From: an uncultured Bacilli bacterium
GTDB taxonomy: Bacteria; Bacillota_I; Bacilli_A; RF39; UBA660
Reading direction: 5' to 3'
Assembly (NCBI GenBank): GCA_944363735.1
Contig: CALVVB010000002.1
Location: forward strand, 16,349 to 80,348
DNA length: 64,000 bases
Position numbers and translations under genes: made by a program
Shown here: positions 1 through 64,000 of the stretch, in pieces
Position numbering within the stretch: the stretch's first letter is position 1
How the letters are laid out: each line of letters opens with the position of its first letter
Notes under the pieces: model-generated
Databases searched by the model: none
Seen by the model: only the letters and a program-made list of their open reading frames with translations
What the model was told of the DNA's origin: nothing

Positions 1-390
1 ATTTTTTAAATTTCTTATCTTACAACCAATATTTCTTAATTTCTTATTATCTATATTCTTATAGATATTATTAAAGTTTGAATTATCAAAATTATCTACA
101 TAATAATCTAAAAACTGTTCTGTTACTAAATTCTTAGGAATAAACTCTTCTTTAAATGTAAATAATGCTACACCCCTAGTTTGTTTTTTAGTCTCTAAAG
201 TATTTCCTCTAATTAATTTTAATTTATTACCATTTACCATTTCTTTAGTTAAAATCTCTATACTAAAATAACCTGTTAAAAGTTCTTTTGCAAAAAGATG
301 GTATGGTGTTACAACAATATAATCCAACTGATTATAACTTACTAAATCTTCCTGCAACTCATAAACTGGGACTTTATAATATCTAAACAT
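1..390 (-). CDS. hypothetical protein (3' end lies beyond window start)
   Basis: Absent from the ORF track because it runs off the window. ATG (revcomp of cat 388-390) sits 5 nt after the U32 gene stop. The frame is open for 130 codons to position 1 (MFRYYKVPVYELQEDLVSYNQLDYIVVTPYHLF...). No motif I recognise. Confidence 0.4.
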   Translation of the reverse strand, partial: MFRYYKVPVYELQEDLVSYNQLDYIVVTPYHLFAKELLTGYFSIEILTKEMVNGNKLKLIRGNTLETKKQTRGVALFTFKEEFIPKNLVTEQFLDYYVDNFDNSNFNNIYKNIDNKKLRNIGCKIRNLKN

Positions 391-395
391 AACAA

Positions 396-1577
396 CTATC
401 CTTTCTTTATTAATCTTATCATAGAATAAGGAATAAGTCTTGTATCAAATGGTAATTTTAGTATTTCTTCTGGATGTCTTGCTACTTTTATTTTCTCATT
501 ATCTTCATTATAGATAGTTTCTATTTTATAAGGATAAATCTCTCCATTAGGTGTAAATATCTCTACTTCATCACCTACTTTAAAGTAGTTACGTTCTTTT
601 AAAACAATAGATTTCATCTTTTCATCATAACCTATTATAAGTCCTAAATACTCTTGATTAGATACTTCTTGTCTACCTGTATAATACTGGTCTGTCTCAT
701 CTGCTAGATGATTAAAATATTGACTAGTTGTATCACGATTAGCGACAGAATCAAGTCGTCTTTGATACTCAAGTAATTTCTCATCTGTTAATGTTCCATC
801 ATAAATACTATCTATTAAAAATCTATAACTTCCTATAACTGTTGCAAGGTAATAAAGGCTTCTCATTCTTCCTTCTACCTTTAGAGAACTTACACCAATA
901 TCTATTAAGTCTTTAATAAAGATTGCCATGTTTAAATCTTTAGTAGCAAGGGTAAATTTATCATTGCTATCATAATCAAAGGCAAAACGACATACTTGAG
1001 CACATCCTCCACGGTTTGCATCTCTATTAGTAACATAATTAGATAAAGCACATCTACCACTAAAGCAAGTACACATCGCCCCATGAATAAAGACTTCTGT
1101 CTCTAGATTAGGTATACTTGATATTTCTTTTATTTCTCCTTTTGATAGTTCTCTTGCAAGTACTACTCTACTTGCTCCTAAATCTCTATAAAACATAGCA
1201 CTGCTTATATTAGTAATAGAGTCTTGAGTTGATATATGAACCTCTACTTCTTTATAATTATCTATAATATATTTAGCAAGATATAAATCACTAACAATAA
1301 AAGCATCTATACCACAGTCTATAACTTCTTTAATATATTCTTCCATACCTTTTCTATCTTTATCATGAAAGACAATATTAGTAGTTAAATATACTCGTTT
1401 ATTTAGATTATGAGCGAAAGTACATCCCTCTTTTAATTCATCTAAACTAAAATTAGTAGCATTCGCTCTTAAACTTAGTTTTTCTCCTCCAACATAAACA
1501 GCATCAGCGCCATATAATAGTACTACTTTAAGTCTTTCTAAATCTCCTGCAGGTGCCAGTAATTCTATTTTTTTCAT
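396..1577 (-). CDS. peptidase U32 family protein (YrrO/TrhP-like, putative tRNA/rRNA hydroxylation factor)
   Basis: 393 aa. The N-terminus MKKIELLAPAGDLERLKVVLLYGADAVYVGG and the Cys-rich core HGAMCTCFSGRCALSNY...GGCAQVCR are typical of the U32 family. Confidence 0.85.
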   Translation of the reverse strand: MKKIELLAPAGDLERLKVVLLYGADAVYVGGEKLSLRANATNFSLDELKEGCTFAHNLNKRVYLTTNIVFHDKDRKGMEEYIKEVIDCGIDAFIVSDLYLAKYIIDNYKEVEVHISTQDSITNISSAMFYRDLGASRVVLARELSKGEIKEISSIPNLETEVFIHGAMCTCFSGRCALSNYVTNRDANRGGCAQVCRFAFDYDSNDKFTLATKDLNMAIFIKDLIDIGVSSLKVEGRMRSLYYLATVIGSYRFLIDSIYDGTLTDEKLLEYQRRLDSVANRDTTSQYFNHLADETDQYYTGRQEVSNQEYLGLIIGYDEKMKSIVLKERNYFKVGDEVEIFTPNGEIYPYKIETIYNEDNEKIKVARHPEEILKLPFDTRLIPYSMIRLIKKG

Positions 1578-1598
1578 AAAAGCTCTACCTTTCTTAAT

Positions 1599-2201
1599 TT
1601 ATATATGACTAGCGATAAAATCTACCACATCATCTTCATTATCGTTTAGTATTTTTATATCATCATCAGTAACATCTGTAAAATATTTATCTAATCTTTT
1701 ATATTTAGAAATAGAATTTAAGGGGTATCCTGGATTAATTTTATCACTCCTACTACTTACCATATAGAAATTATCTTTAGACCAAGTATAAGTAGCTTCT
1801 TCACCCTTTTCATTAATAACTGCTAAACCATATACCCATTTACAATTAATTCTACCATCTACACCATATTCTTTTACTAAGTTAGTATAATATTCAAGTG
1901 CTTCTTCATCAGTTAGACTCTTACCATTTACACGTCTTACAAATAACCCAGGTTGCCTATCTTCTGGAACTCCTTCCATATATAGCGTATCATCCATACC
2001 CATACTAGGCTTTTTTGTCTTCTTATAACACTCTCTTGCTTTTATTAAAGCATTTTCTATAGCAGTACTTCCATCTTCTTCTATATCTAATTTAATATCT
2101 ATATCTTTTAAAGATAATACTTCTATTCCTAATTCTTTTAATCCTTTACTAAATCTTTTTGATTTAGATTGATTAGTAGTTGCAAAAATAATTTGTTTCA
2201 T
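1599..2201 (-). CDS. Ham1/ITPase-like non-canonical NTP pyrophosphatase family protein (divergent)
   Basis: 200 aa. N-terminal IIFATTNQSKSKRF resembles the ATxNxxK motif of RdgB/Ham1. Length and an internal acidic MDDT motif are compatible. Assignment is by motif only. Confidence 0.5.
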   Translation of the reverse strand: MKQIIFATTNQSKSKRFSKGLKELGIEVLSLKDIDIKLDIEEDGSTAIENALIKARECYKKTKKPSMGMDDTLYMEGVPEDRQPGLFVRRVNGKSLTDEEALEYYTNLVKEYGVDGRINCKWVYGLAVINEKGEEATYTWSKDNFYMVSSRSDKINPGYPLNSISKYKRLDKYFTDVTDDDIKILNDNEDDVVDFIASHI

Positions 2202-2213
2202 AACTACTCCCTC

Positions 2214-3047
2214 CTACTTTACTTTGTAGATAGTTTCTCTATATAAGAAACCTCTATTATGTCCTGCCAATTCATCTATTTTATCTTTATTAAAATTTAC
2301 AAAAGCCGCAATTAAGTCTTTATATTCATTATAACTGTAATTACCCTGTTCAACTATTCCATAGTTAAGACCACAATCTACTAATTCTTTATAGATATTA
2401 CTTAAGTTAAGTCTTTTATTATAAAAGAAAGTTGTACCATTATTATCTTCTTTAACTAAAAACTCTTGTCCACTTTTTGGCTCTTTAATAGTAATTATTG
2501 CGCTCTTACTTTTATTTTTATTTGCAAAATAGCTTGTAAGTAAATTTCTTCTAGACATAGCAATAACAGGATTACCAAGTAATAGAACAAATAAATCACT
2601 TTTAGTATTATGTCTTATATTAAGAATTTCATCTTTAGTTATTTCATTAGAAAGATATGATCCTTTTACCCCTAGATCATAATATAAGTTAATAGTATCA
2701 CTATTAGTAACCATATGTGTCTGATTAAATATGAGATTTAGTGATAATTTGTTTTCCTTTACTAAGTTAAGTATTGCTAAATCGTAGAAAAACACACCAT
2801 CTACTTTTAGAGTTTCTAACTTTTTTAAAATTTCAAGCAAATTATCTAAGTCACTATTAAATATCATTTTATTTATGACAACAAATACTAATTTATCAGT
2901 ATTTTTCTTGTAATTTTCAATATCAGAGATACTATAGTATTTAAAATAATCAACTGAAAAATTCTCTAAAGGAAAAATAATTCCGTCTAGACCATATTTT
3001 AAATATTCTAAATAATTATTATCTCTTATTACTCCTAAAATTTTCAT
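2214..3047 (-). CDS. peptidase U32 family protein, short form (YrrN-like)
   Basis: 277 aa TIM-barrel-like sequence in the same operon as the longer U32 gene. This mirrors the yrrN/yrrO pair of Bacillus. The similarity is recalled from memory, not computed. Confidence 0.6.
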   Translation of the reverse strand: MKILGVIRDNNYLEYLKYGLDGIIFPLENFSVDYFKYYSISDIENYKKNTDKLVFVVINKMIFNSDLDNLLEILKKLETLKVDGVFFYDLAILNLVKENKLSLNLIFNQTHMVTNSDTINLYYDLGVKGSYLSNEITKDEILNIRHNTKSDLFVLLLGNPVIAMSRRNLLTSYFANKNKSKSAIITIKEPKSGQEFLVKEDNNGTTFFYNKRLNLSNIYKELVDCGLNYGIVEQGNYSYNEYKDLIAAFVNFNKDKIDELAGHNRGFLYRETIYKVK

Positions 3048-3113
3048 ACTATCAGTCCTTTACGTAACATATTCTATCATAAATATAGTAAATAAAAAAG
3101 AGGATTAGTTTTA

Positions 3114-5378
3114 TTATTCTTCCTCTTGATTATCTAATTTTACTAATACTTCTCTTGGCTTAGAACCATTAGGAGGTCCAATAATACCTCGTTCTTCTAA
3201 TAAGTCAATGATACGAGCTGCTCTATTATAACCAAGTTTAAATCTTCTTTGTAATAGTGAAGCACTAGCTTTACCAGTCTCTATAACAAACTCTACTATC
3301 TCATTATATAATGGATCATCATATTCTTCAGCTTGAGCCATATCTTCTTTTTGAGAAGCACTCTTTTCACTATCTCCTGATAAGTTCATAAAGGCCTGAT
3401 CATACTCTGCTTTTTGTTGTTCAATTGTATAATCAATAATTCTTTTAATCTCATCATCAGAAATATAGGCTCCTTGAATACGTTCTGGATCTGCTTCTCC
3501 CATTGGTAAGAATAACATATCACCTTTACCTAGAAGTTTTTCTGCTCCTGTCATATCAATGATTGTACGTGAGTCGATACTACTAGAAACAGCGAATGAG
3601 ATACGACTTGGAATATTCGCTTTTACAACACCAGTAATTACATCTGTTGATGGTCTTTGCGTAGCGATAATTAAGTGAATTCCGGCGGCACGGGCCATTT
3701 GGGTAATTCTCATAATAGATGCTTCTACATCTTTACTTGCAACTAACATAAGGTCTGCTAACTCATCTATAATTACAACTATAAATGGCATCTTCTTAAT
3801 TTGTTCATCAGGTGGCAATGTTTTATTTTTCTTTTCAACATAATCATTATAAGTTGCAATATTTTTAGTTTTAGTCTCACTAAAAGTATCATAACGTCTT
3901 TCCATCTCAGCAACTATCTTAGATAGTGCTACACTTGCTTCTTTAGGATCAGTAACAACTGGTCTCATTAAATGAGGAACACCATTATAACCAGAAAGTT
4001 CAACTTTTTTAGGGTCAACCATCACAAGTTTTACTTCATCAGGCTTTGCCCTCATCAAAATAGAACAAATAATACCATTAATACAAACAGATTTACCTGA
4101 ACCAGTAGATCCTGCTACTAAAAGATGGGGTGTTTTATTAATTTCACACCAAATAACATTACCCATAATATTTTTACCTAAAGGACAAAGTAGTTTGGCA
4201 TTATCTAAAGACTTAGGAACTTTTTCTAATACTTCCCTAAAGGAAACAGGAGCTGTTTCTTTATTAGCGATTTCTATACCTACTGTATTTTTACCAGGAA
4301 TAGGTGCTTGAATTCTAACATCTTTTGTCGCTATTGCTAAAGCTATTTCTCTATGAATTGATAAAAGTTTACTAACTTTAGTACCAGAATGAAGTTCTAA
4401 CTCATATTGAGTAACTGTAGGACCAATATGTACTTCTACTACTTTTCCAATAATATTAAAGTCTTTTAGTACTTTTTCAAGTATTTCTATATTCTTTTCA
4501 ATTAAACTTTGATTAACACTGTTTTTCTTTTTTTTAGGTTGATCTAATATATTAATAGATGGTAAGACATAGTTATGTTTAATGGATACTTTATTAGAAG
4601 AATCTATATTTTCATTGTTAGCATCATTATTATCAGATACTTCTTCATTGACTTTAGATCTTGTTAATTGATCGATACTAGATATGACGATTCTCTTATC
4701 ATCATCTTTTACTTCGCCAAGTACAGGTTCTTCATTTCCTGTAATAATAGGTTTCTTACTATCATTTTCTTCTTCGATATTATTTTTATCTTTTCTAGGA
4801 AACTTCTCTTTAGCAGCCTTTGCCTTATCTTTGACAAAATCAACAATAGAGAATCCTGTAAATAAACAGAACCCTATAACTATCAAAGTCCAAGCGATTA
4901 TCTGCATACCTCTATATGAGAAAAGTAACATAAATAAAACTCCAAAGGTACAACCAATAATACCTCCACCAATAGCATTAGGTCTAGCTCCTTTCATAAC
5001 ATCTGAAAAAGAGTTGATTAACTGATTAGTAGTTTCACTAAATACTTTTATAGCATTACTATCATTTTCTAATATAAAGTTTTCATGCATCAAGACAAGC
5101 AATCCTATAACTAACAAATAAATACCTAACATTTTAGTTGTAAATAAGTTAGGCCAATTTCTATTTATAATTAAATATGCTCCAATCACTAATAAGACAA
5201 CTAATAAAACATTATAAAATACTCCTACAAGAAATATTGAGAAGGATGCAATCATATTACCTACAGGACCATATCTACCAATACCAAGTATTGCTGCTAA
5301 AACAAGTAATACTCCATATAATTCTGTAGAATGGGCGAAGCCTTTCTTAGTTTCCTTCTTTTTCTTTCTTTTTGCCAT
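3114..5378 (-). CDS. ftsK: DNA translocase FtsK/SpoIIIE
   Basis: Polytopic N-terminus, a low-complexity linker, Walker A GSTGSGKS, Walker B VVIIDELADL and a C-terminal gamma winged helix (LLQRRFKLGYNRAARIIDLLEERGIIG). The likely start is ATG 5378 behind GAAGG; the track's first codon is GTG 5387. Confidence 0.95.
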   Translation of the reverse strand: MAKRKKKKETKKGFAHSTELYGVLLVLAAILGIGRYGPVGNMIASFSIFLVGVFYNVLLVVLLVIGAYLIINRNWPNLFTTKMLGIYLLVIGLLVLMHENFILENDSNAIKVFSETTNQLINSFSDVMKGARPNAIGGGIIGCTFGVLFMLLFSYRGMQIIAWTLIVIGFCLFTGFSIVDFVKDKAKAAKEKFPRKDKNNIEEENDSKKPIITGNEEPVLGEVKDDDKRIVISSIDQLTRSKVNEEVSDNNDANNENIDSSNKVSIKHNYVLPSINILDQPKKKKNSVNQSLIEKNIEILEKVLKDFNIIGKVVEVHIGPTVTQYELELHSGTKVSKLLSIHREIALAIATKDVRIQAPIPGKNTVGIEIANKETAPVSFREVLEKVPKSLDNAKLLCPLGKNIMGNVIWCEINKTPHLLVAGSTGSGKSVCINGIICSILMRAKPDEVKLVMVDPKKVELSGYNGVPHLMRPVVTDPKEASVALSKIVAEMERRYDTFSETKTKNIATYNDYVEKKNKTLPPDEQIKKMPFIVVIIDELADLMLVASKDVEASIMRITQMARAAGIHLIIATQRPSTDVITGVVKANIPSRISFAVSSSIDSRTIIDMTGAEKLLGKGDMLFLPMGEADPERIQGAYISDDEIKRIIDYTIEQQKAEYDQAFMNLSGDSEKSASQKEDMAQAEEYDDPLYNEIVEFVIETGKASASLLQRRFKLGYNRAARIIDLLEERGIIGPPNGSKPREVLVKLDNQEEE

Positions 5379-5624
5379 AACCTTCACTGCCTTTCGTATC
5401 TTTACTACTAAAGTATAACAAAACTAAAGAATAATTTAAAGAGCTTGTCACTCATTTGACACTGGTTTTTTTACCATCATTATAGAGTGAAATTTTTCTA
5501 ATCCTTGAAATATATATTTTGCTGGTCTATAATCACCAATTTTATAAAATCATCATTCTTATAAAATTTAAGTCCCACCAAATTATCAGGTGTTGTCCAC
5601 TAATTTGTTCACTTGTACTTCTTA

Positions 5625-6584
5625 TTAAAAGAATAACATGTATACATAATAAAGTACAAATACGATTAACATAATTGTTCCTTCTTTTTTACTAACTTCT
5701 CTTTCACTTCTTGCAAAGACAAATAAAAGAAATGATGATAAAAATACTGCAAGTATATCAATAAAGCCAAATCCTTCTAAGACAATATCACCAAAAATAA
5801 GAATAGGTAATCCTAAAACTATACAAATATTAAAAATATTAGTACCAATAATATTTCCAATAGCCATATCAAACTCACCTTTTTTAGCACTAGTTACTGT
5901 CATAATCATCTCTGGTAAGCTTGTACCTATTACAATAGCAGTCATAGTAATTGCCTTCTCACTTATATTTAAAGCAGTTGCAATCGCTTTAGCAGAATTT
6001 ATAATCATTTCACTACTATAAATTATTAAAATAATAGTAACTAACAGTAAAAGACAAGATATTATAATAGAAAATTTCCCTTTACCAATATCTTCTTCAT
6101 CTTTCTTATTTCTTTTAAATAACATACCAACTAAATATAAGACAAACATACTAAATAATAAAATTAAGATAAAGCTATCACTTCTTGAGAAAGTATTAGA
6201 TGTCATGGGATTAAAGATAGCATCTAGCATCAAAACAGAAAAAGCTGTGGTAACAAGAAAAAGTAAAGGTAATTCCTTTTTTACTGTTGCATGTCTGACT
6301 TTAATAGGTCTTAAAAAACTTGCAAGACCTATAATCAAAAATACATTTACAATCGAGCTACCTATAACATTTGCAAAAGCCATAACCCCATCTCCAGCAG
6401 CAACACTTCTAAAAGATATTGCAACTTCAGGAGCACATGTTCCAAAAGAGACAATTGTAAGAGCAATTAGCATTTTAGGAACTCTTAACTTTAACGCTAA
6501 AGATGATGCTGCATCTACTAAAACATCTGATGATTTAACAATAATAACAAAACCGACTAATAAAATAACTATATCTAAAAGCAT
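5625..6584 (-). CDS. Ca2+/Na+ antiporter (CaCA/YrbG family)
   Basis: 319 aa polytopic membrane protein with the two alpha-repeat motifs GTCAPE and GTSLPE. Confidence 0.8.
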   Translation of the reverse strand: MLLDIVILLVGFVIIVKSSDVLVDAASSLALKLRVPKMLIALTIVSFGTCAPEVAISFRSVAAGDGVMAFANVIGSSIVNVFLIIGLASFLRPIKVRHATVKKELPLLFLVTTAFSVLMLDAIFNPMTSNTFSRSDSFILILLFSMFVLYLVGMLFKRNKKDEEDIGKGKFSIIISCLLLLVTIILIIYSSEMIINSAKAIATALNISEKAITMTAIVIGTSLPEMIMTVTSAKKGEFDMAIGNIIGTNIFNICIVLGLPILIFGDIVLEGFGFIDILAVFLSSFLLFVFARSEREVSKKEGTIMLIVFVLYYVYMLFF

Positions 6585-6712
6585 AACTTCACTTTCCTTT
6601 CCATTTATAATATTAGTATATATTATTTAAGAAGTTACTTCAAACAAAAGGACATCTAGTTTACACTAATATTATTAACAGAAAAAATGATTTTACAAAT
6701 AAACTTTTTAAC

Positions 6713-7756
6713 TTAATTATTAACTTCTTTAAGTGTTCTTTCTACTTCGTCAATTAATTCTTCTTTATTAGGCATATAGTATGTATAATTTGAAGCGAAT
6801 ATATTATTATTCATACCTCCTAAAGCATATTCTAAAGTTATATCCTTTTTACCTTTACAAAGAATAATACCTATAGTTTCATTATCAAATTCATCTCTAA
6901 CCTCATTATTATAATAATTAATATACATATTCATTTGTCCTACATATTCTGGTCTCATATCAGTCATCTTTAAATCTATTAAGACGTATGACCTTAACAT
7001 CTTATTGTAGAATACTAGATCAACATAATAATGGGTATTATTATCCAAAGTTATTCTAACTTGTTTACCTACATACATAAAACCTTTACCAAGCTCCATC
7101 TAAAATTCTGATATATGATTAACTAATCTTTTTTCTAAATCACTTTCAAGGCTAGGTTTTTCTTCTTTTATTCCTAAAAACTCAAATACATAAGGATCTT
7201 TCAATATATCGGTAGGTTCACTTATCTGTTGTCCTTTTTTAGACAATTCATATACTTTCTTCTTATTTATTTTACCATTAGAAAGTAATAATCTCTGAAA
7301 TAGTGAAGAATCTATTTGTCTTTTCAACTCTCTTTTAGACCATTTAGAATTTATACATTCTCTTTCATAGAAGCTTCTTTCATCATCTTCTTCAATGTAT
7401 ATTAAATAACAATAATGGGACCAGCTCAATTTGCCAACCACTGGCTGTCAATTCTTATAGCGAATATAAAATAGTCTCATATTTTGAAGTCCACTTCTAC
7501 TATAACCACTCCCATACTTATCTCTTATTTTTTTTGATAACTTCAATAAAACTTCTTTACCATACTCTGCTCTTATATTCCCATTTTGTTCATTTTCAAC
7601 AATAACTTTACCAATATTAAAGTAAGTTTCTACTAAAGTATTATTAATTTGATATGCTATTTTAGTTTTATTAGTGGTAATAATATCTTCTATCTCTTTA
7701 AATATACTATCAACAACTTTTTCATTTGTTTCTAATGCTTTTGTACTCATAATCAT
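6713..7756 (-). pseudogene. YhcG/DUF1016 PD-(D/E)XK nuclease, inactivated by two in-frame stop codons
   Basis: Three consecutive ORFs (7448-7756, 7100-7441, 6713-7099) lie in one frame. They read ...FYIRYKN-TGA-QPVVGKLSWSHY... and ...VNHISEF-TAG-MELGKGFMYVGKQ... The LSWSHY and ELGKGF motifs are hallmarks of DUF1016. Stops are at 7448-7450 (TGA) and 7100-7102 (TAG). Confidence 0.8.
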
Positions 7757-7777
7757 CCTCCATTTCTATAGATACAA

Positions 7778-7802
7778 AAAGAGTGCTGTTTTTCAGCACC
7801 CA
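7778..7802 (-). terminator. putative intrinsic terminator
   Basis: Minus strand GAGTGCTG-AAAAA-CAGCACTC followed by TTTTTG, downstream of the 7966-8988 gene. Confidence 0.45.
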
Positions 7803-7965
7803 AATTAAATATTTATACATTTATTCTATCGTACGATTGTTAGTAATGCAATATTTTTTTATTATTCATCTAATTTTTTTATATTTATATATCTTTGAAA
7901 TTTATTTTCTAAGTAATACTAATTACAACCTGTCTAACTTTTGAAAAAATTAAAATTTTGTTATT

Positions 7966-8988
7966 TTATCTAATTAGAGACTTATTTTTATCATCAAATT
8001 CATCTATTGTATCATCAACTATTCCCAATACTTCATTAAAAGCTCTTATATTACTATTTACATCATGATGAGATTTAATACTATAACTTTTAATATCTAA
8101 TACATCTTCAACTTTTCTTTGGGAAGATGTATAAACCATACCATCTGATTTACCATCAAAAAACATCTTATCAAAAAGGCATAAAGCTATACCGTAAAAG
8201 TTTAAAGTCTTGATCGCTTCTTTTCTAACATTACTATCAATACTTGTTAAAATATTTTTAAAACTATTTAATCTTTTAACCGCTTCAACATTATCAGTAC
8301 AAAATACATTTTTAATAAAACTCTCATCATAAATATGTAGTTTCTCAGCAGGAATACCACCAGGTATAGCAATATCATAATCCATATGAGAATTACTACT
8401 AATTTTTTCGTAAATATTTTTTACTAAAGTATTACAAAGGATATCACTTTTAAAAACTCTTTTAATTTCTGGATAAAATATTTTAGGAGAAGCAAATTTA
8501 GTTCCTTCATAAGGTGATGCTATATTATAAATATTTGTCTTTTTATAAGTATCACTGTTTTTAAAGAATCTTGGAACATAAAAGTTCATAACACTACATT
8601 TAGATAAACCAACTATATTAACTGAATTAGTATTTGGAAGTGATGCTAATTTTTCAACATAATTGGCAAATAGTTTAGCATCTTCAATAATTGGAGCATC
8701 TGCATCCATCAAAAACAATTTTATATCATAATTACCATTACATCTTTCGTAATGACTAATAACATTGTCTATTCCAACTTCAGTTTCTTTTATATTAAAA
8801 AAATCTTTAGAATGATCTTCTACTCTAGAACCTTGATCAATTATAATATAATTAATTTTACCATTATCATTAATTATTTTTTTATAGTTAGCAATTGCAA
8901 AACTTCTACCTATATCTTTTAAATCACTACTTTGTGTCCATTTATTCTTCTCTAAATCCCATTTTGCAATAATATCTATTTTTCCCAT
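7966..8988 (-). CDS. hypothetical protein, alpha/beta-hydrolase (lipase)-like
   Basis: 340 aa. VGLSKCS resembles a GxSxG nucleophile elbow with the last Gly replaced by Cys. Later SDGMV and HHD could supply the Asp and His. Weak, motif-level only. Confidence 0.35.
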   Translation of the reverse strand: MGKIDIIAKWDLEKNKWTQSSDLKDIGRSFAIANYKKIINDNGKINYIIIDQGSRVEDHSKDFFNIKETEVGIDNVISHYERCNGNYDIKLFLMDADAPIIEDAKLFANYVEKLASLPNTNSVNIVGLSKCSVMNFYVPRFFKNSDTYKKTNIYNIASPYEGTKFASPKIFYPEIKRVFKSDILCNTLVKNIYEKISSNSHMDYDIAIPGGIPAEKLHIYDESFIKNVFCTDNVEAVKRLNSFKNILTSIDSNVRKEAIKTLNFYGIALCLFDKMFFDGKSDGMVYTSSQRKVEDVLDIKSYSIKSHHDVNSNIRAFNEVLGIVDDTIDEFDDKNKSLIR

Positions 8989-9059
8989 TATATCAACCTC
9001 TTTTGGTGCGTATTATATCATAATTTTAAGAAAAAAGCAAGAAAACTAGATTAATCACT

Positions 9060-9668
9060 TTACTTCATTATAGTATTATAAACTTTATTAGCATTAGTAA
9101 AGTCTGCTATTATAAAAAAGTTATCAATATAGTTACCTTTTTCATTTTTATAATTTAAATAGTAAGCATGTTCCCACATATCCATATTAAATATAGGAAT
9201 AAACCCAAAAGACTGTGGTAGTTCTTGATTAGATAAATTTATAATATCTAAAGATCCATTATCTTTTACTACTAAAAAAGTATAACCTGAACCTTTTAAA
9301 CTCATGGCCTTATTCTTAAACTCTAAAAAGAATTTATTAATACTTCCATACTTCTTATCTATATCTTCTTTTAACTTACCACTTGGTAATATTCTATTAG
9401 TACTCATGCTCTTCCAGTATAAGTTATGATTTAAAACACCACCTAAATTATATAGAATATCTTCTCTATCACTTTCATTAAACTCATCAATATGATAAAA
9501 CAGCTCATCTATATCATAACGATAATCAAAATTATTTCTTACTAATAATTCATTTAATTTATTTAGATAATTCTGTTCATGCTTATGATAATGAAGTCCC
9601 ATTGTATGAGTATCAATAAATGGTTCTAAATCTTGAAATAAATAAGGTAACATAGGTAATTTATACAT
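9060..9668 (-). CDS. sodA: Fe/Mn superoxide dismutase
   Basis: 202 aa. LPYLFQDLEPFIDTHTMGLHYHKHEQNY at the N-terminus and the C-terminal DMWEHAYYLNY signature. Confidence 0.92.
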   Translation of the reverse strand: MYKLPMLPYLFQDLEPFIDTHTMGLHYHKHEQNYLNKLNELLVRNNFDYRYDIDELFYHIDEFNESDREDILYNLGGVLNHNLYWKSMSTNRILPSGKLKEDIDKKYGSINKFFLEFKNKAMSLKGSGYTFLVVKDNGSLDIINLSNQELPQSFGFIPIFNMDMWEHAYYLNYKNEKGNYIDNFFIIADFTNANKVYNTIMK

Positions 9669-9787
9669 AATATCAACTCCACTATAATTTATGTAAAACG
9701 TCCAATTATGTCATTATTTTAATATATTATTCAAATATATCTCTTTTTTTGATAAAATATTATAAAGTATTAAAGGAGTTAATCAGT

Positions 9788-10417
9788 ATGAAGAAGTATA
9801 AAGATTATTTAAATAAAGATCATAAATTTGATAAAAAAACTATGTTAGGGATATTTTGTTTAATAATAGTAATATCAGGAATGTTCGGATGGGCCTATGA
9901 AGTAGTATTTTATTATTTTAACAGTGGGATGAAAGAGATATACTGGCGTGGAGGTAATTTCTTACCTTGGATAAATATTTATGCTATGGGTGCTATATTA
10001 ATATATTTTTTAACTTATAAGAAAAGAAAAAATCCATTATTTGTATTTATAGTAAGTATAATATCTACTGGGATACTTGAATATATTGGTGGAGCCTTTA
10101 TGGAGCATATTATGCATATAAAGTGTTGGGATTATACTAATGAAATATTAAGTTTTGGTAATATTAATGGTTATGTATGTTTAAGAAGTGTTTTAGTCTT
10201 TGGATTTTCGGCCTTATTATTAATATATATAATAGTACCGTTTTGTTTTTATCTAGCGAAAAGAATACCTAGAAAAACATTTTTAATATTAAGTTATACA
10301 ATCTGTGGAATATTCTTATTTGATGAATTATATAATCTAATATTTGCTAATCTTTTAAATCTATCTAGAGCATCAGAAGCTTATAAAAGTATAGGATTTA
10401 AGTACTTATATTTTTAA
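9788..10417 (+). CDS. polytopic membrane protein (putative ABC-transporter type IV / DUF1113-like)
   Basis: Multiple TM helices; GWAYEVVFYYF ... LEYIGGAFMEH ... KCWDY pattern. ATG 9788 follows AAAGGAG, whereas the track start at 9749 is TTG. Confidence 0.55.
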   Translation: MKKYKDYLNKDHKFDKKTMLGIFCLIIVISGMFGWAYEVVFYYFNSGMKEIYWRGGNFLPWINIYAMGAILIYFLTYKKRKNPLFVFIVSIISTGILEYIGGAFMEHIMHIKCWDYTNEILSFGNINGYVCLRSVLVFGFSALLLIYIIVPFCFYLAKRIPRKTFLILSYTICGIFLFDELYNLIFANLLNLSRASEAYKSIGFKYLYF

Positions 10418-10425
10418 ATAATAAT

Positions 10426-10466
10426 AAAAACTACTTTCATTTTAGATTTGAAAGTAGTTTTTATTA
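10426..10466 (+). terminator. intrinsic terminator
   Basis: AAAAACTACTTTCA - loop - TGAAAGTAGTTTTT followed by a T-rich tail, immediately after the stop at 10417. Confidence 0.8.
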
Positions 10467-10616
10467 ATTCAAATTAATTACTGATTTAGTTTCTTGAGTA
10501 AATTGTCTACAATTTTATTAATTTATCTTTTAAAAAATACCAAAATAAAATGTAGGCCTAAACTAGTTCTACCTTTATCTTATATAATACTAAAAATTCC
10601 TTGTAAATTTCTAAAT

Positions 10617-10704
10617 TGGTGCAAGGAAGGAGACTTGAACTCCCACAGTTATATAAACTACTACCCCCTCAAAGTAGCGCGTCTACCTATTCCGCCATCC
10701 TTGC
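10617..10704 (-). tRNA. tRNA-Leu (anticodon GAG)
   Basis: 88-nt cloverleaf folded by hand. Acceptor GCAAGGA/TCCTTGC with an encoded ACCA end. Anticodon stem CTACT/GGTAG with loop TTGAGGG (GAG, G37). Long variable arm. T-arm GGGAG-TTCAAGT-CTCCT. Confidence 0.85.
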
Positions 10705-10720
10705 ATAAAAGAATAGTTAA

Positions 10721-11806
10721 TTACTTAACTATCCAAAATGTTGGTATATCTCTTAAACCATTCTCTCCACCTGCAACAGGATGATTGATAATTTTATTAT
10801 TGATTACTAAAGCACTAGAACTTCCACCATCCATATTAGCAGCATTTACAGCACCATAGTTTTCCATTATCTCTGTTAAATCACCCATATCAGCACCAAT
10901 AGATGTTGCAAGTCGTCCATTTATAACTAAAAATAAAACTATACCATCTTCTCTTTGTCCAATAGCAGTTCTAGGTGCAATACCCCAACCACCATTACCT
11001 TTAACAAAACTACTCTTACCATTAACTATTAAGAATGGCCCAAACTCAATAGCATCTCTAATTCCCATAGCAAGAGCTTCTTCTTTTGTCATCTTACCAA
11101 GGACTAGTTTATTATCATTAGTAAATCCTACAAAGCCTCCACCCATTCTAGCATCTTCATAATCACTTACAACCTCTCCATTTTTTATAACTGTACCATG
11201 AGGTAAGGCTCCATTTGAATTCCAATCAGGATCATAAAAACCACCTGCATTAATAGCAACAACAGCATTTTCTCTCTTTGCAACTGTAGTAATCGCTTCT
11301 CCTCTTTTACCAAGATAAGCCGTTGTTGCAATAGAAACTCTTGATGGATCATATATCGCTACTAAATAACCTTGATATCCACTACCACTAACTTCAATAA
11401 CTTTATATAAATCATTTCCTGGATCTTTTGTTAAAATCTCCTTCTCATACTCATTCTTATATATCTTAGCACTAGAATTATAGTCTTTAAAATTAATTAA
11501 ATCAGGATTAGTATTTTCATCTACTTCAATTATATGATTATTAGCAAGTACTTCATTAATAACATTATCATTATAAAACCAAGTAGCCAAGTATTGATGA
11601 GACATAGAAGTCATCGCTGAAGTTATCCAAAAGTTACGAAAACCATCTATTGGACCATAAAAAAGAAATAAAGAAAAAGAACTTCCAATTATAAACAAAG
11701 ATATTATTATCTTTGTAATTAATTTTTTCTCTTTTCTTTTTTCTTTTTTTATTTCATTAACAATACTAGGCATTAAAATTGTTTTATCTAAATCTTTTTT
11801 ATTCAT
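10721..11806 (-). CDS. phosphodiester glycosidase (NAGPA/DUF2233) family protein, membrane anchored
   Basis: 361 aa. One N-terminal TM helix, then AINAGGF ... GPRTAIGQREDG ... NGR ... AANMDGGSSS, typical of the 'uncovering enzyme'-like family. Confidence 0.75.
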   Translation of the reverse strand: MNKKDLDKTILMPSIVNEIKKEKRKEKKLITKIIISLFIIGSSFSLFLFYGPIDGFRNFWITSAMTSMSHQYLATWFYNDNVINEVLANNHIIEVDENTNPDLINFKDYNSSAKIYKNEYEKEILTKDPGNDLYKVIEVSGSGYQGYLVAIYDPSRVSIATTAYLGKRGEAITTVAKRENAVVAINAGGFYDPDWNSNGALPHGTVIKNGEVVSDYEDARMGGGFVGFTNDNKLVLGKMTKEEALAMGIRDAIEFGPFLIVNGKSSFVKGNGGWGIAPRTAIGQREDGIVLFLVINGRLATSIGADMGDLTEIMENYGAVNAANMDGGSSSALVINNKIINHPVAGGENGLRDIPTFWIVK

Positions 11807-12434
11807 CAGGTACCACTCCTAATATTTTCTCTTCTTCATCACTTATTTCTTGTTCTATATCTTTCTTACCATTATACTCTCTATCACCATTTATGTCTAA
11901 ATAATCTCTATCTAGTTTTATCTCTTCTAATTTAACATCACTACTATTTGTATCATTTAGCCATTTATTATAAGAAGTAATGAGACTATTATAACTCTTA
12001 ACATCACTTATATAAGTATTAACAACTTCTTCATAAGAAGAGATAATCGCTTCACACTTATTATTAGCATCTGCTTCTGGATGTAAGACATTAATACATT
12101 TATCTTTTACTCCATCGTAATCTTTATCTATTTTTTCTAAACTTTCTTTATAACTTTTATACAACTCCTTAAAACTAGTATCATTATCTTTTAGAGTTTG
12201 ATAATACATATCTTTCATAACATTATCATAAATATTATCTCTAATACTATTAAAAGATTCTACATCTGTTTTAAATGTTTCATAAGAATCACGAACAACT
12301 TCCATTCTTTTTCTCACTTCAGCTTGATCATCATTATAATTAATAACAACATAAGATACAATTCCTATAACAATTAATAGAAAACCTATGAATATCATTA
12401 TCCCTATTTTTTTACTATGATGTTTATCTTCCAT
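11799..12434 (-). CDS. hypothetical membrane-anchored helical protein
   Basis: 211 aa. A single N-terminal TM helix and a charged helical ectodomain. Overlaps both neighbouring genes, indicating operon coupling. Confidence 0.5.
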   Translation of the reverse strand: MEDKHHSKKIGIMIFIGFLLIVIGIVSYVVINYNDDQAEVRKRMEVVRDSYETFKTDVESFNSIRDNIYDNVMKDMYYQTLKDNDTSFKELYKSYKESLEKIDKDYDGVKDKCINVLHPEADANNKCEAIISSYEEVVNTYISDVKSYNSLITSYNKWLNDTNSSDVKLEEIKLDRDYLDINGDREYNGKKDIEQEISDEEEKILGVVPDE

Positions 12435-12444
12435 AATTACACTC

Positions 12445-13770
12445 CTAATCTTTCAAAAAATCATTCTTTTCTTGTTTTAATCTCTTTTTTATTTCTTTTC
12501 TTTTTCTTCTTTTATCATTATTTTTAGTATGTAATACTATCAAGAAAATTATTATTAATAAAACGATTAAACAAGTAAGAGCAACAATTATATAAGAACT
12601 AACTTTTAATTCATCTTTTAGATTGTCTACTTCTTCAGTATAGTATCTTCCTATCGTCTTATCAACACTATCATATAAATATAATCCTTTTTTTCCTGTT
12701 TCAACATTTTCTCCATAAATTAAATAGTATTTAGAATCCTTATTTAATTTATAAACGGTATAATTAACACCATCTATTTTAACTGTATATTTTTTATAAT
12801 TAGAAGGAATTTTACCATTATCTAGAAGATGAATAGTGAGTAAATCACTGCCTAATTCTTGATATAAAGTATAATTACCATCATCATAGATATAAAATTT
12901 AATATTACCTTTCTCATCTTTTAAAGCAACTAGAACAATATCTAGGGCTTCTATTTTATAAGCGGGTACTTCCTCATCTTTAATAATAGCAGTTGTTTCT
13001 ACATAATACTTTTTAACTAAATCTTTTAATTCATCAGTTTTTCTAACCACAGTTAAAGTTTCTTTATTAATTTTTACATTAATGGGATTTTTTTCCTTAA
13101 CATTAACTATTATTGTATAGGTTTTAGTAGAGCCATTTTCTGCTGTTACATTAACATTTATAGTATTTGCACCTTCGTGAACTTCTATTTCTCCAGTACC
13201 TGTTATTTTAGCTTTACTATCACTTGCTTTTGCATTAACAGTAACACTAGTAGTATCAGATTCTGCCTCCACTGTGTAACTTGTTGTATTTTTATTAAAT
13301 TCTGGGCTTAAAGTAAGTCCTGAAACATCTAAACTTTCAAGGTTATTATCGCTACTGTAATTAGATTCTACTTCTTCTCTACTGATTAAATTAATTGTTG
13401 TACTATCAGTTGGACTAGTAACTACTTCATTCCATGATGCAATAGCGGTATTTACTACTGATATAGTTGTAGAGCCTGTTCCTTTAACTCTAAAAGTATA
13501 AGTATAACTTTGGTTAGTTTGACCAGGGCCATCAACATAACCAACAACATGAGTATTACCACTTAAAAGTTGTAATTTGCTACTATCGTAATTTAAACTA
13601 TATTCCCAACTTCCTAGTCCACTTGGTTCACTTATATTTACTCTAACTGTTATATTGCCACCAACTGTTCCCGTAGATGTTGTTCCTGCAACACTTATTG
13701 ATGCAGCATCTACAATATAAGGGCAAAAGAAAAGGAAGCTAAGTCCTAATATAAATAATATTTTTTTCAA
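12445..13770 (-). CDS. surface protein: signal peptide, cohesin-like domain, cadherin-like beta-sandwich domain, C-terminal TM anchor
   Basis: 441 aa. ISVAGTTSTGTVGGNITVRVNISEPSGLGSWEYSLNYDSSKLQLLSG is cohesin-like. LESLDVSGLTLSPEFNKNTTSYTVEA...TYTIIVNV is cadherin-like. C-terminal TM helix followed by a KRRKRK tail. Confidence 0.55.
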   Translation of the reverse strand: MKKILFILGLSFLFFCPYIVDAASISVAGTTSTGTVGGNITVRVNISEPSGLGSWEYSLNYDSSKLQLLSGNTHVVGYVDGPGQTNQSYTYTFRVKGTGSTTISVVNTAIASWNEVVTSPTDSTTINLISREEVESNYSSDNNLESLDVSGLTLSPEFNKNTTSYTVEAESDTTSVTVNAKASDSKAKITGTGEIEVHEGANTINVNVTAENGSTKTYTIIVNVKEKNPINVKINKETLTVVRKTDELKDLVKKYYVETTAIIKDEEVPAYKIEALDIVLVALKDEKGNIKFYIYDDGNYTLYQELGSDLLTIHLLDNGKIPSNYKKYTVKIDGVNYTVYKLNKDSKYYLIYGENVETGKKGLYLYDSVDKTIGRYYTEEVDNLKDELKVSSYIIVALTCLIVLLIIIFLIVLHTKNNDKRRKRKEIKKRLKQEKNDFLKD

Positions 13771-13774
13771 GCTA

Positions 13775-15592
13775 TCACTCCTGTTCTATTACATTGTTAC
13801 CAAGGATTTGTTTTTGAACTCTAAGTAGGTCTACCACATCAACTTTACTATCTTTATTAATATCACTAGCTTTCTTATCATAAATAGACAAATTACTACT
13901 TCCTAAAATATCTTTTTGAACTCTTAATAAATCAACAATACTAGTCTTACCATCTCCATTATTATCCCCATAAATAACAACTTTATAAGATTTAGTAGTA
14001 GTTCCATTACTAATTACTAAAGTATCTCCTGTACCAATATTACCACTAGCACTGTTTCCATATCTGTCTAAATAGCTAGTAATTTTTAAGTTAGCATTAA
14101 CACTACTCAATTTACTATTAATTTCATCAATACTTGTATTAAAGGAAATATTAGAAATAACATCACCATCTATCTTAAAGCCAGATCCTACAACCCCAGT
14201 ATTTACATCAATATCAGGAGTTGTAACTATTTCTTCTTCTTTATCATCATCAGGTAAAATCACTTCATTGTCATTAGGCATATTATTATAAACCGGTATT
14301 AAGAACTCATAAGTATTATTTAAAAGGTTATTATTCTTATAACTTTTATAAATACTATATGCTTCTTGTGAATGAGCTCTTATATTAGTCATATACTGAT
14401 GTGTATAAATAGGATATACTGCATCAGGTGATACATTAAATTTTTGATAATATAAAGTGTTTTGATTAGCATTAATATATTTACTAGCAATATATTCAGT
14501 TCCACCCATAATCGCTCTTTCTTTACTATTCCATGGTCTATTATAAGTAGTAACTGAAGCATCAAAACCACCATTTGCCCATATCAAACCTCTAATTTGT
14601 GGAGACTGATAAGAACTATAAGCTCCTATATTAAAGTAATTATATATACCACTATAAGTTTTACCATTACCACAAGAATTAAGAGCATTCCAACTATTAG
14701 GATTACTAGAATAACCTAAATTATTTAAACAACTATTATCAACTGAGAAAGTAAAACTGCCACCTGTAGTGGAAATGCTATCAGTACTTCCTTTTTCTTG
14801 TCTAATTCTACTAGCAAGGTATACTGGACTAACATTATAAGTTCTAGCTGTCTTCATCAAAATATTTAAGTACTCATTTGTATTTAAGAAAGTTCCATTA
14901 GTAACACCTCTTACCGCTTCCTCTGTTTGAATAGATGAGTTATATTTTAAATTTTCAAACATAAATATATACTCTTCAGATAAAAAGTTCCTAGGATCTA
15001 AATAATATGAAACTGTATCTCTACTTGCAACATACCAACCTGGTTCTATCTCTTGATAAACTCCATTTTGATAATATGGCCATTCTTTACTCCTTAAAGT
15101 TTCATCAGAACCATCTACTAAACTTATCTCACCATAATTTTCATTAGTTACTGCAGAATTAAAATCAAGATTAGTAGATACTGCTGTAAATATCCAATTA
15201 GGATGCTTTTCATGTAAAGCTTTTAAATAAGGTAAGTAACTTGCACTAAATCCTTTATTTAACATTTCTTTTTCAAAACTTCCATTAAGATCTACATCAG
15301 CGACATCTATAATGGCTTGATCACTCGAACAAATATATCCTTCTAAATCATTATATCTAACTTTATACCAATCATTCTTACAACCATAGCCACTACCGCC
15401 ATCTGTACTAATTACATCAATTTTAGTTCCTGCCACTAATACTCCATCAGTAACTCCCATTATTAAAGCCCCGCCTGGTTTTTCTCTAAAATATTTATTT
15501 GTATTTAAAACTATGTAACTTTTAGCATTAACAACAGGAATAAAAGTAAAAAGCATAATAAAGACTAGTAAAACACATGTTATTTTCTTCAT
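13775..15592 (-). CDS. secreted SH3b - GH73-like N-acetylglucosaminidase - dockerin protein
   Basis: 605 aa. Signal peptide; SH3b-like WYKVRYNDLEGYICS; YLASRIRQEKGS resembles the GH73 catalytic Glu region. The C-terminus carries two dockerin EF-hand repeats, GDNNGDGKTSIVDLLRVQKDILG and SDINKDSKVDVVDLLRVQKQILG. Confidence 0.65.
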   Translation of the reverse strand: MKKITCVLLVFIMLFTFIPVVNAKSYIVLNTNKYFREKPGGALIMGVTDGVLVAGTKIDVISTDGGSGYGCKNDWYKVRYNDLEGYICSSDQAIIDVADVDLNGSFEKEMLNKGFSASYLPYLKALHEKHPNWIFTAVSTNLDFNSAVTNENYGEISLVDGSDETLRSKEWPYYQNGVYQEIEPGWYVASRDTVSYYLDPRNFLSEEYIFMFENLKYNSSIQTEEAVRGVTNGTFLNTNEYLNILMKTARTYNVSPVYLASRIRQEKGSTDSISTTGGSFTFSVDNSCLNNLGYSSNPNSWNALNSCGNGKTYSGIYNYFNIGAYSSYQSPQIRGLIWANGGFDASVTTYNRPWNSKERAIMGGTEYIASKYINANQNTLYYQKFNVSPDAVYPIYTHQYMTNIRAHSQEAYSIYKSYKNNNLLNNTYEFLIPVYNNMPNDNEVILPDDDKEEEIVTTPDIDVNTGVVGSGFKIDGDVISNISFNTSIDEINSKLSSVNANLKITSYLDRYGNSASGNIGTGDTLVISNGTTTKSYKVVIYGDNNGDGKTSIVDLLRVQKDILGSSNLSIYDKKASDINKDSKVDVVDLLRVQKQILGNNVIEQE

Positions 15593-15768
15593 ACACTATC
15601 AACTCCTATTCTTCTAATTACATTATAACAGAAGATTCGACAAATTTCTCTAAAAAAGAGGAAAATATCGTCAACTTTACAGTACAAACAAAAATACAGT
15701 GGTTGAAAGAAAATAAAATATAGTCTATAATTATAGGGTATAATTTTTGTTTGCGTGGAGGTCATTCA

Positions 15769-17811
15769 ATGAGAAAGAATAAAGAGAATAATGGAGATAA
15801 GAAAAAGAAAAAAAGTAGATTATGGCTTTTAATATTAAGTTTTATAGTTATATTGAGCAATATATTTGCTATTTATAACATTCTTTTATTAGGACCGGTT
15901 GAAGAAGTAATAAGATATATTATTATTGGCGTATTTGTTGTAATAGACTTAGTAATTATCTTTAAAGTTAGATCTAAAAGGCGACATAAAGAAAAAAAAG
16001 TAAGACTTTTTACTACTCTGTTAATTATATATTTGATTATAAATTGTGTAATTAGTGGTTTGATAATGTATGCTTACGGAACCCTTTCTAAAATTAATAG
16101 AGATACGGTTACTTATTCTAGTAGTTTAATAGTACCAATTGATAGTGAAATAGATGATATTAAAGATTTATCTAATAATACGATTGGAATACTATCTGAT
16201 GAAACATCTCCAGAAGGAAATATTATTCCTAATGAAGTAATTGATAAAAATAATTTAAAAGATGATAATGAAATAGTTGAATATGATGATTATTTCACTG
16301 CTATGGCAGATTTATATGATGGTGAAGTTGATTCAATCTTTGTTCCAACTGACTACCCTTCTATGTTTACTAGTATAGAGACATATCAAAATATTGATGA
16401 AGATACAAAAATCATTTTAACTCAAGAGAAAAAAATGAAAAAAACTAGTACTAGAAATTCATCAGCAGGAAAATCTGTAACTGAACCATTTACAATTCTT
16501 TTAATGGGTGTTGACTCTGCTGAAGAAGGATTATCTAAAAACACTGTTGCAAATGGTGATAGTTTAATATTAGTTACATTTAATCCTAATACATTGAATG
16601 CAACCATGCTAAGTATTCCAAGAGATAGTTATGTTCCTATTAGTTGTTGGAGTGGTACTCCTGAAAACAAAATAACTCATGCCGCTGCTTATGGTACTGA
16701 CTGCATGATGAATACTATTGAGAATTATTTTGATGTTACGATTGATTATTATGCTAAAATTAATTTTAAAGGTTTAGTTACTCTTGTTGATACTCTAGGA
16801 GGTATTACTGTTGATGTTCCTCAAGACTTATGTACAGATAACTCTAACCGTGAAGGAGAAGTTTGTATAAATGCTGGAGTTCAAACTTTAAATGGAGAAC
16901 AAGCTTTAGTACTAGCAAGAAACAGAAAACAACTAGCTGCTGGTGATTTAGATAGAGGCTTAAACCAACAATTAGTTATCCAAGGAATATTGAATAAAGT
17001 AAAAGATATGAAAAATATTAATCAAGTTATGGATGTATTAAATACTGTTACTAATAATCTTGATACTAACTTTACAGAACAACAGATTTTATCTTTCTAT
17101 GACATTGCTAAAGATATTATGAATAATGCTCTACAAAAAGATGATGCTGATCTTATTAATATTGAACAGTTATATTTAGATGGTACAGGGCAAATGATTT
17201 ATGATGAAAGAAGTAGATTGGTTTTATGGAATTATGTTCCTAATACAGCAAGTAGAGATGATATAGTAAAAGCAATGAAAATTAATCTTGAACAAGAAGA
17301 ACCTGAAATGATTAAAGAGTTCTCATTTTCTATCAATGATGAAGATTATGAGAAAACAGTAACTGGTTCTGGTCCTTATAAAACAGCATTTACTTATGAT
17401 CTATTACCTGACTTTACAGGAGATAGTATGGAACAAGCTAGAAGTTATGCTAATGCTCATGGATTTAAAATCAGTTTTAGTAATCCTAATGCAGGAGGAT
17501 ATGTAGTTAGTCAAAGTTATCCTGCTAATAAAAGAATAGATTTAATAAGTGGTAGTGTTGTATTAACATTATCAGGAGGAAGTAGTTCTACTGAAGCTAA
17601 AGAACCTAGTGATACACCACCTACTAATAATGATAAGGAAGATGATTCTGATGATAAGCCACCTATTACACCTCCAAGTGGTGATAATTCCGGAACAGGT
17701 CCTGGTGGTAGCGAAAATGGAGGTGGCAATGGTTCTGGAGGCTCTGGTGATGGTGGAACTGGATCTGGGGGTTCTGGAAACGAAACTGAAGAAGGGGTTC
17801 CAACTGAATAA
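15769..17811 (+). CDS. LytR-CpsA-Psr (LCP) family wall-polymer ligase with C-terminal PASTA-like domain and Gly/Ser-rich tail
   Basis: TM region, then LLMGVDS...GDSLILVTFNP...LSIPRDSYV...INFKGLVTLVDTLGGITVDVP...LNGEQALVLARNR (LCP). LPDFTGDSMEQARSYANAHGFKISF...VVSQSYPANKRIDLISGSVVLTLSGG is PASTA-like. ATG 15769 follows GGAGG. Confidence 0.85.
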   Translation: MRKNKENNGDKKKKKSRLWLLILSFIVILSNIFAIYNILLLGPVEEVIRYIIIGVFVVIDLVIIFKVRSKRRHKEKKVRLFTTLLIIYLIINCVISGLIMYAYGTLSKINRDTVTYSSSLIVPIDSEIDDIKDLSNNTIGILSDETSPEGNIIPNEVIDKNNLKDDNEIVEYDDYFTAMADLYDGEVDSIFVPTDYPSMFTSIETYQNIDEDTKIILTQEKKMKKTSTRNSSAGKSVTEPFTILLMGVDSAEEGLSKNTVANGDSLILVTFNPNTLNATMLSIPRDSYVPISCWSGTPENKITHAAAYGTDCMMNTIENYFDVTIDYYAKINFKGLVTLVDTLGGITVDVPQDLCTDNSNREGEVCINAGVQTLNGEQALVLARNRKQLAAGDLDRGLNQQLVIQGILNKVKDMKNINQVMDVLNTVTNNLDTNFTEQQILSFYDIAKDIMNNALQKDDADLINIEQLYLDGTGQMIYDERSRLVLWNYVPNTASRDDIVKAMKINLEQEEPEMIKEFSFSINDEDYEKTVTGSGPYKTAFTYDLLPDFTGDSMEQARSYANAHGFKISFSNPNAGGYVVSQSYPANKRIDLISGSVVLTLSGGSSSTEAKEPSDTPPTNNDKEDDSDDKPPITPPSGDNSGTGPGGSENGGGNGSGGSGDGGTGSGGSGNETEEGVPTE

Positions 17812-17842
17812 AGAGATAGGCAACAAAACTTATCTCTTTTTT
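17811..17842. terminator. bidirectional intrinsic terminator between convergent genes
   Basis: AAGAGATA - 12-nt loop - TATCTCTT followed by TTTT. The reverse strand also ends T-rich. Confidence 0.6.
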
Positions 17843-17851
17843 ATGTATAAA

Positions 17852-18865
17852 TTATAAATTTTCTAAATACTCTACCGCTTCATCAAATGTTCCTATCGCC
17901 TTAATTTCAATATCATAATCGTTCTTTTCCTTTTCTTTTAATGCCTCTTTATAGTTATCCCCTTTAGGCACTAAAAACAAGTCTGCATCAGCTTTCACCG
18001 CTCCATTTAACTTATATTTAACACCACCAATCTCTCCAACAGTACCATCACTATTTATAGTACCAGTTCCAACTATCTTAAGACCATTAGTTAAATCCTC
18101 ATCAGTTAATTTATCGTAAATAGCAAGGGTTAACATTAACCCACCACTTGGTCCTCCTTCACTATCTTTAAAGCTAAGTTTTACTTTAGGATCGGTTTTA
18201 TATTCATAAATAGTACTTACAGAAACACCTGTTACTTTATAGTCTTTTCCTTCTTTAACAGTTGCAGTTACATTACGTTCTTTATCTTCTCTAATAACAG
18301 TTACATTAATCTTATCTCCTACTTCATGATTTTGAATTTCATTAGTATAATCTTCAATATTCTCAATAGTTTTACCATTTATTTTTACTAACTCATCACC
18401 TACTCTTAAGCCACTTTCTTCCTTTTCTTCTACATAAATAATATAAAAGTGTTTACCACTTATACTTACTTCTTTAGAAGCTTTAGAAAAAGCTAACATA
18501 ATAGCAGTTTGATTAGCATTTTCCAAATATATTCTATTTCTAAACATAATATCTTCACTAGTTTCATCTTCATTTAACTCTATATTTTCTTGTTTTTCTA
18601 TATCATATCCTGGAATAATATTTCCTAAAATAAAAGATGCTACATTTCCTTCTAATTCTTTTACATAGGCAAAATTTAAAGATCCAGAACTATTAGAACT
18701 ACCATCAACTATTACTCTATCATTAATGTTGATAGTTCCCCCTCCAGCATAAATATAATATGGTAAGGGATAAGTAAATACAAAGTAACAAATTATTAGA
18801 AATATAATAGTTTTATAATAATCTTTCATAATTTTTTTAACTCTTAAATAAACTTTATTGAGCAT
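17852..18865 (-). CDS. PDZ domain-containing Lon-like S16 protease (YlbL/SepM-like)
   Basis: 337 aa. N-terminal TM helix, a PDZ segment (GDELVKINGKTI), and a Lon protease-like C-terminus (GPSGGLMLTLAIYDKL...GTGTINSDGTVGEIGGV). Confidence 0.8.
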   Translation of the reverse strand: MLNKVYLRVKKIMKDYYKTIIFLIICYFVFTYPLPYYIYAGGGTININDRVIVDGSSNSSGSLNFAYVKELEGNVASFILGNIIPGYDIEKQENIELNEDETSEDIMFRNRIYLENANQTAIMLAFSKASKEVSISGKHFYIIYVEEKEESGLRVGDELVKINGKTIENIEDYTNEIQNHEVGDKINVTVIREDKERNVTATVKEGKDYKVTGVSVSTIYEYKTDPKVKLSFKDSEGGPSGGLMLTLAIYDKLTDEDLTNGLKIVGTGTINSDGTVGEIGGVKYKLNGAVKADADLFLVPKGDNYKEALKEKEKNDYDIEIKAIGTFDEAVEYLENL

Positions 18866-18911
18866 ATCATCATTCCTTTACTATTACATTATACCAAAAG
18901 AAGGTAATAAT

Positions 18912-19823
18912 ATGAAAAAAAAATATCAAGAATTATTTGCAGTACTTATTATTCTTTTTCTTTATCTAGGTATTTTTATTAAGCCATCTTTAATTATAGA
19001 AAGTGGAATTTTAAGTATTAATATCTTTAAAACTAAATTATTTCCTTCCATATTCCCTTTTTTTGTTTTAGCATCATTATTACTAGAACTAGGCATTGCT
19101 ACTAAAATAAGTAATAAAATAAACCCCATTTTCAAAAGATTATTTCATGTAGAGGGTAACAGCTCTTTTATAATTTTAGTTAGTATGATATCAGGATTCC
19201 CTAGTGGTTCTAAATATATTGCAGATAGTTTAAGAGATAAAACTATTGATAGAAATACTGCTAACTATCTTTTAACATTTACGCACTTTGCTAATCCTCT
19301 TTTTGTTTTAGGAACCTGTGGCCTTATTTTAAATAACTTATCACTGGCTTATAAAATATTAATTATTCAGATAGTATCTAATTTAATTCTTGGTATTATT
19401 TTAAGACCTAGAAAGATAAAATCATTTAAAAATATATCTAAATTCCATAATAAAACTATTCTAGAAGCCCTACCTAAAGCGATAAATGAGTCTATTAAAC
19501 TACTTTTATTTATGTTGGGAAGTATTACTTTCTTTATGTTTTTTAGTAAACTACTTACAAATTTTCTATCTTTAAATCCTTTTTTTGAAACTATCATTAC
19601 AGGAATACTTGATATGACTAGTGGTATTAGTTTAGTACCCAGTATTAATACTACTAATTATATAAGTGGATTACTTATTCTAACATTTATAACCTTCGGT
19701 AGTTTTTCTGTTCATTTACAAGTTCTAAATAATATAAAAGAAGAGGATTTAGAATATAAATACTTCTTCTTTGGAAGAGTTATGGAAACTGCTATCGCTC
19801 TACTTATATATATATTGTTTTAG
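18912..19823 (+). CDS. nucleoside-recognition-domain membrane protein (YlbJ-like)
   Basis: Polytopic protein next to the ylbL-like gene, as in Bacillus. ATG 18912 follows AAGAAGG. The track's 5' extension would overlap the divergent gene. Confidence 0.6.
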   Translation: MKKKYQELFAVLIILFLYLGIFIKPSLIIESGILSINIFKTKLFPSIFPFFVLASLLLELGIATKISNKINPIFKRLFHVEGNSSFIILVSMISGFPSGSKYIADSLRDKTIDRNTANYLLTFTHFANPLFVLGTCGLILNNLSLAYKILIIQIVSNLILGIILRPRKIKSFKNISKFHNKTILEALPKAINESIKLLLFMLGSITFFMFFSKLLTNFLSLNPFFETIITGILDMTSGISLVPSINTTNYISGLLILTFITFGSFSVHLQVLNNIKEEDLEYKYFFFGRVMETAIALLIYILF

Positions 19824-20335
19824 CGAACATAGTTAACAGGGCAAGTTATCATAAAAGAATAAGTTTCATCAGGAAAGTTAGGATGAGTTAAAATAATGTT
19901 TATTTTTAAATAACCATTATCAGCAGGAATATAAGTAATACTAGAATTTGGACTTAATTGTAAATCTGGAATACTAGGTATTTCATAATCAATAACATCT
20001 CCATTTTTTCCATAACTAATTACATAGTTATTTGGATTAATTACAAGTGTTGTGGTATAACTATTAGGTGTATCAAAAGTAAAAGTAGCGCTATATCCAT
20101 CTGCACTTACATTAGTAACATTAGTCAAATGACCTTTTATTAGATCATCTTGAATAATTTTTTGTAAGTTATTACTATATGCTATAACTTCATTATTAAT
20201 TTCTTCTATCTGTTCCTTATTTCGATAATTCATAATTAGATTGAACATACCAACGACAATAGTTGAAACAACAATAAAACAAACTAATAACTCTATAGAA
20301 GTTATACCCTTTTTATTTAGATTCATTTTTATCAC
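19820..20335 (-). CDS. prepilin-type N-terminal cleavage/methylation domain protein (pseudopilin)
   Basis: The N-terminus NKKG|ITSIELLVCFIVV has the class III signal with Glu at +5. Confidence 0.75.
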   Translation of the reverse strand: MIKMNLNKKGITSIELLVCFIVVSTIVVGMFNLIMNYRNKEQIEEINNEVIAYSNNLQKIIQDDLIKGHLTNVTNVSADGYSATFTFDTPNSYTTTLVINPNNYVISYGKNGDVIDYEIPSIPDLQLSPNSSITYIPADNGYLKINIILTHPNFPDETYSFMITCPVNYVR

Positions 20336-20881
20336 CTATCCCTTATATACTTCAATAGTACCATACTTATATGTATCATTTGAAACATATTCAACAATTA
20401 CTCTATAATATCCAGTTGTAGGTGTTTTACTTGTATTCTTACTATAAGTAGGTAAATAAGCAATATATTCTTTAAAACTTCTTGAAAAAGGAGAATCATC
20501 TTTTCTTACATATTCTTTAAATGTTGAAGTAGAATATGTGGTTAAATAAATCTTTGAAATATTATTTATAGTTTTGTAAGAATTACAATCAAGGTAGCCA
20601 CTAGATTCAGTATATAAAGAGCAATCAGTTATATCAAGATAGCCACTATTTTTAGTAGTATTATAAATAGAATTAGGTAAACCTTTTATAGCAATCATCC
20701 GAGCCCAATGGGCAACATATATAGATTCTACCGTATCATAATTTCTATAACGTTCATATTCACCAATAAGAGGAAAAAAATTAGTGTAAAGTAATGAAAA
20801 AATACCAACGATAAAAACCCCAACAATTAATGTCTCAACTAATATAAAACCCTTTTTATTTACTTTTTTTGTCTTTTTCAT
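20336..20881 (-). CDS. prepilin-type N-terminal cleavage/methylation domain protein (pseudopilin)
   Basis: The N-terminus NKKG|FILVETLIVGVFIV has Glu at +5. The gene abuts the next pseudopilin gene. Confidence 0.75.
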   Translation of the reverse strand: MKKTKKVNKKGFILVETLIVGVFIVGIFSLLYTNFFPLIGEYERYRNYDTVESIYVAHWARMIAIKGLPNSIYNTTKNSGYLDITDCSLYTESSGYLDCNSYKTINNISKIYLTTYSTSTFKEYVRKDDSPFSRSFKEYIAYLPTYSKNTSKTPTTGYYRVIVEYVSNDTYKYGTIEVYKG

Positions 20882-20958
20882 AATAAGCTCCCTCTTGTAA
20901 TTAAGATATTATTACTATATAATATATTATAGTAGAATAAAAGTTTAAAGTAAAGGGG

Positions 20959-22272
20959 TTGATACTTTTGGTAACATATGATATGACAAAAACGCCAATA
21001 GTAAATGTTGTAGATGATATTATTGCTTATGCTGCTAAAGCTGGTGCTAGTGATATCCACTTTGATCCTAGAGAAGATTATTTAATGGTAAGAATTAGGA
21101 TTGATGGTGATTTACAAGATTATACAAAAATACCTAAAATGTATGAAAGAAATCTAATTACAAGAATTAAACTTATTGCCAATATGAATATTACTGAAAG
21201 TAGGCTACCACAAGATGGTTCTATTAAAGGAGCGATTAAAGATGTTAGTTTAGAAACTCGTGTATCTACTCTACCTACTAATGAAGGCGAAAAATGTGTT
21301 ATTCGTATTCTTGATTACTCAAGGAGTTTAGAGGGAATAGAATCTCTTGGTTTTAATAATGATAATTTTAAAAAATTAGAAAAAATGATTGCTGAACCTA
21401 ATGGTATTATTCTTGTGACTGGAGCTACTGGTTCTGGTAAAAGTACTACAGTTTACTCTATTTTACAGGTTTTAAATAAAAAAGAGACTAATATAATTAC
21501 TGTTGAAGATCCAATAGAGATGAATATTGAAGGATTAAATCAAGTTCAAGTAAATAGTGAAATTGGCCTTGACTTTGCTACTGTATTAAGATCTATTCTA
21601 AGACAAGATCCTAATATTATTTTAATTGGAGAGATTCGTGATAGTGAAACTGCTAAAATCGCTGTTAGAGCTTCTATTACAGGTCATTTAGTATTATCTA
21701 CAATACACACAAATAACTCTTTAAGTACTATTGAAAGATTGCTAGATATGAATGTAGAAAGATACTTATTATCAAGTGCTCTATCTGGAATAATTTCTCA
21801 AAAACTTGCCAAAAAAATATGTCCTCATTGTTGTATTAAAGAAAAAACTACTCCCTATCAGAAGAAAATATTTAAAATGGCTCTAAATAAAGATGTAAGC
21901 GAAATATATAATGCTAATCATGAAGGCTGTGATAAATGTAATAAAGGTTATCATGGACGTATTGCTATTCAAGAAGTATTGGAAATTAATGATGAGATTA
22001 GAAATGCTTTGAATGAAGAATCTTTAGAAAAAGATGATTTAAATAAATTAGTATATAAATCAGATGTTATTACTATGCTTCAAGATGGTCTTTTAAAAGT
22101 TTTAGATGGCTCTACTTCTTTTGATGAAATATATAGAATTATTGATGTAGATGATGATTTAGATGTTTACTGTAAAATTAGAGGTATTGAATATAAAGAA
22201 GATGATAATGCTTTAAAAGACCCTAAAGATAATGTTAGAAAAACCAAAGGAAAAGAGGATGAAATCTTATAG
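20959..22272 (+). CDS. type II/IV secretion ATPase (GspE/PilB/ComGA family)
   Basis: ASDIHFDP, Walker A GATGSGKST, the Asp box, Walker B ILIGEIRD, the His box STIHTN, and a tetracysteine CPHC...CDKC motif. The start is uncertain: TTG 20959 or 20968, or ATG 20983. Confidence 0.9.
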   Translation: MILLVTYDMTKTPIVNVVDDIIAYAAKAGASDIHFDPREDYLMVRIRIDGDLQDYTKIPKMYERNLITRIKLIANMNITESRLPQDGSIKGAIKDVSLETRVSTLPTNEGEKCVIRILDYSRSLEGIESLGFNNDNFKKLEKMIAEPNGIILVTGATGSGKSTTVYSILQVLNKKETNIITVEDPIEMNIEGLNQVQVNSEIGLDFATVLRSILRQDPNIILIGEIRDSETAKIAVRASITGHLVLSTIHTNNSLSTIERLLDMNVERYLLSSALSGIISQKLAKKICPHCCIKEKTTPYQKKIFKMALNKDVSEIYNANHEGCDKCNKGYHGRIAIQEVLEINDEIRNALNEESLEKDDLNKLVYKSDVITMLQDGLLKVLDGSTSFDEIYRIIDVDDDLDVYCKIRGIEYKEDDNALKDPKDNVRKTKGKEDEIL

Positions 22273-22294
22273 TGATTTCTCCTCTTCTTTTTTA
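22253..22294 (+). terminator. intrinsic terminator overlapping the ATPase stop codon
   Basis: AAGAGGA(T)GAAATC - loop - GATTTCTCCTCTT followed by CTTTTTT. Confidence 0.6.
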
Positions 22295-22310
22295 TTAATA
22301 TTTTAAATTT

Positions 22311-22631
22311 TTATTGTTTTAACTCTCTACTCCATTTAATTACTTTAATATAACTAATAGTACTAATTATAATCATTCCTAAATTTAGAAGAAGAATTAA
22401 TATTGCAAAAATATTAATATTTGTAATACCATTAATAAGTCTTTCTAGTTCATTTTCTACTAATACATTGCGACTAAAGAAGAAACTTAAAGTAAGTATT
22501 AGAGCAATAAGAAAATAAATAGTAGAAAAAATGCCTAACTTAATTTTCTTAAGTCTAAAAAACTTATAAGTAGAAACTACTTCTATTGACATAAATAAGA
22601 ATATAACTATTAAAAATAAATAATTACTCAT
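22311..22631 (-). CDS. small hypothetical membrane protein
   Basis: 106 aa with 3 predicted TM helices. No recognisable motif. Confidence 0.4.
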   Translation of the reverse strand: MSNYLFLIVIFLFMSIEVVSTYKFFRLKKIKLGIFSTIYFLIALILTLSFFFSRNVLVENELERLINGITNINIFAILILLLNLGMIIISTISYIKVIKWSRELKQ

Positions 22632-22648
22632 AAAAATTACCTTCCTTC

Positions 22649-23572
22649 CTAATATAATTCCTTTGGTAATATTTTATCAAGTGCATCACTTATTACTTCT
22701 GCACTTTTTTCTAACTTTTCTTCCTCATCACTAGTTAATTTTATATTAATAACTTTCTCTATTCCATTTCTACCTATAATACAAGGTGTGGATATATACG
22801 TATCATAAGTTGTATTATAATTAGATACTGGATATACTTTCTTTAAGTCATTAAGAATACATAATGTAAGTTCTAAAAGACATACTGCTACTCCATCACT
22901 AGTATAACCTTTACTTTTAGTAATAGTTCCTCCCATATGGCGTGTTTCATATTCTATCACTTCTTTATCATCAAGGGATAGGAATTTACTTAGGTTCTCT
23001 AAACCTATATTGGCATTACTCCAAGCGACAAACTGACTATTACCATGTTCTCCCAAAACATAGGCATTTATATCACTTGGTTTTACTCTAATTCTTTTAC
23101 TTATTAGAGATTTTAATCTTGCTGTATCAAGCATCGTTCCAGTACCTATTACTTTATTATAAGAATAATCTGTATAATGAGCGATAAGTTCAGTTATTAC
23201 ATCTAAAGGATTACAAGCGACTAGAACAACGCCTTTAAAAGAAGTTTCTCTTAATTTATTAGAAATATCTAAAACTATCTCATTAGCTTTCTCTAAATCA
23301 CTCATTCTATCTTTAGTAGATTGAGGAATGCCTGCAGTTATTACAACTATATCTGCATTATCACAGTCACTATAATTACCAAGTTTTATATTGATATTAC
23401 TATTTCTATAGACTAAAGAATGTTCTAAATCAAGTATCTCTCCTTCAAGTTTCTCTTCATCTATATCAATTAAACTTATATCAAGTGTCATATCACTTTG
23501 ACACAGGTTCTTTAAATAAGCAAGACCAACATTACCACAACCTATAATTACAATTCTCTTCATCTTCATCAA
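22649..23572 (-). CDS. ldh: L-lactate dehydrogenase
   Basis: Rossmann motif IVIIGCGNVG, VITAGIPQ (a Gln at the substrate-specificity position favours LDH over MDH), DRMSDL and GEHGNSQ. Confidence 0.8.
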   Translation of the reverse strand: MMKMKRIVIIGCGNVGLAYLKNLCQSDMTLDISLIDIDEEKLEGEILDLEHSLVYRNSNINIKLGNYSDCDNADIVVITAGIPQSTKDRMSDLEKANEIVLDISNKLRETSFKGVVLVACNPLDVITELIAHYTDYSYNKVIGTGTMLDTARLKSLISKRIRVKPSDINAYVLGEHGNSQFVAWSNANIGLENLSKFLSLDDKEVIEYETRHMGGTITKSKGYTSDGVAVCLLELTLCILNDLKKVYPVSNYNTTYDTYISTPCIIGRNGIEKVINIKLTSDEEEKLEKSAEVISDALDKILPKELY

Positions 23573-23647
23573 TCCTTCTATAATTAGTCTATCACAGAAT
23601 TATTTTTTTATAAAGAAAAAGACAATATATAATATTATTATCGTCTT

Positions 23648-24841
23648 TTATTTTTCTAATAACCATTCTATTATATTCTTGTGTATAATCCCATCTCTTG
23701 ATAAATTTTCTTTATCTAAAGAAAGAATATATTTAGGTATATCATCATTTAATCCTTCAAAAGCTCCAAACTCTCTTTCAATCACTTTTTCACTATCTAA
23801 TAGATAAGTGACTTGAATATAAATCTTCTCGTCTGTTTTAGTTGCAATAAAGTCTATTTCCCCTTTTTTAGTTTTTCCTATATAAACATCATATCCTCTT
23901 TCTAATAATTCATTATATACAACATTCTCAATAGCAAAACTCTTATTTATTTCAAAGTTATTATTTTTTATCTGAGCTATTCCTAAATCAGTCATATAAT
24001 ATTTATTTAGGGTTTTTAATATTGCCTTACCATGAATATCATATCTATAAATTTTATTAATTATTAAAGCTTTACATAAAGCATCTAAATAAATATATAA
24101 AGTCTCAGTAGAAATACTCCTTCCTTCATTTTTTAAATATTTTATAACATTATCTGCTGAAAATTCTCTTCCTGTTGTATCAACAACATATTGTAATAAT
24201 AGGTTAAACAAAACTATATCTTTAAGCCCCAACCGTTCTACTACATCTCTTAAAATAATTGAATCAAACACACTATGAAGATAATCTTTTATATTGACTT
24301 CATCAGTAAACTGAACTCTATTGGGAAGTCCTCCCCATTTTATAAAATTCCAAAATGTTTCTTCACTTCTAGGATTTTTTAATGATAGTTCAGTAAATTC
24401 TTTGTAACTTAAAGGATAAATATTAAACAGAACATATCTACCAGATAAAACTGTAGAAAGTTCATTAGATAAAAGCTTACTATTAGAACCAGTTATAAAT
24501 ATACTTATATTAGAAAGAGATGCACGTAGTGAGTTTACAACCGTTTCAAACTTTTCAACTCTTTGTATTTCGTCTAAAAATATATAATAAATTTTATCAT
24601 CTTTAATATTATCTTTAATATATTTATTTAACTTTCTATAGTCCTGTAATTCTTCATATTCTACAAGTTCAAAGTTAACATATATGATATGGTCATCTTC
24701 AATACCTTTTTCTTTTATTTCATCAACTATTTGATTAAGTATTACAGATTTGCCACATCTTCTAATTCCAACGAGTATTTTTACTAAATCAGAATCATAA
24801 AAGCCTCTTATTCTTGATAAATAAACTTCCCGTTTTAACAT
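23648..24841 (-). CDS. AAA-family ATPase with DUF4143-like C-terminal domain
   Basis: 397 aa. Walker A GIRRCGKS and Walker B IFLDEIQ. The C-terminal half resembles the PD-(D/E)XK-like DUF4143 architecture. Confidence 0.7.
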   Translation of the reverse strand: MLKREVYLSRIRGFYDSDLVKILVGIRRCGKSVILNQIVDEIKEKGIEDDHIIYVNFELVEYEELQDYRKLNKYIKDNIKDDKIYYIFLDEIQRVEKFETVVNSLRASLSNISIFITGSNSKLLSNELSTVLSGRYVLFNIYPLSYKEFTELSLKNPRSEETFWNFIKWGGLPNRVQFTDEVNIKDYLHSVFDSIILRDVVERLGLKDIVLFNLLLQYVVDTTGREFSADNVIKYLKNEGRSISTETLYIYLDALCKALIINKIYRYDIHGKAILKTLNKYYMTDLGIAQIKNNNFEINKSFAIENVVYNELLERGYDVYIGKTKKGEIDFIATKTDEKIYIQVTYLLDSEKVIEREFGAFEGLNDDIPKYILSLDKENLSRDGIIHKNIIEWLLEK

Positions 24842-24930
24842 TTTTTCATCACCTATATTTATTTTAAAATTATATTATGATTTTGTCAAGTTATTTCGCA
24901 AGGACGAAATAACTTTTTTTTGCTTAAAAA

Positions 24931-24966
24931 CTATAAAAAAGTTACTTCTAATCTTTGAAGTAACTT
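24931..24966 (-). terminator. intrinsic terminator after the ABC permease gene
   Basis: Minus strand AAGTTACTTC - loop - GAAGTAACTT followed by TTTTTTATAG. Confidence 0.7.
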
Positions 24967-24980
24967 CGAGTACATAATAC

Positions 24981-26297
24981 CTACACATCTTTACTTTTAA
25001 AGGCCTTAAAGAATTTACTCCATGCTTTTTCATTAGAGTAATTAAGTATTCCTACTTTATATACTTTAATACCAAAGTGTAATATTAAATAGATAAAGAT
25101 AACAAGTACTATGATAGAAATAACTATATCAATTAAACCTATCTCTCCCATCATATAAAGACTAGGACTAACAAATGATGATAGGAATGGTACATATGAA
25201 AGTATTCTAATTAATAAAGAGCCATTAAACATACCTGCCATCATCGCTAAGTAATAACCTCCTAAAGAAAGGAATACTAATGGAGTTTGTAACTGTGAAA
25301 AGTCTTCCATATTAACAGTCATAGAGGCAAGGATTCCTGCTACTATTGAATATGCTAAGAATGATAAAACTATTAATACTAATGTTAAAGGTATTACATA
25401 GATTAATTTTTCTACAAAACCTGATGCTACTAAACTATCAAAGATAGATGTAACTTCACTAGGTAGAGACATTCCACTACTAAGCATATTTGTACTTATT
25501 AATAGACCAATAATAGAATAAACTACTAAGAGTAATCCTTGGACTATAACAAAGATATTACTAGCAAGTATCTTAGACATTAAGTGTTGTTTAGGAGAAA
25601 CATTAGAAATAATTATTTCCATACTACGAGTTGTTTTCTCTTCACATATTTCTCCTCCTACCATTTGGATTAAAACCATAGTTAACATAAAGAATGGTAG
25701 GATGATAGTTGGAAAAACACTACTCATAATAAGATCCATATTTTCATCAACATTATTATCTTCATTAAGAACTACTCTATCTATTGTAACAGGGCTAGAA
25801 ATATTATTTAATGTACTAGCATCTATATTATTAATAGCCATACCAATAGTAGTCTTAGTAGAGTTTAAACTCTGAGATAAAACCTGATAAGTTAGTGTAT
25901 CTACTTTCTCATTAGATGTAACTTTAGCTTTCAAGTATTCTTTATTATCACTATTTAACTCTACTAATATCTCATCATCTTTTAAATTATCTTTTAATTC
26001 TTTTGCATCTTTTTTACTCTTTTTAACTGTTACTTTCACTTCATCTTTATCACTATTTAAAGTACTTGAATAACTCTTTATATTTTGTTTAAATAAATCA
26101 TAACTATTAGTATTATTATCTATAACAATTATATTAGTCTTACTGTCAAAATCTCCTCCAAAAAAAGTTACAATAGAATTTATATTTAAAAGAAGAATAA
26201 TCGCTACTGCAAGTATTACATTTGTAATAACAAACCATTTAGTTTTAAACTTTTTTCTTAAACTAACTTTAGTTAGATAAAGGAACTTCTTATTCAT
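24981..26297 (-). CDS. ABC-2 type exporter permease (NatB-like)
   Basis: 438 aa. An N-terminal TM helix, a large extracytoplasmic loop and 5 C-terminal TM helices. The gene overlaps the upstream ATPase gene. Confidence 0.7.
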   Translation of the reverse strand: MNKKFLYLTKVSLRKKFKTKWFVITNVILAVAIILLLNINSIVTFFGGDFDSKTNIIVIDNNTNSYDLFKQNIKSYSSTLNSDKDEVKVTVKKSKKDAKELKDNLKDDEILVELNSDNKEYLKAKVTSNEKVDTLTYQVLSQSLNSTKTTIGMAINNIDASTLNNISSPVTIDRVVLNEDNNVDENMDLIMSSVFPTIILPFFMLTMVLIQMVGGEICEEKTTRSMEIIISNVSPKQHLMSKILASNIFVIVQGLLLVVYSIIGLLISTNMLSSGMSLPSEVTSIFDSLVASGFVEKLIYVIPLTLVLIVLSFLAYSIVAGILASMTVNMEDFSQLQTPLVFLSLGGYYLAMMAGMFNGSLLIRILSYVPFLSSFVSPSLYMMGEIGLIDIVISIIVLVIFIYLILHFGIKVYKVGILNYSNEKAWSKFFKAFKSKDV

Positions 26298-27186
26298 GGA
26301 TACCCCCTACTTTCGCAATAAATATTTCATTAAGTGTAGGTTCAACTACATCATATTTAGTAATATTACAGTTTTTAACTAATGAGAATATCTTAGGAGC
26401 GACTGTTTTATCTTCTATTTTTACTTCTATTTCTCCTCTTACTTTAGAAACATCTAATACCCCTTTTACTTTCTTTATTTTATCAAGAGGTAAATCATCT
26501 CCTCTTAACATAATATTTTTAATACCAAATTCTTCTTTAATATCTTTTAACATTCCACTTACTACAGGATGACCTTTTACAAGGATAACTAATTTCTCAC
26601 AAAAGTCTTCAATATATTCCATCTGATGTGATGAAAAGATAATAGATGTCCCTTCTTTTTGTAAATCATATATAGCATCTTTCATTAATTTAACATTAAT
26701 AGGATCAAGCCCTGTAAAGGGTTCATCTAATATTAATAGTTTAGGATGATTGATAATAGCAGAAATAAACTGTATTTTTTGTTGATTACCTTTAGATAAT
26801 TCTTTAATCTTTCTATTCTTATAACTAGAAATTTCAAACTTTTCTAACCATTTATCTATATCTTTTTCTATAGTTCTCTCATCAAGACCTTTTAATACTC
26901 CATAAAAGGTAAGTTGTTCTAAAACAGTAAGTTTAGTAAGTAAACTTCTCTCTTCTGTAACAAAACCTATTTTATCAGTTAAGTTATAGTCAATTCTTTT
27001 ACCATCAAGTAAAACTTCTCCTTTATTAGAATCAATTAAACCCATAATAATTCTAAAGGTAGTAGTTTTACCTGCTCCATTTTCTCCAAGTAACCCAAAT
27101 ATTTCTCCATCTTTAACAGTAAAGGACAGATCAGACACCGCTCTATTCTTACCATAATATTTTGTAATATGTTTAACTTCAAGCAT
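26290..27186 (-). CDS. ABC transporter ATP-binding protein (NatA-like)
   Basis: Walker A GENGAGKTT, signature LSKGNQQK and Walker B LLILDEP. Confidence 0.85.
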   Translation of the reverse strand: MLEVKHITKYYGKNRAVSDLSFTVKDGEIFGLLGENGAGKTTTFRIIMGLIDSNKGEVLLDGKRIDYNLTDKIGFVTEERSLLTKLTVLEQLTFYGVLKGLDERTIEKDIDKWLEKFEISSYKNRKIKELSKGNQQKIQFISAIINHPKLLILDEPFTGLDPINVKLMKDAIYDLQKEGTSIIFSSHQMEYIEDFCEKLVILVKGHPVVSGMLKDIKEEFGIKNIMLRGDDLPLDKIKKVKGVLDVSKVRGEIEVKIEDKTVAPKIFSLVKNCNITKYDVVEPTLNEIFIAKVGGIHE

Positions 27187-27203
27187 AGTTTTCTCCTTAA
27201 GTA

Positions 27204-28091
27204 TTATATTTTCTTAACTAACTTTTTCTCTTCCTCAAGTTCAATATTATAACGATTAACTGCATCTTTCCAAGTTGGTAATAATTCAAAGTTCTCTTCT
27301 AATTTAGATTTATCAAGTCTAGAATTTCTAGGACGATAAGCTTGTTTAGCACCAGTAATTTCTAAATACTCTTCCGTTGTAACTTTATTTACTTTAACAC
27401 TCTTTTTATTAGATTCAAAAATATATTCTGCAAACTCAGCCCAACTACAATATTCACTATTAGTAACATTGTAAGTACCATATTTATCGCTATTAGACAT
27501 ATCTACTAAGATTTTAGCAAGATCAACTGTATATGTAGGACTACCTATCTGGTCATCTACAACATTTAATTCACTATGGTTCTCTGATAATTTTAACATT
27601 GTTTTTATAAAATTATGTCCATTAATTCCAAATACCCAAGATATTCTAGTAATAAAGTGTTTAGGATTACGTCTAACTTCTTCTTCTCCTAAAAATTTAG
27701 TTCTACCATAAACACTCTTAGGATTAACTTTATCTTCTTCAGTATATACTCCATCTTTAGTACCATCAAATACATAATCAGTTGACATATATATAGTAGT
27801 AGCATCTACTTCAATTGAAGCATCAACAATATTTTTAGTACCAACTACATTAACACTATAACAAGCATCTTCCATATCTTCTGCTTTATCAACTGCAGTC
27901 CATGCTGCACAATGAAAAATGACATTAGGAGCAAAATCTTTTACAACTCTATTTACTTCTTCTCTATTAGTAATATCCATTTCATCCTTATCAAGAGCAA
28001 GAATAGCATCTTCACTAACGCCTCTTTTTAATAATTCTCTTTTAACATCATAACCCAATTGTCCTTTATAACCTGTAATTAAATATTTCAT
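27204..28091 (-). CDS. rfbD: dTDP-4-dehydrorhamnose reductase
   Basis: 295 aa. ITGYKGQLG Rossmann motif, YGRTK catalytic motif, and position directly after rfbC. Confidence 0.85.
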   Translation of the reverse strand: MKYLITGYKGQLGYDVKRELLKRGVSEDAILALDKDEMDITNREEVNRVVKDFAPNVIFHCAAWTAVDKAEDMEDACYSVNVVGTKNIVDASIEVDATTIYMSTDYVFDGTKDGVYTEEDKVNPKSVYGRTKFLGEEEVRRNPKHFITRISWVFGINGHNFIKTMLKLSENHSELNVVDDQIGSPTYTVDLAKILVDMSNSDKYGTYNVTNSEYCSWAEFAEYIFESNKKSVKVNKVTTEEYLEITGAKQAYRPRNSRLDKSKLEENFELLPTWKDAVNRYNIELEEEKKLVKKI

Positions 28092-28663
28092 TATTTCCTC
28101 CTTAAAAATAGCACTTTAGATTCTTCTAATGTAGGATGCTTCCCATCTTTCTCAGATAAGATTGGCTCAGTTATATTATTTTCTTTGAACATCTCATCCC
28201 AATTAATATTAAGGCCTGGATCATTCCAAAGGATTCCTCCTTCTTTGTCAGGTGCATAATCATTATCAACTAGATATTGAAAAATTGTATCATCTTCTAA
28301 TGAAATAAATCCATGTGCAAAACCACGAGGTACAAATAATTGTCTATTATTATCTTCTGTTAGTTTAACAGCAGTATATTTTCCATAAGTATCTGAATCT
28401 TTTCTAATATCAACAACTACATCAATAGCAGAACCTTTAATAACCTCAACTATTTTAGCTTGACACTTTGGATCTTCTTGGAAATGAAGTCCTCTAACTA
28501 CTCCTTTAGCACTTTTACTTCTGTTTGCTTGTTTTACACCTTCAAAACCTAATTCTTTTAAATTAGCTTCTATATAATAAGGTGAAAAATATCCTCTTTC
28601 ATCTCCAAATTTATCTGGTTCTAAAATATAACAATCTAATAAATTAGTTTCAATTTTTTTCAT
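28091..28663 (-). CDS. rfbC: dTDP-4-dehydrorhamnose 3,5-epimerase
   Basis: FGDERGYF...RGLHFQ...VPRGFAHGF cupin motifs. ATG 28663 follows GGAGGAG; the track start at 28681 lies inside that RBS. Confidence 0.9.
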   Translation of the reverse strand: MKKIETNLLDCYILEPDKFGDERGYFSPYYIEANLKELGFEGVKQANRSKSAKGVVRGLHFQEDPKCQAKIVEVIKGSAIDVVVDIRKDSDTYGKYTAVKLTEDNNRQLFVPRGFAHGFISLEDDTIFQYLVDNDYAPDKEGGILWNDPGLNINWDEMFKENNITEPILSEKDGKHPTLEESKVLFLRRK

Positions 28664-28664
28664 A

Positions 28665-29540
28665 TTATCTCTCCTCCACAATTTCCATTAAATGTTTCCC
28701 ATAAGTATTCTTTTTCATTAATTTAGCAGCTTCTAGTACTTTTTCTTTACTTAACCACCCATTTTTATAAGCTATTTCTTCTGGACAGCATATAGTAATA
28801 TTTTGATGTTCCTGAATAGTTGCAACAAAATTAGTAGCATCAAATAAGCTTTTGAATGTTCCTGTATCAAACCATCCATAACCTTCATTTAAGGTTATAA
28901 CGTTTAATTTAGCATCTTTTAAATATCCTTTATTTAAATCAGTTATTTCTAACTCTCCTCTTTTAGAAGGCTTTAATTTGGACGCCTTATCAACAACAGA
29001 ATTATCATAGAAATAAAGTCCTGTAATTGCATAATTACTCTTAGGATTATCTGGTTTTTCCTCTACGCTTAATACCTTACCATTTTTATCAAATTCAACT
29101 ACCCCAAAACGTTCAGGATCATGAACATGATAACCAAAAACAGTAGCTTTACCTTTACTAGCATCTTCTTTAGCTTTTAATAATTCACCTCTTATATTAG
29201 GACCATAGAAAATATTATCACCAAGTACCATACAGCAAGTATCATTGCCAATAAATTCTTTTCCTAAAATAAAAGCTTGAGCAAGACCATCAGGACTAGG
29301 TTGTTCTTTATAAGAAAAATTAACTCCAAACTTAGAACCATCACCTAATAATTCCATAAATCTAGGTAAATCTTTAGGAGTTGATATTATTAAAATATCT
29401 CTAATCTCTGCTTGCATTAATACTGACAAAGGATAATAAATCATTGGTTTATCATAAATAGGCATCAACTGCTTACTTGTAACTTCTGTCAATGGATATA
29501 GTCTAGTTCCACTACCTCCTGCTAAAATAATTCCTTTCAT
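28665..29540 (-). CDS. rfbA: glucose-1-phosphate thymidylyltransferase
   Basis: [29 protein letters not shown] and LGDNIF are canonical RmlA motifs. Confidence 0.93.
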
Positions 29541-30403
29541 TTTTTTAAACCTCCTCTTAAAAATATTCTAACATATAATGTCAAAAGTGTTAATCTAATT
29601 GTCACTTTTAATAAAATTTTTTCTATACTATTAGCATTATTATAATTAGTTTCAAAATACATTTGACTTTGTTTTAATATTTTATATTTATTAATATAAC
29701 TAATATTCTTATCAACACTAACAGAATGATCATGAATAATAGTTACATTATTATTAATTAATGTTTTATACTGAGTTCTTTTTAACTTAGATGCTGTAAT
29801 ATTTTCTTCATAGTATAGAAATGTATTATCATCAAAATAATTAATTTCTTTTAATACTTCACTTTTAATTAAGAAAAAACAAAATGATATAACTTCTACT
29901 TCACTACTATCACCTTTATAATAGAAATCATCATAAAAGTTTTTTTTATTAAATTTCTTCCCTATTCCAGGTAAATTGCTAAGTATCTCATTCTTTGGAC
30001 TAGGTAAATGCCATCCTCTATTTAGTTTTCCATTTTGAACTACTACAGGACCTACAAGACCTACTAATCTTTTATCTAAAGTCTTCTTTAAATCTTCTAA
30101 ATCTTCATTACTATTAATAATAATATCAGAATTAGAAAAGATAATATCGACATTACCAAGGTCATCTATCGCTTTTTTAGCACCAATATTTAAAGCATAG
30201 GCAAAACCTTTATTACTAGGTGTTTCTATTACTTCATATCTCTTAATCTTTAATTTTTTCAAAATTTCATAAGAATCATCTGTTGAATGATTATCAACCA
30301 CATAAATCTTATCTATTACTTTATAATCTTTAATATTATAAAGTAATCTTTTAGTAGTCTTATAATCATTATAATTAATAATAATAAAAACTAATTTTCT
30401 CAT
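29537..30403 (-). CDS. GT2 family glycosyltransferase
   Basis: 288 aa. IIINYND...VVDNHSTD...NKGFAYALN...SNSD pattern (GT-A fold with DxD). Confidence 0.75.
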
Positions 30404-31659
30404 TATACCACTTCCTTTTTAGTTAAAATAAGTGCGACAAAGATACTAACAGACGGTGCTAGTAAGACATGACCTGTAATTAGTGATAATAATATAATTA
30501 ATGTAAGTGATAAATAATTACATATCTTATAAGAATTATCTTTTATACCATAAGTAAATTTAAATGCTTTATAAAGTAAGAAGATAAATACTCCCATATA
30601 AATAATAAAACCAACTACACCATGCCTAAATAAAATATCAAAATAATCCATCTCAATCATCTTAGTGTTAGCATCATCAGTACCATAATTTTCAATATAA
30701 CCAATACCAAATATCTTCTCTAAAGTACTAGAGTCTTTATAACTATTAAAGGTATTGCCTAAAAATTTCAGTCTCGAACTAAAGACAAAATGATCAAATA
30801 ACTCGTAATCAGTAAATACTTCCATAACATTATCAACACCTAGAAAATCTAAATGTATTTCAATATTTTTATAAAAAGCAGTTCTAGGTAAATAAAAACT
30901 TATAAATAATATAAATAAAACCAACGTTACCACAAGAATAGAAAGTACTTTATATAATTTTTCTTTGGCTAAATAGATTATATAAATAAATAAGACTACC
31001 CCAAGTATAAGAATAAAAGATAAAAGTGGCCCTTTCGTACCAATACTTAAAATATCAAATACTAAAATGCCTATTAAAAGAATAGTTAAGAAAAAGTTCT
31101 TCTTATGATAAAGATAAAGTAAAAAGAAAGGCATTAATATTGAAATAATGGCACTAATCTCATTAGCAGTGTTAAAAAAGCCAATACTTCCCTCTTTACT
31201 AATTGCATAACTATCAAAACCTATCACTAAAATATCTGGAATAAAGATACCTAAAAGATAAATGATATAAACAGTAACTATAGTCTTATTAGTAATAAAG
31301 GTTTTATTTTCTTTAACAATAGCATAAAAACTAAGTAATAAAATTGGTAAGTAAAAAGCCTTTATAGCATTCTGTCCTTCATATAATAAAACAGACATAT
31401 CTTTATTAACAATAGTTAATATTCCAAAGATAATAAGATATATAAAGATACTTCCTAATATTAATAATAAATACTTCTTATCTTTACCTTTATATATGAA
31501 TATAAGATAGAAAGCACATATTAAAATAATTATAAATCTAACTACCATTCCAATAGTAAAATTGATATTTAAAAGTTGCAACATACATGCTGTTAACATA
31601 TCAAAAAGTGGACTTAGTATTAAGAATAATTCTATCAATTTTATAATATTTTTTTTCAT
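30403..31659 (-). CDS. O-antigen ligase/polymerase-like (Wzy_C type) polytopic membrane protein
   Basis: 418 aa with about 10-12 TM helices and one larger loop, located within a polysaccharide operon. Assignment is by topology and context only. Confidence 0.5.
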   Translation of the reverse strand: MKKNIIKLIELFLILSPLFDMLTACMLQLLNINFTIGMVVRFIIILICAFYLIFIYKGKDKKYLLLILGSIFIYLIIFGILTIVNKDMSVLLYEGQNAIKAFYLPILLLSFYAIVKENKTFITNKTIVTVYIIYLLGIFIPDILVIGFDSYAISKEGSIGFFNTANEISAIISILMPFFLLYLYHKKNFFLTILLIGILVFDILSIGTKGPLLSFILILGVVLFIYIIYLAKEKLYKVLSILVVTLVLFILFISFYLPRTAFYKNIEIHLDFLGVDNVMEVFTDYELFDHFVFSSRLKFLGNTFNSYKDSSTLEKIFGIGYIENYGTDDANTKMIEMDYFDILFRHGVVGFIIYMGVFIFLLYKAFKFTYGIKDNSYKICNYLSLTLIILLSLITGHVLLAPSVSIFVALILTKKEVV

Positions 31660-31719
31660 AGTCTAAACCTTTCTAACTACACTTATAATACCATAGAATG
31701 ACTAAAGAAAACAGAAATT

Positions 31720-31745
31720 AAAAAAAATTGTCAAGAAGTTGACAA
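31720..31745 (-). terminator. intrinsic terminator splitting the polysaccharide locus
   Basis: Minus strand TTGTCAA-CTTC-TTGACAA followed by eight T. Confidence 0.75.
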
Positions 31746-31756
31746 CTTTTTAGCAA

Positions 31757-32725
31757 TTACTCTTCATTTAGATTTTTAGATATTATATACCTAGGTCTTG
31801 CTTTAGTCTCACTATAAATCTTACCAATGTATTCACCTATTATTCCTAAAGATAACATTTCAAGTCCTGCTACAATCCAGATAGAGCACATAATAAACGT
31901 CCAGCCATCTACTGTATAACCAAATAATTTAACTATTAAACAATATATTAAAATTAATATACTAATAGCAAAAATAAAGATTCCTAAATTTAAAACAAGT
32001 TTTATTGGACGAATTGAAAAAGAAGTAATACCATCCCATGCAAAAGAAAGCATCTTTTTTAATGGATATTTACTCTCACCTGCAAATCTTTCGTTTCTCT
32101 CATAGTAAACAATGTCTGATGAAAAACCAATTAACGGAAAAATACCACGCAAGAATAAATTTACTTCTTTGTAATTTTCTAAATAATCTAATACCCTTTT
32201 ACTAGTCAGTCTATAATCAGCATGATTATAAACAACATCTACTCCCATTTTGTTCATAAATTTATAGAAACCTTCAGCAGTAGTTCTTTTAAACCAGGTA
32301 TCCTTTTTTCTAGAACTTCTAACACCATAAACAATATCATTTCCTTGATAATACTTATCAATCATTTTATCCATAGCATTAATATCATCTTGTAAATCTG
32401 CATCCATACTGATAACAAAGTCAGCATAGTTTTTAGCAGTCATTAACCCTGCTAACAAGGCATTTTGATGTCCCCTATTTCTTGACAAAGATATACCTGT
32501 AAATAGTTTTTCCTTCTTATGTATTTTTTCAATAATATCCCAAGTTTTATCCTTACTTCCATCATTAACATACATAACCTTACTTTTATCGCTTATTTTC
32601 TTTTCAGCTATTAACTTTTGCATTTTATCTTTTAATTGTTTTGTTGTTTCTTCTAAAACTTCTTCTTCATTATAACAAGGTATCACAACATACAAAATTT
32701 CTTGAATAACTTGTTTTTTTTTCAT
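31757..32725 (-). CDS. GtrB/CsbB-type polyprenyl-phosphate glycosyltransferase (GT2 with 2 C-terminal TM helices)
   Basis: VVIPCYNEEE...VNDGSKDKT...SRNRGHQNAL...DADLQDD plus C-terminal TM helices and the GEYIGKIY motif. ATG 32725 follows GAGGAAG. Confidence 0.85.
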   Translation of the reverse strand: MKKKQVIQEILYVVIPCYNEEEVLEETTKQLKDKMQKLIAEKKISDKSKVMYVNDGSKDKTWDIIEKIHKKEKLFTGISLSRNRGHQNALLAGLMTAKNYADFVISMDADLQDDINAMDKMIDKYYQGNDIVYGVRSSRKKDTWFKRTTAEGFYKFMNKMGVDVVYNHADYRLTSKRVLDYLENYKEVNLFLRGIFPLIGFSSDIVYYERNERFAGESKYPLKKMLSFAWDGITSFSIRPIKLVLNLGIFIFAISILILIYCLIVKLFGYTVDGWTFIMCSIWIVAGLEMLSLGIIGEYIGKIYSETKARPRYIISKNLNEE

Positions 32726-32806
32726 ATATAACACTTCCTCACTGATTATTTTGCAATATAATAACTCTCCTAAAAATAGTTTACCATTAACTTTAATTAT
32801 TGTAAA

Positions 32807-33979
32807 CTATTTCTCATTTTTTATCATTACAATAAAATCTTTAAACAAATATATAAGAATACCAAAGAAAATCATAGAAAGTAAATAAGATGGTACTAAA
32901 TAACTATTAAATAAAAACATACAATAAGAGGTAATTGAAATAAAAGAAATAAGAATAGCGACAAGGTAATTTCTTTTATAAAGAACGCAATATAAAAGAC
33001 TAAATATATCAGCAGCAAATAAATATCTCTCATGCATATAAGGTAAGAAATAAGTACAAAGAACAATAGATAGTACACCTAGTAAAAGTATCTTTTCCAT
33101 ATTAAAATTAACTTTTTTCTTTATAATATAGAATAATAAGAAAGCAAAAATTATAATTAAAGTAAGTATTCCAATTTTTGATAAATATTGTTCATTGCCA
33201 TTAATTAAACTATATAAATTTGGAAAATTTAAATTTAAACTTTTATATGTTGAAGTCTGATTAAAATAAACCAACAAACACTCAGAAATAGGCTTACCTG
33301 CAATTATAGCCGGTAAACAAAGAATAAAATTTACTAAAGGAATTATAAGAAAGTAAAGAATTGAAAAATTCTTCTTTCTAAAATATAAGATTATATATAC
33401 TGGAAGAACAAAAATAAACTGTAATTTAAAAGCAAATGCTAGTCCTAATGAAATAAATGAAAATAACGTCTTATCCTTATATAGAAAATAAAAGGCAAGT
33501 ACTAAAAAGGTAGTATAAATAACATCACATTGAGCCCAAAGTGCCCCATTCATAACAACAGTAGGTAAAAATAATGTTATTCCAAAAGCTAAAATAGATA
33601 GCATTTTACGATTATTATCTTTGCTTATAACATCATAAACAAATTTTCCAACTAAAAAAGCCAGAATATAATCAAAAATAATAGAGATAATTTTAATACT
33701 AATTAAAGGATTAATTTTTAAATAAGTCAACAATGCTAATATTGTCATATATGGAGCATTATAATCTCCAGGATAATTAGCAAGACCACTCAAACCTCCC
33801 GCTTCCTTTAGTTCATAAAACCATGGACTTAAAAAGTTTTTAAAATCTTCAGACTGATATGACAGCATAAAATAACGAAGAATTAATGAAAAAAGTACAA
33901 TTCCTATTATAATTAAACAATCAATATGATTTTCAATCCAGTTTATAAATTTATTTTCTACTTTCGATATTTTTTCCAT
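32807..33979 (-). CDS. GT-C fold membrane glycosyltransferase (PMT_2/DUF2029-like)
   Basis: 390 aa polytopic protein directly downstream of another GT-C-like gene and upstream of the GtrB-type gene. Assignment is by topology and context. Confidence 0.5.
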   Translation of the reverse strand: MEKISKVENKFINWIENHIDCLIIIGIVLFSLILRYFMLSYQSEDFKNFLSPWFYELKEAGGLSGLANYPGDYNAPYMTILALLTYLKINPLISIKIISIIFDYILAFLVGKFVYDVISKDNNRKMLSILAFGITLFLPTVVMNGALWAQCDVIYTTFLVLAFYFLYKDKTLFSFISLGLAFAFKLQFIFVLPVYIILYFRKKNFSILYFLIIPLVNFILCLPAIIAGKPISECLLVYFNQTSTYKSLNLNFPNLYSLINGNEQYLSKIGILTLIIIFAFLLFYIIKKKVNFNMEKILLLGVLSIVLCTYFLPYMHERYLFAADIFSLLYCVLYKRNYLVAILISFISITSYCMFLFNSYLVPSYLLSMIFFGILIYLFKDFIVMIKNEK

Positions 33980-35511
33980 TTTAAACCTCCTAATAACTTC
34001 AACTTATCAATATAATAAACAATTATAATAATAAAAATTGGAATATAATTATATAAATATCTAGAACGATTCTCCCAAACTAATAAGAATAAAAGTAACA
34101 AAAATATTGACATATGCTCTACTAAAGTTTCTTTATCTTTTTTCTTATAACAATAAAAACCAGAAAAACAAAGAATAAACAAAAAGGCAACTTGAACACC
34201 TTCCTCAAAATAGAAAATTACATCGTTATTTTGACTTGTTAAAAATTTTTGAACTTTAGTATCATGATTTACATTTTTATTTATAGTTAAAGCAACTGGA
34301 GCATAATAACTTCCATCACCCCAAGCATTAACCGTTTTTTTAGTTAAATAGTCCATATAGCAAAAAAAACCATAGTTTTTCAAGCGTTTACCAATTTCTT
34401 CAAAATGACGAGGCACACTATCTTTACCTGTCTTATAACTTTGAGTAATCTTATAATCTTTAAGATTATAACCACCATAACTATTTCTATCAGAATTATC
34501 AGCATTAGGATCTTCTATTCCCATCATAAGCCAATGAGTAACAGGTATTTTTCCATAATCATTAACTTCGAATGAAAAACTTTCTCGTTCTACAATGGTT
34601 TTCTGATATATTATATTAGAACCTAAATAACATACACAAAAGATCATTAAAAATAATAAACATGTCTTATATTTCTTTACTATAATAAAATAGAAAATAA
34701 AACCTACAAAGAAAAACAAAACTGTCATTTTAATCTTCATTCCAACAAAAAGAGCCAAAGCCATAAATATAAATATTAAAATATTTTTTTTCAACTTATT
34801 ATCTTCGATAAATGTTGATAAGAATAATAAAAATGGTCCAAAGGCAATAGATAATGTATCAGAATAAAAAATTGGTAAATATAAATATAAAGGCAGAAAG
34901 AAAAAACTAATGAGCAAACTAAAATAAGCTTTTTCTTTTCCAAATTTTCTATAACAATAAAGAACTAAAAAAAGTATAGAAAGAAAAATACTAATGCCAT
35001 TAAAGAAAATACCTACAGAAAGAAAATTATTAATACCGAAAAACTGACCTATTTTAAAGAATACTACTTCTAACGTAAAAATAAAAATATTATTTGGAAA
35101 AAGTTGAAAATATTCTGGATATGTAGCCAATAAATTACGATTTCCTGTTAGAACATATGACTTTGCTTGATTATATACAACATCAAAATCCCATCCAAGT
35201 GGAGCATCAAAAACTATTGAAACAAGTATTAAAATAATAATTGATACAACAAAAGTCAGCCCAAAAAGAATATAAATGGCTTTCTTAGATAATTTAGAAA
35301 AAAGTTTCTTTATAAATTTATAAAGAAAATACCATAAAATACATACCAAAATTCCAATAATTAAATAAATTAAAGGATTAAATTTTTTATAAACAGATAT
35401 ATCCCTAAAAAAGCAATTAATAAAGACATACGAAAAACTTAAAGTAAAAATAAAGTAAAAAATGGAAAGCAAAATATTTCTAAAATTTTTATTATTACTG
35501 TTTTTCTTCAT
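33958..35511 (-). CDS. GT-C fold membrane glycosyltransferase (ArnT/GT39-like)
   Basis: 517 aa. About 12 TM helices with a soluble loop near the C-terminus. Assignment is by topology and context. Confidence 0.5.
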   Translation of the reverse strand: MKKNSNNKNFRNILLSIFYFIFTLSFSYVFINCFFRDISVYKKFNPLIYLIIGILVCILWYFLYKFIKKLFSKLSKKAIYILFGLTFVVSIIILILVSIVFDAPLGWDFDVVYNQAKSYVLTGNRNLLATYPEYFQLFPNNIFIFTLEVVFFKIGQFFGINNFLSVGIFFNGISIFLSILFLVLYCYRKFGKEKAYFSLLISFFFLPLYLYLPIFYSDTLSIAFGPFLLFLSTFIEDNKLKKNILIFIFMALALFVGMKIKMTVLFFFVGFIFYFIIVKKYKTCLLFLMIFCVCYLGSNIIYQKTIVERESFSFEVNDYGKIPVTHWLMMGIEDPNADNSDRNSYGGYNLKDYKITQSYKTGKDSVPRHFEEIGKRLKNYGFFCYMDYLTKKTVNAWGDGSYYAPVALTINKNVNHDTKVQKFLTSQNNDVIFYFEEGVQVAFLFILCFSGFYCYKKKDKETLVEHMSIFLLLLFLLVWENRSRYLYNYIPIFIIIIVYYIDKLKLLGGLKWKKYRK

Positions 35512-35520
35512 AAACGCCTC

Positions 35521-37455
35521 CTATTTTTTCTTATCTAATTTCCATACTCTTATTAAAAATTTATATCTTTTTTCTATTTCAGATTGTTGTTTTTTAGAAA
35601 ATTTATACATAGTTCCTATTTCTTTATGAACCTTTTTTATTTCGTTCAACTGAGCTTGTTTTTTATTCAAACTAGTAACATTATTACCATGAACACGATA
35701 AAAATTATAAGGCTTATTTATAAAAGATATCTTACCTTCTCTCATAACATTAACATAAAATAACCAATCTCCAGCTTGTTTATATTTACCTGACTTAGTA
35801 AAATACTTTTTATAATTTCCATTTTTAAAAATAACAGAAGAAACATTAGCAATAGTACAATTCAAATAAGCATATTTTTTTATTTCATCTTCACCATTTT
35901 CAACAAAGTCATGATCCCAATGACCTGATTTTAATATGTCTATTTCAGGTTTTATAGAAGGAAGAATTATCTTACCAAATTTATCTATAAAAGCTGTATC
36001 AGCATATGATATAACTATAGAATCATCTTCTTTAATTGGTTTTAAAACAGATTTTAAAAATTGTTTTTGACAAAAATCATCTGCTTCTGCAATCCATACA
36101 TAATCACCTGTAGCATTTTCAAAACCTTTCTCCCATTGTTTAAAAGCTGAACCACTATTAACATCATTATAAATTTTTTTAATATTAATATATTCTTTAA
36201 GCTTATCAACAAGATCATCTATAACTTCTCTACTATTATCTTTAGAACAATCATCCAAAATTATTAACTCATCTATTTTTTCAGTCTGATATAAAATACT
36301 ATAAATTCTCTGATACATAAAATCAGCATAATTATAGTTTGGTATTACTACAGAAACAGTTTTACCACTTCCTTTTTTGTTACTTTGTTTTTCTGCCAAA
36401 GAAATAAGCTTATCTATAGTTATATCAGAAGGAATAACTGATTTAACTATATTTCTAGAATAAAACTTATAAAAAGATATCATAATATTTGCTAAAAAAG
36501 AAAAGCCATTATCATTAAATTTTAAGTAAAGTTTATAATAATATTTATGTTTAGTCCCCTGAGTTTCTAAAAAGTTCCAAAAATAATGATTTTGTCTTAT
36601 TTTATATTTAGCACTTCTCTTATATAATTCTTTTAAGAATTTATAACGCTTAATAAACCTATCTTCTTTAGGTGGAATATATAAATAAAACATAATAACT
36701 TGTTGATATATAATTATATCAAAATACTTTTTATATCCTTTTATTTTATTGATACGCTCCTCTAAAATATCAAGTGCTTTAAAAATATCAAATCTTTTAA
36801 AGCTTAAAGTATCATTCTGTGTAGATTTTTGTCTTTGAATATAATTATAATAAGTATCACCAGTATAAGCTATTTTTTTTGCATTTATTATAGCAGCTAA
36901 TACAGTAGCAACATCTTCATTCATTATCCCAGTTGGAAATGGAAACTTTTCTAATAACTCTTTTCTAAATAACTTATTACAAGGTGAAGCTGCATGACCT
37001 TGATTTAAGATATTTTCTTTTGTAACTCTTCCTTCACATTCAACTGCCCTTACATCTGTTTGATTTTCAAAAGATGAATCATACTTTATAAAGATATCAC
37101 ATACTACAACATCAGCTTTTTCTTTAGTAATAGTTTTATATAATTCTTCATAAAAATTATCTTCTAAATAATCATCAGAATCAATAAAAGATATTAAATC
37201 ATATTTAGCTTCTTTTAAAGCAATATTTCTATTATAACCAGCACCATGATTTTCCTTATTTTTAATTAGTTTTATATAAGGACATTTTTTCATATAACGA
37301 TTAATAATAGAAACTGTTTTATCAGTAGAACAATCATCAACTAAGATAATTTCAAACTTTTCTAAGTTTTGATTCAAAATAGAATCTAAGCATTTTTCTA
37401 TATATAATTCTGTATTATAACATGGTATTATAATTGATATTCCTTCTTTTTTCAT
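35521..37455 (-). CDS. bifunctional glycosyltransferase with two GT2 domains
   Basis: 644 aa. Domain 1 has ISIIIPCYN...VDDCSTD...SDDY. Domain 2 has VSVVIPNYN...LDDCSKD...EADD. Confidence 0.85.
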   Translation of the reverse strand: MKKEGISIIIPCYNTELYIEKCLDSILNQNLEKFEIILVDDCSTDKTVSIINRYMKKCPYIKLIKNKENHGAGYNRNIALKEAKYDLISFIDSDDYLEDNFYEELYKTITKEKADVVVCDIFIKYDSSFENQTDVRAVECEGRVTKENILNQGHAASPCNKLFRKELLEKFPFPTGIMNEDVATVLAAIINAKKIAYTGDTYYNYIQRQKSTQNDTLSFKRFDIFKALDILEERINKIKGYKKYFDIIIYQQVIMFYLYIPPKEDRFIKRYKFLKELYKRSAKYKIRQNHYFWNFLETQGTKHKYYYKLYLKFNDNGFSFLANIMISFYKFYSRNIVKSVIPSDITIDKLISLAEKQSNKKGSGKTVSVVIPNYNYADFMYQRIYSILYQTEKIDELIILDDCSKDNSREVIDDLVDKLKEYINIKKIYNDVNSGSAFKQWEKGFENATGDYVWIAEADDFCQKQFLKSVLKPIKEDDSIVISYADTAFIDKFGKIILPSIKPEIDILKSGHWDHDFVENGEDEIKKYAYLNCTIANVSSVIFKNGNYKKYFTKSGKYKQAGDWLFYVNVMREGKISFINKPYNFYRVHGNNVTSLNKKQAQLNEIKKVHKEIGTMYKFSKKQQSEIEKRYKFLIRVWKLDKKK

Positions 37456-37465
37456 AATGTACTCC

Positions 37466-38341
37466 TTATATTTTTTTATTTTTAATCATAACTTCTTTTA
37501 ATAGTTTTAATGATTTTAAGATATTACTTTCTCTAAAAATTAATTTTCTATATAAATCATCATTATAATCATTGTTAAGAGAAGACCCTTCTTTATGAAA
37601 TATTTCTATATTAGGATCATAAATAAATTTTAAATTATCTTTTCTTCTACGATAATTTAAAAACTCTTCTTCATGATAAAGAAATGTACGAGAATAAAAG
37701 CAATCTTTATATTTATCATAATATCTTTTAGAAAAGATAATTGCACACCCATGAAGGGCTACATCTTCTAAAAAACAATCAGCATTTTCCAAATGACTAG
37801 GTTTCTTTATAAGTCTTTTTATTTTAAAATAAGTTCTTAGTAAAAACCTTTTAAACTTACTATTATAAATTCCTAACAACATTTCTGACTTATCAATCGC
37901 TTTATTTACTTTATCTAAAGTATCATAAACTGGAAAAGGATTTACTGAATCTCCTTCATTAGTTAGAATTTTAAATCCTAATGCATCAAAAGAATGCTCT
38001 TTATAAATATTTTGTATTCTCTTTAATAAATCTTTTTGAGTTAATAAAGTATCATTATTAATAACAATCATAAAATCAGGCTGATACTTTTCTCTTGCTA
38101 AGTCTATTCCCTTATTATTACCTTTAGCAAAACCAATATTTTCTTCTAAAATTATTAGATCATCTACTAAAGTCTTTAACTTTCTATCATCTTCTTCTAC
38201 ACCACTATTATTATCTACAACAATAATTTTATAGTTCTTATCTTCAAGAGTTCTAATTGAATTTATACACTCTATCGTATCATTAATATTCTTATAATGC
38301 AAAATTATAAATACTGCTTCTACTCTTTCCTTTTTTTTCAT
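37466..38341 (-). CDS. GT2 family glycosyltransferase (rhamnosyltransferase-like)
   Basis: AVFIILHYKN...VVDNNS...GFAKGNN...INNDT pattern. ATG 38341 follows GAGGAA. Confidence 0.7.
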   Translation of the reverse strand: MKKKERVEAVFIILHYKNINDTIECINSIRTLEDKNYKIIVVDNNSGVEEDDRKLKTLVDDLIILEENIGFAKGNNKGIDLAREKYQPDFMIVINNDTLLTQKDLLKRIQNIYKEHSFDALGFKILTNEGDSVNPFPVYDTLDKVNKAIDKSEMLLGIYNSKFKRFLLRTYFKIKRLIKKPSHLENADCFLEDVALHGCAIIFSKRYYDKYKDCFYSRTFLYHEEEFLNYRRRKDNLKFIYDPNIEIFHKEGSSLNNDYNDDLYRKLIFRESNILKSLKLLKEVMIKNKKI

Positions 38342-38342
38342 C

Positions 38343-39128
38343 TTATAATTCCTCAGCAAATCTTTTTTCTATTTTTTTGAATATTTGGTAACCTATAATA
38401 AGTATTGCAAAACTGATAATTCCTACTATAGCAAGTATAGAAAAATCTGGTAATACTTGATAATAGAATATATCTCTATATGCATTAATAATGTGTGCCA
38501 TTGGGTTAATATTCATAATCCATTCAAAAGCTGTATTTGCAAACAATTCACTAGAATATAAGATAGGTGTAGCATAAAATAACATCATAACAATAAAATT
38601 AACTATATATTCAATATCTCTAATATAAACATTTATAGCACTTAAGATAAATATAATACCTAAGGATAAAATATATTGAATAAGAGTAATTAATGGTAAG
38701 AGTAACATAACAAGTGATAAATTCATTCCACCAAAAATAATAAATATTAAAATAATAATACAAGAAATAAAGAAATTAATTAAACCACTAGTAACTACCG
38801 ATATTGGTAATATTTCTCTAGGAAAATAAACTTTCTTTATTATATTACCATTATTAACTATAGTAGTAGTTCCCTGATTAACTACAGTAGTAAAAAAGTT
38901 CCAAGGAATAATTCCTACTATAAGAAATATAACATAATTAGGTTCTGAACTTTTTAAAATTAATGGAAAAACTATTGCGTATACTAAAACCATTAATAAT
39001 GGATTAATAAAAGACCATAAAACACCTAGAAAAGATCCTTTATATTTACCACGTATTTCCTTTCTGACATTTGTCTTTAAAAGTTCACGATATTGATATA
39101 AATCTTTAAAAATCTTCATTATAATCAC
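38343..39128 (-). CDS. polysaccharide ABC exporter permease (Wzm/TagG/RfbA type, ABC-2)
   Basis: 261 aa with 6 TM helices. LYQYRELLKTNVRKEIRGKYKGSFLGVLWSFINP is the typical N-terminal motif. Confidence 0.85.
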   Translation of the reverse strand: MIIMKIFKDLYQYRELLKTNVRKEIRGKYKGSFLGVLWSFINPLLMVLVYAIVFPLILKSSEPNYVIFLIVGIIPWNFFTTVVNQGTTTIVNNGNIIKKVYFPREILPISVVTSGLINFFISCIIILIFIIFGGMNLSLVMLLLPLITLIQYILSLGIIFILSAINVYIRDIEYIVNFIVMMLFYATPILYSSELFANTAFEWIMNINPMAHIINAYRDIFYYQVLPDFSILAIVGIISFAILIIGYQIFKKIEKRFAEEL

Positions 39129-39875
39129 CTACTGACATATTTTTAAGTATTCCTCTACCACTTTATTTGGCTCATCATCCATTTTAACTTTTCCTTCATA
39201 AATCCATACCGCTCTAGTACACATTTTTTTTACAGCATTTAAATCATGAGTAACAATAACAATTGTTTTATCACTTTTCTTAAGTTCATCTAACTTAGCA
39301 AAACATTTTTCTTGAAAATGTTGATCTCCTACAGCCAAAATCTCATCTACTAATAAAATATCTGCATCAACATTAATAGCAATAGAAAAAGCAAGTCTCA
39401 TATACATTCCAGAAGAATAAGTACGTACTGGGCTATCAATAAAATTATCTAGTTCAGAGAATGAAATAATATCATCCAATCTTTTATCTATTTCAGATTT
39501 TGACAATCCAAAAATAGAAGCATTGAAATAAATATTTTCCCTTCCTGTGAAATCAGGATGAAACCCAGCTCCTAATTCCAAAAGAGATGTTAGTTTTCCA
39601 TTAGTAACAATTGTCCCCTTATTAGGATAAATAATCTTAGTCATTAACTTTAAAAGTGTAGATTTACCACTACCATTAGTACCAACTAAAGCAACAGTTT
39701 CTCCTTTTTTTATATCAAGATTAATATTTTCTAAAACTATCCTATTCTCTGCCTTATTACGAGTAATATTAACAAGCCTTTCTTTTAACGTATTTGGTTT
39801 ATCATAATATAGTTTAAAATACTTTGTAACATTTTTTACTCTTATAGCAAATTCACTATCTTTTTTAGCCATCAA
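39129..39875 (-). CDS. polysaccharide ABC exporter ATP-binding protein (Wzt/TagH/RfbB type)
   Basis: Walker A GTNGSGKST, signature YSSGMYMRLAF and Walker B ILLVDEILAVGD. Confidence 0.88.
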   Translation of the reverse strand: MMAKKDSEFAIRVKNVTKYFKLYYDKPNTLKERLVNITRNKAENRIVLENINLDIKKGETVALVGTNGSGKSTLLKLMTKIIYPNKGTIVTNGKLTSLLELGAGFHPDFTGRENIYFNASIFGLSKSEIDKRLDDIISFSELDNFIDSPVRTYSSGMYMRLAFSIAINVDADILLVDEILAVGDQHFQEKCFAKLDELKKSDKTIVIVTHDLNAVKKMCTRAVWIYEGKVKMDDEPNKVVEEYLKICQ

Positions 39876-39902
39876 GTACTCCTCCTTATGTTCATAAGTA
39901 TA

Positions 39903-42668
39903 TCACATTTTATTTTTTTTTGCATCTTTCTTATCAAAAGGTAAATCACAAATTGCCTTTGATAATGTATTAATATTAGCATAACCATATTTTTCATCAG
40001 GTTCTAAATAAGTACCCTCAGCCCACTCATTCCAAGCATTAACAAAAATAAATCTATGCTCTTCATCATTTCTTCTTCTAGTTTCTCTTATAATTATTTT
40101 TAACCACTTATAATAACTTTCTAATGAATAATTATAATAAATAGTATAACCATCTGTCCTTCTTGCAGAATTATCCCATCCCATTGTTATAGAATAATAA
40201 AATGGTTTAAGTGGAAAATGTTCTTTATATAGATGTTCAATATCATCTACTATTTTTTTATAATTAAATATCTTAGGTGAACTTAAACCTGTTAATTTTG
40301 TAGCAGGATGCCCTACACCATGAGGTGGAAAATCAAAAGAAGCATCAGTATATTCAGTATATTTATAATTAGTATCAGCAAGTTCACATTTATCCATAAT
40401 ATAAAGCTCACCAATTCCCTCTTCAATAGCATATTCTCTCCACTTAGTTACTAATTCTTTAAAATTAGGAATAGCACTAGGATTATAAATCATTATTACT
40501 GGCTTTCCATCTATTTTGATATAACGATCATCTAAAAGATATTTTTTTATATCTTTTATAAATTTTCTATAATCATCTTTTTTATAATCTTGTTTAATTA
40601 GTACATCATCTTCAAGTCCATCCCAAGTTCTCGTCCAATTCTCATTAGCCCAACAAAAGAAAAAAGGAAAATCGATACTCTTATCTTTAAAAAACAAATC
40701 TATAGGTTTTTCCATTAATCTTTTACCAGAAAACCAATAATAATAGAAAATAAAACCATATATTTTATGTTCTTTCGCTAACTTAACTTGTTTTTTTATT
40801 GTTTCAACATTATCTAATGTATAGTAGCCAAAATCTTTATGAGGAGTTCTAGGTTGATAATGTCCCTCAAATCTAGGTTTAGCTTTCTTAGTATTAACCC
40901 ACTCTGTAAAACCTTTACCCCACCATAAATCATTTTCTTTAAAGGTATGATATTGTGGTAAATAAAAAGCCAAAGTTTTAATATCAGTATTATACTTAGA
41001 AAAATCAATATTATCTTGATAAGTACTTATATATGGTGCATATTCTTTATATGAATGAGTAATAACTTTAGGTTCTTCTTTTTCCTGCACATCATTCTTT
41101 GGTTCAACTATTTCTTTTTTCCCAATTGACTTTAACTTTCTAAGAGGACTAGTTAATTTCCAACTTGAACTATTAAGTACTTTATTTAATTCATCTTGAT
41201 AAAAATTTTTATTTTCCAACAAACACTTATTTTCATTTTTTAATAACTCATTACTATTATCTAACTCATTAATTTTTTTATTTAACTCTACAATAAGTTT
41301 TCTATAATCATATGAAGTCATTTTATAACTATTTATATCTTTCATTTTCTTTAATATTCCTTTTATAGTATTATCATAATTTTTATTTATTTTATTATCT
41401 TTATTAGAAAAAAGATTTGATTTATCAATATGTCTTTTTTCTAATATATAATCTAGCCTATCTTTTACATCTAAAGATAGAAGCTCTTGATAACTCATAT
41501 CTAAAGATTTTAAAATATATTCAAGATTTCTATTATATATTTCTATCGGATGAGGATTAGTTAATCTCCAACTTACATATTCAACATCTTGTGTTAATTC
41601 TTCCGGAGTAAACCACGCAAAGAGCAGAAAATTCAATTTCTTTACACTCATTACTTCTTCTTCTAAATAATCTAATGAACTTTCTTCACCAAAAGATGAA
41701 GGCATGCATGAAGAAAGAGAAATAATTGTTTTTCCTAAAAAAGCAGCTTCAAAAGAAACATTTGAAAGATCAGCAACAATACGTCTACACTTTAAAATCC
41801 AATCAAATGAAGTTGATGAATCATCCTTAATAAAACCTAACGTTGAAAGATCAACAGGCTCCTTAGGATGAGGACGAATACATATTTTATCAGGAGAAGC
41901 TAAATGACTAATCGCTTCTAATATATCACTCTGAGTCCATTTAGAATAAACAGTTGCAAAACAATCAGTAGCAACTCCCATACCATAACCAACCTCATAA
42001 AGTGGAGGGATATCTATATCATTCAAATAATGAATATTTTGTTTATCTACTAAGAGAGCAAAAAGTTCTTTTCTACTTAAACACAATACTTTTTCTGATT
42101 CACAAAATAAAGAATATTGCTCTTTTAAATTACTCGTATCATACTTATTCTGAAACTGAAAATAATTTAATAACCGATTATAAAATGGTGTTCTAATCGC
42201 ACTAGCTTCTTGATTAATCAAAGTAATATTATGCTTTTTTGCAATATAATCAATACTAGGCAAATAAGTCCATACCATAAATGCATCTATTTTTTCATAT
42301 TTAGATTCAAGATAATTAATCGCTTTTTCTAATATTTTCTCTAACTCTTTATCTCTTTCTTTAAGTAAATGAACCCATGCATCCACATTATTAGAATATT
42401 GTTCCAAAATTTTCTTCTTTTCTTCATCAGTAATAACATATTTTTTCAAATCATCAAAAGAATTGTCATTAATACCATAATAATCCATTACAATAGTAGC
42501 AGAATGTTTACATTCTCTATAATAAGAAGGCTTTTTAAAATATTCTTCAGTAGCAATAATAGGACTATCACCATCTAAAGAAAAACGAGCAAATTTATAG
42601 AAAACCCATAAATACGCTGGTTTCTCTTTAATATATTCTTCACTCTCAAAAATAATAGGTACAATCAC
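39903..42668 (-). CDS. large fusion protein: N-terminal GT-B-like (capsule KpsC/KpsS- or TagF-like) domain, coiled coil, C-terminal WbsX (GH99-like) domain
   Basis: 921 aa. The C-terminal part, LAFYLPQYHTFKENDLWWGKGFTEWVNTKKAKPRFEGHYQPRTPH...VNAWNEWAEGTYLEPD, matches the WbsX family. The N-terminal part has IRPHPKEP ... IVADLSNVSFEAAFLGKTIISL. The middle is helical (NELLKNENKCLLENKNFYQDELNK). Confidence 0.65.
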   Translation of the reverse strand: MIVPIIFESEEYIKEKPAYLWVFYKFARFSLDGDSPIIATEEYFKKPSYYRECKHSATIVMDYYGINDNSFDDLKKYVITDEEKKKILEQYSNNVDAWVHLLKERDKELEKILEKAINYLESKYEKIDAFMVWTYLPSIDYIAKKHNITLINQEASAIRTPFYNRLLNYFQFQNKYDTSNLKEQYSLFCESEKVLCLSRKELFALLVDKQNIHYLNDIDIPPLYEVGYGMGVATDCFATVYSKWTQSDILEAISHLASPDKICIRPHPKEPVDLSTLGFIKDDSSTSFDWILKCRRIVADLSNVSFEAAFLGKTIISLSSCMPSSFGEESSLDYLEEEVMSVKKLNFLLFAWFTPEELTQDVEYVSWRLTNPHPIEIYNRNLEYILKSLDMSYQELLSLDVKDRLDYILEKRHIDKSNLFSNKDNKINKNYDNTIKGILKKMKDINSYKMTSYDYRKLIVELNKKINELDNSNELLKNENKCLLENKNFYQDELNKVLNSSSWKLTSPLRKLKSIGKKEIVEPKNDVQEKEEPKVITHSYKEYAPYISTYQDNIDFSKYNTDIKTLAFYLPQYHTFKENDLWWGKGFTEWVNTKKAKPRFEGHYQPRTPHKDFGYYTLDNVETIKKQVKLAKEHKIYGFIFYYYWFSGKRLMEKPIDLFFKDKSIDFPFFFCWANENWTRTWDGLEDDVLIKQDYKKDDYRKFIKDIKKYLLDDRYIKIDGKPVIMIYNPSAIPNFKELVTKWREYAIEEGIGELYIMDKCELADTNYKYTEYTDASFDFPPHGVGHPATKLTGLSSPKIFNYKKIVDDIEHLYKEHFPLKPFYYSITMGWDNSARRTDGYTIYYNYSLESYYKWLKIIIRETRRRNDEEHRFIFVNAWNEWAEGTYLEPDEKYGYANINTLSKAICDLPFDKKDAKKNKM

Positions 42669-42701
42669 TTTATATACACCTCCACTTAAGAAATATCAAT
42701 T

Positions 42702-43451
42702 TTACCAATGATAACATGATAAATGTTTTTCTTTAACAATAGCACGAATATGTTCTAAATCTTTAGGGGTATCAACAGATAAACTTTCACTTTCTACTTC
42801 AACCATCTTTATTTTTTCACCATTTTCAAGAAAACGAATTTCATTAACATCCTCAACAATCTCATAAGGACCTTTTTTAGTACTAGCAAAAAAATCTAAA
42901 GCTTTTTTATTATATATTAATACACCAACATGCTTATAATAATCATAATCCATACTTCCCTTTGGATAAGGAATAGGACTTCTTGAAAAGAACATAGCAT
43001 AAGACAATTTATCAAATACAACCTTAATATTCGTAAAATCAACAGCTTCTACTGGATTTTTTATCTTAGTCATTAAATTAGCAACATAAACTTTGTTACT
43101 ATCTGGAAGAGACTCAGGAATTATCTTCTCAATCATTTTAGGATTAATTAAAGGTTCATCTCCATTAATAACAAGATATAAATCTGCCTTAACAGTTTCT
43201 GATACTTCCTGTACTCTTTCTGTGCTAGTAGGATGTGTATTTTTAGTTAATATAACTTTAATATTTTTCTCTTTACATACTTTTTCAATTCTCTCATCAT
43301 CTGTTGCAACATAAACATCATCAAGTCCTCTAACTTGTTTTACCTGACCATAAACCCACGCTACCATAGGCTCATCTTCAATTAATTCTAAAGGCTTACC
43401 TTTAAAGCGTGAAGATTGATAACGTGCTGGAATAACTGCCACTACTCTCAT
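42702..43451 (-). CDS. KdsB-family cytidylyltransferase (CMP-Kdo synthetase-like)
   Basis: MRVVAVIPARYQSSRFKGKPL...PMVAWVY...VATDDERI...INGDEPLI tracks the motifs of E. coli KdsB closely (from memory). Confidence 0.8.
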   Translation of the reverse strand: MRVVAVIPARYQSSRFKGKPLELIEDEPMVAWVYGQVKQVRGLDDVYVATDDERIEKVCKEKNIKVILTKNTHPTSTERVQEVSETVKADLYLVINGDEPLINPKMIEKIIPESLPDSNKVYVANLMTKIKNPVEAVDFTNIKVVFDKLSYAMFFSRSPIPYPKGSMDYDYYKHVGVLIYNKKALDFFASTKKGPYEIVEDVNEIRFLENGEKIKMVEVESESLSVDTPKDLEHIRAIVKEKHLSCYHW

Positions 43452-43465
43452 ACTTTCTCTTCCTC

Positions 43466-45073
43466 CTAATCAATATTTTTAGATGGGGTCAATGTTTTAA
43501 TTAACATCTTCTCTTGATATTTCTTTATATTTCTTTCCATCGTTGAATTTAAATTATCAATATAATTCTTATCAAGTAAATAAGCAATATCACTTTGATA
43601 AAAATTTTCTTCCATACAAGAAGTAAAACCATCAAAGCCTGCTAAAACAACATTTTTAACATTTGCATGACTTAAAATATTCAAACAAACTAATAGAGCT
43701 GAATCAGAAACTCCATCAAGTTTAGACAATGAATTTCTATAATCAAAAATAAGAGTGTTTTCATTATCTTCAATACTAATATTAGAAGTAATCATTTTAA
43801 TATCATCAGGAGTTAAATCATCACAAGATTCCTGATATCTTTTTCTATTACTATAAAACACTGCATTATGCTTATGTAGATTAGGATTATTAATAGTAAT
43901 AACGAAACAATTAGAATTATCTATATAATTATCCAACTGTTCTTGATAAGTTATAATACTCTTACCAGGACCAATCAAAATAACTTCTTTTTCTTTAACT
44001 AAATCAGATAACCTTTCATAAGAAGCATCATCTAAATATGTATGATCATTATAAATTTGATATAGTTCCTCAATATAAGCGAAATCATATTCTGTCTTTT
44101 TCTGTTCACTAATCATCTGAACAACTTTATGAATATCACTACTATTAAGCATTCTCTTATTTAATAAATATAAGATATATGATGGATGGCAAGCATAGAT
44201 AGCAGATAAATAATACGGTAAAGAATAACCCCAGGGATTTTCACTTTTAATTTTTTCTAAAATATTATCTGAAGCTTCTAATAATGGTGATAATGAATAA
44301 TTTTTTCCTTCTTTTTCATTTAAATAATTGGCAATAAGCTCAGTAGGTAAATTACCAGCTCCTCTTCCCATTCCATAAATAGAACTATCAATAACTATAT
44401 TTCTATCTTCAGAAGTATTTTCTATAAAAGCAAGAGCATTTGCAAAAGCCATTTGTAAATTATTATGTACATGAAATGCTAATTTAGTTTCAGCTTTTAA
44501 ATTTTCATCAAATAACTTTGATAAATAAATAACATCTTGTGGTGTCATTTGCCCAAAAGTATCTACAATTGCTAATCCTTCTAAATCAAGTTCTTCATTA
44601 CAAATACGAATCATTTCTCTAATCTCTTCTTCAGTATACCCCAATATAACTGTAGGTTGCAAAAACAAACGATATCCTTTTCTTCTAATTTCCTTAGCAT
44701 ATTCAATTGCCTTTGGTAAACTTTTCTTATGAAAAGACATTCTTAATATATTATCACTATTACTGCATAAAGGTAAATTTTCAATATTATATTTTTCCCC
44801 TAATAACATTAATGTATATTGATTTTCCTCAGTATTAGCAATTAAATTCTGTTCTTCTAACTCTTCCATTCTTCTATATTCAGTTCTATCAACAGAGTAT
44901 TCTTCTTTAGTATCCATTAAATAACCACATTCTATTAACTCAATCTTTGCCTCTTCTAGATAATTTATTAATTGTTTAATATCGTCATAACCAAACTCAT
45001 TATCATTAACATAGCCACCATCCCTTAAAGTACAATCTAATATCTCTATTTTTCTCATTTTAAACTTCCTCAC
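43466..45073 (-). CDS. HMGL-like (DRE-TIM) aldolase domain fused to a C-terminal Rossmann-like domain (DUF115/Maf/MptE-like)
   Basis: 535 aa. The N-terminus IEILDCTLRDGGYVNDNEF...LIECGY and HVHNNLQMAFANA are HMGL-like metal-binding motifs. The C-terminal VILIGPGKSI...VITINN...VVLAGFDGF resembles the GxGPS / GxD pattern of DUF115. Confidence 0.6.
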   Translation of the reverse strand: MRKFKMRKIEILDCTLRDGGYVNDNEFGYDDIKQLINYLEEAKIELIECGYLMDTKEEYSVDRTEYRRMEELEEQNLIANTEENQYTLMLLGEKYNIENLPLCSNSDNILRMSFHKKSLPKAIEYAKEIRRKGYRLFLQPTVILGYTEEEIREMIRICNEELDLEGLAIVDTFGQMTPQDVIYLSKLFDENLKAETKLAFHVHNNLQMAFANALAFIENTSEDRNIVIDSSIYGMGRGAGNLPTELIANYLNEKEGKNYSLSPLLEASDNILEKIKSENPWGYSLPYYLSAIYACHPSYILYLLNKRMLNSSDIHKVVQMISEQKKTEYDFAYIEELYQIYNDHTYLDDASYERLSDLVKEKEVILIGPGKSIITYQEQLDNYIDNSNCFVITINNPNLHKHNAVFYSNRKRYQESCDDLTPDDIKMITSNISIEDNENTLIFDYRNSLSKLDGVSDSALLVCLNILSHANVKNVVLAGFDGFTSCMEENFYQSDIAYLLDKNYIDNLNSTMERNIKKYQEKMLIKTLTPSKNID

Positions 45074-45078
45074 TACTT

Positions 45079-47316
45079 TTAATAATAAAATATATTTAAA
45101 TCAACATTACCAGTAATACCAGGGAGACTACCAGAAGAAGTATATTGCCATCCTCTATGTGGTAAAGTATATCCACAATCTCCGTTAGTATAATGTGCTA
45201 TCCAATCAACCATACTTCTTGTATTATCATTAAATCTTGTCATTGCATAATTTAAATAAGTATAAACTTTAGCATCATAACCTGCTGCTTTAAGACGATT
45301 AATATAATTATAAACCATCCCTTCATAAGCTTCCTTAGATATATCATCAGAACTTTCATTTTGACTTGGAATACTATAACTCTCAATATCATAATAAATT
45401 GGATAATCTGGACTAACATTATATCTATTAAGCATTTGAATCGTAGCATTAGCTTCAAAAATAGCTTCAGCAGGATTATGAGCATAACTATATAAATAAA
45501 CACCATAAGGAATATTTAAACGTTTTACATTACTTAAATATTCAGAAAATTTTATATCTTCATAACCATTATAACCAATTCTTAAAATAACTCCATCAAT
45601 TTCTCCAGAATTCCACAAAGTATCCCAATCAATATTTCCTTGATGATAAGATACATCTGCTAATCTTTTAAAGTTCTGTTCACGTAAAACTCCATCCTGA
45701 TTAAAGCGATACCAAACACCATGAATTTTTTGAACTCCAGTTGCCATACTACCATCATAATTGTAATAATATGTATTACCATTTATAGTTTGAAAACCAG
45801 TTTGAATAACACCGTTTTCATCAAATTTATAAACACGACCATCAATTGTCTGAATACCTGTTTGAATGATACCTTCTTGATTAGTATAATATATATATCC
45901 TGTTAATGAATGTACCCAACCAATTTGAATTTTTCCAGAAAGCTCACCTAAAAAATATCTTTGACCATCTATTGACGTAATACCTTTCAATATTTTTCCA
46001 TCTTGATCAGTATAGTAACGATCTCCCGTTAAGGCAGAGGTTACAAAGCCTACTTGAACTTTTCCTGTATACTCTCCTAAGAAGTAATCTTCCCCATCTA
46101 TTTCTGTAATTCCATATTGCTTTACACCCAAAATATAATAATAACGATCTAATCCTATATCATAAAATCCTTCAATTAAACTTCCATCTTCTAAAGTATT
46201 ATAAGTATTACCGTCATATTCAAATTCACCTTTATAAATTTTTCCATCTTCATCTGCATAATAATACTTATTATTTAAACTTGATTGAACAAATCCAGTC
46301 TGAATTTTTCCTGTATACTCTCCTAAAAAGTAATCTTCTCCATCTATCGGAGTAATACCTTTCAATATTTTTCCATCTTGATCAGTATAGTAACGATCTC
46401 CCGTTAAGGCAGAGGTTACAAAGCCTACTTGAACTTTTCCTGTATACTCTCCTAAGAAGTAATCTTCCCCATCTATTTCTGTAATTCCATATTGCTTTAC
46501 ACCCAAAATATAATAATAACGATCTAATCCTATATCATAAAATCCTTCAATTAAACTTCCATCTTCTAAAGTATTATAAGTATTACCGTCATATTCAAAT
46601 TCACCTTTATAAATTTTTCCATCTTCATCTGCATAATAATACTTATTATTTAAACTTGATTGAACAAATCCAGTCTGAATTTTTCCTGTATACTCTCCTA
46701 AAAAGTAATCTTCTCCATCTATTGGCGTAATACCTTTCAATATTTTTCCATCTTGATTAGTATAGTAACGATCTCCCGTTAATGAAGAAGTTACAAAACC
46801 TACTTGAACTTTTCCTGTATACTCTCCTAAGAAATAATCTTCTCCATCTATTTCTGTAATACCTTTAACTAATTTACCATCAGAATCAAAATAATAAGTC
46901 GCTCCATCAATAGAAACAAATCCCTTTTGTATTTTTCCATCCTGATTAGTATAATACACATCTCCTGTTAACGAAGAAGTTACAAAACCTACTTGAACCT
47001 TTCCTGTATACTCTCCTAAGAAATAGTCTTCTCCATCTATTGGAGTAATACCTTTCAATATTTTTCCATCTTGATCAGTATAATAACGATCTCCTGTTAA
47101 TGAAGAAGTTACAAAACCTATTTGAACTTTTCCTGTATACTCTCCTAAGAAGTAATCTTCTCCATCTATTTCTGTGATACCTTTTTGTATTATTCCGTCC
47201 TTATAATAATAAAGTGAACCATCTTCTTCAAAAAAACCAGTTTTACCTAAAGCATTAACATTTAAAAACACCAAACTAATTGCAACTAAAACAACAAAAA
47301 ATATCTTTTTTTTCAT
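45079..47316 (-). CDS. secreted cell-wall-binding-repeat protein with C-terminal GH25 muramidase
   Basis: 745 aa. Signal peptide and about 25 repeats of roughly 20 aa of the GxxYYxDxDGKxxKG type (CW_binding_1). The C-terminal ADVSYHQGNIDWDTLWNSGEIDGVILRIGYNG... is GH25-like. Confidence 0.85.
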   Translation of the reverse strand: MKKKIFFVVLVAISLVFLNVNALGKTGFFEEDGSLYYYKDGIIQKGITEIDGEDYFLGEYTGKVQIGFVTSSLTGDRYYTDQDGKILKGITPIDGEDYFLGEYTGKVQVGFVTSSLTGDVYYTNQDGKIQKGFVSIDGATYYFDSDGKLVKGITEIDGEDYFLGEYTGKVQVGFVTSSLTGDRYYTNQDGKILKGITPIDGEDYFLGEYTGKIQTGFVQSSLNNKYYYADEDGKIYKGEFEYDGNTYNTLEDGSLIEGFYDIGLDRYYYILGVKQYGITEIDGEDYFLGEYTGKVQVGFVTSALTGDRYYTDQDGKILKGITPIDGEDYFLGEYTGKIQTGFVQSSLNNKYYYADEDGKIYKGEFEYDGNTYNTLEDGSLIEGFYDIGLDRYYYILGVKQYGITEIDGEDYFLGEYTGKVQVGFVTSALTGDRYYTDQDGKILKGITSIDGQRYFLGELSGKIQIGWVHSLTGYIYYTNQEGIIQTGIQTIDGRVYKFDENGVIQTGFQTINGNTYYYNYDGSMATGVQKIHGVWYRFNQDGVLREQNFKRLADVSYHQGNIDWDTLWNSGEIDGVILRIGYNGYEDIKFSEYLSNVKRLNIPYGVYLYSYAHNPAEAIFEANATIQMLNRYNVSPDYPIYYDIESYSIPSQNESSDDISKEAYEGMVYNYINRLKAAGYDAKVYTYLNYAMTRFNDNTRSMVDWIAHYTNGDCGYTLPHRGWQYTSSGSLPGITGNVDLNIFYY
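45977..46726. repeat. tandem duplication, 2 x 375 bp, inside the CW-binding repeat region
   Basis: Read directly: 45977-46347 is base-for-base identical to 46352-46722 (offset 375 bp, 125 codons). Flanking repeat units are clearly more diverged. Confidence 0.9.
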
Positions 47317-47404
47317 ATCTTCCTCCTATAAATTAGATTATATCGTATTTATAATAAAAAATAAAGACAGTAAATCATTCTAAATATTTAACAAAACTTC
47401 TAAT

Positions 47405-48511
47405 TTAAGCTTCTTTCCTTTTTAAATTTTTAACCAAAAAGCCTATTAATTCTACAACTTTTTTTCTAAAATACTCAATAATAACAGATGAAATAAATAT
47501 TATGCAAGCTACCACAAAAATTTGTAATATTATCTCAAAAGGAGAATGTTTATCTACTAAAAAAGGAAATAGTTTATATATATAAGGTTTTAACAATTCA
47601 GACTCATGAATTAGATACACTCCAATCATTAAGGTAGATAAATTATTTATAAATTTGTTCTTAAAAGAGAAAGTACTAAAAAATAAGAAATATACACAGC
47701 TTTGTACAACAATAAGTGGAAAATCATAAGCAGCAGGATGCGTCTGAAAAATCGCTCCAATTTCAAATAAAATAGAACCTGGAATAGCAAAACTACAAAT
47801 ATATTTACCAAGATATAAAATAGTAAGCGAACCAAAAGCACAACCAAAAAATATTAATACCATTAACAATCTAAAATATTTAATACTCATATTTTTAAAA
47901 TGATAAGACTGTTTAAGTGGATACTTTCTAAAATAAGCCCCTATAAAATATAAAGTAATAAAATGATAAAGCGAAAATCCAAATGAAGTATTAAAAAATC
48001 CCTGATTAGTTAAATATGGTAAAAAGCAATTAATAAAAACTAAAGTTAATACTAATTTTTTTAATTCACCCTGACTAGAACGTTCAATAAACTTATTAAA
48101 AAACGGTGATAATATATACAATAAAATGTAATAATGAATAAACCAATGTTCATGCTCTAATGGCAGTATAAAAACATTATTAAGAATTTCTAAATTAGTT
48201 AAAGTAGTTAATGATAATGCCAATACAATAATAACAGCTACTATTCTATAAAACCATGATGTTGCAATTAAATTTAAAACTTTTTTTAAACGGAATTTTG
48301 AAGTAGATTGAAAATATCCTGTGACTAAAACAAAAGAGTTAACATGAACTACCAAAATTAATTTAATAATATCTAAAAATAAAGTAAGTGTATTATTCGC
48401 TTGACTTAAACCAACTCCACTTATAATAACATGCCACATTACTATCATAAACATAGAGATTATACGCATTAATTCAAAATTTGATTGTCTTAATTTTAAA
48501 GTTTTTTCCAT
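47405..48511 (-). CDS. acyltransferase family 3 membrane protein (polysaccharide O-acetyltransferase-like)
   Basis: About 10 TM helices. N-terminal FELMRIISMFMIVMWH is the typical acyl_transf_3 motif. ATG 48511 follows GGTGGGGGG. Confidence 0.8.
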   Translation of the reverse strand: MEKTLKLRQSNFELMRIISMFMIVMWHVIISGVGLSQANNTLTLFLDIIKLILVVHVNSFVLVTGYFQSTSKFRLKKVLNLIATSWFYRIVAVIIVLALSLTTLTNLEILNNVFILPLEHEHWFIHYYILLYILSPFFNKFIERSSQGELKKLVLTLVFINCFLPYLTNQGFFNTSFGFSLYHFITLYFIGAYFRKYPLKQSYHFKNMSIKYFRLLMVLIFFGCAFGSLTILYLGKYICSFAIPGSILFEIGAIFQTHPAAYDFPLIVVQSCVYFLFFSTFSFKNKFINNLSTLMIGVYLIHESELLKPYIYKLFPFLVDKHSPFEIILQIFVVACIIFISSVIIEYFRKKVVELIGFLVKNLKRKEA

Positions 48512-48575
48512 AATTCCCCCCACCTATAATAAAAATATAACATATAATTTCTATAAAATACAACAAAAAAAGACT

Positions 48576-49197
48576 TTATTTTAAATATTTTATTAAAGTA
48601 TTACTAACAAACTCATAACCTTCATCATTTAAATGAAGACTATCAACCATATAACCCTCATTCAAAAGGCAACCTTCGTCTACTAACAATTCATGGGTAT
48701 TAATAAAAGTTTTATCTTCCTCTTTAGCATATTCTTCTAGTTTCTTATTTATCTCATTAATATCATCATTATCTTTAAGTCCAACTTTTTTTATCAATTT
48801 CTTCATTAACTGAAGAAATACTTTCTAAATAGATTTCTACTTCTTTTCTATTTTCCTTAATTCCTCTTATAATTTTCTTTATATTATCAACTACTTCATC
48901 ACTACTTTTCTCATCTCTTAAAACATTATTATCTATTAAAAGAAAATCTTAGATTGATTATAGTAATATATTTTATTTTTCATATTACTTAATATATCAT
49001 CAGTAGTCTCCCCAGCAATACCACTATTAACAACTGGCATATCAGTAAAATACTTATCTAAGTCATAATTTTTTGTAATAGAATAACCTAAAAATAAATA
49101 GTTAGTATAATTATCTTTTTTTCTATTACAAAATTGTTTTTTATAATAATTTTTTTATTTTTTCTAGTCTTGTACTATGTTTTTTCTTTTTACTCAT
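48576..49197 (-). pseudogene. decayed SGNH/GDSL hydrolase paralog (of 52437-53240)
   Basis: Manual translation gives pieces in three frames: MSKKKKHSTRLEKIKK / NYTNYLFLGYSITKNYDLDKYF...VVNSGIAGETTDDIL...SKIFF / LIDNNVLRD... / ...DSLHLNDEGYEFVSNTLIKYLK. These parallel the intact paralog (YLFLGDSITELYNLDKYF...VVNSGISGNITEDIL...DGLHPNENGYEII). The catalytic GDS has become GYS, the TM segment is missing, and there are at least 3 frame disruptions. The 5' leader (caatatgagtata) is also shared. Confidence 0.8.
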
Positions 49198-49230
49198 CAA
49201 TATCCCCTCTTTACATCAATATGAGTATAG

Positions 49231-49850
49231 CATCAAATCCGAATACTGAAAAAATGAATACTCCCCGCAGCAAGCTACGGGGTATCTTCCCAAAGCGATG
49301 TTATTTTTGCTGTTGAAATTTCAAATATAACTGCTTGTATTCCGCATCTTGTTTACCTTGATTTTTTACATATTCTTTTATTACCGATTCATTTTGATTT
49401 TTTCCTACTGTAGCCACAAAATAACCGTCTGACCAAAACTGTCCTCCCCATAGTTGTTTCTTTACTTGAGGACATTCGACAAAAATTTGTCTTGCTGTTA
49501 TACTTTTTATTATTTTCACTATTTTACTAGGTGCATAGTTTGGTGTGCTTTGAACTAGAAAATGTACATGATCTTTATCCGTACCTATTTCTAGAAAAAC
49601 AATATAATCATAACGTTTCTCTATCTCAAGACAAATTTGTCGAAGATGTTCATCCACTGTTTCATCAAATACTACACGACGGTATTTTGCTGGACATACA
49701 ATGTGGTAAACAAGATTGCTTACGTTGTGCGACAAATATAGATATTGACTATCTCCCATAACATCGCCCTCACTTCGTATTTATAATACTACGTTCGGCC
49801 TTACGTTGCAAGCAACGGGGAATTAAACCCTAGACTAATAACCATACACT
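49231..49850 (-). mobile_element. IS200/IS605-family insertion sequence (tnpA only); boundaries approximate
   Basis: A Y1 transposase ORF is flanked by similar subterminal hairpins, CCCCGCAGCAAGCTACGGGG (49263-49282) and CGTTGCAAGCAACGGGG (49804-49820). Homology to the paralogous SGNH leader stops near 49230. Confidence 0.7.
49301..49759 (-). CDS. tnpA: IS200/IS605 family Y1 transposase TnpA
   Basis: 152 aa. LVYHIVCPAKYRRVVF, the HUH motif DHVHFLV, and the catalytic-Tyr region SDGYFVATVG. Confidence 0.9.
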   Translation of the reverse strand: MGDSQYLYLSHNVSNLVYHIVCPAKYRRVVFDETVDEHLRQICLEIEKRYDYIVFLEIGTDKDHVHFLVQSTPNYAPSKIVKIIKSITARQIFVECPQVKKQLWGGQFWSDGYFVATVGKNQNESVIKEYVKNQGKQDAEYKQLYLKFQQQK

Positions 49851-49873
49851 GTATGCTTATTAGTTATTAAAAG

Positions 49874-49898
49874 AAAAAACTTGACATATTTTGCCAAG
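49874..49898 (-). terminator. intrinsic terminator after rfbB (hairpin element copy 1)
   Basis: Minus strand CTTGGC-AAAATAT-GTCAAG followed by TTTTTTC, starting directly after the TAA at 49899-49901. Confidence 0.6.
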
Positions 49899-50903
49899 TT
49901 AATCTTTATATGCTTCTTTATAAGCACCACTTTTTATATCATTAATCCATTCTTCATTATTTAAGTACCAATCTATTGTTTCTTTAATACCATCTTCAAA
50001 AGTATAAGTACGTTCCCATCCTAATTCATTTTCTACTTTGCTTGAATCTATTGCATATCTTAAATCATGACCTTTTCTATCTTCAACAAATGTTATTAAA
50101 TCTTCACTCTTACCCATTTGTTTTAATATTGTCTTAACGATATCTATATTATGTCTTTCAGCATGTCCACCTAAATTATATACTTCTCCAACTTTACCAT
50201 TTCTAACAATTAAATCAACACCAATATTATGATCATGTACATGAATCCAATCTCTTACATTTTCCCCAGTTCCATAAACAGGTACTTTTTCATTATTTAA
50301 TGCTTTAGATATAACAACTGGTATTAATTTTTCTGGAAATTGATATGGTCCATAATTATTAGAGCATCTACTAATAGTAACAGGTAATCCATAAGTACGA
50401 TGATATGCCATAACTAATAAATCTGCACTTGCTTTACTAGTAGAATAAGGACTAGATGTATGAAGTGGAGTATTTTCTGTAAATAGAAGATCTGGCCTAT
50501 CTAAAGGTAAATCTCCATATACTTCATCAGTTGAAATCTGATGATATCTTTTAACATTATATTTAAGTGATGCATCCATTAATACTTCAGTACCAATAAT
50601 ATTAGTGGTTAAAAATATTTCTGGATTTTTAATAGAATTATCAACATGAGACTCTGCTGCAAAATTAATTACAACATCAAACTTTTCATCACTAAATAGT
50701 TTATCGATAAAATTTCTATCAGTAATATCTCCTTTTACAAATTTATAATTATCTTTCTCCTCTAAATCTTTAATGTTATTATAATTACCAGCATAAGTTA
50801 GAGCATCTAAACAAACAAAATAATCATCTTTATATTTATCAGTAACGTAATGTAAATAATTACTTCCAATAAATCCTGCTCCTCCTGTAATTAAAAATTT
50901 CAT
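49899..50903 (-). CDS. rfbB: dTDP-glucose 4,6-dehydratase
   Basis: MKFLITGGAGFIGSN and YSTSKASADLL (YxxxK), with a length typical of RmlB. Confidence 0.92.
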   Translation of the reverse strand: MKFLITGGAGFIGSNYLHYVTDKYKDDYFVCLDALTYAGNYNNIKDLEEKDNYKFVKGDITDRNFIDKLFSDEKFDVVINFAAESHVDNSIKNPEIFLTTNIIGTEVLMDASLKYNVKRYHQISTDEVYGDLPLDRPDLLFTENTPLHTSSPYSTSKASADLLVMAYHRTYGLPVTISRCSNNYGPYQFPEKLIPVVISKALNNEKVPVYGTGENVRDWIHVHDHNIGVDLIVRNGKVGEVYNLGGHAERHNIDIVKTILKQMGKSEDLITFVEDRKGHDLRYAIDSSKVENELGWERTYTFEDGIKETIDWYLNNEEWINDIKSGAYKEAYKD

Positions 50904-50994
50904 ATAATCACCTTCCTAAAATTATTTTATCAAATATTCTAAATTGGCACAATATATCTAATAATTAAAATTATCTAACAAATCAACTTTTCGT

Positions 50995-51933
50995 TCATTT
51001 TCGTTCATTTTTAGTTTCTCTAATTATATAGATAGGTCTACCTTTAACTTCTGTATATGTTTTAGAAATATAAGCTCCACTAATTCCTATACAAAATAGT
51101 TGAACACCACTTAAGAAGAACATAATACACACTAAAGATGGCCATCCTGATACAGGATCTCCAAATATTAAAGTTCTAACTACAATAAAGATAATAGCAA
51201 TTAAAGCAATTAAACAAAATAATACTCCTACAAAAACAGCTATTGTTAAAGGAACAGTAGAATATCCAATAATTGCATCAATTGCATAAGTAAATAATTT
51301 AAAGAAACTCCATTTACTATTACCTGCTACTCTTTTAGGAACTTCATAAGTCAACCATTTAGTTTTAAATCCTACAAAACTAAATATTCCTTTACTATAA
51401 CGGTTATATTCTTTTAATTCTAATACAGCATTAACTACTTGTCTCTTCATCAACCTAAAGTCTCTAGCCCCTGGTACCATCTCCACTTTAGATAATTTAG
51501 ATATTAGTTTATAATAACAATTTGTAAAAAATCTTCTAACTATTCCATACTCCTTATGGGCATCAGTTTTTAGAGCAACTATATCAACATCTTCTGTTGT
51601 AATAATTTTATACATCCTTTCTATAAGTTTTGGTGGATCTTGTAAATCAACGTCAAGTAAGGTTATATAATCTCCAATACTATATTCAAGTCCAGCATAA
51701 ATAGCTGCTTCTTTACCAAAATTTCTTGAAAAAGAAATATATCTAACATTCTTATCATCTTTTGATAGTTTTTTTATAATATCAAGAGTTTTATCACTAC
51801 TCCCATCATCTACAAAAATAAGTTCAAAAGAAACATTATTCATTTTACTAATTACTTTATTAATTTCTTTATAAAATAAAGGAATTGATTCTTCTTCATT
51901 ATAACAAGGTACTATAACTGATATCTTATCCAT
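50995..51933 (-). CDS. GtrB-type polyprenyl-phosphate glycosyltransferase (GT2 plus 2 TM helices), second copy
   Basis: ISVIVPCYNEEE...VDDGSSDKT...SRNFGKEAA...DVDLQDP plus two C-terminal TM helices. Confidence 0.85.
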   Translation of the reverse strand: MDKISVIVPCYNEEESIPLFYKEINKVISKMNNVSFELIFVDDGSSDKTLDIIKKLSKDDKNVRYISFSRNFGKEAAIYAGLEYSIGDYITLLDVDLQDPPKLIERMYKIITTEDVDIVALKTDAHKEYGIVRRFFTNCYYKLISKLSKVEMVPGARDFRLMKRQVVNAVLELKEYNRYSKGIFSFVGFKTKWLTYEVPKRVAGNSKWSFFKLFTYAIDAIIGYSTVPLTIAVFVGVLFCLIALIAIIFIVVRTLIFGDPVSGWPSLVCIMFFLSGVQLFCIGISGAYISKTYTEVKGRPIYIIRETKNERK

Positions 51934-51942
51934 AATATCCTC

Positions 51943-52407
51943 CTATTCTAAAAACATCTTTCTAGTTACAAAATTAAACACCATAACTATTACAGTTGCA
52001 ATTACTTTAGCAAGTAAATAATAAATACTTAAGAAATCTACTGTTATCCACATAATTGCATTATTAACTAAAAGACCTAAAACACTAAATACTATAAAAA
52101 TAATAAACTGTTTTTTAGCATCTTTTTCTTTATTAACATCAAATACCCATTTAACACTAGCAGTATAATTGTAAATAACAGAAATACAAAATGATAATGT
52201 ATTAGAAACAAGCACAGGAAAATGACAAAATTCTCTAAATAGATAAAGAAAAACAAAGTCAATAACCGTCGCTATACCTCCAACAATAGTAAATTTAAAT
52301 ATTTGAATTAATAATTTACGAGTTTTAGATTCAAATTTTAAATGTAATATTTTACATACCCTATCAAATAATAATTCTATTTTATCTTTTTTCATACTTT
52401 TCTCCAA
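51943..52407 (-). CDS. GtrA family membrane protein
   Basis: 154 aa with 4 TM helices. FKFTIVGGIATVIDFVFLY is a GtrA-like motif. Located directly upstream of the GtrB-type gene. Confidence 0.8.
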   Translation of the reverse strand: MEKSMKKDKIELLFDRVCKILHLKFESKTRKLLIQIFKFTIVGGIATVIDFVFLYLFREFCHFPVLVSNTLSFCISVIYNYTASVKWVFDVNKEKDAKKQFIIFIVFSVLGLLVNNAIMWITVDFLSIYYLLAKVIATVIVMVFNFVTRKMFLE

Positions 52408-52436
52408 TCAACTATAGTATAACATGAATTATAGAA

Positions 52437-53240
52437 CTAGTCTAAATATTTCTTTAACTCTTTAGTTATTATTTCATAGCCATTTTCATTAGGATGCAAT
52501 CCATCATCAGTATACTCTTCACTAAAGTTACCATCACCGTCAAGTAAACTATCATACATATTAATGTAAGTATAACCGTTGTCTTCACAATATTTCTTTA
52601 TCTTTTCATTTATTTTCATAATATCATCATTATTTCTTTTGTTAACCATCTTTTTATTTAAGTTATAATTTATAGGATAAACACTCTCAACATAAATTTT
52701 TGCTTGTGGTTTATTATCTTTAATTTCACTTATTATTTTTTCTATATTAGAAGCAATATCATCTACACTAATATCATGAATTAAATCATTTGTTCCAATT
52801 AATAAAAATACTTTAGAAGGATTATAATCATACACCCTATTTTTCATATCTTTTAAAATATCTTCTGTTATATTACCAGATATTCCGCTATTCACAACAG
52901 ATAATCCTGAAAAATATTTATCTAAATTATAAAGTTCAGTAATAGAATCTCCTAAAAATAAATAATTAGTGTAATCATCTTCTAATCTTTCCATTTCACC
53001 ATTTTTATCTTCAATAGTATTATTTAAGTCATCTACAGATAAACTTAAATTATTAATTTTCAACAAAAAAAATGCATTAAAAAAAATACTAATTATTAAA
53101 ATAATCAAAACTAATTTATTGTTATTACTCTTCTTATCTGTATATGTAGATGAATCATTTTTATAATAAATTCTTTTATTTTTTTCAAGTCTAGTAGTAT
53201 ATTTTTTCTTTTTTGATTTTTTATTTGTAGTTTTACTCAT
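52437..53240 (-). CDS. membrane-anchored SGNH/GDSL hydrolase (polysaccharide esterase-like)
   Basis: TM anchor, block I FLGDSIT, block II NSGISG, block III GTND and block V DGLHPN. ATG 53240 follows AAAGGGGAAG. Confidence 0.8.
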   Translation of the reverse strand: MSKTTNKKSKKKKYTTRLEKNKRIYYKNDSSTYTDKKSNNNKLVLIILIISIFFNAFFLLKINNLSLSVDDLNNTIEDKNGEMERLEDDYTNYLFLGDSITELYNLDKYFSGLSVVNSGISGNITEDILKDMKNRVYDYNPSKVFLLIGTNDLIHDISVDDIASNIEKIISEIKDNKPQAKIYVESVYPINYNLNKKMVNKRNNDDIMKINEKIKKYCEDNGYTYINMYDSLLDGDGNFSEEYTDDGLHPNENGYEIITKELKKYLD

Positions 53241-53302
53241 AATACTTCCCCTTTTCATACCAATATGAGTATAACATAAATATTTGTACTTTTACATTGA
53301 AA

Positions 53303-53329
53303 GAAAAAAACTTGACATTATTTGCCAAG
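53303..53329 (-). terminator. intrinsic terminator with the toxin stop codon in its loop (hairpin element copy 2)
   Basis: Minus strand CTTGGC-AAATAAT-GTCAAG followed by TTTTTTTC. The TAA at 53318-53320 lies in the loop. Confidence 0.6.
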
Positions 53330-53788
53330 TTCTTCAAGCATCATCTCTTTAATTTTATCAATATCAGGAAAAAACAAATTAACTCCTTGTTTCTTTAAAG
53401 ATAATAAGTAATTAAAATTGCTAGTTATTTCATCTTTTAATGTATCTATTACTTTAAGTGGTTTACCATTTATTATATGAGGATGATCTATATATTTTTC
53501 TAATGTAGGAAAAGCATTTTGTAATAATATAACTGATTTTTTATTGGCAATTTCTCTTATCATTATAGAACGACAATCTCCATATTTTTTAACCTTTTTA
53601 TCTATTATAGGTTGATATTTAGAAACTTTACTACTTAACGGAATAAACCATAATATATCCTTGTCTTTAATTGTAAAGTAAGTAGGTCTAGTTCTTCCAT
53701 TTTCATGATTTATCATTAAACCTTTGTCATTAATCTTATCAAAGAATTCATCTTTTATATGATAAATATATCCTGTTTGGACCTTCAT
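53318..53788 (-). CDS. type III toxin-antitoxin system toxin (ToxN/AbiQ/CptN-like endoribonuclease)
   Basis: 156 aa starting at ATG 53788, which lies 8 nt after GGGGGGTG. The pattern MKVQTGYIYHIKDEFFDKINDKGLM..N...RPTYF....ILWFIPLSSKVSKYQ...ILLQNAFP resembles the RP...(F/Y)xxPLSS...NxxP layout I recall for AbiQ/ToxN/CptN toxins. The gene is preceded by tandem repeats and a terminator. Family membership was not computed. Confidence 0.7.
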   Translation of the reverse strand: MKVQTGYIYHIKDEFFDKINDKGLMINHENGRTRPTYFTIKDKDILWFIPLSSKVSKYQPIIDKKVKKYGDCRSIMIREIANKKSVILLQNAFPTLEKYIDHPHIINGKPLKVIDTLKDEITSNFNYLLSLKKQGVNLFFPDIDKIKEMMLEELGK

Positions 53789-53879
53789 TTTATAAGCACC
53801 CCCCAATAAAAAATATAACTTGTAACTAAAATATATCAAATTATAACTATGTTTGCAAGTACAAAAGTTTGATTTTTAG

Positions 53880-53917
53880 AAGAAAAAGAAAACTTTATTC
53901 AAAAGAACAAAGTTTTC
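53880..53917 (-). terminator. intrinsic terminator/attenuator between antitoxin repeats and toxin ORF
   Basis: Minus strand GAAAACTTT - 12-nt loop - AAAGTTTTC (a perfect 9-bp stem) followed by TTTTTCTTCT. Confidence 0.8.
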
Positions 53918-53920
53918 AAA

Positions 53921-54030
53921 CATTTTCGATCGGAATAATTTATATCCCGCACCATCCGAGAGCGGTTAACATTTCACGATTGGAATAATTTATAACCCGC
54001 ACCATCCAAGAGCGGCTAACATGTACATAT
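53921..54030 (-). ncRNA. putative type III antitoxin RNA: about 2.1 tandem 50-nt repeats
   Basis: 53927-53976 and 53977-54026 are direct repeats with 43 of 50 positions identical. A partial unit (acatttt) lies at 53920-53926. The repeats form a GC-richer island in AT-rich DNA, between a strong promoter and a terminator, on the same strand as the toxin. Confidence 0.7.
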
Positions 54031-54052
54031 TACATTTCTTAAATGCAATACT

Positions 54053-54081
54053 AATATACTATATTTTGACATAAATGTCAA
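54053..54081 (-). promoter_or_regulatory. sigma-A-type promoter for the repeat-toxin transcript
   Basis: Minus strand TTGACA (54081-54076), a 17-nt spacer, then TATATT (54058-53). The -35 is half of a perfect 16-bp palindrome TTGACATAAATGTCAA (54066-54081). Confidence 0.65.
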
Positions 54082-54155
54082 TAAGTATACATTTATATTA
54101 TATTCACATATTTAAGAAATATAACTGTTTTTATGGTTAAAATAGTAACTAAAAG

Positions 54156-54176
54156 ACTTGATATTATTTACCAAGT
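54156..54176 (-). terminator. hairpin element copy 3, with the stop codon of the 145-aa ORF in its loop
   Basis: Minus strand ACTTGGT-AAATAAT-ATCAAGT followed by CTTTT. The loop is identical to copy 2, and the stem carries a compensated C:G to T:A change. Confidence 0.5.
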
Positions 54177-54601
54177 CCCTTTTCTTCCCTAAACAGGCTT
54201 TCATCAATTGTTATATCTTTATCACTACCAGTTACCTTACTCAAATAGTAACGGTATTTATCATTATCTATCTTTTCATAACCATCAGTATATAATTTAT
54301 TTAGCACTTCATCATCTGTACCAAATTGTTTATAGGTTAAATCTGCTAAATAATAATTACCATCATCATCTGGTACTAAAACAAATCTATGTTTATAATG
54401 AAATTCTAAATCATCAGTATCTACTATATAAGCAAGACATGACATGTCTTTTAGATTCTCATATAAGTACCAATTATATACTAAACACATTCTCTCATGC
54501 TCTAATCCATCTAAGTCACTTTTAGTATTTTCTATCGCTTTTCTAATAACAGTTTCTTTATTTATATTAGCAATATTAAGCATTCTATCATATAATGTCA
54601 T
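54164..54601 (-). CDS. hypothetical protein, possible transglutaminase-like Cys-His-Asp fold
   Basis: 145 aa. ERMCLVYNWYLYENL ... HRFVLVPDDDGNYYLADLT resembles the C...H...D core of transglutaminase-like cysteine peptidases. The start ATG lies 1 nt after the ppdK stop (TAATATG). Confidence 0.4.
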   Translation of the reverse strand: MTLYDRMLNIANINKETVIRKAIENTKSDLDGLEHERMCLVYNWYLYENLKDMSCLAYIVDTDDLEFHYKHRFVLVPDDDGNYYLADLTYKQFGTDDEVLNKLYTDGYEKIDNDKYRYYLSKVTGSDKDITIDESLFREEKGLGK

Positions 54602-54602
54602 A

Positions 54603-57221
54603 TTATTTCTCTAATTTAGCCCTTGCAGCAGCAAGTCTTGCAACTGGAACTCTAAATGGACTACAGGAAACGTAATTAAGTCCAACTTTTTGACAGAAAG
54701 CTATACTCTTAGGATCTCCTCCATGCTCTCCACAGATACCAAGTTTTATATCACTTCTTGTACTTCTACCAAGTTCAGCAGCCATTTTTACTAACTTACC
54801 AACACCAACAGTATCTAAACTTGCAAAAGGATCATTTGTAAATATTTTCTTTTCATAGTAATCAGTCAAGAATTTAGAAGCATCATCTCTAGAGAAACCA
54901 TAAGTCATTTGTGTTAAGTCATTAGTACCAAAGCTAAAGAACTCTGCTTCTTCTGCTATTTTATCTGCTAAAAGAGCAGCTCTAGGTATTTCTATCATTG
55001 TACCTACTTTATATTCTAAATCACTGTTATTATCTTTAATAATAGCGTCTGCTGTAGTAGTTACTATATTCTTAACATATTTTAATTCATTAACATCCCC
55101 TACTAAAGGTATCATAATTTCAGGTGTTACTTTAATACCCTCTTTTTCTACTTCTAATGCAGCATTAATAACAGATTTTGTTTGCATAACAGCAATTTCA
55201 GGATAAGTAACAGCAAGACGACAACCACGGTGTCCCATCATTGGATTAAATTCTTTTAGTGACTCTACTTTATTTTTTAAAGATTCAAAATCCATATCAA
55301 GGTCTTTAGCAAGAGCTTTAATTTCATCATCAGTATGAGGTAAGAATTCATGTAGTGGTGGATCTAGGAATCTAATAGTAACTTCATAACCATCCATCAC
55401 TTTAAATAATTCTTTAAAGTCATCTTTTTGATAAGGTAATATGGCATCTAATGCTTCTTCACGTTTTTCTAGAGTTGGAGCGACTATCATTTTTCTAAAG
55501 TTAAAGATTCTCTCACTATCAAAGAACATATGCTCTGTACGACAAAGACCAATACCTTTAGCACCAAATTCTCTTGCTACTTTAGCATCCCTAGGATTAT
55601 CAGCATTAGTTCTAACTTCTAAATCTGCTACTTCATCAGCCCAATTCATGAATATTTCAAAGTTTCCACTAATAGATGCAGGAACTGTTTTAATCTCTTC
55701 TCCATATACATTCCCTAAAGAACCATCTAAACTAATATAATCTCCTTCTTTAAAGACTTTACCATCTTTTGTAGTAAGAGTTTTCTTATTAATATCTACT
55801 ACTACATCAGAACAACCTGATACACAACAAGTACCCATACCACGAGCGACAACTGCTGCATGTGATGTCATGCCACCTCTTACTGTTAAGATACCACGAG
55901 CGATATTCATACCTTCAATATCTTCTGGAGATGTTTCTTCACGAGCTAATATTATATCTTCTACTCCATTTTTATGAGCTTCCATAACATCTTCGGCACT
56001 AAAGTATAAATGTCCAGTTGCTGCCCCAGGTGAAGCTGCTAAACCTTTACCAATAACTTTTGCTTTGCTTAATGCTTCTTTATCAAAAGCAGGATGTAAT
56101 AATTGTTCTAATTGTTTAGGCTCTACTCTTAAAAGAGCTTCCTCTTTAGTAATTTTACCTTCAGAAACAAGTTCTACAGCAATTCTAAGAGCAGCTTCAG
56201 CTGTTCTTTTACCACTTCTAGTTTGAAGCATGAATAGCTTACCGTTTTCGATAGTAAATTCCATATCTTGCATATCTTTATAATGATCTTCTAGAGTTTT
56301 ACATATCTTAACAAATTCATCGTAACATTCTGGCATAACTTCTTTTAATGTATCAATAGATTCAGGTGTTCTAATACCTGCAACCACATCTTCACCTTGT
56401 GCATTAATTAGATACTCTCCATATAAAGCTTTCTCACCAGTAGCAGGATTTCTAGTGAAGGCAACACCTGTTCCACTAGTATTACCCATATTACCATAAA
56501 CCATCTCTTGAACATTAACAGCAGTACCCCAGTCTCCTGGAATATCATTAAGACGTCTATAAGTAATCGCTCTATCATTATTCCAACTTCTAAATACAGC
56601 TTTTACCGCTTCAATTAATTGTACTTTAGCATCTTGTGGGAACTCAAGACCTGCATGTTTTTTATATTCACCTTTATATCTATCTACAACCTCTTTAAGG
56701 TCATCTTGAGTTAAATCAGTATCAAGTTCTACATTCTTTTCTTTCTTAATATCTTCAAATAAATATTCAAAAGAACTCTTTGGAAAACCCATAACTACAT
56801 CGGCAAACATTTGAATAAACCTACGATAACAGTCATAAGCAAATCTCTTGTTATCTGTAAGTCTTGCCAGTGTCTCTACTACTTCATCATTCATGCCAAG
56901 ATTAAGAATTGTATCCATCATTCCTGGCATCGAACTTCTTGCCCCACTTCTAACTGATACTAATAATGGATTTTTATCATCTCCCATTTTCTTACCAGTT
57001 AACTCTTCAAGATTAGCAAGTTCTTTAAAGATTTCTTCTTTAATATCATCACTAATCTCTTCATTATCATCATAATATTTTAAACAAGATTCAGTTGTTA
57101 CTGTAAATCCACGAGGTACAGGTAGTCCAATTCTTGTCATCTCAGCAAGATTCGCTCCTTTTCCTCCTAACAACTCCCTCATATCCTTATTGCCTTCACT
57201 AAAGGCATAAACATATTTCAT
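54603..57221 (-). CDS. ppdK: pyruvate, phosphate dikinase
   Basis: 872 aa. LGGKGANLAEM (ATP-grasp), the phosphohistidine motif GGMTSHAAVVARG, and the PEP-utilising C-terminus FFSFGTNDLTQM...CGEHGGDP. Confidence 0.95.
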   Translation of the reverse strand: MKYVYAFSEGNKDMRELLGGKGANLAEMTRIGLPVPRGFTVTTESCLKYYDDNEEISDDIKEEIFKELANLEELTGKKMGDDKNPLLVSVRSGARSSMPGMMDTILNLGMNDEVVETLARLTDNKRFAYDCYRRFIQMFADVVMGFPKSSFEYLFEDIKKEKNVELDTDLTQDDLKEVVDRYKGEYKKHAGLEFPQDAKVQLIEAVKAVFRSWNNDRAITYRRLNDIPGDWGTAVNVQEMVYGNMGNTSGTGVAFTRNPATGEKALYGEYLINAQGEDVVAGIRTPESIDTLKEVMPECYDEFVKICKTLEDHYKDMQDMEFTIENGKLFMLQTRSGKRTAEAALRIAVELVSEGKITKEEALLRVEPKQLEQLLHPAFDKEALSKAKVIGKGLAASPGAATGHLYFSAEDVMEAHKNGVEDIILAREETSPEDIEGMNIARGILTVRGGMTSHAAVVARGMGTCCVSGCSDVVVDINKKTLTTKDGKVFKEGDYISLDGSLGNVYGEEIKTVPASISGNFEIFMNWADEVADLEVRTNADNPRDAKVAREFGAKGIGLCRTEHMFFDSERIFNFRKMIVAPTLEKREEALDAILPYQKDDFKELFKVMDGYEVTIRFLDPPLHEFLPHTDDEIKALAKDLDMDFESLKNKVESLKEFNPMMGHRGCRLAVTYPEIAVMQTKSVINAALEVEKEGIKVTPEIMIPLVGDVNELKYVKNIVTTTADAIIKDNNSDLEYKVGTMIEIPRAALLADKIAEEAEFFSFGTNDLTQMTYGFSRDDASKFLTDYYEKKIFTNDPFASLDTVGVGKLVKMAAELGRSTRSDIKLGICGEHGGDPKSIAFCQKVGLNYVSCSPFRVPVARLAAARAKLEK

Positions 57222-57336
57222 TTAATCACTATCCTTTCGCTATACTTAAAGTATATCAAAGTTAATTTATTTTTAAAAGAAAAAATTACCACTAAAAATA
57301 CGACATATGATATACTACTTTAAAGGGAGTGAAATT

Positions 57337-58926
57337 ATGTATCCATTTAAAATTTTAAATAAAACGAAATATTCTTTATATTTTCTTAATGCTTTCATAG
57401 AAAACATCTGTATCTATATCATGCCAATTATAATATCTATATGTTTAACTACGCCATTTACTTTAGATAAATTTAAAATATTAATTATTTTAACCATCAC
57501 TCTTAAAACTTTAGAAATAATATTTAATTCTATTTGGAATATAAAAGCAGTATACTTTTTAGAAGAAACAAAAAAAGATTTACAACTTGCATATTTTAGA
57601 AGAATATGTGATATGAACGTTACAAAAATTAATAATACGCATACTGGCTTTTTAAAGAAACAAATAGATATAGTTAGCGATGAAACAGCAAATTTATTAA
57701 ATGAGTTCATGACAACAATTAATGGTTTTGTTATTGCAATCTCTATATTTCTAATTCAAGTTTTCACCCAAAGCAAACTTGTATTTGTTATTTGTATAGT
57801 GTTTATAATATTTATAGTAATTTATAATATAATCATTACTAAATTTAATGTCCTAGCTCAAGAGGATTATAACAATAAAAATGCTAAATATAATGCTACT
57901 AATGTAGATTTTATAGAAAATGTTAAAGTAGTAAAAAATTATGATGGTTTGCATTTTGCAACTAAAAGAATTAATAAAGAATTTGACATAGTAAGAAATC
58001 CTTTAAAGAAAGTTAATATCTTTGGCTCTTTAAGGTTTGATGGAACAAGTGCTTTAATATTTATAATGTATGCTATTTTATTAATAAGTTTATTTGTTCA
58101 AATGCAAAATGGAGAAAATGTATTTAGTTATGTAGTTTTTTATACCACAATGTTTACTGGCCTCAATACAGAATTAAGAGGAGTTGGTTATCTTTTCTTA
58201 CATCTTAATAAATTTAAGTCTGCTAATAATCAAATAGAAAAAGTTTTAACCAAAGAAGAAAAACAACCTAAGTTTAAAGACTTTAATAGCATTACTTTAA
58301 AAGATATAGAGTTTAAATATAATAAGAAAAGTAAAAACGTTATAAATATTCCTTACTTCTCAATAAATAAAAAAGATAAATTGAGTATAATGGGAGAATC
58401 TGGCCAAGGTAAATCTACTTTTCTTAATCTGTTCTGTAGATTTTATAAAATAGATAATAGTAAGTATCTAATTAATGGTAAAGAAAGTAATAAGGCTCCT
58501 GATATCGCTTACATATCTCAAGAAACAGACCTTTTTGATTTATCTATTAGAGATAATCTTTTATTAGGTAAAAACATTAGTGTTAAGAAATTAAATGAAT
58601 ATCTAGAAGATGCTGGACTTCTTTCTTGGATTAATAGTTTAGAACATGGTCTTGATACTATAGTTGGAGAAAAAGGTATAAGACTATCTACTGGTCAAAA
58701 ACAAAGATTAAATATTATTAGAGGAATTCTCCTAGATAAAGAAATATATATTTTAGATGAACCTACTTCTAATCTAGATGTTCTATCAGAAGAAAAGATC
58801 TATGATATGATAAATAAGTATTTAAATGATAAAACTTTAATTATCGTAACTCATAGACCTAAATTAAGAGATATCTGTAATAAACATTATTACTTTAAAG
58901 ATAAAGAAATGATTTTAGAAGATTAA
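57337..58926 (+). CDS. fused ABC exporter (TMD plus NBD)
   Basis: Six TM helices, then Walker A GESGQGKST, signature LSTGQKQR and Walker B IYILDEPTS. ATG 57337 follows AAAGGGAG. Confidence 0.85.
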   Translation: MYPFKILNKTKYSLYFLNAFIENICIYIMPIIISICLTTPFTLDKFKILIILTITLKTLEIIFNSIWNIKAVYFLEETKKDLQLAYFRRICDMNVTKINNTHTGFLKKQIDIVSDETANLLNEFMTTINGFVIAISIFLIQVFTQSKLVFVICIVFIIFIVIYNIIITKFNVLAQEDYNNKNAKYNATNVDFIENVKVVKNYDGLHFATKRINKEFDIVRNPLKKVNIFGSLRFDGTSALIFIMYAILLISLFVQMQNGENVFSYVVFYTTMFTGLNTELRGVGYLFLHLNKFKSANNQIEKVLTKEEKQPKFKDFNSITLKDIEFKYNKKSKNVINIPYFSINKKDKLSIMGESGQGKSTFLNLFCRFYKIDNSKYLINGKESNKAPDIAYISQETDLFDLSIRDNLLLGKNISVKKLNEYLEDAGLLSWINSLEHGLDTIVGEKGIRLSTGQKQRLNIIRGILLDKEIYILDEPTSNLDVLSEEKIYDMINKYLNDKTLIIVTHRPKLRDICNKHYYFKDKEMILED

Positions 58927-58955
58927 AGACTCTAACATATTTTGTTAGAGTCTTT
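58925..58955. terminator. hairpin between convergent ABC and htpG genes
   Basis: AAAGACTCTAACA-TATTT-TGTTAGAGTCTTT is a perfect 13-bp stem. The U-tract is short. Confidence 0.55.
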
Positions 58956-58974
58956 TCATGTATAATTGGATATA

Positions 58975-60861
58975 TTATTTAGCAAGTAATTCACTAATTA
59001 AATTACTTATTTCTGTTGGATTATCTAAACTCATTCCTTCAATAAGTCTAGCTTCAGCATATAGTATTTTACTATATTTCTCTAGTGTCTCATAATCTTT
59101 ATTTTCATATAAAGATTTTAATTTATCTGCAATAGGATGGTCTTCATTAATTTCCATAACAGTATTTGCTTTAACTCCAGTATCTGTTGGCATTGCATCC
59201 ATTACTTTTTGCATTTCGACAGATACATCACCTTTACTAGTTAAACATACAGGATGATTTTTTAAACGATGCGTAAACTCTACTTCATTAACACCATTAT
59301 TTAGAGCATCATGCATTTTAGTAAACATATCTTTATATTCTTCATTAACTTTCTTTAATTCTTCTTTTTCTTCATCACTTTCTAAATTAGCATCACTACT
59401 TGCCACATTAACAAAGTTTTTCTCCTTATAATTCATCATTACTTTAAAGACAAATTCATCTAAATAATCAGTTAAATATAAAATATCTATTCCCTTTTCT
59501 TTAGCAGCATCAACCTGTGGTAATAAATCTATTTTATCTATAGTCTCACCACAAGCATAATAAATTGTCTTATCATCATCACTCATTTTAGAAACATACT
59601 CATCAAGGGTAATCATCTTTTTCTCTTTAGATGAATAGAAAAGTAATAAATCTTGTAAAGTTTCTTTAGCCATACCATAAGACTCATAAATACCTACTTT
59701 AAGTTGCATTCCAAAGTCTTTAAAGAACTTCTCATAGTTCTCTCTATCGTTTTTAAGCATTTTCTCTAACTCTTTTTTAATCTTAGATTCAAGGCTTTTA
59801 GCGATAGATTTAATTTGATAATTATCTTGTAGAGTTTCTCTTGATATATTTAAAGATATATCTTCACTATCTACAACACCTTTAACAAAACTAAAGTAAT
59901 CAGGTAAAAGATCAGAACATTTATCCATGATTAGAACACCTTTAGAATAAAGTTCAAGTCCCTTCTCATAGTCTTTAGAATAATAGTTGTATGGAGCATG
60001 ACTCGGTATAAATAAAAGTGTCGTATATGAGCATCTTCCTTCTACTTCACTACGTATTACCTTTAAAGGAGCTTCATAGTCATAAAATTTATCTGTATAA
60101 AAAGAATTATAGTCTTCATCTTTAACTGCACTCTTTTGTTTCTTCCAGATAGGAACCATGCTATTTAAAGTTTTATCTTCAATCTTTTTTTCTTCTTTAT
60201 CATCTTTCTTACTAATTGTTTCTACTTCCATCTTAATAGGATAAGAAATATAATCAGAATACTTCTTAACTAATCTTTCAAGAGCATAATCCTCTAAGTA
60301 TTCATCATAATTATTATCTTCATTATTTTCTTTTAAATGAAGGATAACTTTAGTACCAGTTTTATCATAAGGAACTTCTTCAATAGAATAACCATCAGCA
60401 CCTCTTGATATCCAACGATAAGCTTTATCACTATCATAAGCTTTACTAATAACTTCTACTTCATCACTTACCATGAAACTAGAATAAAAACCTACACCAA
60501 ACTGACCAATAATAGCCATATTCTTATCATCAGACATTTTCTCTTTAAATAATTCTGAACCACTTTTAGCGATAGTACCTAAATTATTTTCTAGTTCAAC
60601 ATCATTCATACCAATACCATTATCAATAATTGTTAAAGTTCTATTATCTTTATCAGGAATAAGTCTAATCTCTAAATCTTTTTTCTTAACTTTAATATTT
60701 TTATTAGTAAGTGATTCATAATATAGTTTATCTATAGCATCACTTGCATTAGAGATTAACTCACGTAAAAATATCTCCTTATTAGTATAAATTGAATTAA
60801 TCATTAAATCTAATAATTTTTTAGATTCAGCTTTAAATTGTTTTTTCTTCAAATTAATCAC
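58975..60861 (-). CDS. htpG: molecular chaperone HtpG (Hsp90)
   Basis: FKAESKKLLDLMINSIYTNKEIFLRELISNASDA and GQFGVGFYS are canonical Hsp90 N-domain motifs. 628 aa with a GTG start. Confidence 0.95.
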   Translation of the reverse strand: MINLKKKQFKAESKKLLDLMINSIYTNKEIFLRELISNASDAIDKLYYESLTNKNIKVKKKDLEIRLIPDKDNRTLTIIDNGIGMNDVELENNLGTIAKSGSELFKEKMSDDKNMAIIGQFGVGFYSSFMVSDEVEVISKAYDSDKAYRWISRGADGYSIEEVPYDKTGTKVILHLKENNEDNNYDEYLEDYALERLVKKYSDYISYPIKMEVETISKKDDKEEKKIEDKTLNSMVPIWKKQKSAVKDEDYNSFYTDKFYDYEAPLKVIRSEVEGRCSYTTLLFIPSHAPYNYYSKDYEKGLELYSKGVLIMDKCSDLLPDYFSFVKGVVDSEDISLNISRETLQDNYQIKSIAKSLESKIKKELEKMLKNDRENYEKFFKDFGMQLKVGIYESYGMAKETLQDLLLFYSSKEKKMITLDEYVSKMSDDDKTIYYACGETIDKIDLLPQVDAAKEKGIDILYLTDYLDEFVFKVMMNYKEKNFVNVASSDANLESDEEKEELKKVNEEYKDMFTKMHDALNNGVNEVEFTHRLKNHPVCLTSKGDVSVEMQKVMDAMPTDTGVKANTVMEINEDHPIADKLKSLYENKDYETLEKYSKILYAEARLIEGMSLDNPTEISNLISELLAK

Positions 60862-60933
60862 TCTTCTTTCTTACTTACAAGAAATAGAATAACACCTGTT
60901 TTAGCAGATGTCAATAGTGAGTGCTAATTTTTA

Positions 60934-61482
60934 TTATAATAAATAGTCTATTATTAAAATTATACTCATTGAAGTAAAAATAAAACCAACTATAAACATA
61001 AAGAAATCAGTAATACGAAATTTTTTATTAGCTATACATAATTTAGGTTTTTTAGGATTTATATAAATTTCATACTCTTCTCCTATTACATAATTATTTA
61101 AAACTTTAGATCTTATATCTTGTAAAGATTGTTCTTCATAGTTTATACCTAAAAATTCATATTTATAAATAGGAAAGTTCAAGCTTTTCCCCGTTGCATT
61201 AGTATATTTATTAACTCCAATAAATGTAGCTTTAATTTTTTTATTACAAGAAACACATGAGTAAATTAAATAAGTAGCAATACCTAAAAAAGTATAACCA
61301 ATTATAAAAATTAAAAGTGCTATTTCAAGATTTTCATCTCGACAAAAAATTCCAATTATTGAAACTGCAAACAATAAACATATACTAACCAATAAAGATT
61401 TAGATTCAATTTTATTATCTCTTATAAATGTAATAATCATTAATAAAATGGCAAATGCCATTAAAATAAATACTATTTTCAT
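60934..61482 (-). CDS. hypothetical membrane protein (DUF3592-like topology)
   Basis: 182 aa. TM helices flank a small beta-rich soluble domain. Assignment is by topology only. Confidence 0.4.
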   Translation of the reverse strand: MKIVFILMAFAILLMIITFIRDNKIESKSLLVSICLLFAVSIIGIFCRDENLEIALLIFIIGYTFLGIATYLIYSCVSCNKKIKATFIGVNKYTNATGKSLNFPIYKYEFLGINYEEQSLQDIRSKVLNNYVIGEEYEIYINPKKPKLCIANKKFRITDFFMFIVGFIFTSMSIILIIDYLL

Positions 61483-61515
61483 TATAATTTCTCCGTTTTA
61501 TACTAGATCTTTATA

Positions 61516-61908
61516 TTAAAGTTTAGCTTCCATCATAATTTTATATACAGATTTAATTTTCTCTTTTTTATCATGATTCATATCTATAAAGTTAATATGT
61601 AACTGATAACCACTATCAAAACTAAATAGAAGTTCTACTTTGCCTGGTTTAAAATTAATTGCACTACTTGATATAGATGAATAAGGAAAAATATGTATTT
61701 TTTTATAGTAGACAGCAAGAGTATCTCTATCAAATAGAATCATCTTTTTATCTGTAAAAACAACATAGTCTTTACTATTTTTATAACTGCCTATAATAGT
61801 TTCTTTACTACTTACATACTCTTTTGCATAATCAGGTAATTTATCAGTTGCAATTTCTTCTTTAAAATCAAAATATTTAGATAATTCTTTAAATTTAATA
61901 TAAGCCAT
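61516..61908 (-). CDS. bacterial PH-domain protein (YokE-like)
   Basis: 130 aa. The VVFTDKKMILFD...PYSSISS pattern is typical of bPH domains. Confidence 0.5.
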   Translation of the reverse strand: MAYIKFKELSKYFDFKEEIATDKLPDYAKEYVSSKETIIGSYKNSKDYVVFTDKKMILFDRDTLAVYYKKIHIFPYSSISSSAINFKPGKVELLFSFDSGYQLHINFIDMNHDKKEKIKSVYKIMMEAKL

Positions 61909-62031
61909 ATTAACACCTCTGTTTTATTTTCATTACTTAAAATTTATCATCAGTAACAATATTCGTCAAGTATCTAGGCACTATTTGACAAAGAAAAAAG
62001 AAAATCAAATTAGACTTTCTTTTTAATTTAA

Positions 62032-64000
62032 TTAAATTTGTGGTAATCCTCTTGGAGTAACTTCATAACCACCTTTGCTATAAACTACTTCATCTAGAGT
62101 AAAGCTCTTAGTAAATGAAGGCTGTACTACAGTAAAGATTGTTCTTACATATACTTTATTATCTGTATCTTTAGTAGCTTTAATTGCTTCATAAATATCA
62201 GTCCATCTAGCACCTACTTTTGTTCCACTCCAGTGAATAGAAGAATTTGCAGAAATTGTATAACTATTGAACAATCCATTTCCATATTTATTTCCATTAC
62301 CATCATTTAAACCTTGATATTGATTATCATATTTATAGTTTGATTTTGTATAGTGAACACCATCAGTACTATATTCCATTTCAATTATATACTTTTGATT
62401 CTTAGAAGCTACGTTGAATGTTAAATCTTTATCAAATTTGATAGCAAATGCATTGAAGTTATTTATTGTATTATTAGCTTCATCAATTAGATTTGATCCA
62501 ACTGCTTGTGCAGTTAAGTTTAGAAGATTAAGTTCAAAAGTAATAGTTTCAGTATTACCAGCCATATCAGTAGCAATTACTTCAAAAGTTCCTTCTCCTA
62601 ACCAACTGATATTAAATCTTTTAGAAACACTTGCAGTAGTTCTAACTTTTTCAACATTGTTATATTTTACAACAACTTCAAAATCATTAGCATCTTTTAC
62701 TGTAACATTTCCATCATCAGTAACTCCATTTACTAGTTTATCAACTGTAATAGTTGGAGCAGTTTTATCAATAGTAAAAGTTACTTCTTCTGATTTATGT
62801 CCATACCTATCCTCTGCATAAACAGTATAAGTACCTTCATCTTCAATGGTTAAAGTATCTTCTCTACCCATTCTTTCTCCATTAAGATATGTTTGTTGTA
62901 GCTCAATATCAGAAATATTTACAACTACATCATGATTATAATAACCATTTTCTCTAGCATCTTCTATTGTAATAACAGGAGCTGCATTATCAATTGTTAA
63001 ATTCCAAACATCACTTTGGTTACCTGCTTTATCATAAGCTATTATTTTATAGTAACCTTCTTTAGTTAAAATGTGTCCGTTTTCTACTTCGTATGTTTCT
63101 CCACTTATTTTATCAGTTACTAATATTTTATCTAAATTATCTTCAATTACTTTAATAGTAACATCAGATTCCATAGTCTTTTGTGGATCTTCAAATTCAG
63201 GTGCTGTCTTATCAATAGTTACAGTTTTTGTTGTAATATTTCCTGCTCTATCTGTTGCAACTATTGTATATACCCCATCACTAACTAATTTCTTTGTGAA
63301 ATACTTACCATCATGATCATATTCAGTTCCATTAATTGTTACTTTATATAAATTTTCATCACTGATATAAACTATCTCTGATTTATTATTATAAGAACCA
63401 TCTTCAAAACCATTAATAGATGGAGCAGTTTTATCAATAGTAACATAAACAGTTGTACTTCTTCCAGAATAATCTGTTGCAGTTACTCTATATGTTCCTT
63501 CTTCAGTTAAAACATAACCATTATCTACTGTTTTAGTTGTTTTATCATTATAACTATATACTTCGATAGTTTTTACTTTTAAATCTTTTACATCAAGTTT
63601 AATATCTTCATTATATTGATGTCCATTCTTAACTGTAGTAAATACTGGAGCAGTTTTATCTACCGCCACATAAATAGATGTAGTATTTCCAGCTTTATCT
63701 GTTGCAGTTAATAAATAGATTGATTCTTTTGTTAAAGTTGAGTTGTTTTCAATTTCAACAACATTATAGTTATCTGCATATACTTTTGCAGTTATTTTAT
63801 CTAGATTTGTATCATTTACTTCTACTGTTATATCATCTTGATAGAACATTCCATTCTTTAAACCAACAAATTCAGGTGCTGTCTTATCAATAGTTACAGT
63901 TTTTGTTGTAATATTTCCTGCTCTATCTGTTGCAACTATTGTATATACCCCATCACTAACTAATTTCTTTGTGAAATACTTACCATCATGATCATATTCA
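62032..64000 (-). CDS. large surface protein with repeated Ig-like (about 75 aa, '...IDKTAP...') modules; 5' end beyond window
   Basis: The track ORF starts at M 63849, but the frame stays open upstream (…TVTIDKTAPEFVGLKNGMFYQDD…) to position 64000. At least 8 modules end in (V/I)DKTAP. The C-terminal roughly 200 aa are unique. Confidence 0.7.
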   Translation of the reverse strand, partial: EYDHDGKYFTKKLVSDGVYTIVATDRAGNITTKTVTIDKTAPEFVGLKNGMFYQDDITVEVNDTNLDKITAKVYADNYNVVEIENNSTLTKESIYLLTATDKAGNTTSIYVAVDKTAPVFTTVKNGHQYNEDIKLDVKDLKVKTIEVYSYNDKTTKTVDNGYVLTEEGTYRVTATDYSGRSTTVYVTIDKTAPSINGFEDGSYNNKSEIVYISDENLYKVTINGTEYDHDGKYFTKKLVSDGVYTIVATDRAGNITTKTVTIDKTAPEFEDPQKTMESDVTIKVIEDNLDKILVTDKISGETYEVENGHILTKEGYYKIIAYDKAGNQSDVWNLTIDNAAPVITIEDARENGYYNHDVVVNISDIELQQTYLNGERMGREDTLTIEDEGTYTVYAEDRYGHKSEEVTFTIDKTAPTITVDKLVNGVTDDGNVTVKDANDFEVVVKYNNVEKVRTTASVSKRFNISWLGEGTFEVIATDMAGNTETITFELNLLNLTAQAVGSNLIDEANNTINNFNAFAIKFDKDLTFNVASKNQKYIIEMEYSTDGVHYTKSNYKYDNQYQGLNDGNGNKYGNGLFNSYTISANSSIHWSGTKVGARWTDIYEAIKATKDTDNKVYVRTIFTVVQPSFTKSFTLDEVVYSKGGYEVTPRGLPQI
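63192..64000. repeat. long identical intragenic direct repeat (offset 675 bp)
   Basis: 63192-63325 is identical to 63867-64000 (134 bp, truncated by the window edge). Confidence 0.9.

Follow-up and report, generated by a model that had tools for sequence, protein, structure and literature searches.

Three adjoining genes in the window (the whole 64-kb stretch of DNA analyzed here) would, on the reading we consider somewhat probable, form a self-contained module that makes a Kdo-like 3-deoxy-2-ulosonic acid, activates it with CMP and transfers it to a wall polysaccharide rich in rhamnose. The host is a low-GC, monoderm-type 'Bacilli' gut bacterium. The core of this idea is a CMP-ulosonic-acid module that dispenses with KdsA and relies on an HMGL-type aldolase for the C-C bond step; gene context, gene fusions and family membership lend it strong support. 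The interpretation given in an earlier note on this DNA is overall partly supported. We confirmed the three minus-strand ORFs, tightly spaced and located where that note had placed them; they encode a fusion enzyme (FUS), a cytidylyltransferase and a 921-aa protein (39903-42668, minus strand). The features of the locus are as follows.

43466..45058, minus strand: fusion enzyme FUS, 530 aa, putative ulosonate(-phosphate) synthase (PF00682; ATG with Shine-Dalgarno)
44054..45058, minus strand: N-terminal DRE-TIM (HMGL-like) aldolase domain of FUS, residues ~1-335
43469..44047, minus strand: C-terminal MptE/Maf-like domain of FUS, residues 338-530
42702..43451, minus strand: KdsB-family cytidylyltransferase, 249 aa, putative CMP-ulosonate synthetase (PF02348, NCBIfam)
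41484..42668, minus strand: GT99 (WbbB-type retaining beta-ulosonic acid transferase) module of the 921-aa protein, residues ~1-395
41034..41483, minus strand: charged, Pro/Gly-poor linker, residues ~396-545, ending in SSSWKLTSPLRKL (from composition)
39903..41033, minus strand: WbsX (PF14307) module, residues ~546-921
38343..39875, minus strand: Wzt/TagH-like ABC ATPase (248 aa) and Wzm-like ABC-2 permease
35521..38359, minus strand: GT2 glycosyltransferases, one of 297 aa and a two-domain one of 644 aa
27204..29540, minus strand: rmlA, rmlC, rmlD (dTDP-L-rhamnose synthesis)
49899..50903, minus strand: rmlB-type dTDP-glucose 4,6-dehydratase

The Wzm/Wzt-type ABC exporter, the GT2 genes, whose two products are presumed to be the rhamnan-polymerizing enzymes, and rmlACD all lie downstream of the trio, while an IS200-type transposase gene separates the rmlB-type gene from the module. 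The trio had been described as the promoter-proximal end of its operon, which our analysis did not bear out. From 38500 to 49263 the minus strand showed no terminator-like sites, and promoter-like matches were no more frequent than in shuffled sequences; the trio may thus share a transcript with the GH25 and acyltransferase genes upstream of it.

The true start of FUS is the ATG at 45058, which is preceded by a GAGGAAG Shine-Dalgarno 8 nt before it and by the stop of the GH25 gene 20 nt before it, rather than the GTG of a longer, 535-aa ORF (43466-45073). Seven recorded metagenome contigs encode exactly this 530-aa product; the 535-aa form was looked for among recorded proteins and not found. 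Residues 8-263 match the HMGL-like family PF00682 (E 2.8e-20; 73 bits, cut-off 29), and a Pfam search with the ~195 C-terminal residues beyond this match gave no hit, so the term 'aldolase fusion' used previously for this protein is correct. Its AF2 model has a pLDDT of 90.9, as does the C-terminal domain, and almost all of its 4742 homologues are 520-545 aa long. The closest solved structure to the aldolase domain is 3dxi ('putative aldolase BVU_2661 N-terminal domain', E 5e-44), followed by DmpG-type 4-hydroxy-2-oxovalerate aldolases (1nvm, E 1e-23). Since R12-D13 and H196-x-H198 are invariant across 69 homologues, the aldolase active site looks intact. Three points count against our preferred explanation: the residue after RDG-x is Tyr16, where DmpG has a catalytic His; known DmpG/BphI-type aldolases use small aldehydes as substrates; and a pyruvate aldolase commits less strongly to synthesis, in thermodynamic terms, than an enzyme that draws on PEP.

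The best Foldseek matches of the C-terminal domain were the HPPK MptE of M. jannaschii (8sbu/8sd5, E 2e-4, TM 0.44-0.51), and hhalign related it to PF01973 proteins from related loci (probability 93.8%, E 1.7e-7). Among the 150 matches listed, this domain occupies residues ~330-535 in FUS-length proteins and ends at or near the C-terminus in shorter ones. The HMGL-like domain could instead be an acetyl-CoA Claisen-type synthase (isopropylmalate, homocitrate or citramalate), the product being a non-carbohydrate hydroxy-acid that is then CMP-activated and attached. FUS shares a GxGxxxGN motif with these synthases and has weaker HMM matches to them; however, DmpG-type pyruvate aldolases match better (85 vs 52 bits; 1e-23 vs 2e-10), the downstream transferases are of the ulosonic-acid type and, to our knowledge, all characterized members of the KdsB/NeuA family activate 2-ulosonic acids at the anomeric hydroxyl, which makes a Claisen-type reaction very unlikely.

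The KdsB motifs reported earlier for the cytidylyltransferase, VAVIPARYQSSRFKGKPL and NGDEPLI, are present, and the protein matches PF02348 (E 4e-45) and exceeds two NCBIfam KdsB subfamily models (NF009905, 264 vs a cut-off of 255; NF003952, 250 vs 193). Among solved structures, E. coli KpsU is the closest (1gq9, E 3e-48, 38% identity). With R10, R15, K19, D100, and D235 invariant and the CTP-binding and catalytic residues kept, the active site looks intact, while the KdsB residues contacting the Kdo O5, Q98 and Y185, are replaced by N and L.

The 921-aa protein had been likened to KpsC/KpsS and TagF. Its HP- and EA-type motifs are real, but neither PF05159 for KpsC/KpsS (GT107) nor PF04464 for TagF gave a match at E <= 1e-3, and both identities were rejected in favor of GT99: PF21912 was matched (E 6e-20) and the WbbB GT99 module (5fa0) aligned with residues 16-390 (E 6e-15). 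RPHP and SNVSFEAAFLGK align to RAHP and SSVGLEAILTGK of WbbB, and Glu154, Arg159, Asp235, and His267-Pro268 to E158, R163, D232, and H265-P266; the catalytic roles of the WbbB Glu, Arg, Asp nucleophile and HP motif, and rhamnose O3 as its acceptor, have been described (PMC9587256). The present locus likewise makes a rhamnose polymer, as seen from its rml and GT2 genes. Judged by these residues, the GT99 active site looks intact, with Gly in place of WbbB Q228 and the QxxxD motif thus reading GxxxD. Because this residue and the KdsB-like sugar contacts both differ from those of Kdo-specific enzymes, the sugar is probably Kdo-like and not Kdo itself. The linker (36-41% charged residues, 1-7% Pro+Gly) is, by analogy with WbbB, probably a coiled coil, and the WbsX module (PF14307, residues 566-901, E 1.4e-116) is a putative second glycosyltransferase activity.

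To place the module in a wider context, we compared 85 loci: the best 80 of 588 matches, limited to one locus for each GTDB species, plus four metagenome contigs and the window itself. A cytidylyltransferase adjoins the fusion gene in 65 of them (median gap 12 bp) and is of KdsB type in 39. An adjoining HAD phosphatase was observed in ~33 loci (~39%), of HAD_2 type in 23 and KdsC type in 10. Aldolase, KdsB, and KdsC occur together in relatives at 75, 53, 51, and 47% identity. The KdsC-type proteins of the sister lineages score 135-139 bits on TIGR01670 (cut-off 107). Two natural fusions were found, one of 772 aa (HMGL, C-domain and CTP_transf_3; L069, Sulfurovaceae) and one of 751 aa (HMGL, C-domain and HAD_2; P0262). 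The neighboring transferases in related loci are GT99, GT38/GT52-like (sialyltransferase-like) and MptE/Maf-like, types that use CMP-ulosonic acids. KdsA was found within 10 kb of the fusion gene in none of the 85 loci, and NeuB and KpsF/KdsD-like proteins in two each. Ulosonic acids of this kind had been described as rare in Firmicutes wall polymers; the module itself is not rare in Firmicutes, the fusion enzyme having thousands of homologues, chiefly from gut Clostridia and Bacilli, and this candidate module is widespread among gut bacteria. We found no publication describing a KdsA-less aldolase/KdsB/GT99 module.

In the window itself, tblastn with E. coli KdsA, KdsC, KdsD, KpsF, and NeuB found none of them over the 64 kb, as the earlier note had stated for the Kdo enzymes. 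This absence covers only the window, and the KdsB-like enzyme and GT99 might use ordinary Kdo from canonical KdsD/KdsA/KdsC encoded elsewhere in the genome, leaving the fusion another job (side-group precursor or catabolism). E. coli capsule loci carry only duplicate kpsU/kpsF and depend on chromosomal kdsA, and the complete kdsA/B/C/D and kpsC island of a Gram-positive Bacillus coahuilensis strain (PMC4744853) shows that a Firmicute can possess the canonical Kdo genes. We nevertheless consider ordinary Kdo unlikely in view of the close pairing of fusion gene and cytidylyltransferase across several phyla, the aldolase-cytidylyltransferase and aldolase-HAD fusions, the lack of nearby KdsA in all 85 loci and the replaced O5 contacts.

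The fusion family is not functionally uniform, since in ~14 of the 85 loci the partners of the fusion enzyme are, instead, a ThDP enzyme and genes for NDP-sugars. These loci, with their NDP-sugar nucleotidyltransferases and 4,6-dehydratase/epimerase genes, the MptE/Maf-like nucleotide-binding fold of the C-domain and the dTDP-sugars also made by the present locus would fit an enzyme acting on a nucleotide-linked sugar held by its C-domain, the aldolase adding a pyruvate C3 unit to give a higher-carbon or branched sugar and not a free ulosonate. Such a role seems quite unlikely for FUS, as the partners in its own clade are of KdsB and KdsC type, acting on free ulosonates and their omega-phosphates, and the natural HAD fusion suggests a phosphorylated small-molecule intermediate.

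The KdsC-type gene of the sister lineages is absent from the window and from L011, a 90%-identical relative, and the kdsB-GT99 gap in the window is only 33 bp. Given this loss from a set present in relatives at 47-75% identity and the IS200-type transposase within the locus, the module could be a decaying remnant with a broken pathway. That is most improbable: none of the three ORFs is disrupted and their catalytic residues are conserved, the identical 530-aa protein occurs on the seven independent metagenome contigs in unchanged gene order, the arrangement is conserved in the 90%-identical species, and with so few loci having a linked phosphatase, an unlinked one often suffices.

Returning to the ulosonic-acid module, a route from pyruvate and an aldose had been proposed. 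Its aldolase as the C-C step agrees with context, fusions and families; its free aldose does not agree with the KdsC/HAD partners, as KdsC-family phosphatases in the closest relatives and the aldolase-HAD fusion suggest that the acceptor is an aldose phosphate and that the intermediate is phosphorylated. We thus infer a pathway of synthase, phosphatase, CMP-transferase, and GT99, with an aldose phosphate as its probable starting point. The DRE-TIM domain of FUS would form a metal-stabilized pyruvate enolate and add it to an aldose omega-phosphate (acceptor and stereochemistry both being predictions), giving a 3-deoxy-2-ulosonate omega-phosphate and replacing PEP-dependent KdsA. A HAD phosphatase, KdsC-family in the closest relatives, would then remove the phosphate; as the window encodes none, an unlinked enzyme would act here. 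The third enzyme, KdsB-family by membership, would make the CMP-beta-ulosonate, and GT99, which has the catalytic residues, would transfer this presumed substrate with retention via an Asp235 covalent intermediate, probably to a rhamnose of the growing rhamnan. The sugar may be a non-reducing-end cap that halts elongation, by analogy with WbbB, and a second activity would come from the WbsX module together with the coiled-coil linker. The polysaccharide would be made by an ABC-transporter-dependent pathway, exported by Wzm/Wzt and joined to peptidoglycan by an LCP enzyme. However, the ABC ATPase (248 aa) has no carbohydrate-binding extension, and there is therefore no support for a link between cap and export of the WbbB/Wzt kind. 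The MptE/Maf-like domain of FUS would bind a nucleotide ligand, either as a kinase supplying the acceptor or as a CMP-sugar feedback sensor.

The proposed pathway resembles the Gram-negative Kdo pathway (KdsD, KdsA, KdsC, KdsB) and E. coli group 2 capsules (KpsF, KpsU) in a synthase acting on a sugar phosphate, followed by a KdsC-family phosphatase (in sister loci), a KdsB-family CMP-transferase and a retaining beta-transferase. It differs in having a DRE-TIM metallolyase with an MptE-like domain where the Kdo pathway has KdsD and KdsA, a PEP-dependent, DAHP-synthase-type TIM barrel, in the N and L at the Q98 and Y185 positions, and in its monoderm-type host. DmpG/BphI-family enzymes catalyze an aldol reaction of pyruvate enolate; DmpG/BphI and 3dxi share with FUS the DRE-TIM fold and the R-D and H-x-H metal/enolate motifs. 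FUS, unlike DmpG, has no communication domain or partner dehydrogenase, carries the fused MptE-like domain, scores far below the DmpG equivalog cut-off (77 vs 286) and has a biosynthetic genomic role in glycan loci, whereas the uncharacterized 3dxi is a true FUS-family member. In Kdn and sialic acid 9-phosphate routes, such as that of Bacteroides thetaiotaomicron Kdn, a NeuB-type synthase acts on Man-6-P or ManNAc-6-P, followed by a HAD phosphatase and a CMP-synthetase. Genes for synthase, KdsC-like phosphatase and CMP-transferase likewise stand together in the sister loci, and the KdsC-like proteins also score on the model for Kdn-9-P phosphatase (117 bits, with a cut-off of 180). The synthase, however, is DRE-TIM and not NeuB, and the cytidylyltransferase is KdsB-type and not NeuA-type. 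The Bacillus coahuilensis m2-6 island (PMC4744853) is likewise a Kdo-type module in a Firmicute, considered unexpected, with the kdsA, kdsC, kdsD, and kpsC that the present locus lacks. WbbB (Raoultella terrigena/Klebsiella O12) combines a GT99 terminator, a coiled-coil ruler and polymerase modules (PMC9587256). The 921-aa protein shares its N-terminal GT99 (Glu base, Arg, Asp nucleophile, HP), long charged linker and further GT module, and both loci serve an ABC-transporter-dependent, rhamnose-containing polymer. In contrast to WbbB, the C-terminal module is WbsX instead of polymerase GTs, the Q228 of QxxxD is Gly, the Wzt homologue has no cap-reading carbohydrate-binding domain, and the polysaccharide is predicted to belong to a Gram-positive wall.

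The trio of genes under study occupies 39903-45073 as three consecutive ORFs with intergenic gaps of 14 and 33 bp, in DNA of approximately 27% G+C where nearly all genes lie on the minus strand. The motifs quoted for these genes in the earlier note, which had been made from the sequence alone, were all found in the encoded proteins. The trio and the main genes around it are:

43466-45058 (-), 530-aa fusion enzyme (hereafter FUS), an HMGL-like (DRE-TIM) aldolase domain with a C-terminal, putatively MptE/Maf-like domain
42702-43451 (-), 249-aa KdsB-family cytidylyltransferase
39903-42668 (-), 921-aa GT99-WbsX protein
3' of the trio, Wzt/TagH-like ATPase (248 aa) and Wzm-like permease
3' of the trio, GT2 enzymes, a CHIM/PMT-like membrane protein and a PgfS-like GT2
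3' of the trio, O-antigen-ligase-like protein
27204-29540, 3' of the trio, rmlA, rmlC and rmlD
49899-50903, upstream of the trio and past an IS200-type transposase, rmlB
15751-17811 (+), unusual LytR-CpsA-Psr (LCP) protein with PASTA at its C-terminus and a region weakly resembling periplasmic phosphonate-binding proteins

These genes make up a monoderm-type, ABC-transporter-dependent rhamnan locus, in which the LCP-PASTA protein is likely the ligase joining the polymer to peptidoglycan. The closest genome record was an uncultured "Bacilli bacterium" gut MAG (90% identity). A promoter scan was uninformative, with 81 promoter-like sites for 83.6 expected.

An IS200/IS605-type Y1 transposase gene (49301-49759, minus strand), with a GC-rich, terminator-like hairpin on its 3' side (49282-49263), stands between rmlB and the acyltransferase/GH25/trio block, and rmlB lies approximately 20 kb from rmlACD. 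The GH25 muramidase gene (45079-47316, minus strand), 20 nt upstream of the trio, carries long, nearly identical choline-binding/cell-wall-binding repeats; its product has 745 aa here and 428 aa in the metagenome contig L001, indicating that the repeat number varies between strains. Directly 3' of rmlD, a second ABC exporter (24981-27186, minus strand), composed of a DrrA-like ATPase carrying a C-terminal domain and an ABC2_membrane_3 permease, is distinct from the Wzm/Wzt pair adjoining the trio. Inside the rhamnan operon, 32807-35511 (minus strand) holds a 390-aa ORF that matched no family and a membrane protein of 517 aa, which the precomputed annotation lists as PF27792 CHIM_prot and which matched PMT_2 weakly; both are kept in the related loci L001, L002 and L008. 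Secreted proteins are encoded as a block at 10721-15592 (minus strand): one has a NAGPA phosphodiester glycosidase domain, another a cadherin-like domain, and a third, of 605 aa, closes with a type I dockerin, a module not expected in a "Bacilli" gut MAG of low GC.

The start of FUS was set at ATG 45058, which is preceded by a GAGGAAG ribosome-binding site, with the GH25 stop codon 20 nt upstream. The alternative start GTG 45073 was rejected because of this ribosome-binding site and because the exact 530-aa product is found on seven metagenome contigs while no record exists of the 535-aa form. The HMGL-like domain seen on first reading was recovered by profile search, PF00682 matching residues 8-263 with 73.3 bits (cut-off 29), and approximately 195 residues beyond this region had no Pfam match. 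Residues R12 and D13 after strand 1 and the metal ligands H196 and H198 were invariant in 69 FUS-family sequences, so that FUS combines the profile match, the R-D pair and the H-x-H ligands of the DRE-TIM metallolyase superfamily. Foldseek matched the aldolase-domain fold to 3dxi, 4lrs and 1nvm. A profile of the 69 homologues had PDB 3dxi as its top match (E 5e-44), followed by DmpG-type 4-hydroxy-2-oxovalerate aldolases (E 1e-23); Claisen-type synthases reached no better than approximately 1e-10. The 3dxi entry, "N-terminal domain of a putative aldolase BVU_2661" from Bacteroides vulgatus, comes from structural genomics and has no assigned function. We rejected a 4-hydroxy-2-oxovalerate aldolase (DmpG/BphI) identity since FUS scored 77 against a cut-off of 286 for the equivalog TIGR03217, had no match to PF07836 (the DmpG communication domain), and was not adjoined by a dehydrogenase gene that could encode an acylating partner.

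The family is large: 4,742 of 8,000 scored candidates matched, nearly all of 520-545 aa, and at least 588 loci were counted in GTDB at one genome per species. Its thousands of homologues come from Lachnospiraceae, Oscillospiraceae, Bacilli, Bacteroides, Fusobacterium, Treponema, Campylobacterota and even Methanomassiliicoccales; among cultured strains it is carried by Clostridium leptum DSM 753, Flavonifractor sp. An82, Proteocatella sphenisci DSM 23131 and Eubacterium plexicaudatum ASF492. No NCBIfam model (June 2026) names the family and no dedicated model scored above cut-off; at NCBI it is called only "aldolase catalytic domain-containing protein".

The C-terminal 193 residues of FUS have a confident predicted fold (pLDDT 90.9). 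Their top Foldseek matches were to the archaeal pyrophosphokinase MptE (E 2e-4, with a TM of only 0.44-0.51), and hhalign against PF01973 (MptE/Maf-like) proteins of related loci gave a probability of 93.8% (E 1.7e-7), without a direct Pfam match. A SIS/isomerase or plain Rossmann identity was discarded, the NanR and RpiR matches (E > 0.03, TM < 0.3) being poorer than MptE. Searching 1.84 billion representatives with the C-domain profile retrieved 1,215 proteins. Among the 150 matches listed, the domain lies at residues ~330-535 of FUS-length proteins or, in shorter proteins that look 5'-truncated, finishes at the C-terminus or close to it; extra C-terminal domains are seen in a few. Given this placement in FUS-length proteins or fragments, the C-domain looks specific to the FUS family.

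To survey gene linkage, we used 85 loci with 10-kb flanks (the best 80 of 588 FUS matches at one per GTDB species, four metagenome contigs and the window). A cytidylyltransferase gene adjoins the FUS gene in 65 of them, separated from it by a median of 12 bp, and is of KdsB type in 39. HAD phosphatase genes also adjoin FUS, of HAD_2 type in 23/85 loci and of KdsC type (~160 aa) in 10/85. In the clade to which the window belongs, the aldolase occurs together with KdsB and KdsC-type genes in each of the relatives at 75%, 53%, 51% and 47% identity. The KdsC-type proteins of loci L005 and L008 are, by their scores against TIGR01670 (135 and 139 bits, cut-off 107), members of the KdsC (YrbI) family. 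In the sister loci L005-L010 and L012, a KdsC-family gene of 155-158 aa sits between or beside kdsB and the transferase gene; no KdsC-type gene is present in the window or its 90% relative L011, where a 33-bp spacer (42669-42701 in the window) takes its place. This difference is a clean loss in these two loci or a gain in the sister lineages. Two natural fusions were also found: HMGL, C-domain and CTP_transf_3 in a 772-aa protein (L069:9989-12307, Sulfurovaceae MAG OY781042.1), and HMGL, C-domain and HAD_2 in a 751-aa protein (P0262). Other conserved neighbours of FUS were GT99, GT38/GT52 sialyltransferase-like and MptE/Maf-like proteins, all transferase kinds that use CMP-ulosonic acids.

In 14 of the loci (L051, L052, L062, L063, L068, L071, L075, L081, L088, L090 and others), a FUS sub-family is directly followed by a ~600-aa ThDP-dependent, acetolactate-synthase-like enzyme and has NDP-sugar nucleotidyltransferases, dehydratases/epimerases and a cytidylyltransferase of ~450 aa as further neighbours. 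This sub-family may do something different, in what looks like another, also undescribed sugar pathway.

On first reading, the window appeared to have no genes for Kdo-8-P synthase, phosphatase or isomerase, and tblastn with E. coli KdsA, KdsC, KdsD, KpsF and NeuB in any frame bore this out, finding nothing within the 64 kb. KdsA was absent from all 85 loci within the 10-kb flanks; NeuB was present in two, far from the FUS gene, and KpsF/KdsD-like proteins also in two. Less probably, the KdsB-like enzyme is fed by canonical Kdo genes encoded elsewhere in the genome; the canonical kds island of one Firmicute, Bacillus coahuilensis (PMC4744853), is a precedent. The linkage, the KdsC-type partners, the absence of KdsA, the natural fusions and the neighbouring transferases together provide strong non-biochemical evidence for a pathway from synthase to phosphatase, CMP-transferase and transferase, with the DRE-TIM enzyme in place of KdsA or NeuB. 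We consider this mechanism, taken whole, somewhat more probable than its failure. The earlier note had proposed condensation of pyruvate with an aldose. Linkage and fusions uphold an aldolase feeding the cytidylyltransferase; the free aldose would have to be given up, since the linked phosphatases imply a phosphorylated intermediate and therefore, probably, an aldose phosphate as acceptor.

The second gene of the trio encodes, as first read, a cytidylyltransferase, which matched PF02348 (E 4e-45). It passed the NCBIfam KdsB subfamily models NF009905 (264.3, cut-off 255) and NF003952 (250.1, cut-off 193), fell just under the cut-off of the KdsB equivalog TIGR00466 (151.7 vs 155.2), and has E. 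coli KpsU as its closest solved relative (E 3e-48). The CTP-binding/catalytic residues R10, R15, K19, D100 and D235 (E. coli numbering) are kept and are invariant in the 39 FUS-linked KdsB-type homologues. On the sugar side, Q98 and Y185 of KdsB hydrogen-bond O5 of Kdo (PMC12199768). Both are present in E. coli KdsB, KpsU and Acinetobacter KdsB; in the window enzyme they are N and L, so the Kdo-specific contacts are not kept, and it reads VNEIR where the LEQLR motif stands. Sugar-side positions vary among the 39 enzymes, with at least five signature classes. NHLNE, the signature of the window enzyme, is shared by 14 loci, among them one from a Bacteroides and one from a Flavonifractor. Co-variation of these signatures with FUS clades was only partial (QQYEI tracks one clade; NHLNE, NYEDH and NFQDE are each found in two), and the sugar could not be assigned from it. 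Among related loci (e.g., L013, L020, L046, L054, L065), stand-alone ~280-aa PF01973 (MptE/Maf-like) proteins co-occur with QQYEI-class enzymes, and GT38/GT52-like proteins are mostly found alongside NHLNE-class ones; the kind of transferase thus seems to follow the pocket type of the cytidylyltransferase.

The N-terminal half of the 921-aa protein had been likened in the earlier note to KpsC/KpsS or TagF-type enzymes, which was close, but sequence comparison assigns the module to GT99. Residues 16-390 aligned with residues 16-382 of the WbbB GT99 module (5fa0; E 6e-15), and PF21912 matched with 72.5 bits (cut-off 27, E 6e-20); a WbsX domain follows at residues 566-901 (E 1e-116). In WbbB (PMC9587256), Glu158 is the base and Asp232 the nucleophile, with catalytic roles also for Arg163 and the HP-motif residue His265; they align with Glu154, Arg159, Asp235 and His267-Pro268 (WbbB His265-Pro266). 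The KpsC/KpsS and TagF identities were rejected: neither PF05159 (KpsC/KpsS, GT107) nor PF04464 (TagF) matched the protein at E <= 1e-3, E. coli KpsC found nothing in the window by tblastn at E <= 1, and KpsS matched only weakly (E 0.022 and 0.94), both times in other genes. The WbbB residue Gln228, invariant in the QxxxD motif, binds the Kdo carboxylate; this position is Gly in the window protein, as in each of the four Firmicute homologues that were aligned, in a segment where the alignment is moderately certain. The linker between GT99 and WbsX, approximately 150 highly charged, Pro/Gly-poor residues, may resemble the coiled-coil spacer of WbbB.

The activated sugar is probably not exactly Kdo. 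The N/L replacement of Q98/Y185 and the Q228G change in GT99 suggest a Kdo-like but different sugar. As a speculative candidate we put forward 5-epi-Kdo (3-deoxy-D-altro-octulosonate), made directly from ribose-5-phosphate, because arabinose-5-P isomerase is absent from the window and the O5-contact residues of KdsB are lost; as acceptors, erythrose-4-P, glyceraldehyde-3-P and hexose-6-P are no less likely. A broader proposal, which we regard as rather unlikely in its entirety, makes FUS, as a DRE-TIM pyruvate aldolase whose MptE-like domain is catalytic or regulatory, the founder of a new ulosonic-acid synthase class, with an undescribed non-Kdo product. The WbbB-like GT99 "terminator" would add this sugar as a non-reducing-end cap setting the chain length of the wall rhamnan, as in Gram-negative O-antigens, and the pocket signatures would reflect a family of such sugars on gut-commensal surfaces.

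Length control of Gram-positive rhamnose wall polysaccharides is poorly understood, and if the mechanism proposed for the module is correct, chain termination by a terminal cap would extend from O-antigens to these polymers. An enzyme that is very common yet unannotated would then supply the synthase missing from a route to CMP-activated ulosonic acids that needs neither KdsA nor NeuB, and would be a new biocatalyst for 3-deoxy-2-ulosonic acids. Many gut commensals would display acidic, sialic-acid-like sugars missed by present annotation; such surface sugars bear on immune recognition, phage receptors and lectin binding. Full-text literature searches gave no description of an HMGL/DRE-TIM-type ulosonate synthase route; together with searches on 3dxi/BVU_2661, Kdo in Firmicute wall polymers and WbsX, they returned as relevant the GT99 papers, the KdsB structural papers and the Bacillus coahuilensis kds island.

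Compared with known systems, the acceptor of WbbB is rhamnose, at O3 (PMC9587256), and the window locus likewise makes a rhamnose polymer. Export in Klebsiella O12 is cap-dependent, whereas the Wzt homologue here has no carbohydrate-binding domain, so that export of this kind is not supported. The module shares its pathway logic with the Kdo, Kdn and sialic acid routes and differs from them in the synthase superfamily and the fused domain: these two are new, while the logic of the pathway is already known.

Follow-up and report, generated by a model that had tools for sequence, protein, structure and literature searches.

A CptIN-family type III toxin–antitoxin locus with long-diverged antitoxin repeats in an uncultured gut Bacilli lineage

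[quoted passage not shown] The cptIN loci known in 2012 carry 1.9–3.4 copies of a 40–48 nt repeat (Blower et al., 2012, Table 2; PMC3401426). ToxIN of Pectobacterium atrosepticum and Bacillus thuringiensis shares with them a pseudoknotted RNA antitoxin that is encoded as a repeat array and cut by its own endoribonuclease toxin, with a terminator that sets the RNA-to-toxin ratio, but its ToxI units are 34–36 nt long in up to 5.5 copies and it assembles into 3:3 heterohexamers with triplex-stabilised pseudoknots. AbiQ/antiQ of Lactococcus lactis (PDB entry 4GLK) matches our locus in its type III layout, low number of repeats and Gram-positive host, and TenpIN of Photorhabdus luminescens and relatives resembles our locus in having few long repeats (39–57 nt, ∼2 copies), which in some tenpIN loci are non-identical (PMC12283969).

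The locus lies in the window (the whole stretch of 64,000 nucleotides that was analysed), and its host is an uncultured gut Bacilli lineage that is Candidatus Onthousia-like. The 0.8 kb stretch concerned is, with high confidence, a complete and intact chromosomal module of the CptIN family, for which we propose the CptN/RNA mechanism set out below. The order of promoter, about two tandem repeats, terminator and toxin is that of CptIN of E. rectale, which is likewise chromosomal and found in gut Firmicutes; the host here is a Bacilli lineage and not a member of the Lachnospiraceae. A first-pass annotation, made by reading the letters, had described a ToxIN-type layout in canonical order on the minus strand. 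Every element that it listed was found, and the promoter, repeats, terminator, ribosome-binding site and open reading frame are conserved across ∼75 related loci; all cassette and hairpin coordinates given below are on the minus strand. It had also placed the cassette in an 'empty' gap downstream of ppdK. The cassette is indeed downstream of that gene but does not directly adjoin it, as a conserved 145-aa ORF (54164–54601), for which no Pfam match was found, lies between the two. The locus can fairly be called normally unannotated: the RNA is not covered by any Rfam family, and the named relatives in public records are called hypothetical or uncharacterised despite the existence of an NCBIfam model. 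A tool-free reading of raw sequence can thus recover a complete type III toxin–antitoxin locus, the RNA half of which is reported by no annotation pipeline.

The toxin gene cptN (53318–53788) starts with ATG at 53788 and encodes a protein of 156 aa, a predicted sequence-specific endoribonuclease. The protein passes the NCBIfam CptIN equivalog model NF047359 (E = 1e-45, 155.3 bits against a cutoff of 90), with residues 6–150 covering positions 1–150 of the 150-position model, and phmmer aligns residues 6–150 with residues 5–153 of the CptN structure 4RMO (E = 1.5e-17; 35% identity over 142 aligned positions). A profile match to 4RMO in the PDB (E = 1.4e-50) is circular, because the CptN-Er sequence stood in the alignment. 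On the NCBIfam and phmmer matches, which run the full length of the toxin and exceed the curated family cutoff, we classify the protein as a CptN toxin. The resemblance to ToxN, AbiQ and CptN suggested at first reading is therefore borne out for CptN. For ToxN it is not: no Pfam family, PF13958 (ToxN_toxin) included, matched the protein at E ≤ 1, which sets it apart from ToxIN. For AbiQ the similarity is marginal (PADLOC, E = 0.008, 14.5 bits; PDB 4GLK profile, E = 0.81), and the window toxin is, as judged from these scores, not an AbiQ member but a distant superfamily echo. Profile searches against PF13958 and the NCBI families had been proposed; PF13958 gave nothing, the NCBIfam CptIN model matched as described, and nothing else in NCBIfam scored meaningfully for the toxin, in keeping with the toxin of TenpIN being of another sequence family. 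AlphaFold2 returned low pLDDT values both from the single sequence (44.9) and with 51 close homologues (40.8); we infer a ToxN/Kid-like fold from the relationship to CptN.

Of the conserved RNase active site, Ser52, Ser53, Lys54, Lys57, Ser85 and Gln90 are present, and the Ser-Ser catalytic pair and the invariant Lys57 and Gln90 are shared with CptN-Er. Catalytic and RNA-contact positions are kept in 77 close relatives, among which Ser52, Lys57, Gln90 and His104 are invariant, while position 53 is Ser or Thr and position 54 is Lys or Arg. Arg53 of CptN-Er is replaced by Lys54 and Tyr104 by His104; both are the majority states of the wider family (Lys54 in 25 and His104 in 31 of 51 diverse members). 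Tyr104 and Asp81 of CptN-Er read the scissile adenine. Asp81 aligns with Ala81 or Asn82 depending on the alignment and is not conserved here, so the cut-site specificity may differ. The suggestion that a divergent toxin might define a new sub-family is not upheld in a strong sense, since 35% identity to CptN-Er falls in the 35–44% spread of the validated CptNs and the catalytic residues are the family majority states; the cassette is a further, well conserved member of a known family and not a new kind of system. The ORF list gives a TTG-started version of 173 aa, and gene callers had been expected to report this start, 17 codons too long. Public calls in fact use the short start: the homologues listed are ∼151–164 aa long, mostly 153–156 aa, and public collections already contain the 156-aa protein of the window. 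Cluster 'members' of 186 aa, considered as over-long cptN gene calls, are elongation factor P sequences and a clustering artefact.

Upstream of the toxin gene, two 50-nt tandem repeats and a partial unit had been noted as a GC-richer island, and both points held. Tandem Repeats Finder (TRF) reports period 50, 2.2 copies and 86% matches at 53919–54026, and the repeats have 36–39% GC against 17–27% in the flanks. Unit 1 is ACAUGUUAGCCGCUCUUGGAUGGUGCGGGUUAUAAAUUAUUCCAAUCGUG (53975–54024), with stems S1 CCGC/GCGG and S2 UUGGA/UCCAA; unit 2 is AAAUGUUAACCGCUCUCGGAUGGUGCGGGAUAUAAAUUAUUCCGAUCGAA (53925–53974), which has the same S1 and whose S2, UCGGA/UCCGA, differs from that of unit 1 by a compensatory change. 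Over 46 nt the full units share 91% identity. The partial third unit AAUGUUUGAAAA (53913–53924) overlaps the terminator stem and carries a third copy of the AAUGUU junction motif, which is conserved in 68 loci and may here be the 3' processing site of unit 2. No ORF of at least 40 aa was found in the repeat region, and a search of Rfam at E ≤ 10 with the repeat RNA gave chance matches only. The copy number fits the cptIN range and the 50-nt unit is just above the 40–48 nt reported. In nearly all of 82 loci the toxin gene is preceded by two core motifs 48–50 nt apart (the unit length in the clade), and two full units and a partial unit are kept in nearly all relatives. On its own, TRF picked up the array in roughly one relative in three; in the others copies 1 and 2 are too divergent for it, and these were recovered by the core-motif search. 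Across the clade the two copies are 66–94% identical, in contrast to reported cptI repeats, which are described as 'mostly perfect' (PMC12283969); the diverged copies recall the non-identical repeats of TenpIN. The two copies have long been distinct in this clade. We know of no earlier indication that copies of the cptI repeat can persist for long while differing from each other, and the point bears on toxin/RNA co-evolution and on the need for both copies.

Covariation supports an H-type pseudoknot in the cptI units. In 100 distinct units, S1 (columns 10–13 with 25–28) is paired in 100% of cases and its pair 10:28 switches between UA (52) and CG (48) with no mismatch; S2 (columns 17–20 with 41–44) is paired in 99–100%, with double-sided changes at every pair. 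In the same set 84.8% of cells are paired, as against 27–47% when the partners are slid by 1–3 columns, and none of 500 shuffles reached the observed covariation score; these counts pool both copies from related loci, and the cells are non-independent events. The pattern provides independent comparative support for the pseudoknot of the single CptIN crystal structure. Unit 2 was also aligned globally with CptI-Er, the sequence of which was taken from a primer (Rao et al., 2015, Table 2; PMC4627078). The score of 38 compares with 11.7 ± 5.4 for shuffled sequences, none of 2000 reaching 38, and the two RNAs agree in the order of their elements and in the AUAUAAA loop, which is identical. This alignment makes the repeat RNA a homologue of E. 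rectale CptI, with which it shares a short L1, a long A/U-rich loop containing the common motif AUAUAAAU and an A-rich junction beside a 5' tail containing GUU. The AUAUAAA loop includes the positions that match A29 and U30, both essential in CptI-Er (PMC4627078), and its A positions are invariant. The unit is 50 nt here and 45 nt in E. rectale. About two of the extra bases are in the 5' tail; the long loop, the 3' tail and the stretch that joins the 5' arm of S2 to the 3' arm of S1 are each longer by about one. Only four pairs of S1 are conserved here. The early judgement that the locus is closer in style to cptIN than to toxIN thus agrees with the NCBIfam equivalog, the 4RMO match and the RNA alignment.

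The array is preceded by a sigma-70-type promoter (54053–54081), with a −35 box TTGACA (54081–54076), a 17-nt spacer and a −10 box TATATT (54058–54053). It had been called near-consensus and matches the consensus at 11 of 12 positions, the best match in the region. Taken together, promoter-like matches are about as common there as chance would give (16 against 14.6 expected); this one is credible because 69 of 75 related loci have an equivalent TTGAC[A/T]-17-TATA[T/C]T at a fixed distance from the repeats, 17–33 nt upstream of unit 1. A short leader hairpin (GCAUUU..AAAUGU, 54031–54046) may follow the −10 box ahead of unit 1, and inverted repeats of the type GCATT..AATGC, varying in sequence, appear at this position in most relatives as judged by eye. 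The array is separated from the toxin gene by an intrinsic terminator (53878–53917), a hairpin (53917–53888; 11 bp, −9.9 kcal/mol) followed by the U-tract TTTTTCTTCT. Two terminator-like sites were found in the region against 0.2 expected, and 73 of 75 relatives have a hairpin with TTTTCTTTT, the stem sequence varying among them. The terminator and its U-tract had been recognized correctly, but the stem is not the perfect 9-bp stem described: it has 11–13 pairs including one G-U pair. The ribosome-binding site behind which the 156-aa ORF had been placed (GGGGGGTG / GGGGGGUG) is at 53797–53804, 8 nt upstream of the cptN ATG, and GGAGG-like sequences occupy the equivalent position in relatives. 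A clade-specific insertion of ∼55 nt between the terminator and this site has promoter-like hexamers, which if active would uncouple toxin from antitoxin transcription; matches to such hexamers occur at chance frequency in this AT-rich DNA.

The cassette parts, their conservation, the protein family membership, the homology to CptI-Er and the base-pair covariation are established for this locus at the level of sequence, while processing, exact cut site, stoichiometry, toxicity and neutralisation are drawn from homology alone. By analogy with CptIN of E. rectale, the strong constitutive promoter would produce a transcript of a short leader and 2.2 tandem 50-nt cptI repeats. The intrinsic terminator would stop most transcripts and the read-through would supply cptN mRNA, so that the RNA antitoxin would be in excess over the toxin. 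CptN, as a ToxN/Kid-like endoribonuclease, would cleave the conserved, A-rich junctions of the precursor (A^AAUGUU-like) to yield two RNAs of ∼49–50 nt, each of which would fold into an H-type pseudoknot with an S1 of 4 bp, an S2 of 4–5 bp and the A/U-rich loop AUAUAAAU docked in the S1 minor groove. Two toxin monomers would be bridged by each RNA, giving a closed 2:2 complex that is inactive and in which the CptN active site holds the 3' end of the RNA. If transcription stopped or the RNA were degraded, the labile RNA would be lost and free CptN would cleave cellular RNAs, leading to growth arrest.

A total of 344 species-level genomes were matched, and nearly all of the 80 retrieved loci come from uncultured gut Bacilli-type metagenome-assembled genomes, which adds a large, well conserved CptIN clade to the field; for a deep alignment of the toxin, 997 clusters at 50% identity are available. 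In this clade cptN has dN/dS values of 0.03–0.09, at saturated dS, compared with 0.16–0.33 for PpdK, so that purifying selection acts more strongly on the toxin. This difference, the 50-nt unit length and the long-distinct copies are modestly new for the family.

The conservation bears on whether the cassette functions at all and, if so, in what manner. The cassette could be a decaying or inactive remnant with a dead toxin and relic repeats, as has happened in some relatives: premature stops are found in about six of 82 (L003, at 133 aa, L017, L045, L071, L076 and L082), and L010–L014 have decayed tandem copies in which the toxin is truncated. For the window this is very improbable, as its ORF is full length with every family-conserved catalytic residue, dN/dS is low, the promoter, terminator and ribosome-binding site are intact and conserved, and each repeat copy retains the pseudoknot through compensatory changes. 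It would be more surprising still if the repeats were a cis-acting leader or attenuator controlling transcription or translation of the downstream gene and not a trans-acting antitoxin. They do lie in the 5' leader of the ORF with a terminator at the end, as in riboswitch and attenuator leaders, but no Rfam family matches them, the homologous CptI-Er works in trans in the form of one processed repeat (PMC4627078), and two independently folding tandem pseudoknots with conserved junctions are the signature of a processed array and not of an expression platform.

The selected role of the module is harder to assign. Anti-phage abortive infection (Abi), which the first-pass annotation had named in its title, is, by the same parts and mechanism, a real if tentative possibility: infection would stop host transcription or degrade CptI, and the CptN set free would kill the cell before phages are released. 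Among type III systems, the sister families ToxIN, AbiQ and TenpIN are proven Abi systems (PMC3401426), the phenotype of ToxIN and TenpIN being a point of difference from our locus. The strong purifying selection on the toxin fits such a role; the retention of the cassette downstream of ppdK in deeply diverged genomes suggests host benefit and not pure selfishness; and several genomes have more than one copy or tandem copies, as is often seen with defence genes. Against this, CptIN is not known to have an Abi phenotype. None of six test coliphages was resisted by the E. rectale or R. torques system, nor did CptIN-Er protect against any of more than 200 coliphages, the activity observed being plasmid stabilisation (PMC3401426; PMC4627078). 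PADLOC produced no convincing match (the AbiQ score quoted above), the window neighbours are housekeeping and surface-polysaccharide genes and not a defence island, and none of the phage records carries a relative. The cassette might instead be purely selfish, an addiction module or a local stabiliser of the genome that persists because its loss kills the cell and that confers no other benefit; we regard this as somewhat unlikely. In its favour, CptIN-Er stabilises plasmids (PMC4627078). Relatives on 15 plasmids and two mobile-element-like contigs, the several genomic contexts of the cassette and the recurrent hairpin that brackets it agree with this reading, as does the retention of the antitoxin array beside the truncated toxins of L010–L014, a pattern expected from addiction theory. 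The dS between the window and L001 is 0.024 for cptN and 0.355 for ppdK, which suggests that the cassette has been exchanged recently. However, the very low dN/dS and the synteny over saturated synonymous divergence exceed the usual effect of addiction, and the few premature stops indicate that toxin loss is tolerated yet rare. A more speculative reading, to which we give little weight, is that cptIN encodes two non-equivalent antitoxin RNAs in this clade, copies 1 and 2 being position-specific paralogues that have stayed distinct throughout it, each retaining the pseudoknot by compensatory changes of its own; the inactive complex might then be an asymmetric CptN2–CptIa–CptIb particle. Given its retention downstream of ppdK and the stronger selection on the toxin than on PpdK, the module might in this reading be a host-beneficial, near-core one and not a selfish addiction element.

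The CptIN module is flanked on both sides by copies of one hairpin element. The 3' hairpin and its T-run CTTGGCAAATAATGTCAAGT (53303–53329) hold the cptN stop codon in the loop, and the upstream copy (54156–54175) holds the stop codon of the 145-aa ORF; together they bracket the 846-bp cassette as a direct repeat (40 nt, 78%). The element has three copies in the window against 0.08 expected, and the third adjoins an IS200-like tnpA. We considered the hairpins as IS200/IS605-type or integron-like cassette marks and rejected this, as in L009 the hairpin merely ends ordinary polysaccharide genes. The element is better read as a recurrent terminator-like one, which may also serve as a recombination site. 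Weak tblastn matches to CptN elsewhere in the window (45961–46683, E ≃ 0.5) are spurious and fall in a repeat-rich 745-aa ORF. This ORF looks by eye like a cell-wall-binding/lysozyme-type protein.

[quoted passage not shown] The 156-aa protein matches the NCBIfam equivalog NF047359 (‘type III toxin-antitoxin system CptIN family toxin’) over the whole model, with E = 1e-45 and a score of 155.3 bits against a cutoff of 90. A Pfam search of the same protein returned no family and hence no match to ToxN_toxin (PF13958), a profile that had been proposed for comparison; the sole PADLOC match was AbiQ (E = 0.008). Among solved structures there is one real match, CptN of Eubacterium rectale (CptN-Er; PDB entry 4RMO), which is full length (E = 1.5e-17) with 35% identity. 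The three experimentally validated CptNs are 35–44% identical to each other (PMC4627078), the same distance as that between the window CptN and CptN-Er, and the suggestion of a divergent new subfamily is thus unsupported. At an E-value of at most 1e-3 the family comprises 997 clusters at 50% identity.

The published active site of CptN-Er was mapped onto the window protein and conservation was counted in 77 close relatives. Ser51, Lys56 and Gln90 of CptN-Er correspond to Ser52, Lys57 and Gln90, all of which are invariant; Ser52 corresponds to Ser53 (Ser or Thr), Arg53 to Lys54 (Lys or Arg) and Ser85 to Ser85 (mostly Ser). Tyr104 is replaced by His104, which is invariant in the clade, and Asp81 falls on Ala81 or Asn82 depending on the alignment and is not conserved. 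In a diverse family alignment (the window protein and 50 representatives) Lys is found at position 54 in 25/51 sequences and His at position 104 in 31/51; these are the prevailing states, making the window protein a typical CptN and no outlier. Both AlphaFold models failed (pLDDT 44.9 and 40.8), and we therefore infer the fold, probably ToxN/Kid-like, by sequence homology alone.

Two sets of matches were misleading. The 90%-identity cluster of the window CptN has elongation factor P as its representative and contains many EF-P members; its 186-aa ‘members’ were considered as N-terminally extended CptN calls and rejected, since these sequences are elongation factor P and evidently an artefact of clustering or look-up. 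The mis-called longer start that had been anticipated was not seen either: the listed homologues have ∼151–164 residues, and public collections already contain the 156-aa protein. Weak CptN matches inside a repeat-rich 745-aa ORF (45079–47316, minus strand) are spurious. Its N-terminal two-thirds consist of many near-identical repeats of ∼20 residues, followed by a distinct C-terminal domain; read by eye, it looks like a putative cell-wall-binding-repeat protein with a lysozyme-type domain.

All of the claimed elements are present on the minus strand in the claimed order: a promoter (TTGACA-17-TATATT, 54081–54053; 11/12 consensus match, the best in the region), a short leader, two 50-nt direct repeat units (54024–53975 and 53974–53925), a partial third unit from 53924, a terminator hairpin (53917–53888) followed by a T-tract, an RBS (GGGGGGTG, 53804–53797) and the cptN ORF with an ATG start (53788–53318). 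The terminator had been described as a perfect 9-bp stem, but has 11–13 stem pairs including a G–U. The repeats have a GC content of 36–39% (flanks 17–27%) and contain no ORF of at least 40 aa in the ORF list of the window. Promoter-like matches in the region occur at chance frequency for AT-rich DNA (16, with 14.6 expected), whereas terminator-like sites do not (2, with 0.2 expected).

A scan of species-representative genomes gave 344 relatives, of which the best 80 (69–99% identical), most of them from MAGs of uncultured gut Bacilli or ‘Tenericutes’, Candidatus Onthousia included, were used together with two loci from viral-contig collections (numbered L001–L082 here). A TTGAC[A/T]-17-TATA[T/C]T promoter lies 17–33 nt 5′ of unit 1 in 69/75 loci, a hairpin with UUUUCUUUU lies 3′ of the partial third unit in 73/75, with varying stem sequences, and in the 13 loci sampled for it the ATG follows a GGAGG-like RBS. 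This arrangement is canonical for type III systems, whose terminator keeps transcription of the toxin below that of the antitoxin. A GTATAC(T) palindrome (54085–54090, minus strand) sits just 5′ of the −35 hexamer and is kept in many loci, distant ones included; it could be an operator, a UP-like element or the left cassette edge. The gap between terminator and RBS (53805–53878, minus strand) holds ∼55 extra nt in the window's clade (the window, L001–L015, L017, L021, L029 and L037), with a terminator-to-ATG distance of 94–102 nt compared with 25–49 nt in other loci. This stretch contains a tandem repeat (21 nt × 2.1, 53807–53849, TRF) and two pairs of promoter-like hexamers on the minus strand, TTGCAA-17-TATATT with a TG (53858–53830) and TTGATA-16-TATATT (53839–53812); if active, they would allow the toxin to be transcribed without the antitoxin.

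TRF detects the repeat array in no more than roughly one related locus in three, but nearly all carry exactly two copies of the core motif GGATGGTGCG, 48–50 nt apart, 5′ of the toxin gene. In an alignment of 100 distinct units, base pairs were counted against an H-type pseudoknot model. Stem S1 (columns 10–13:25–28) is 100% paired, with pair 10:28 alternating between U–A (52) and C–G (48) with zero mismatches. Stem S2 (columns 17–20:41–44) is 99–100% paired, and each of its positions shows double-sided changes (CG57/UA42, GC93/AU5/UA2, GC93/AU6 and AU77/GC23); pairing at 16:45 is 66%, and the extra outer S1 pairs 8:30 and 9:29 were dropped as poorly supported. Overall 84.8% of cells are paired, compared with 27–47% when partners are slid by 1–3 columns, and none of 500 shuffles reached the observed covariation score, although units from related loci are non-independent events. 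Units 1 and 2 of the window are themselves one compensatory pair apart (UUGGA/UCCAA and UCGGA/UCCGA).

The 45-nt CptI-Er antitoxin sequence, AAGUUUACCACUGACCGAUAUGUGGUAUAUAAAUGGUCGGGUUGA, was taken from a table of primers in Rao et al. (PMC4627078). Its global alignment to window unit 2 scores 38 (shuffles 11.7 ± 5.4; 0/2000 reach 38). Both share the order 5′ tail, S1, S2, S1′, long loop, S2′ and 3′ tail, with an identical AUAUAAA loop; small insertions make the window unit 5 nt longer. Loop bases A32, A34, A35 and A39 are invariant in the alignment of units, and the counterparts of A32 and U33 in CptI-Er are A29 and the ‘kink’ U30, both essential for antitoxicity (PMC4627078). There are three copies of the junction motif AAAUGUU: 5′ of unit 1, between the units and 3′ of unit 2. 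As CptN-Er cuts at UUGA^AAGUUU, we infer an A^AAUGUU-like site in the window; cleavage there would, by analogy, release RNAs of 49–50 nt.

In this clade the two repeat copies are mostly distinct in sequence. Of 68 loci whose units are 50 nt long, 65 have a copy 1 that is nearest to the copy 1 of another locus, and 67 have a copy 2 that is likewise nearest to a copy 2 elsewhere; the mean identity between copies within a locus is 78% (66–94%). A typical copy 1 has CCGC/GCGG in S1 and UUGGA/UCCAA in S2, and a typical copy 2 has UCGC/GCGA and CCGRG/CYCGG; such copy-specific matching stems imply that each copy keeps the pseudoknot separately. This clade thus differs from the reported toxIN and cptIN repeats, which a 2025 survey describes as mostly perfect, non-identical repeats being a peculiarity of tenpIN (PMC12283969). 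In the window, identity between the copies remains at 91% over 46 nt.

Antitoxin arrays can persist beside damaged toxin genes. L010–L014 carry tandem cassettes (∼3105–3700 in L010), the first, preceded by orf145 (a 145-aa ORF) and the hairpin described below, with a window-type promoter, two repeats, a terminator and a 5′-truncated cptN remnant, and the second a complete cptIN with a diverged repeat 2; the toxin of the first has been outlived by its antitoxin array. Additional or displaced arrays occur in L041 (−446 to −317 from the ATG), L069, L047, L067 and L075, 340–450 nt 5′ of the toxin gene and with no second toxin match; they are possibly orphans of decayed tandem cassettes. A premature cptN stop (63–145 aa) is found in L003, L017, L045, L071, L076 and L082; the array is still detectable in all except L082, which has just one degenerate core motif.

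The cassette had been placed in the gap downstream of ppdK, which is inexact: orf145 (54164–54601, minus strand) lies directly 3′ of ppdK, between it and the cassette. It has no Pfam match and no meaningful NCBIfam match, and is found at the same position in related genomes with 64–95% identity. With a GDSL lipase gene, a GtrA-like gene and surface-polysaccharide genes as the other neighbours, this is no defence island. Tested CptIN loci gave plasmid stabilisation only and no phage resistance (PMC3401426, PMC4627078), and the abortive-infection label is unproven. CptN relatives are found on 15 plasmids and two mobile-element-like contigs, and in no phage record and no curated phage genome. The two ‘viral’ IMG/VR contigs have SpaA-type adhesin and LPD28 domains (L081) or amidoligase and GGACT genes (L082) near the CptN relative, a content that fits conjugative or integrative elements better than it fits phage structural modules.

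The cassette lies downstream of ppdK in ∼25/80 loci, including genomes with PpdK only 53–77% identical; elsewhere it is found in other contexts, with several copies per genome. In syntenic comparisons dN is 0.06–0.17 for cptN and 0.23–0.30 for ppdK, and dN/dS is 0.03–0.09 and 0.16–0.33, respectively, which indicates strong purifying selection on the toxin as judged from these ratios, with dS saturated (1.2–3.0 and 0.8–1.6) and ppdK codon bias a possible distortion. In each distant genome with synteny (L007–L074), conservation is higher for the toxin than for PpdK, for example 88% versus 73% identity to the window in L016 and 83% versus 63% in L074. Between the window and L001, dS is 0.024 for cptN and 0.355 for ppdK, which suggests a recent recombinational exchange of the cassette.

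A 20-nt hairpin, CTTGGYAAATAATRTCAAGT, followed by a T-run is present in three copies in the window (0.08 expected), all on the minus strand: at 54156–54175 and 53310–53329 the stop codons of orf145 and cptN lie inside the loop, and at 49879–49898 the stop codon of an rfbB-like gene directly abuts the hairpin. The first two bracket the 846-bp cassette as a 40-nt direct repeat (78% identical). The C-terminal tail of cptN beyond ‘…MLEE’ varies with genomic context, so that the right cassette junction seems to lie within the last codons. This hairpin also terminates ordinary polysaccharide genes in L009; it therefore looks like a recurrent terminator-like element, and may also be a recombination site. 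About 120 nt downstream of the third copy is a 152-aa ORF (49301–49759, minus strand) that, read by eye, looks like a putative IS200/IS605-type TnpA.
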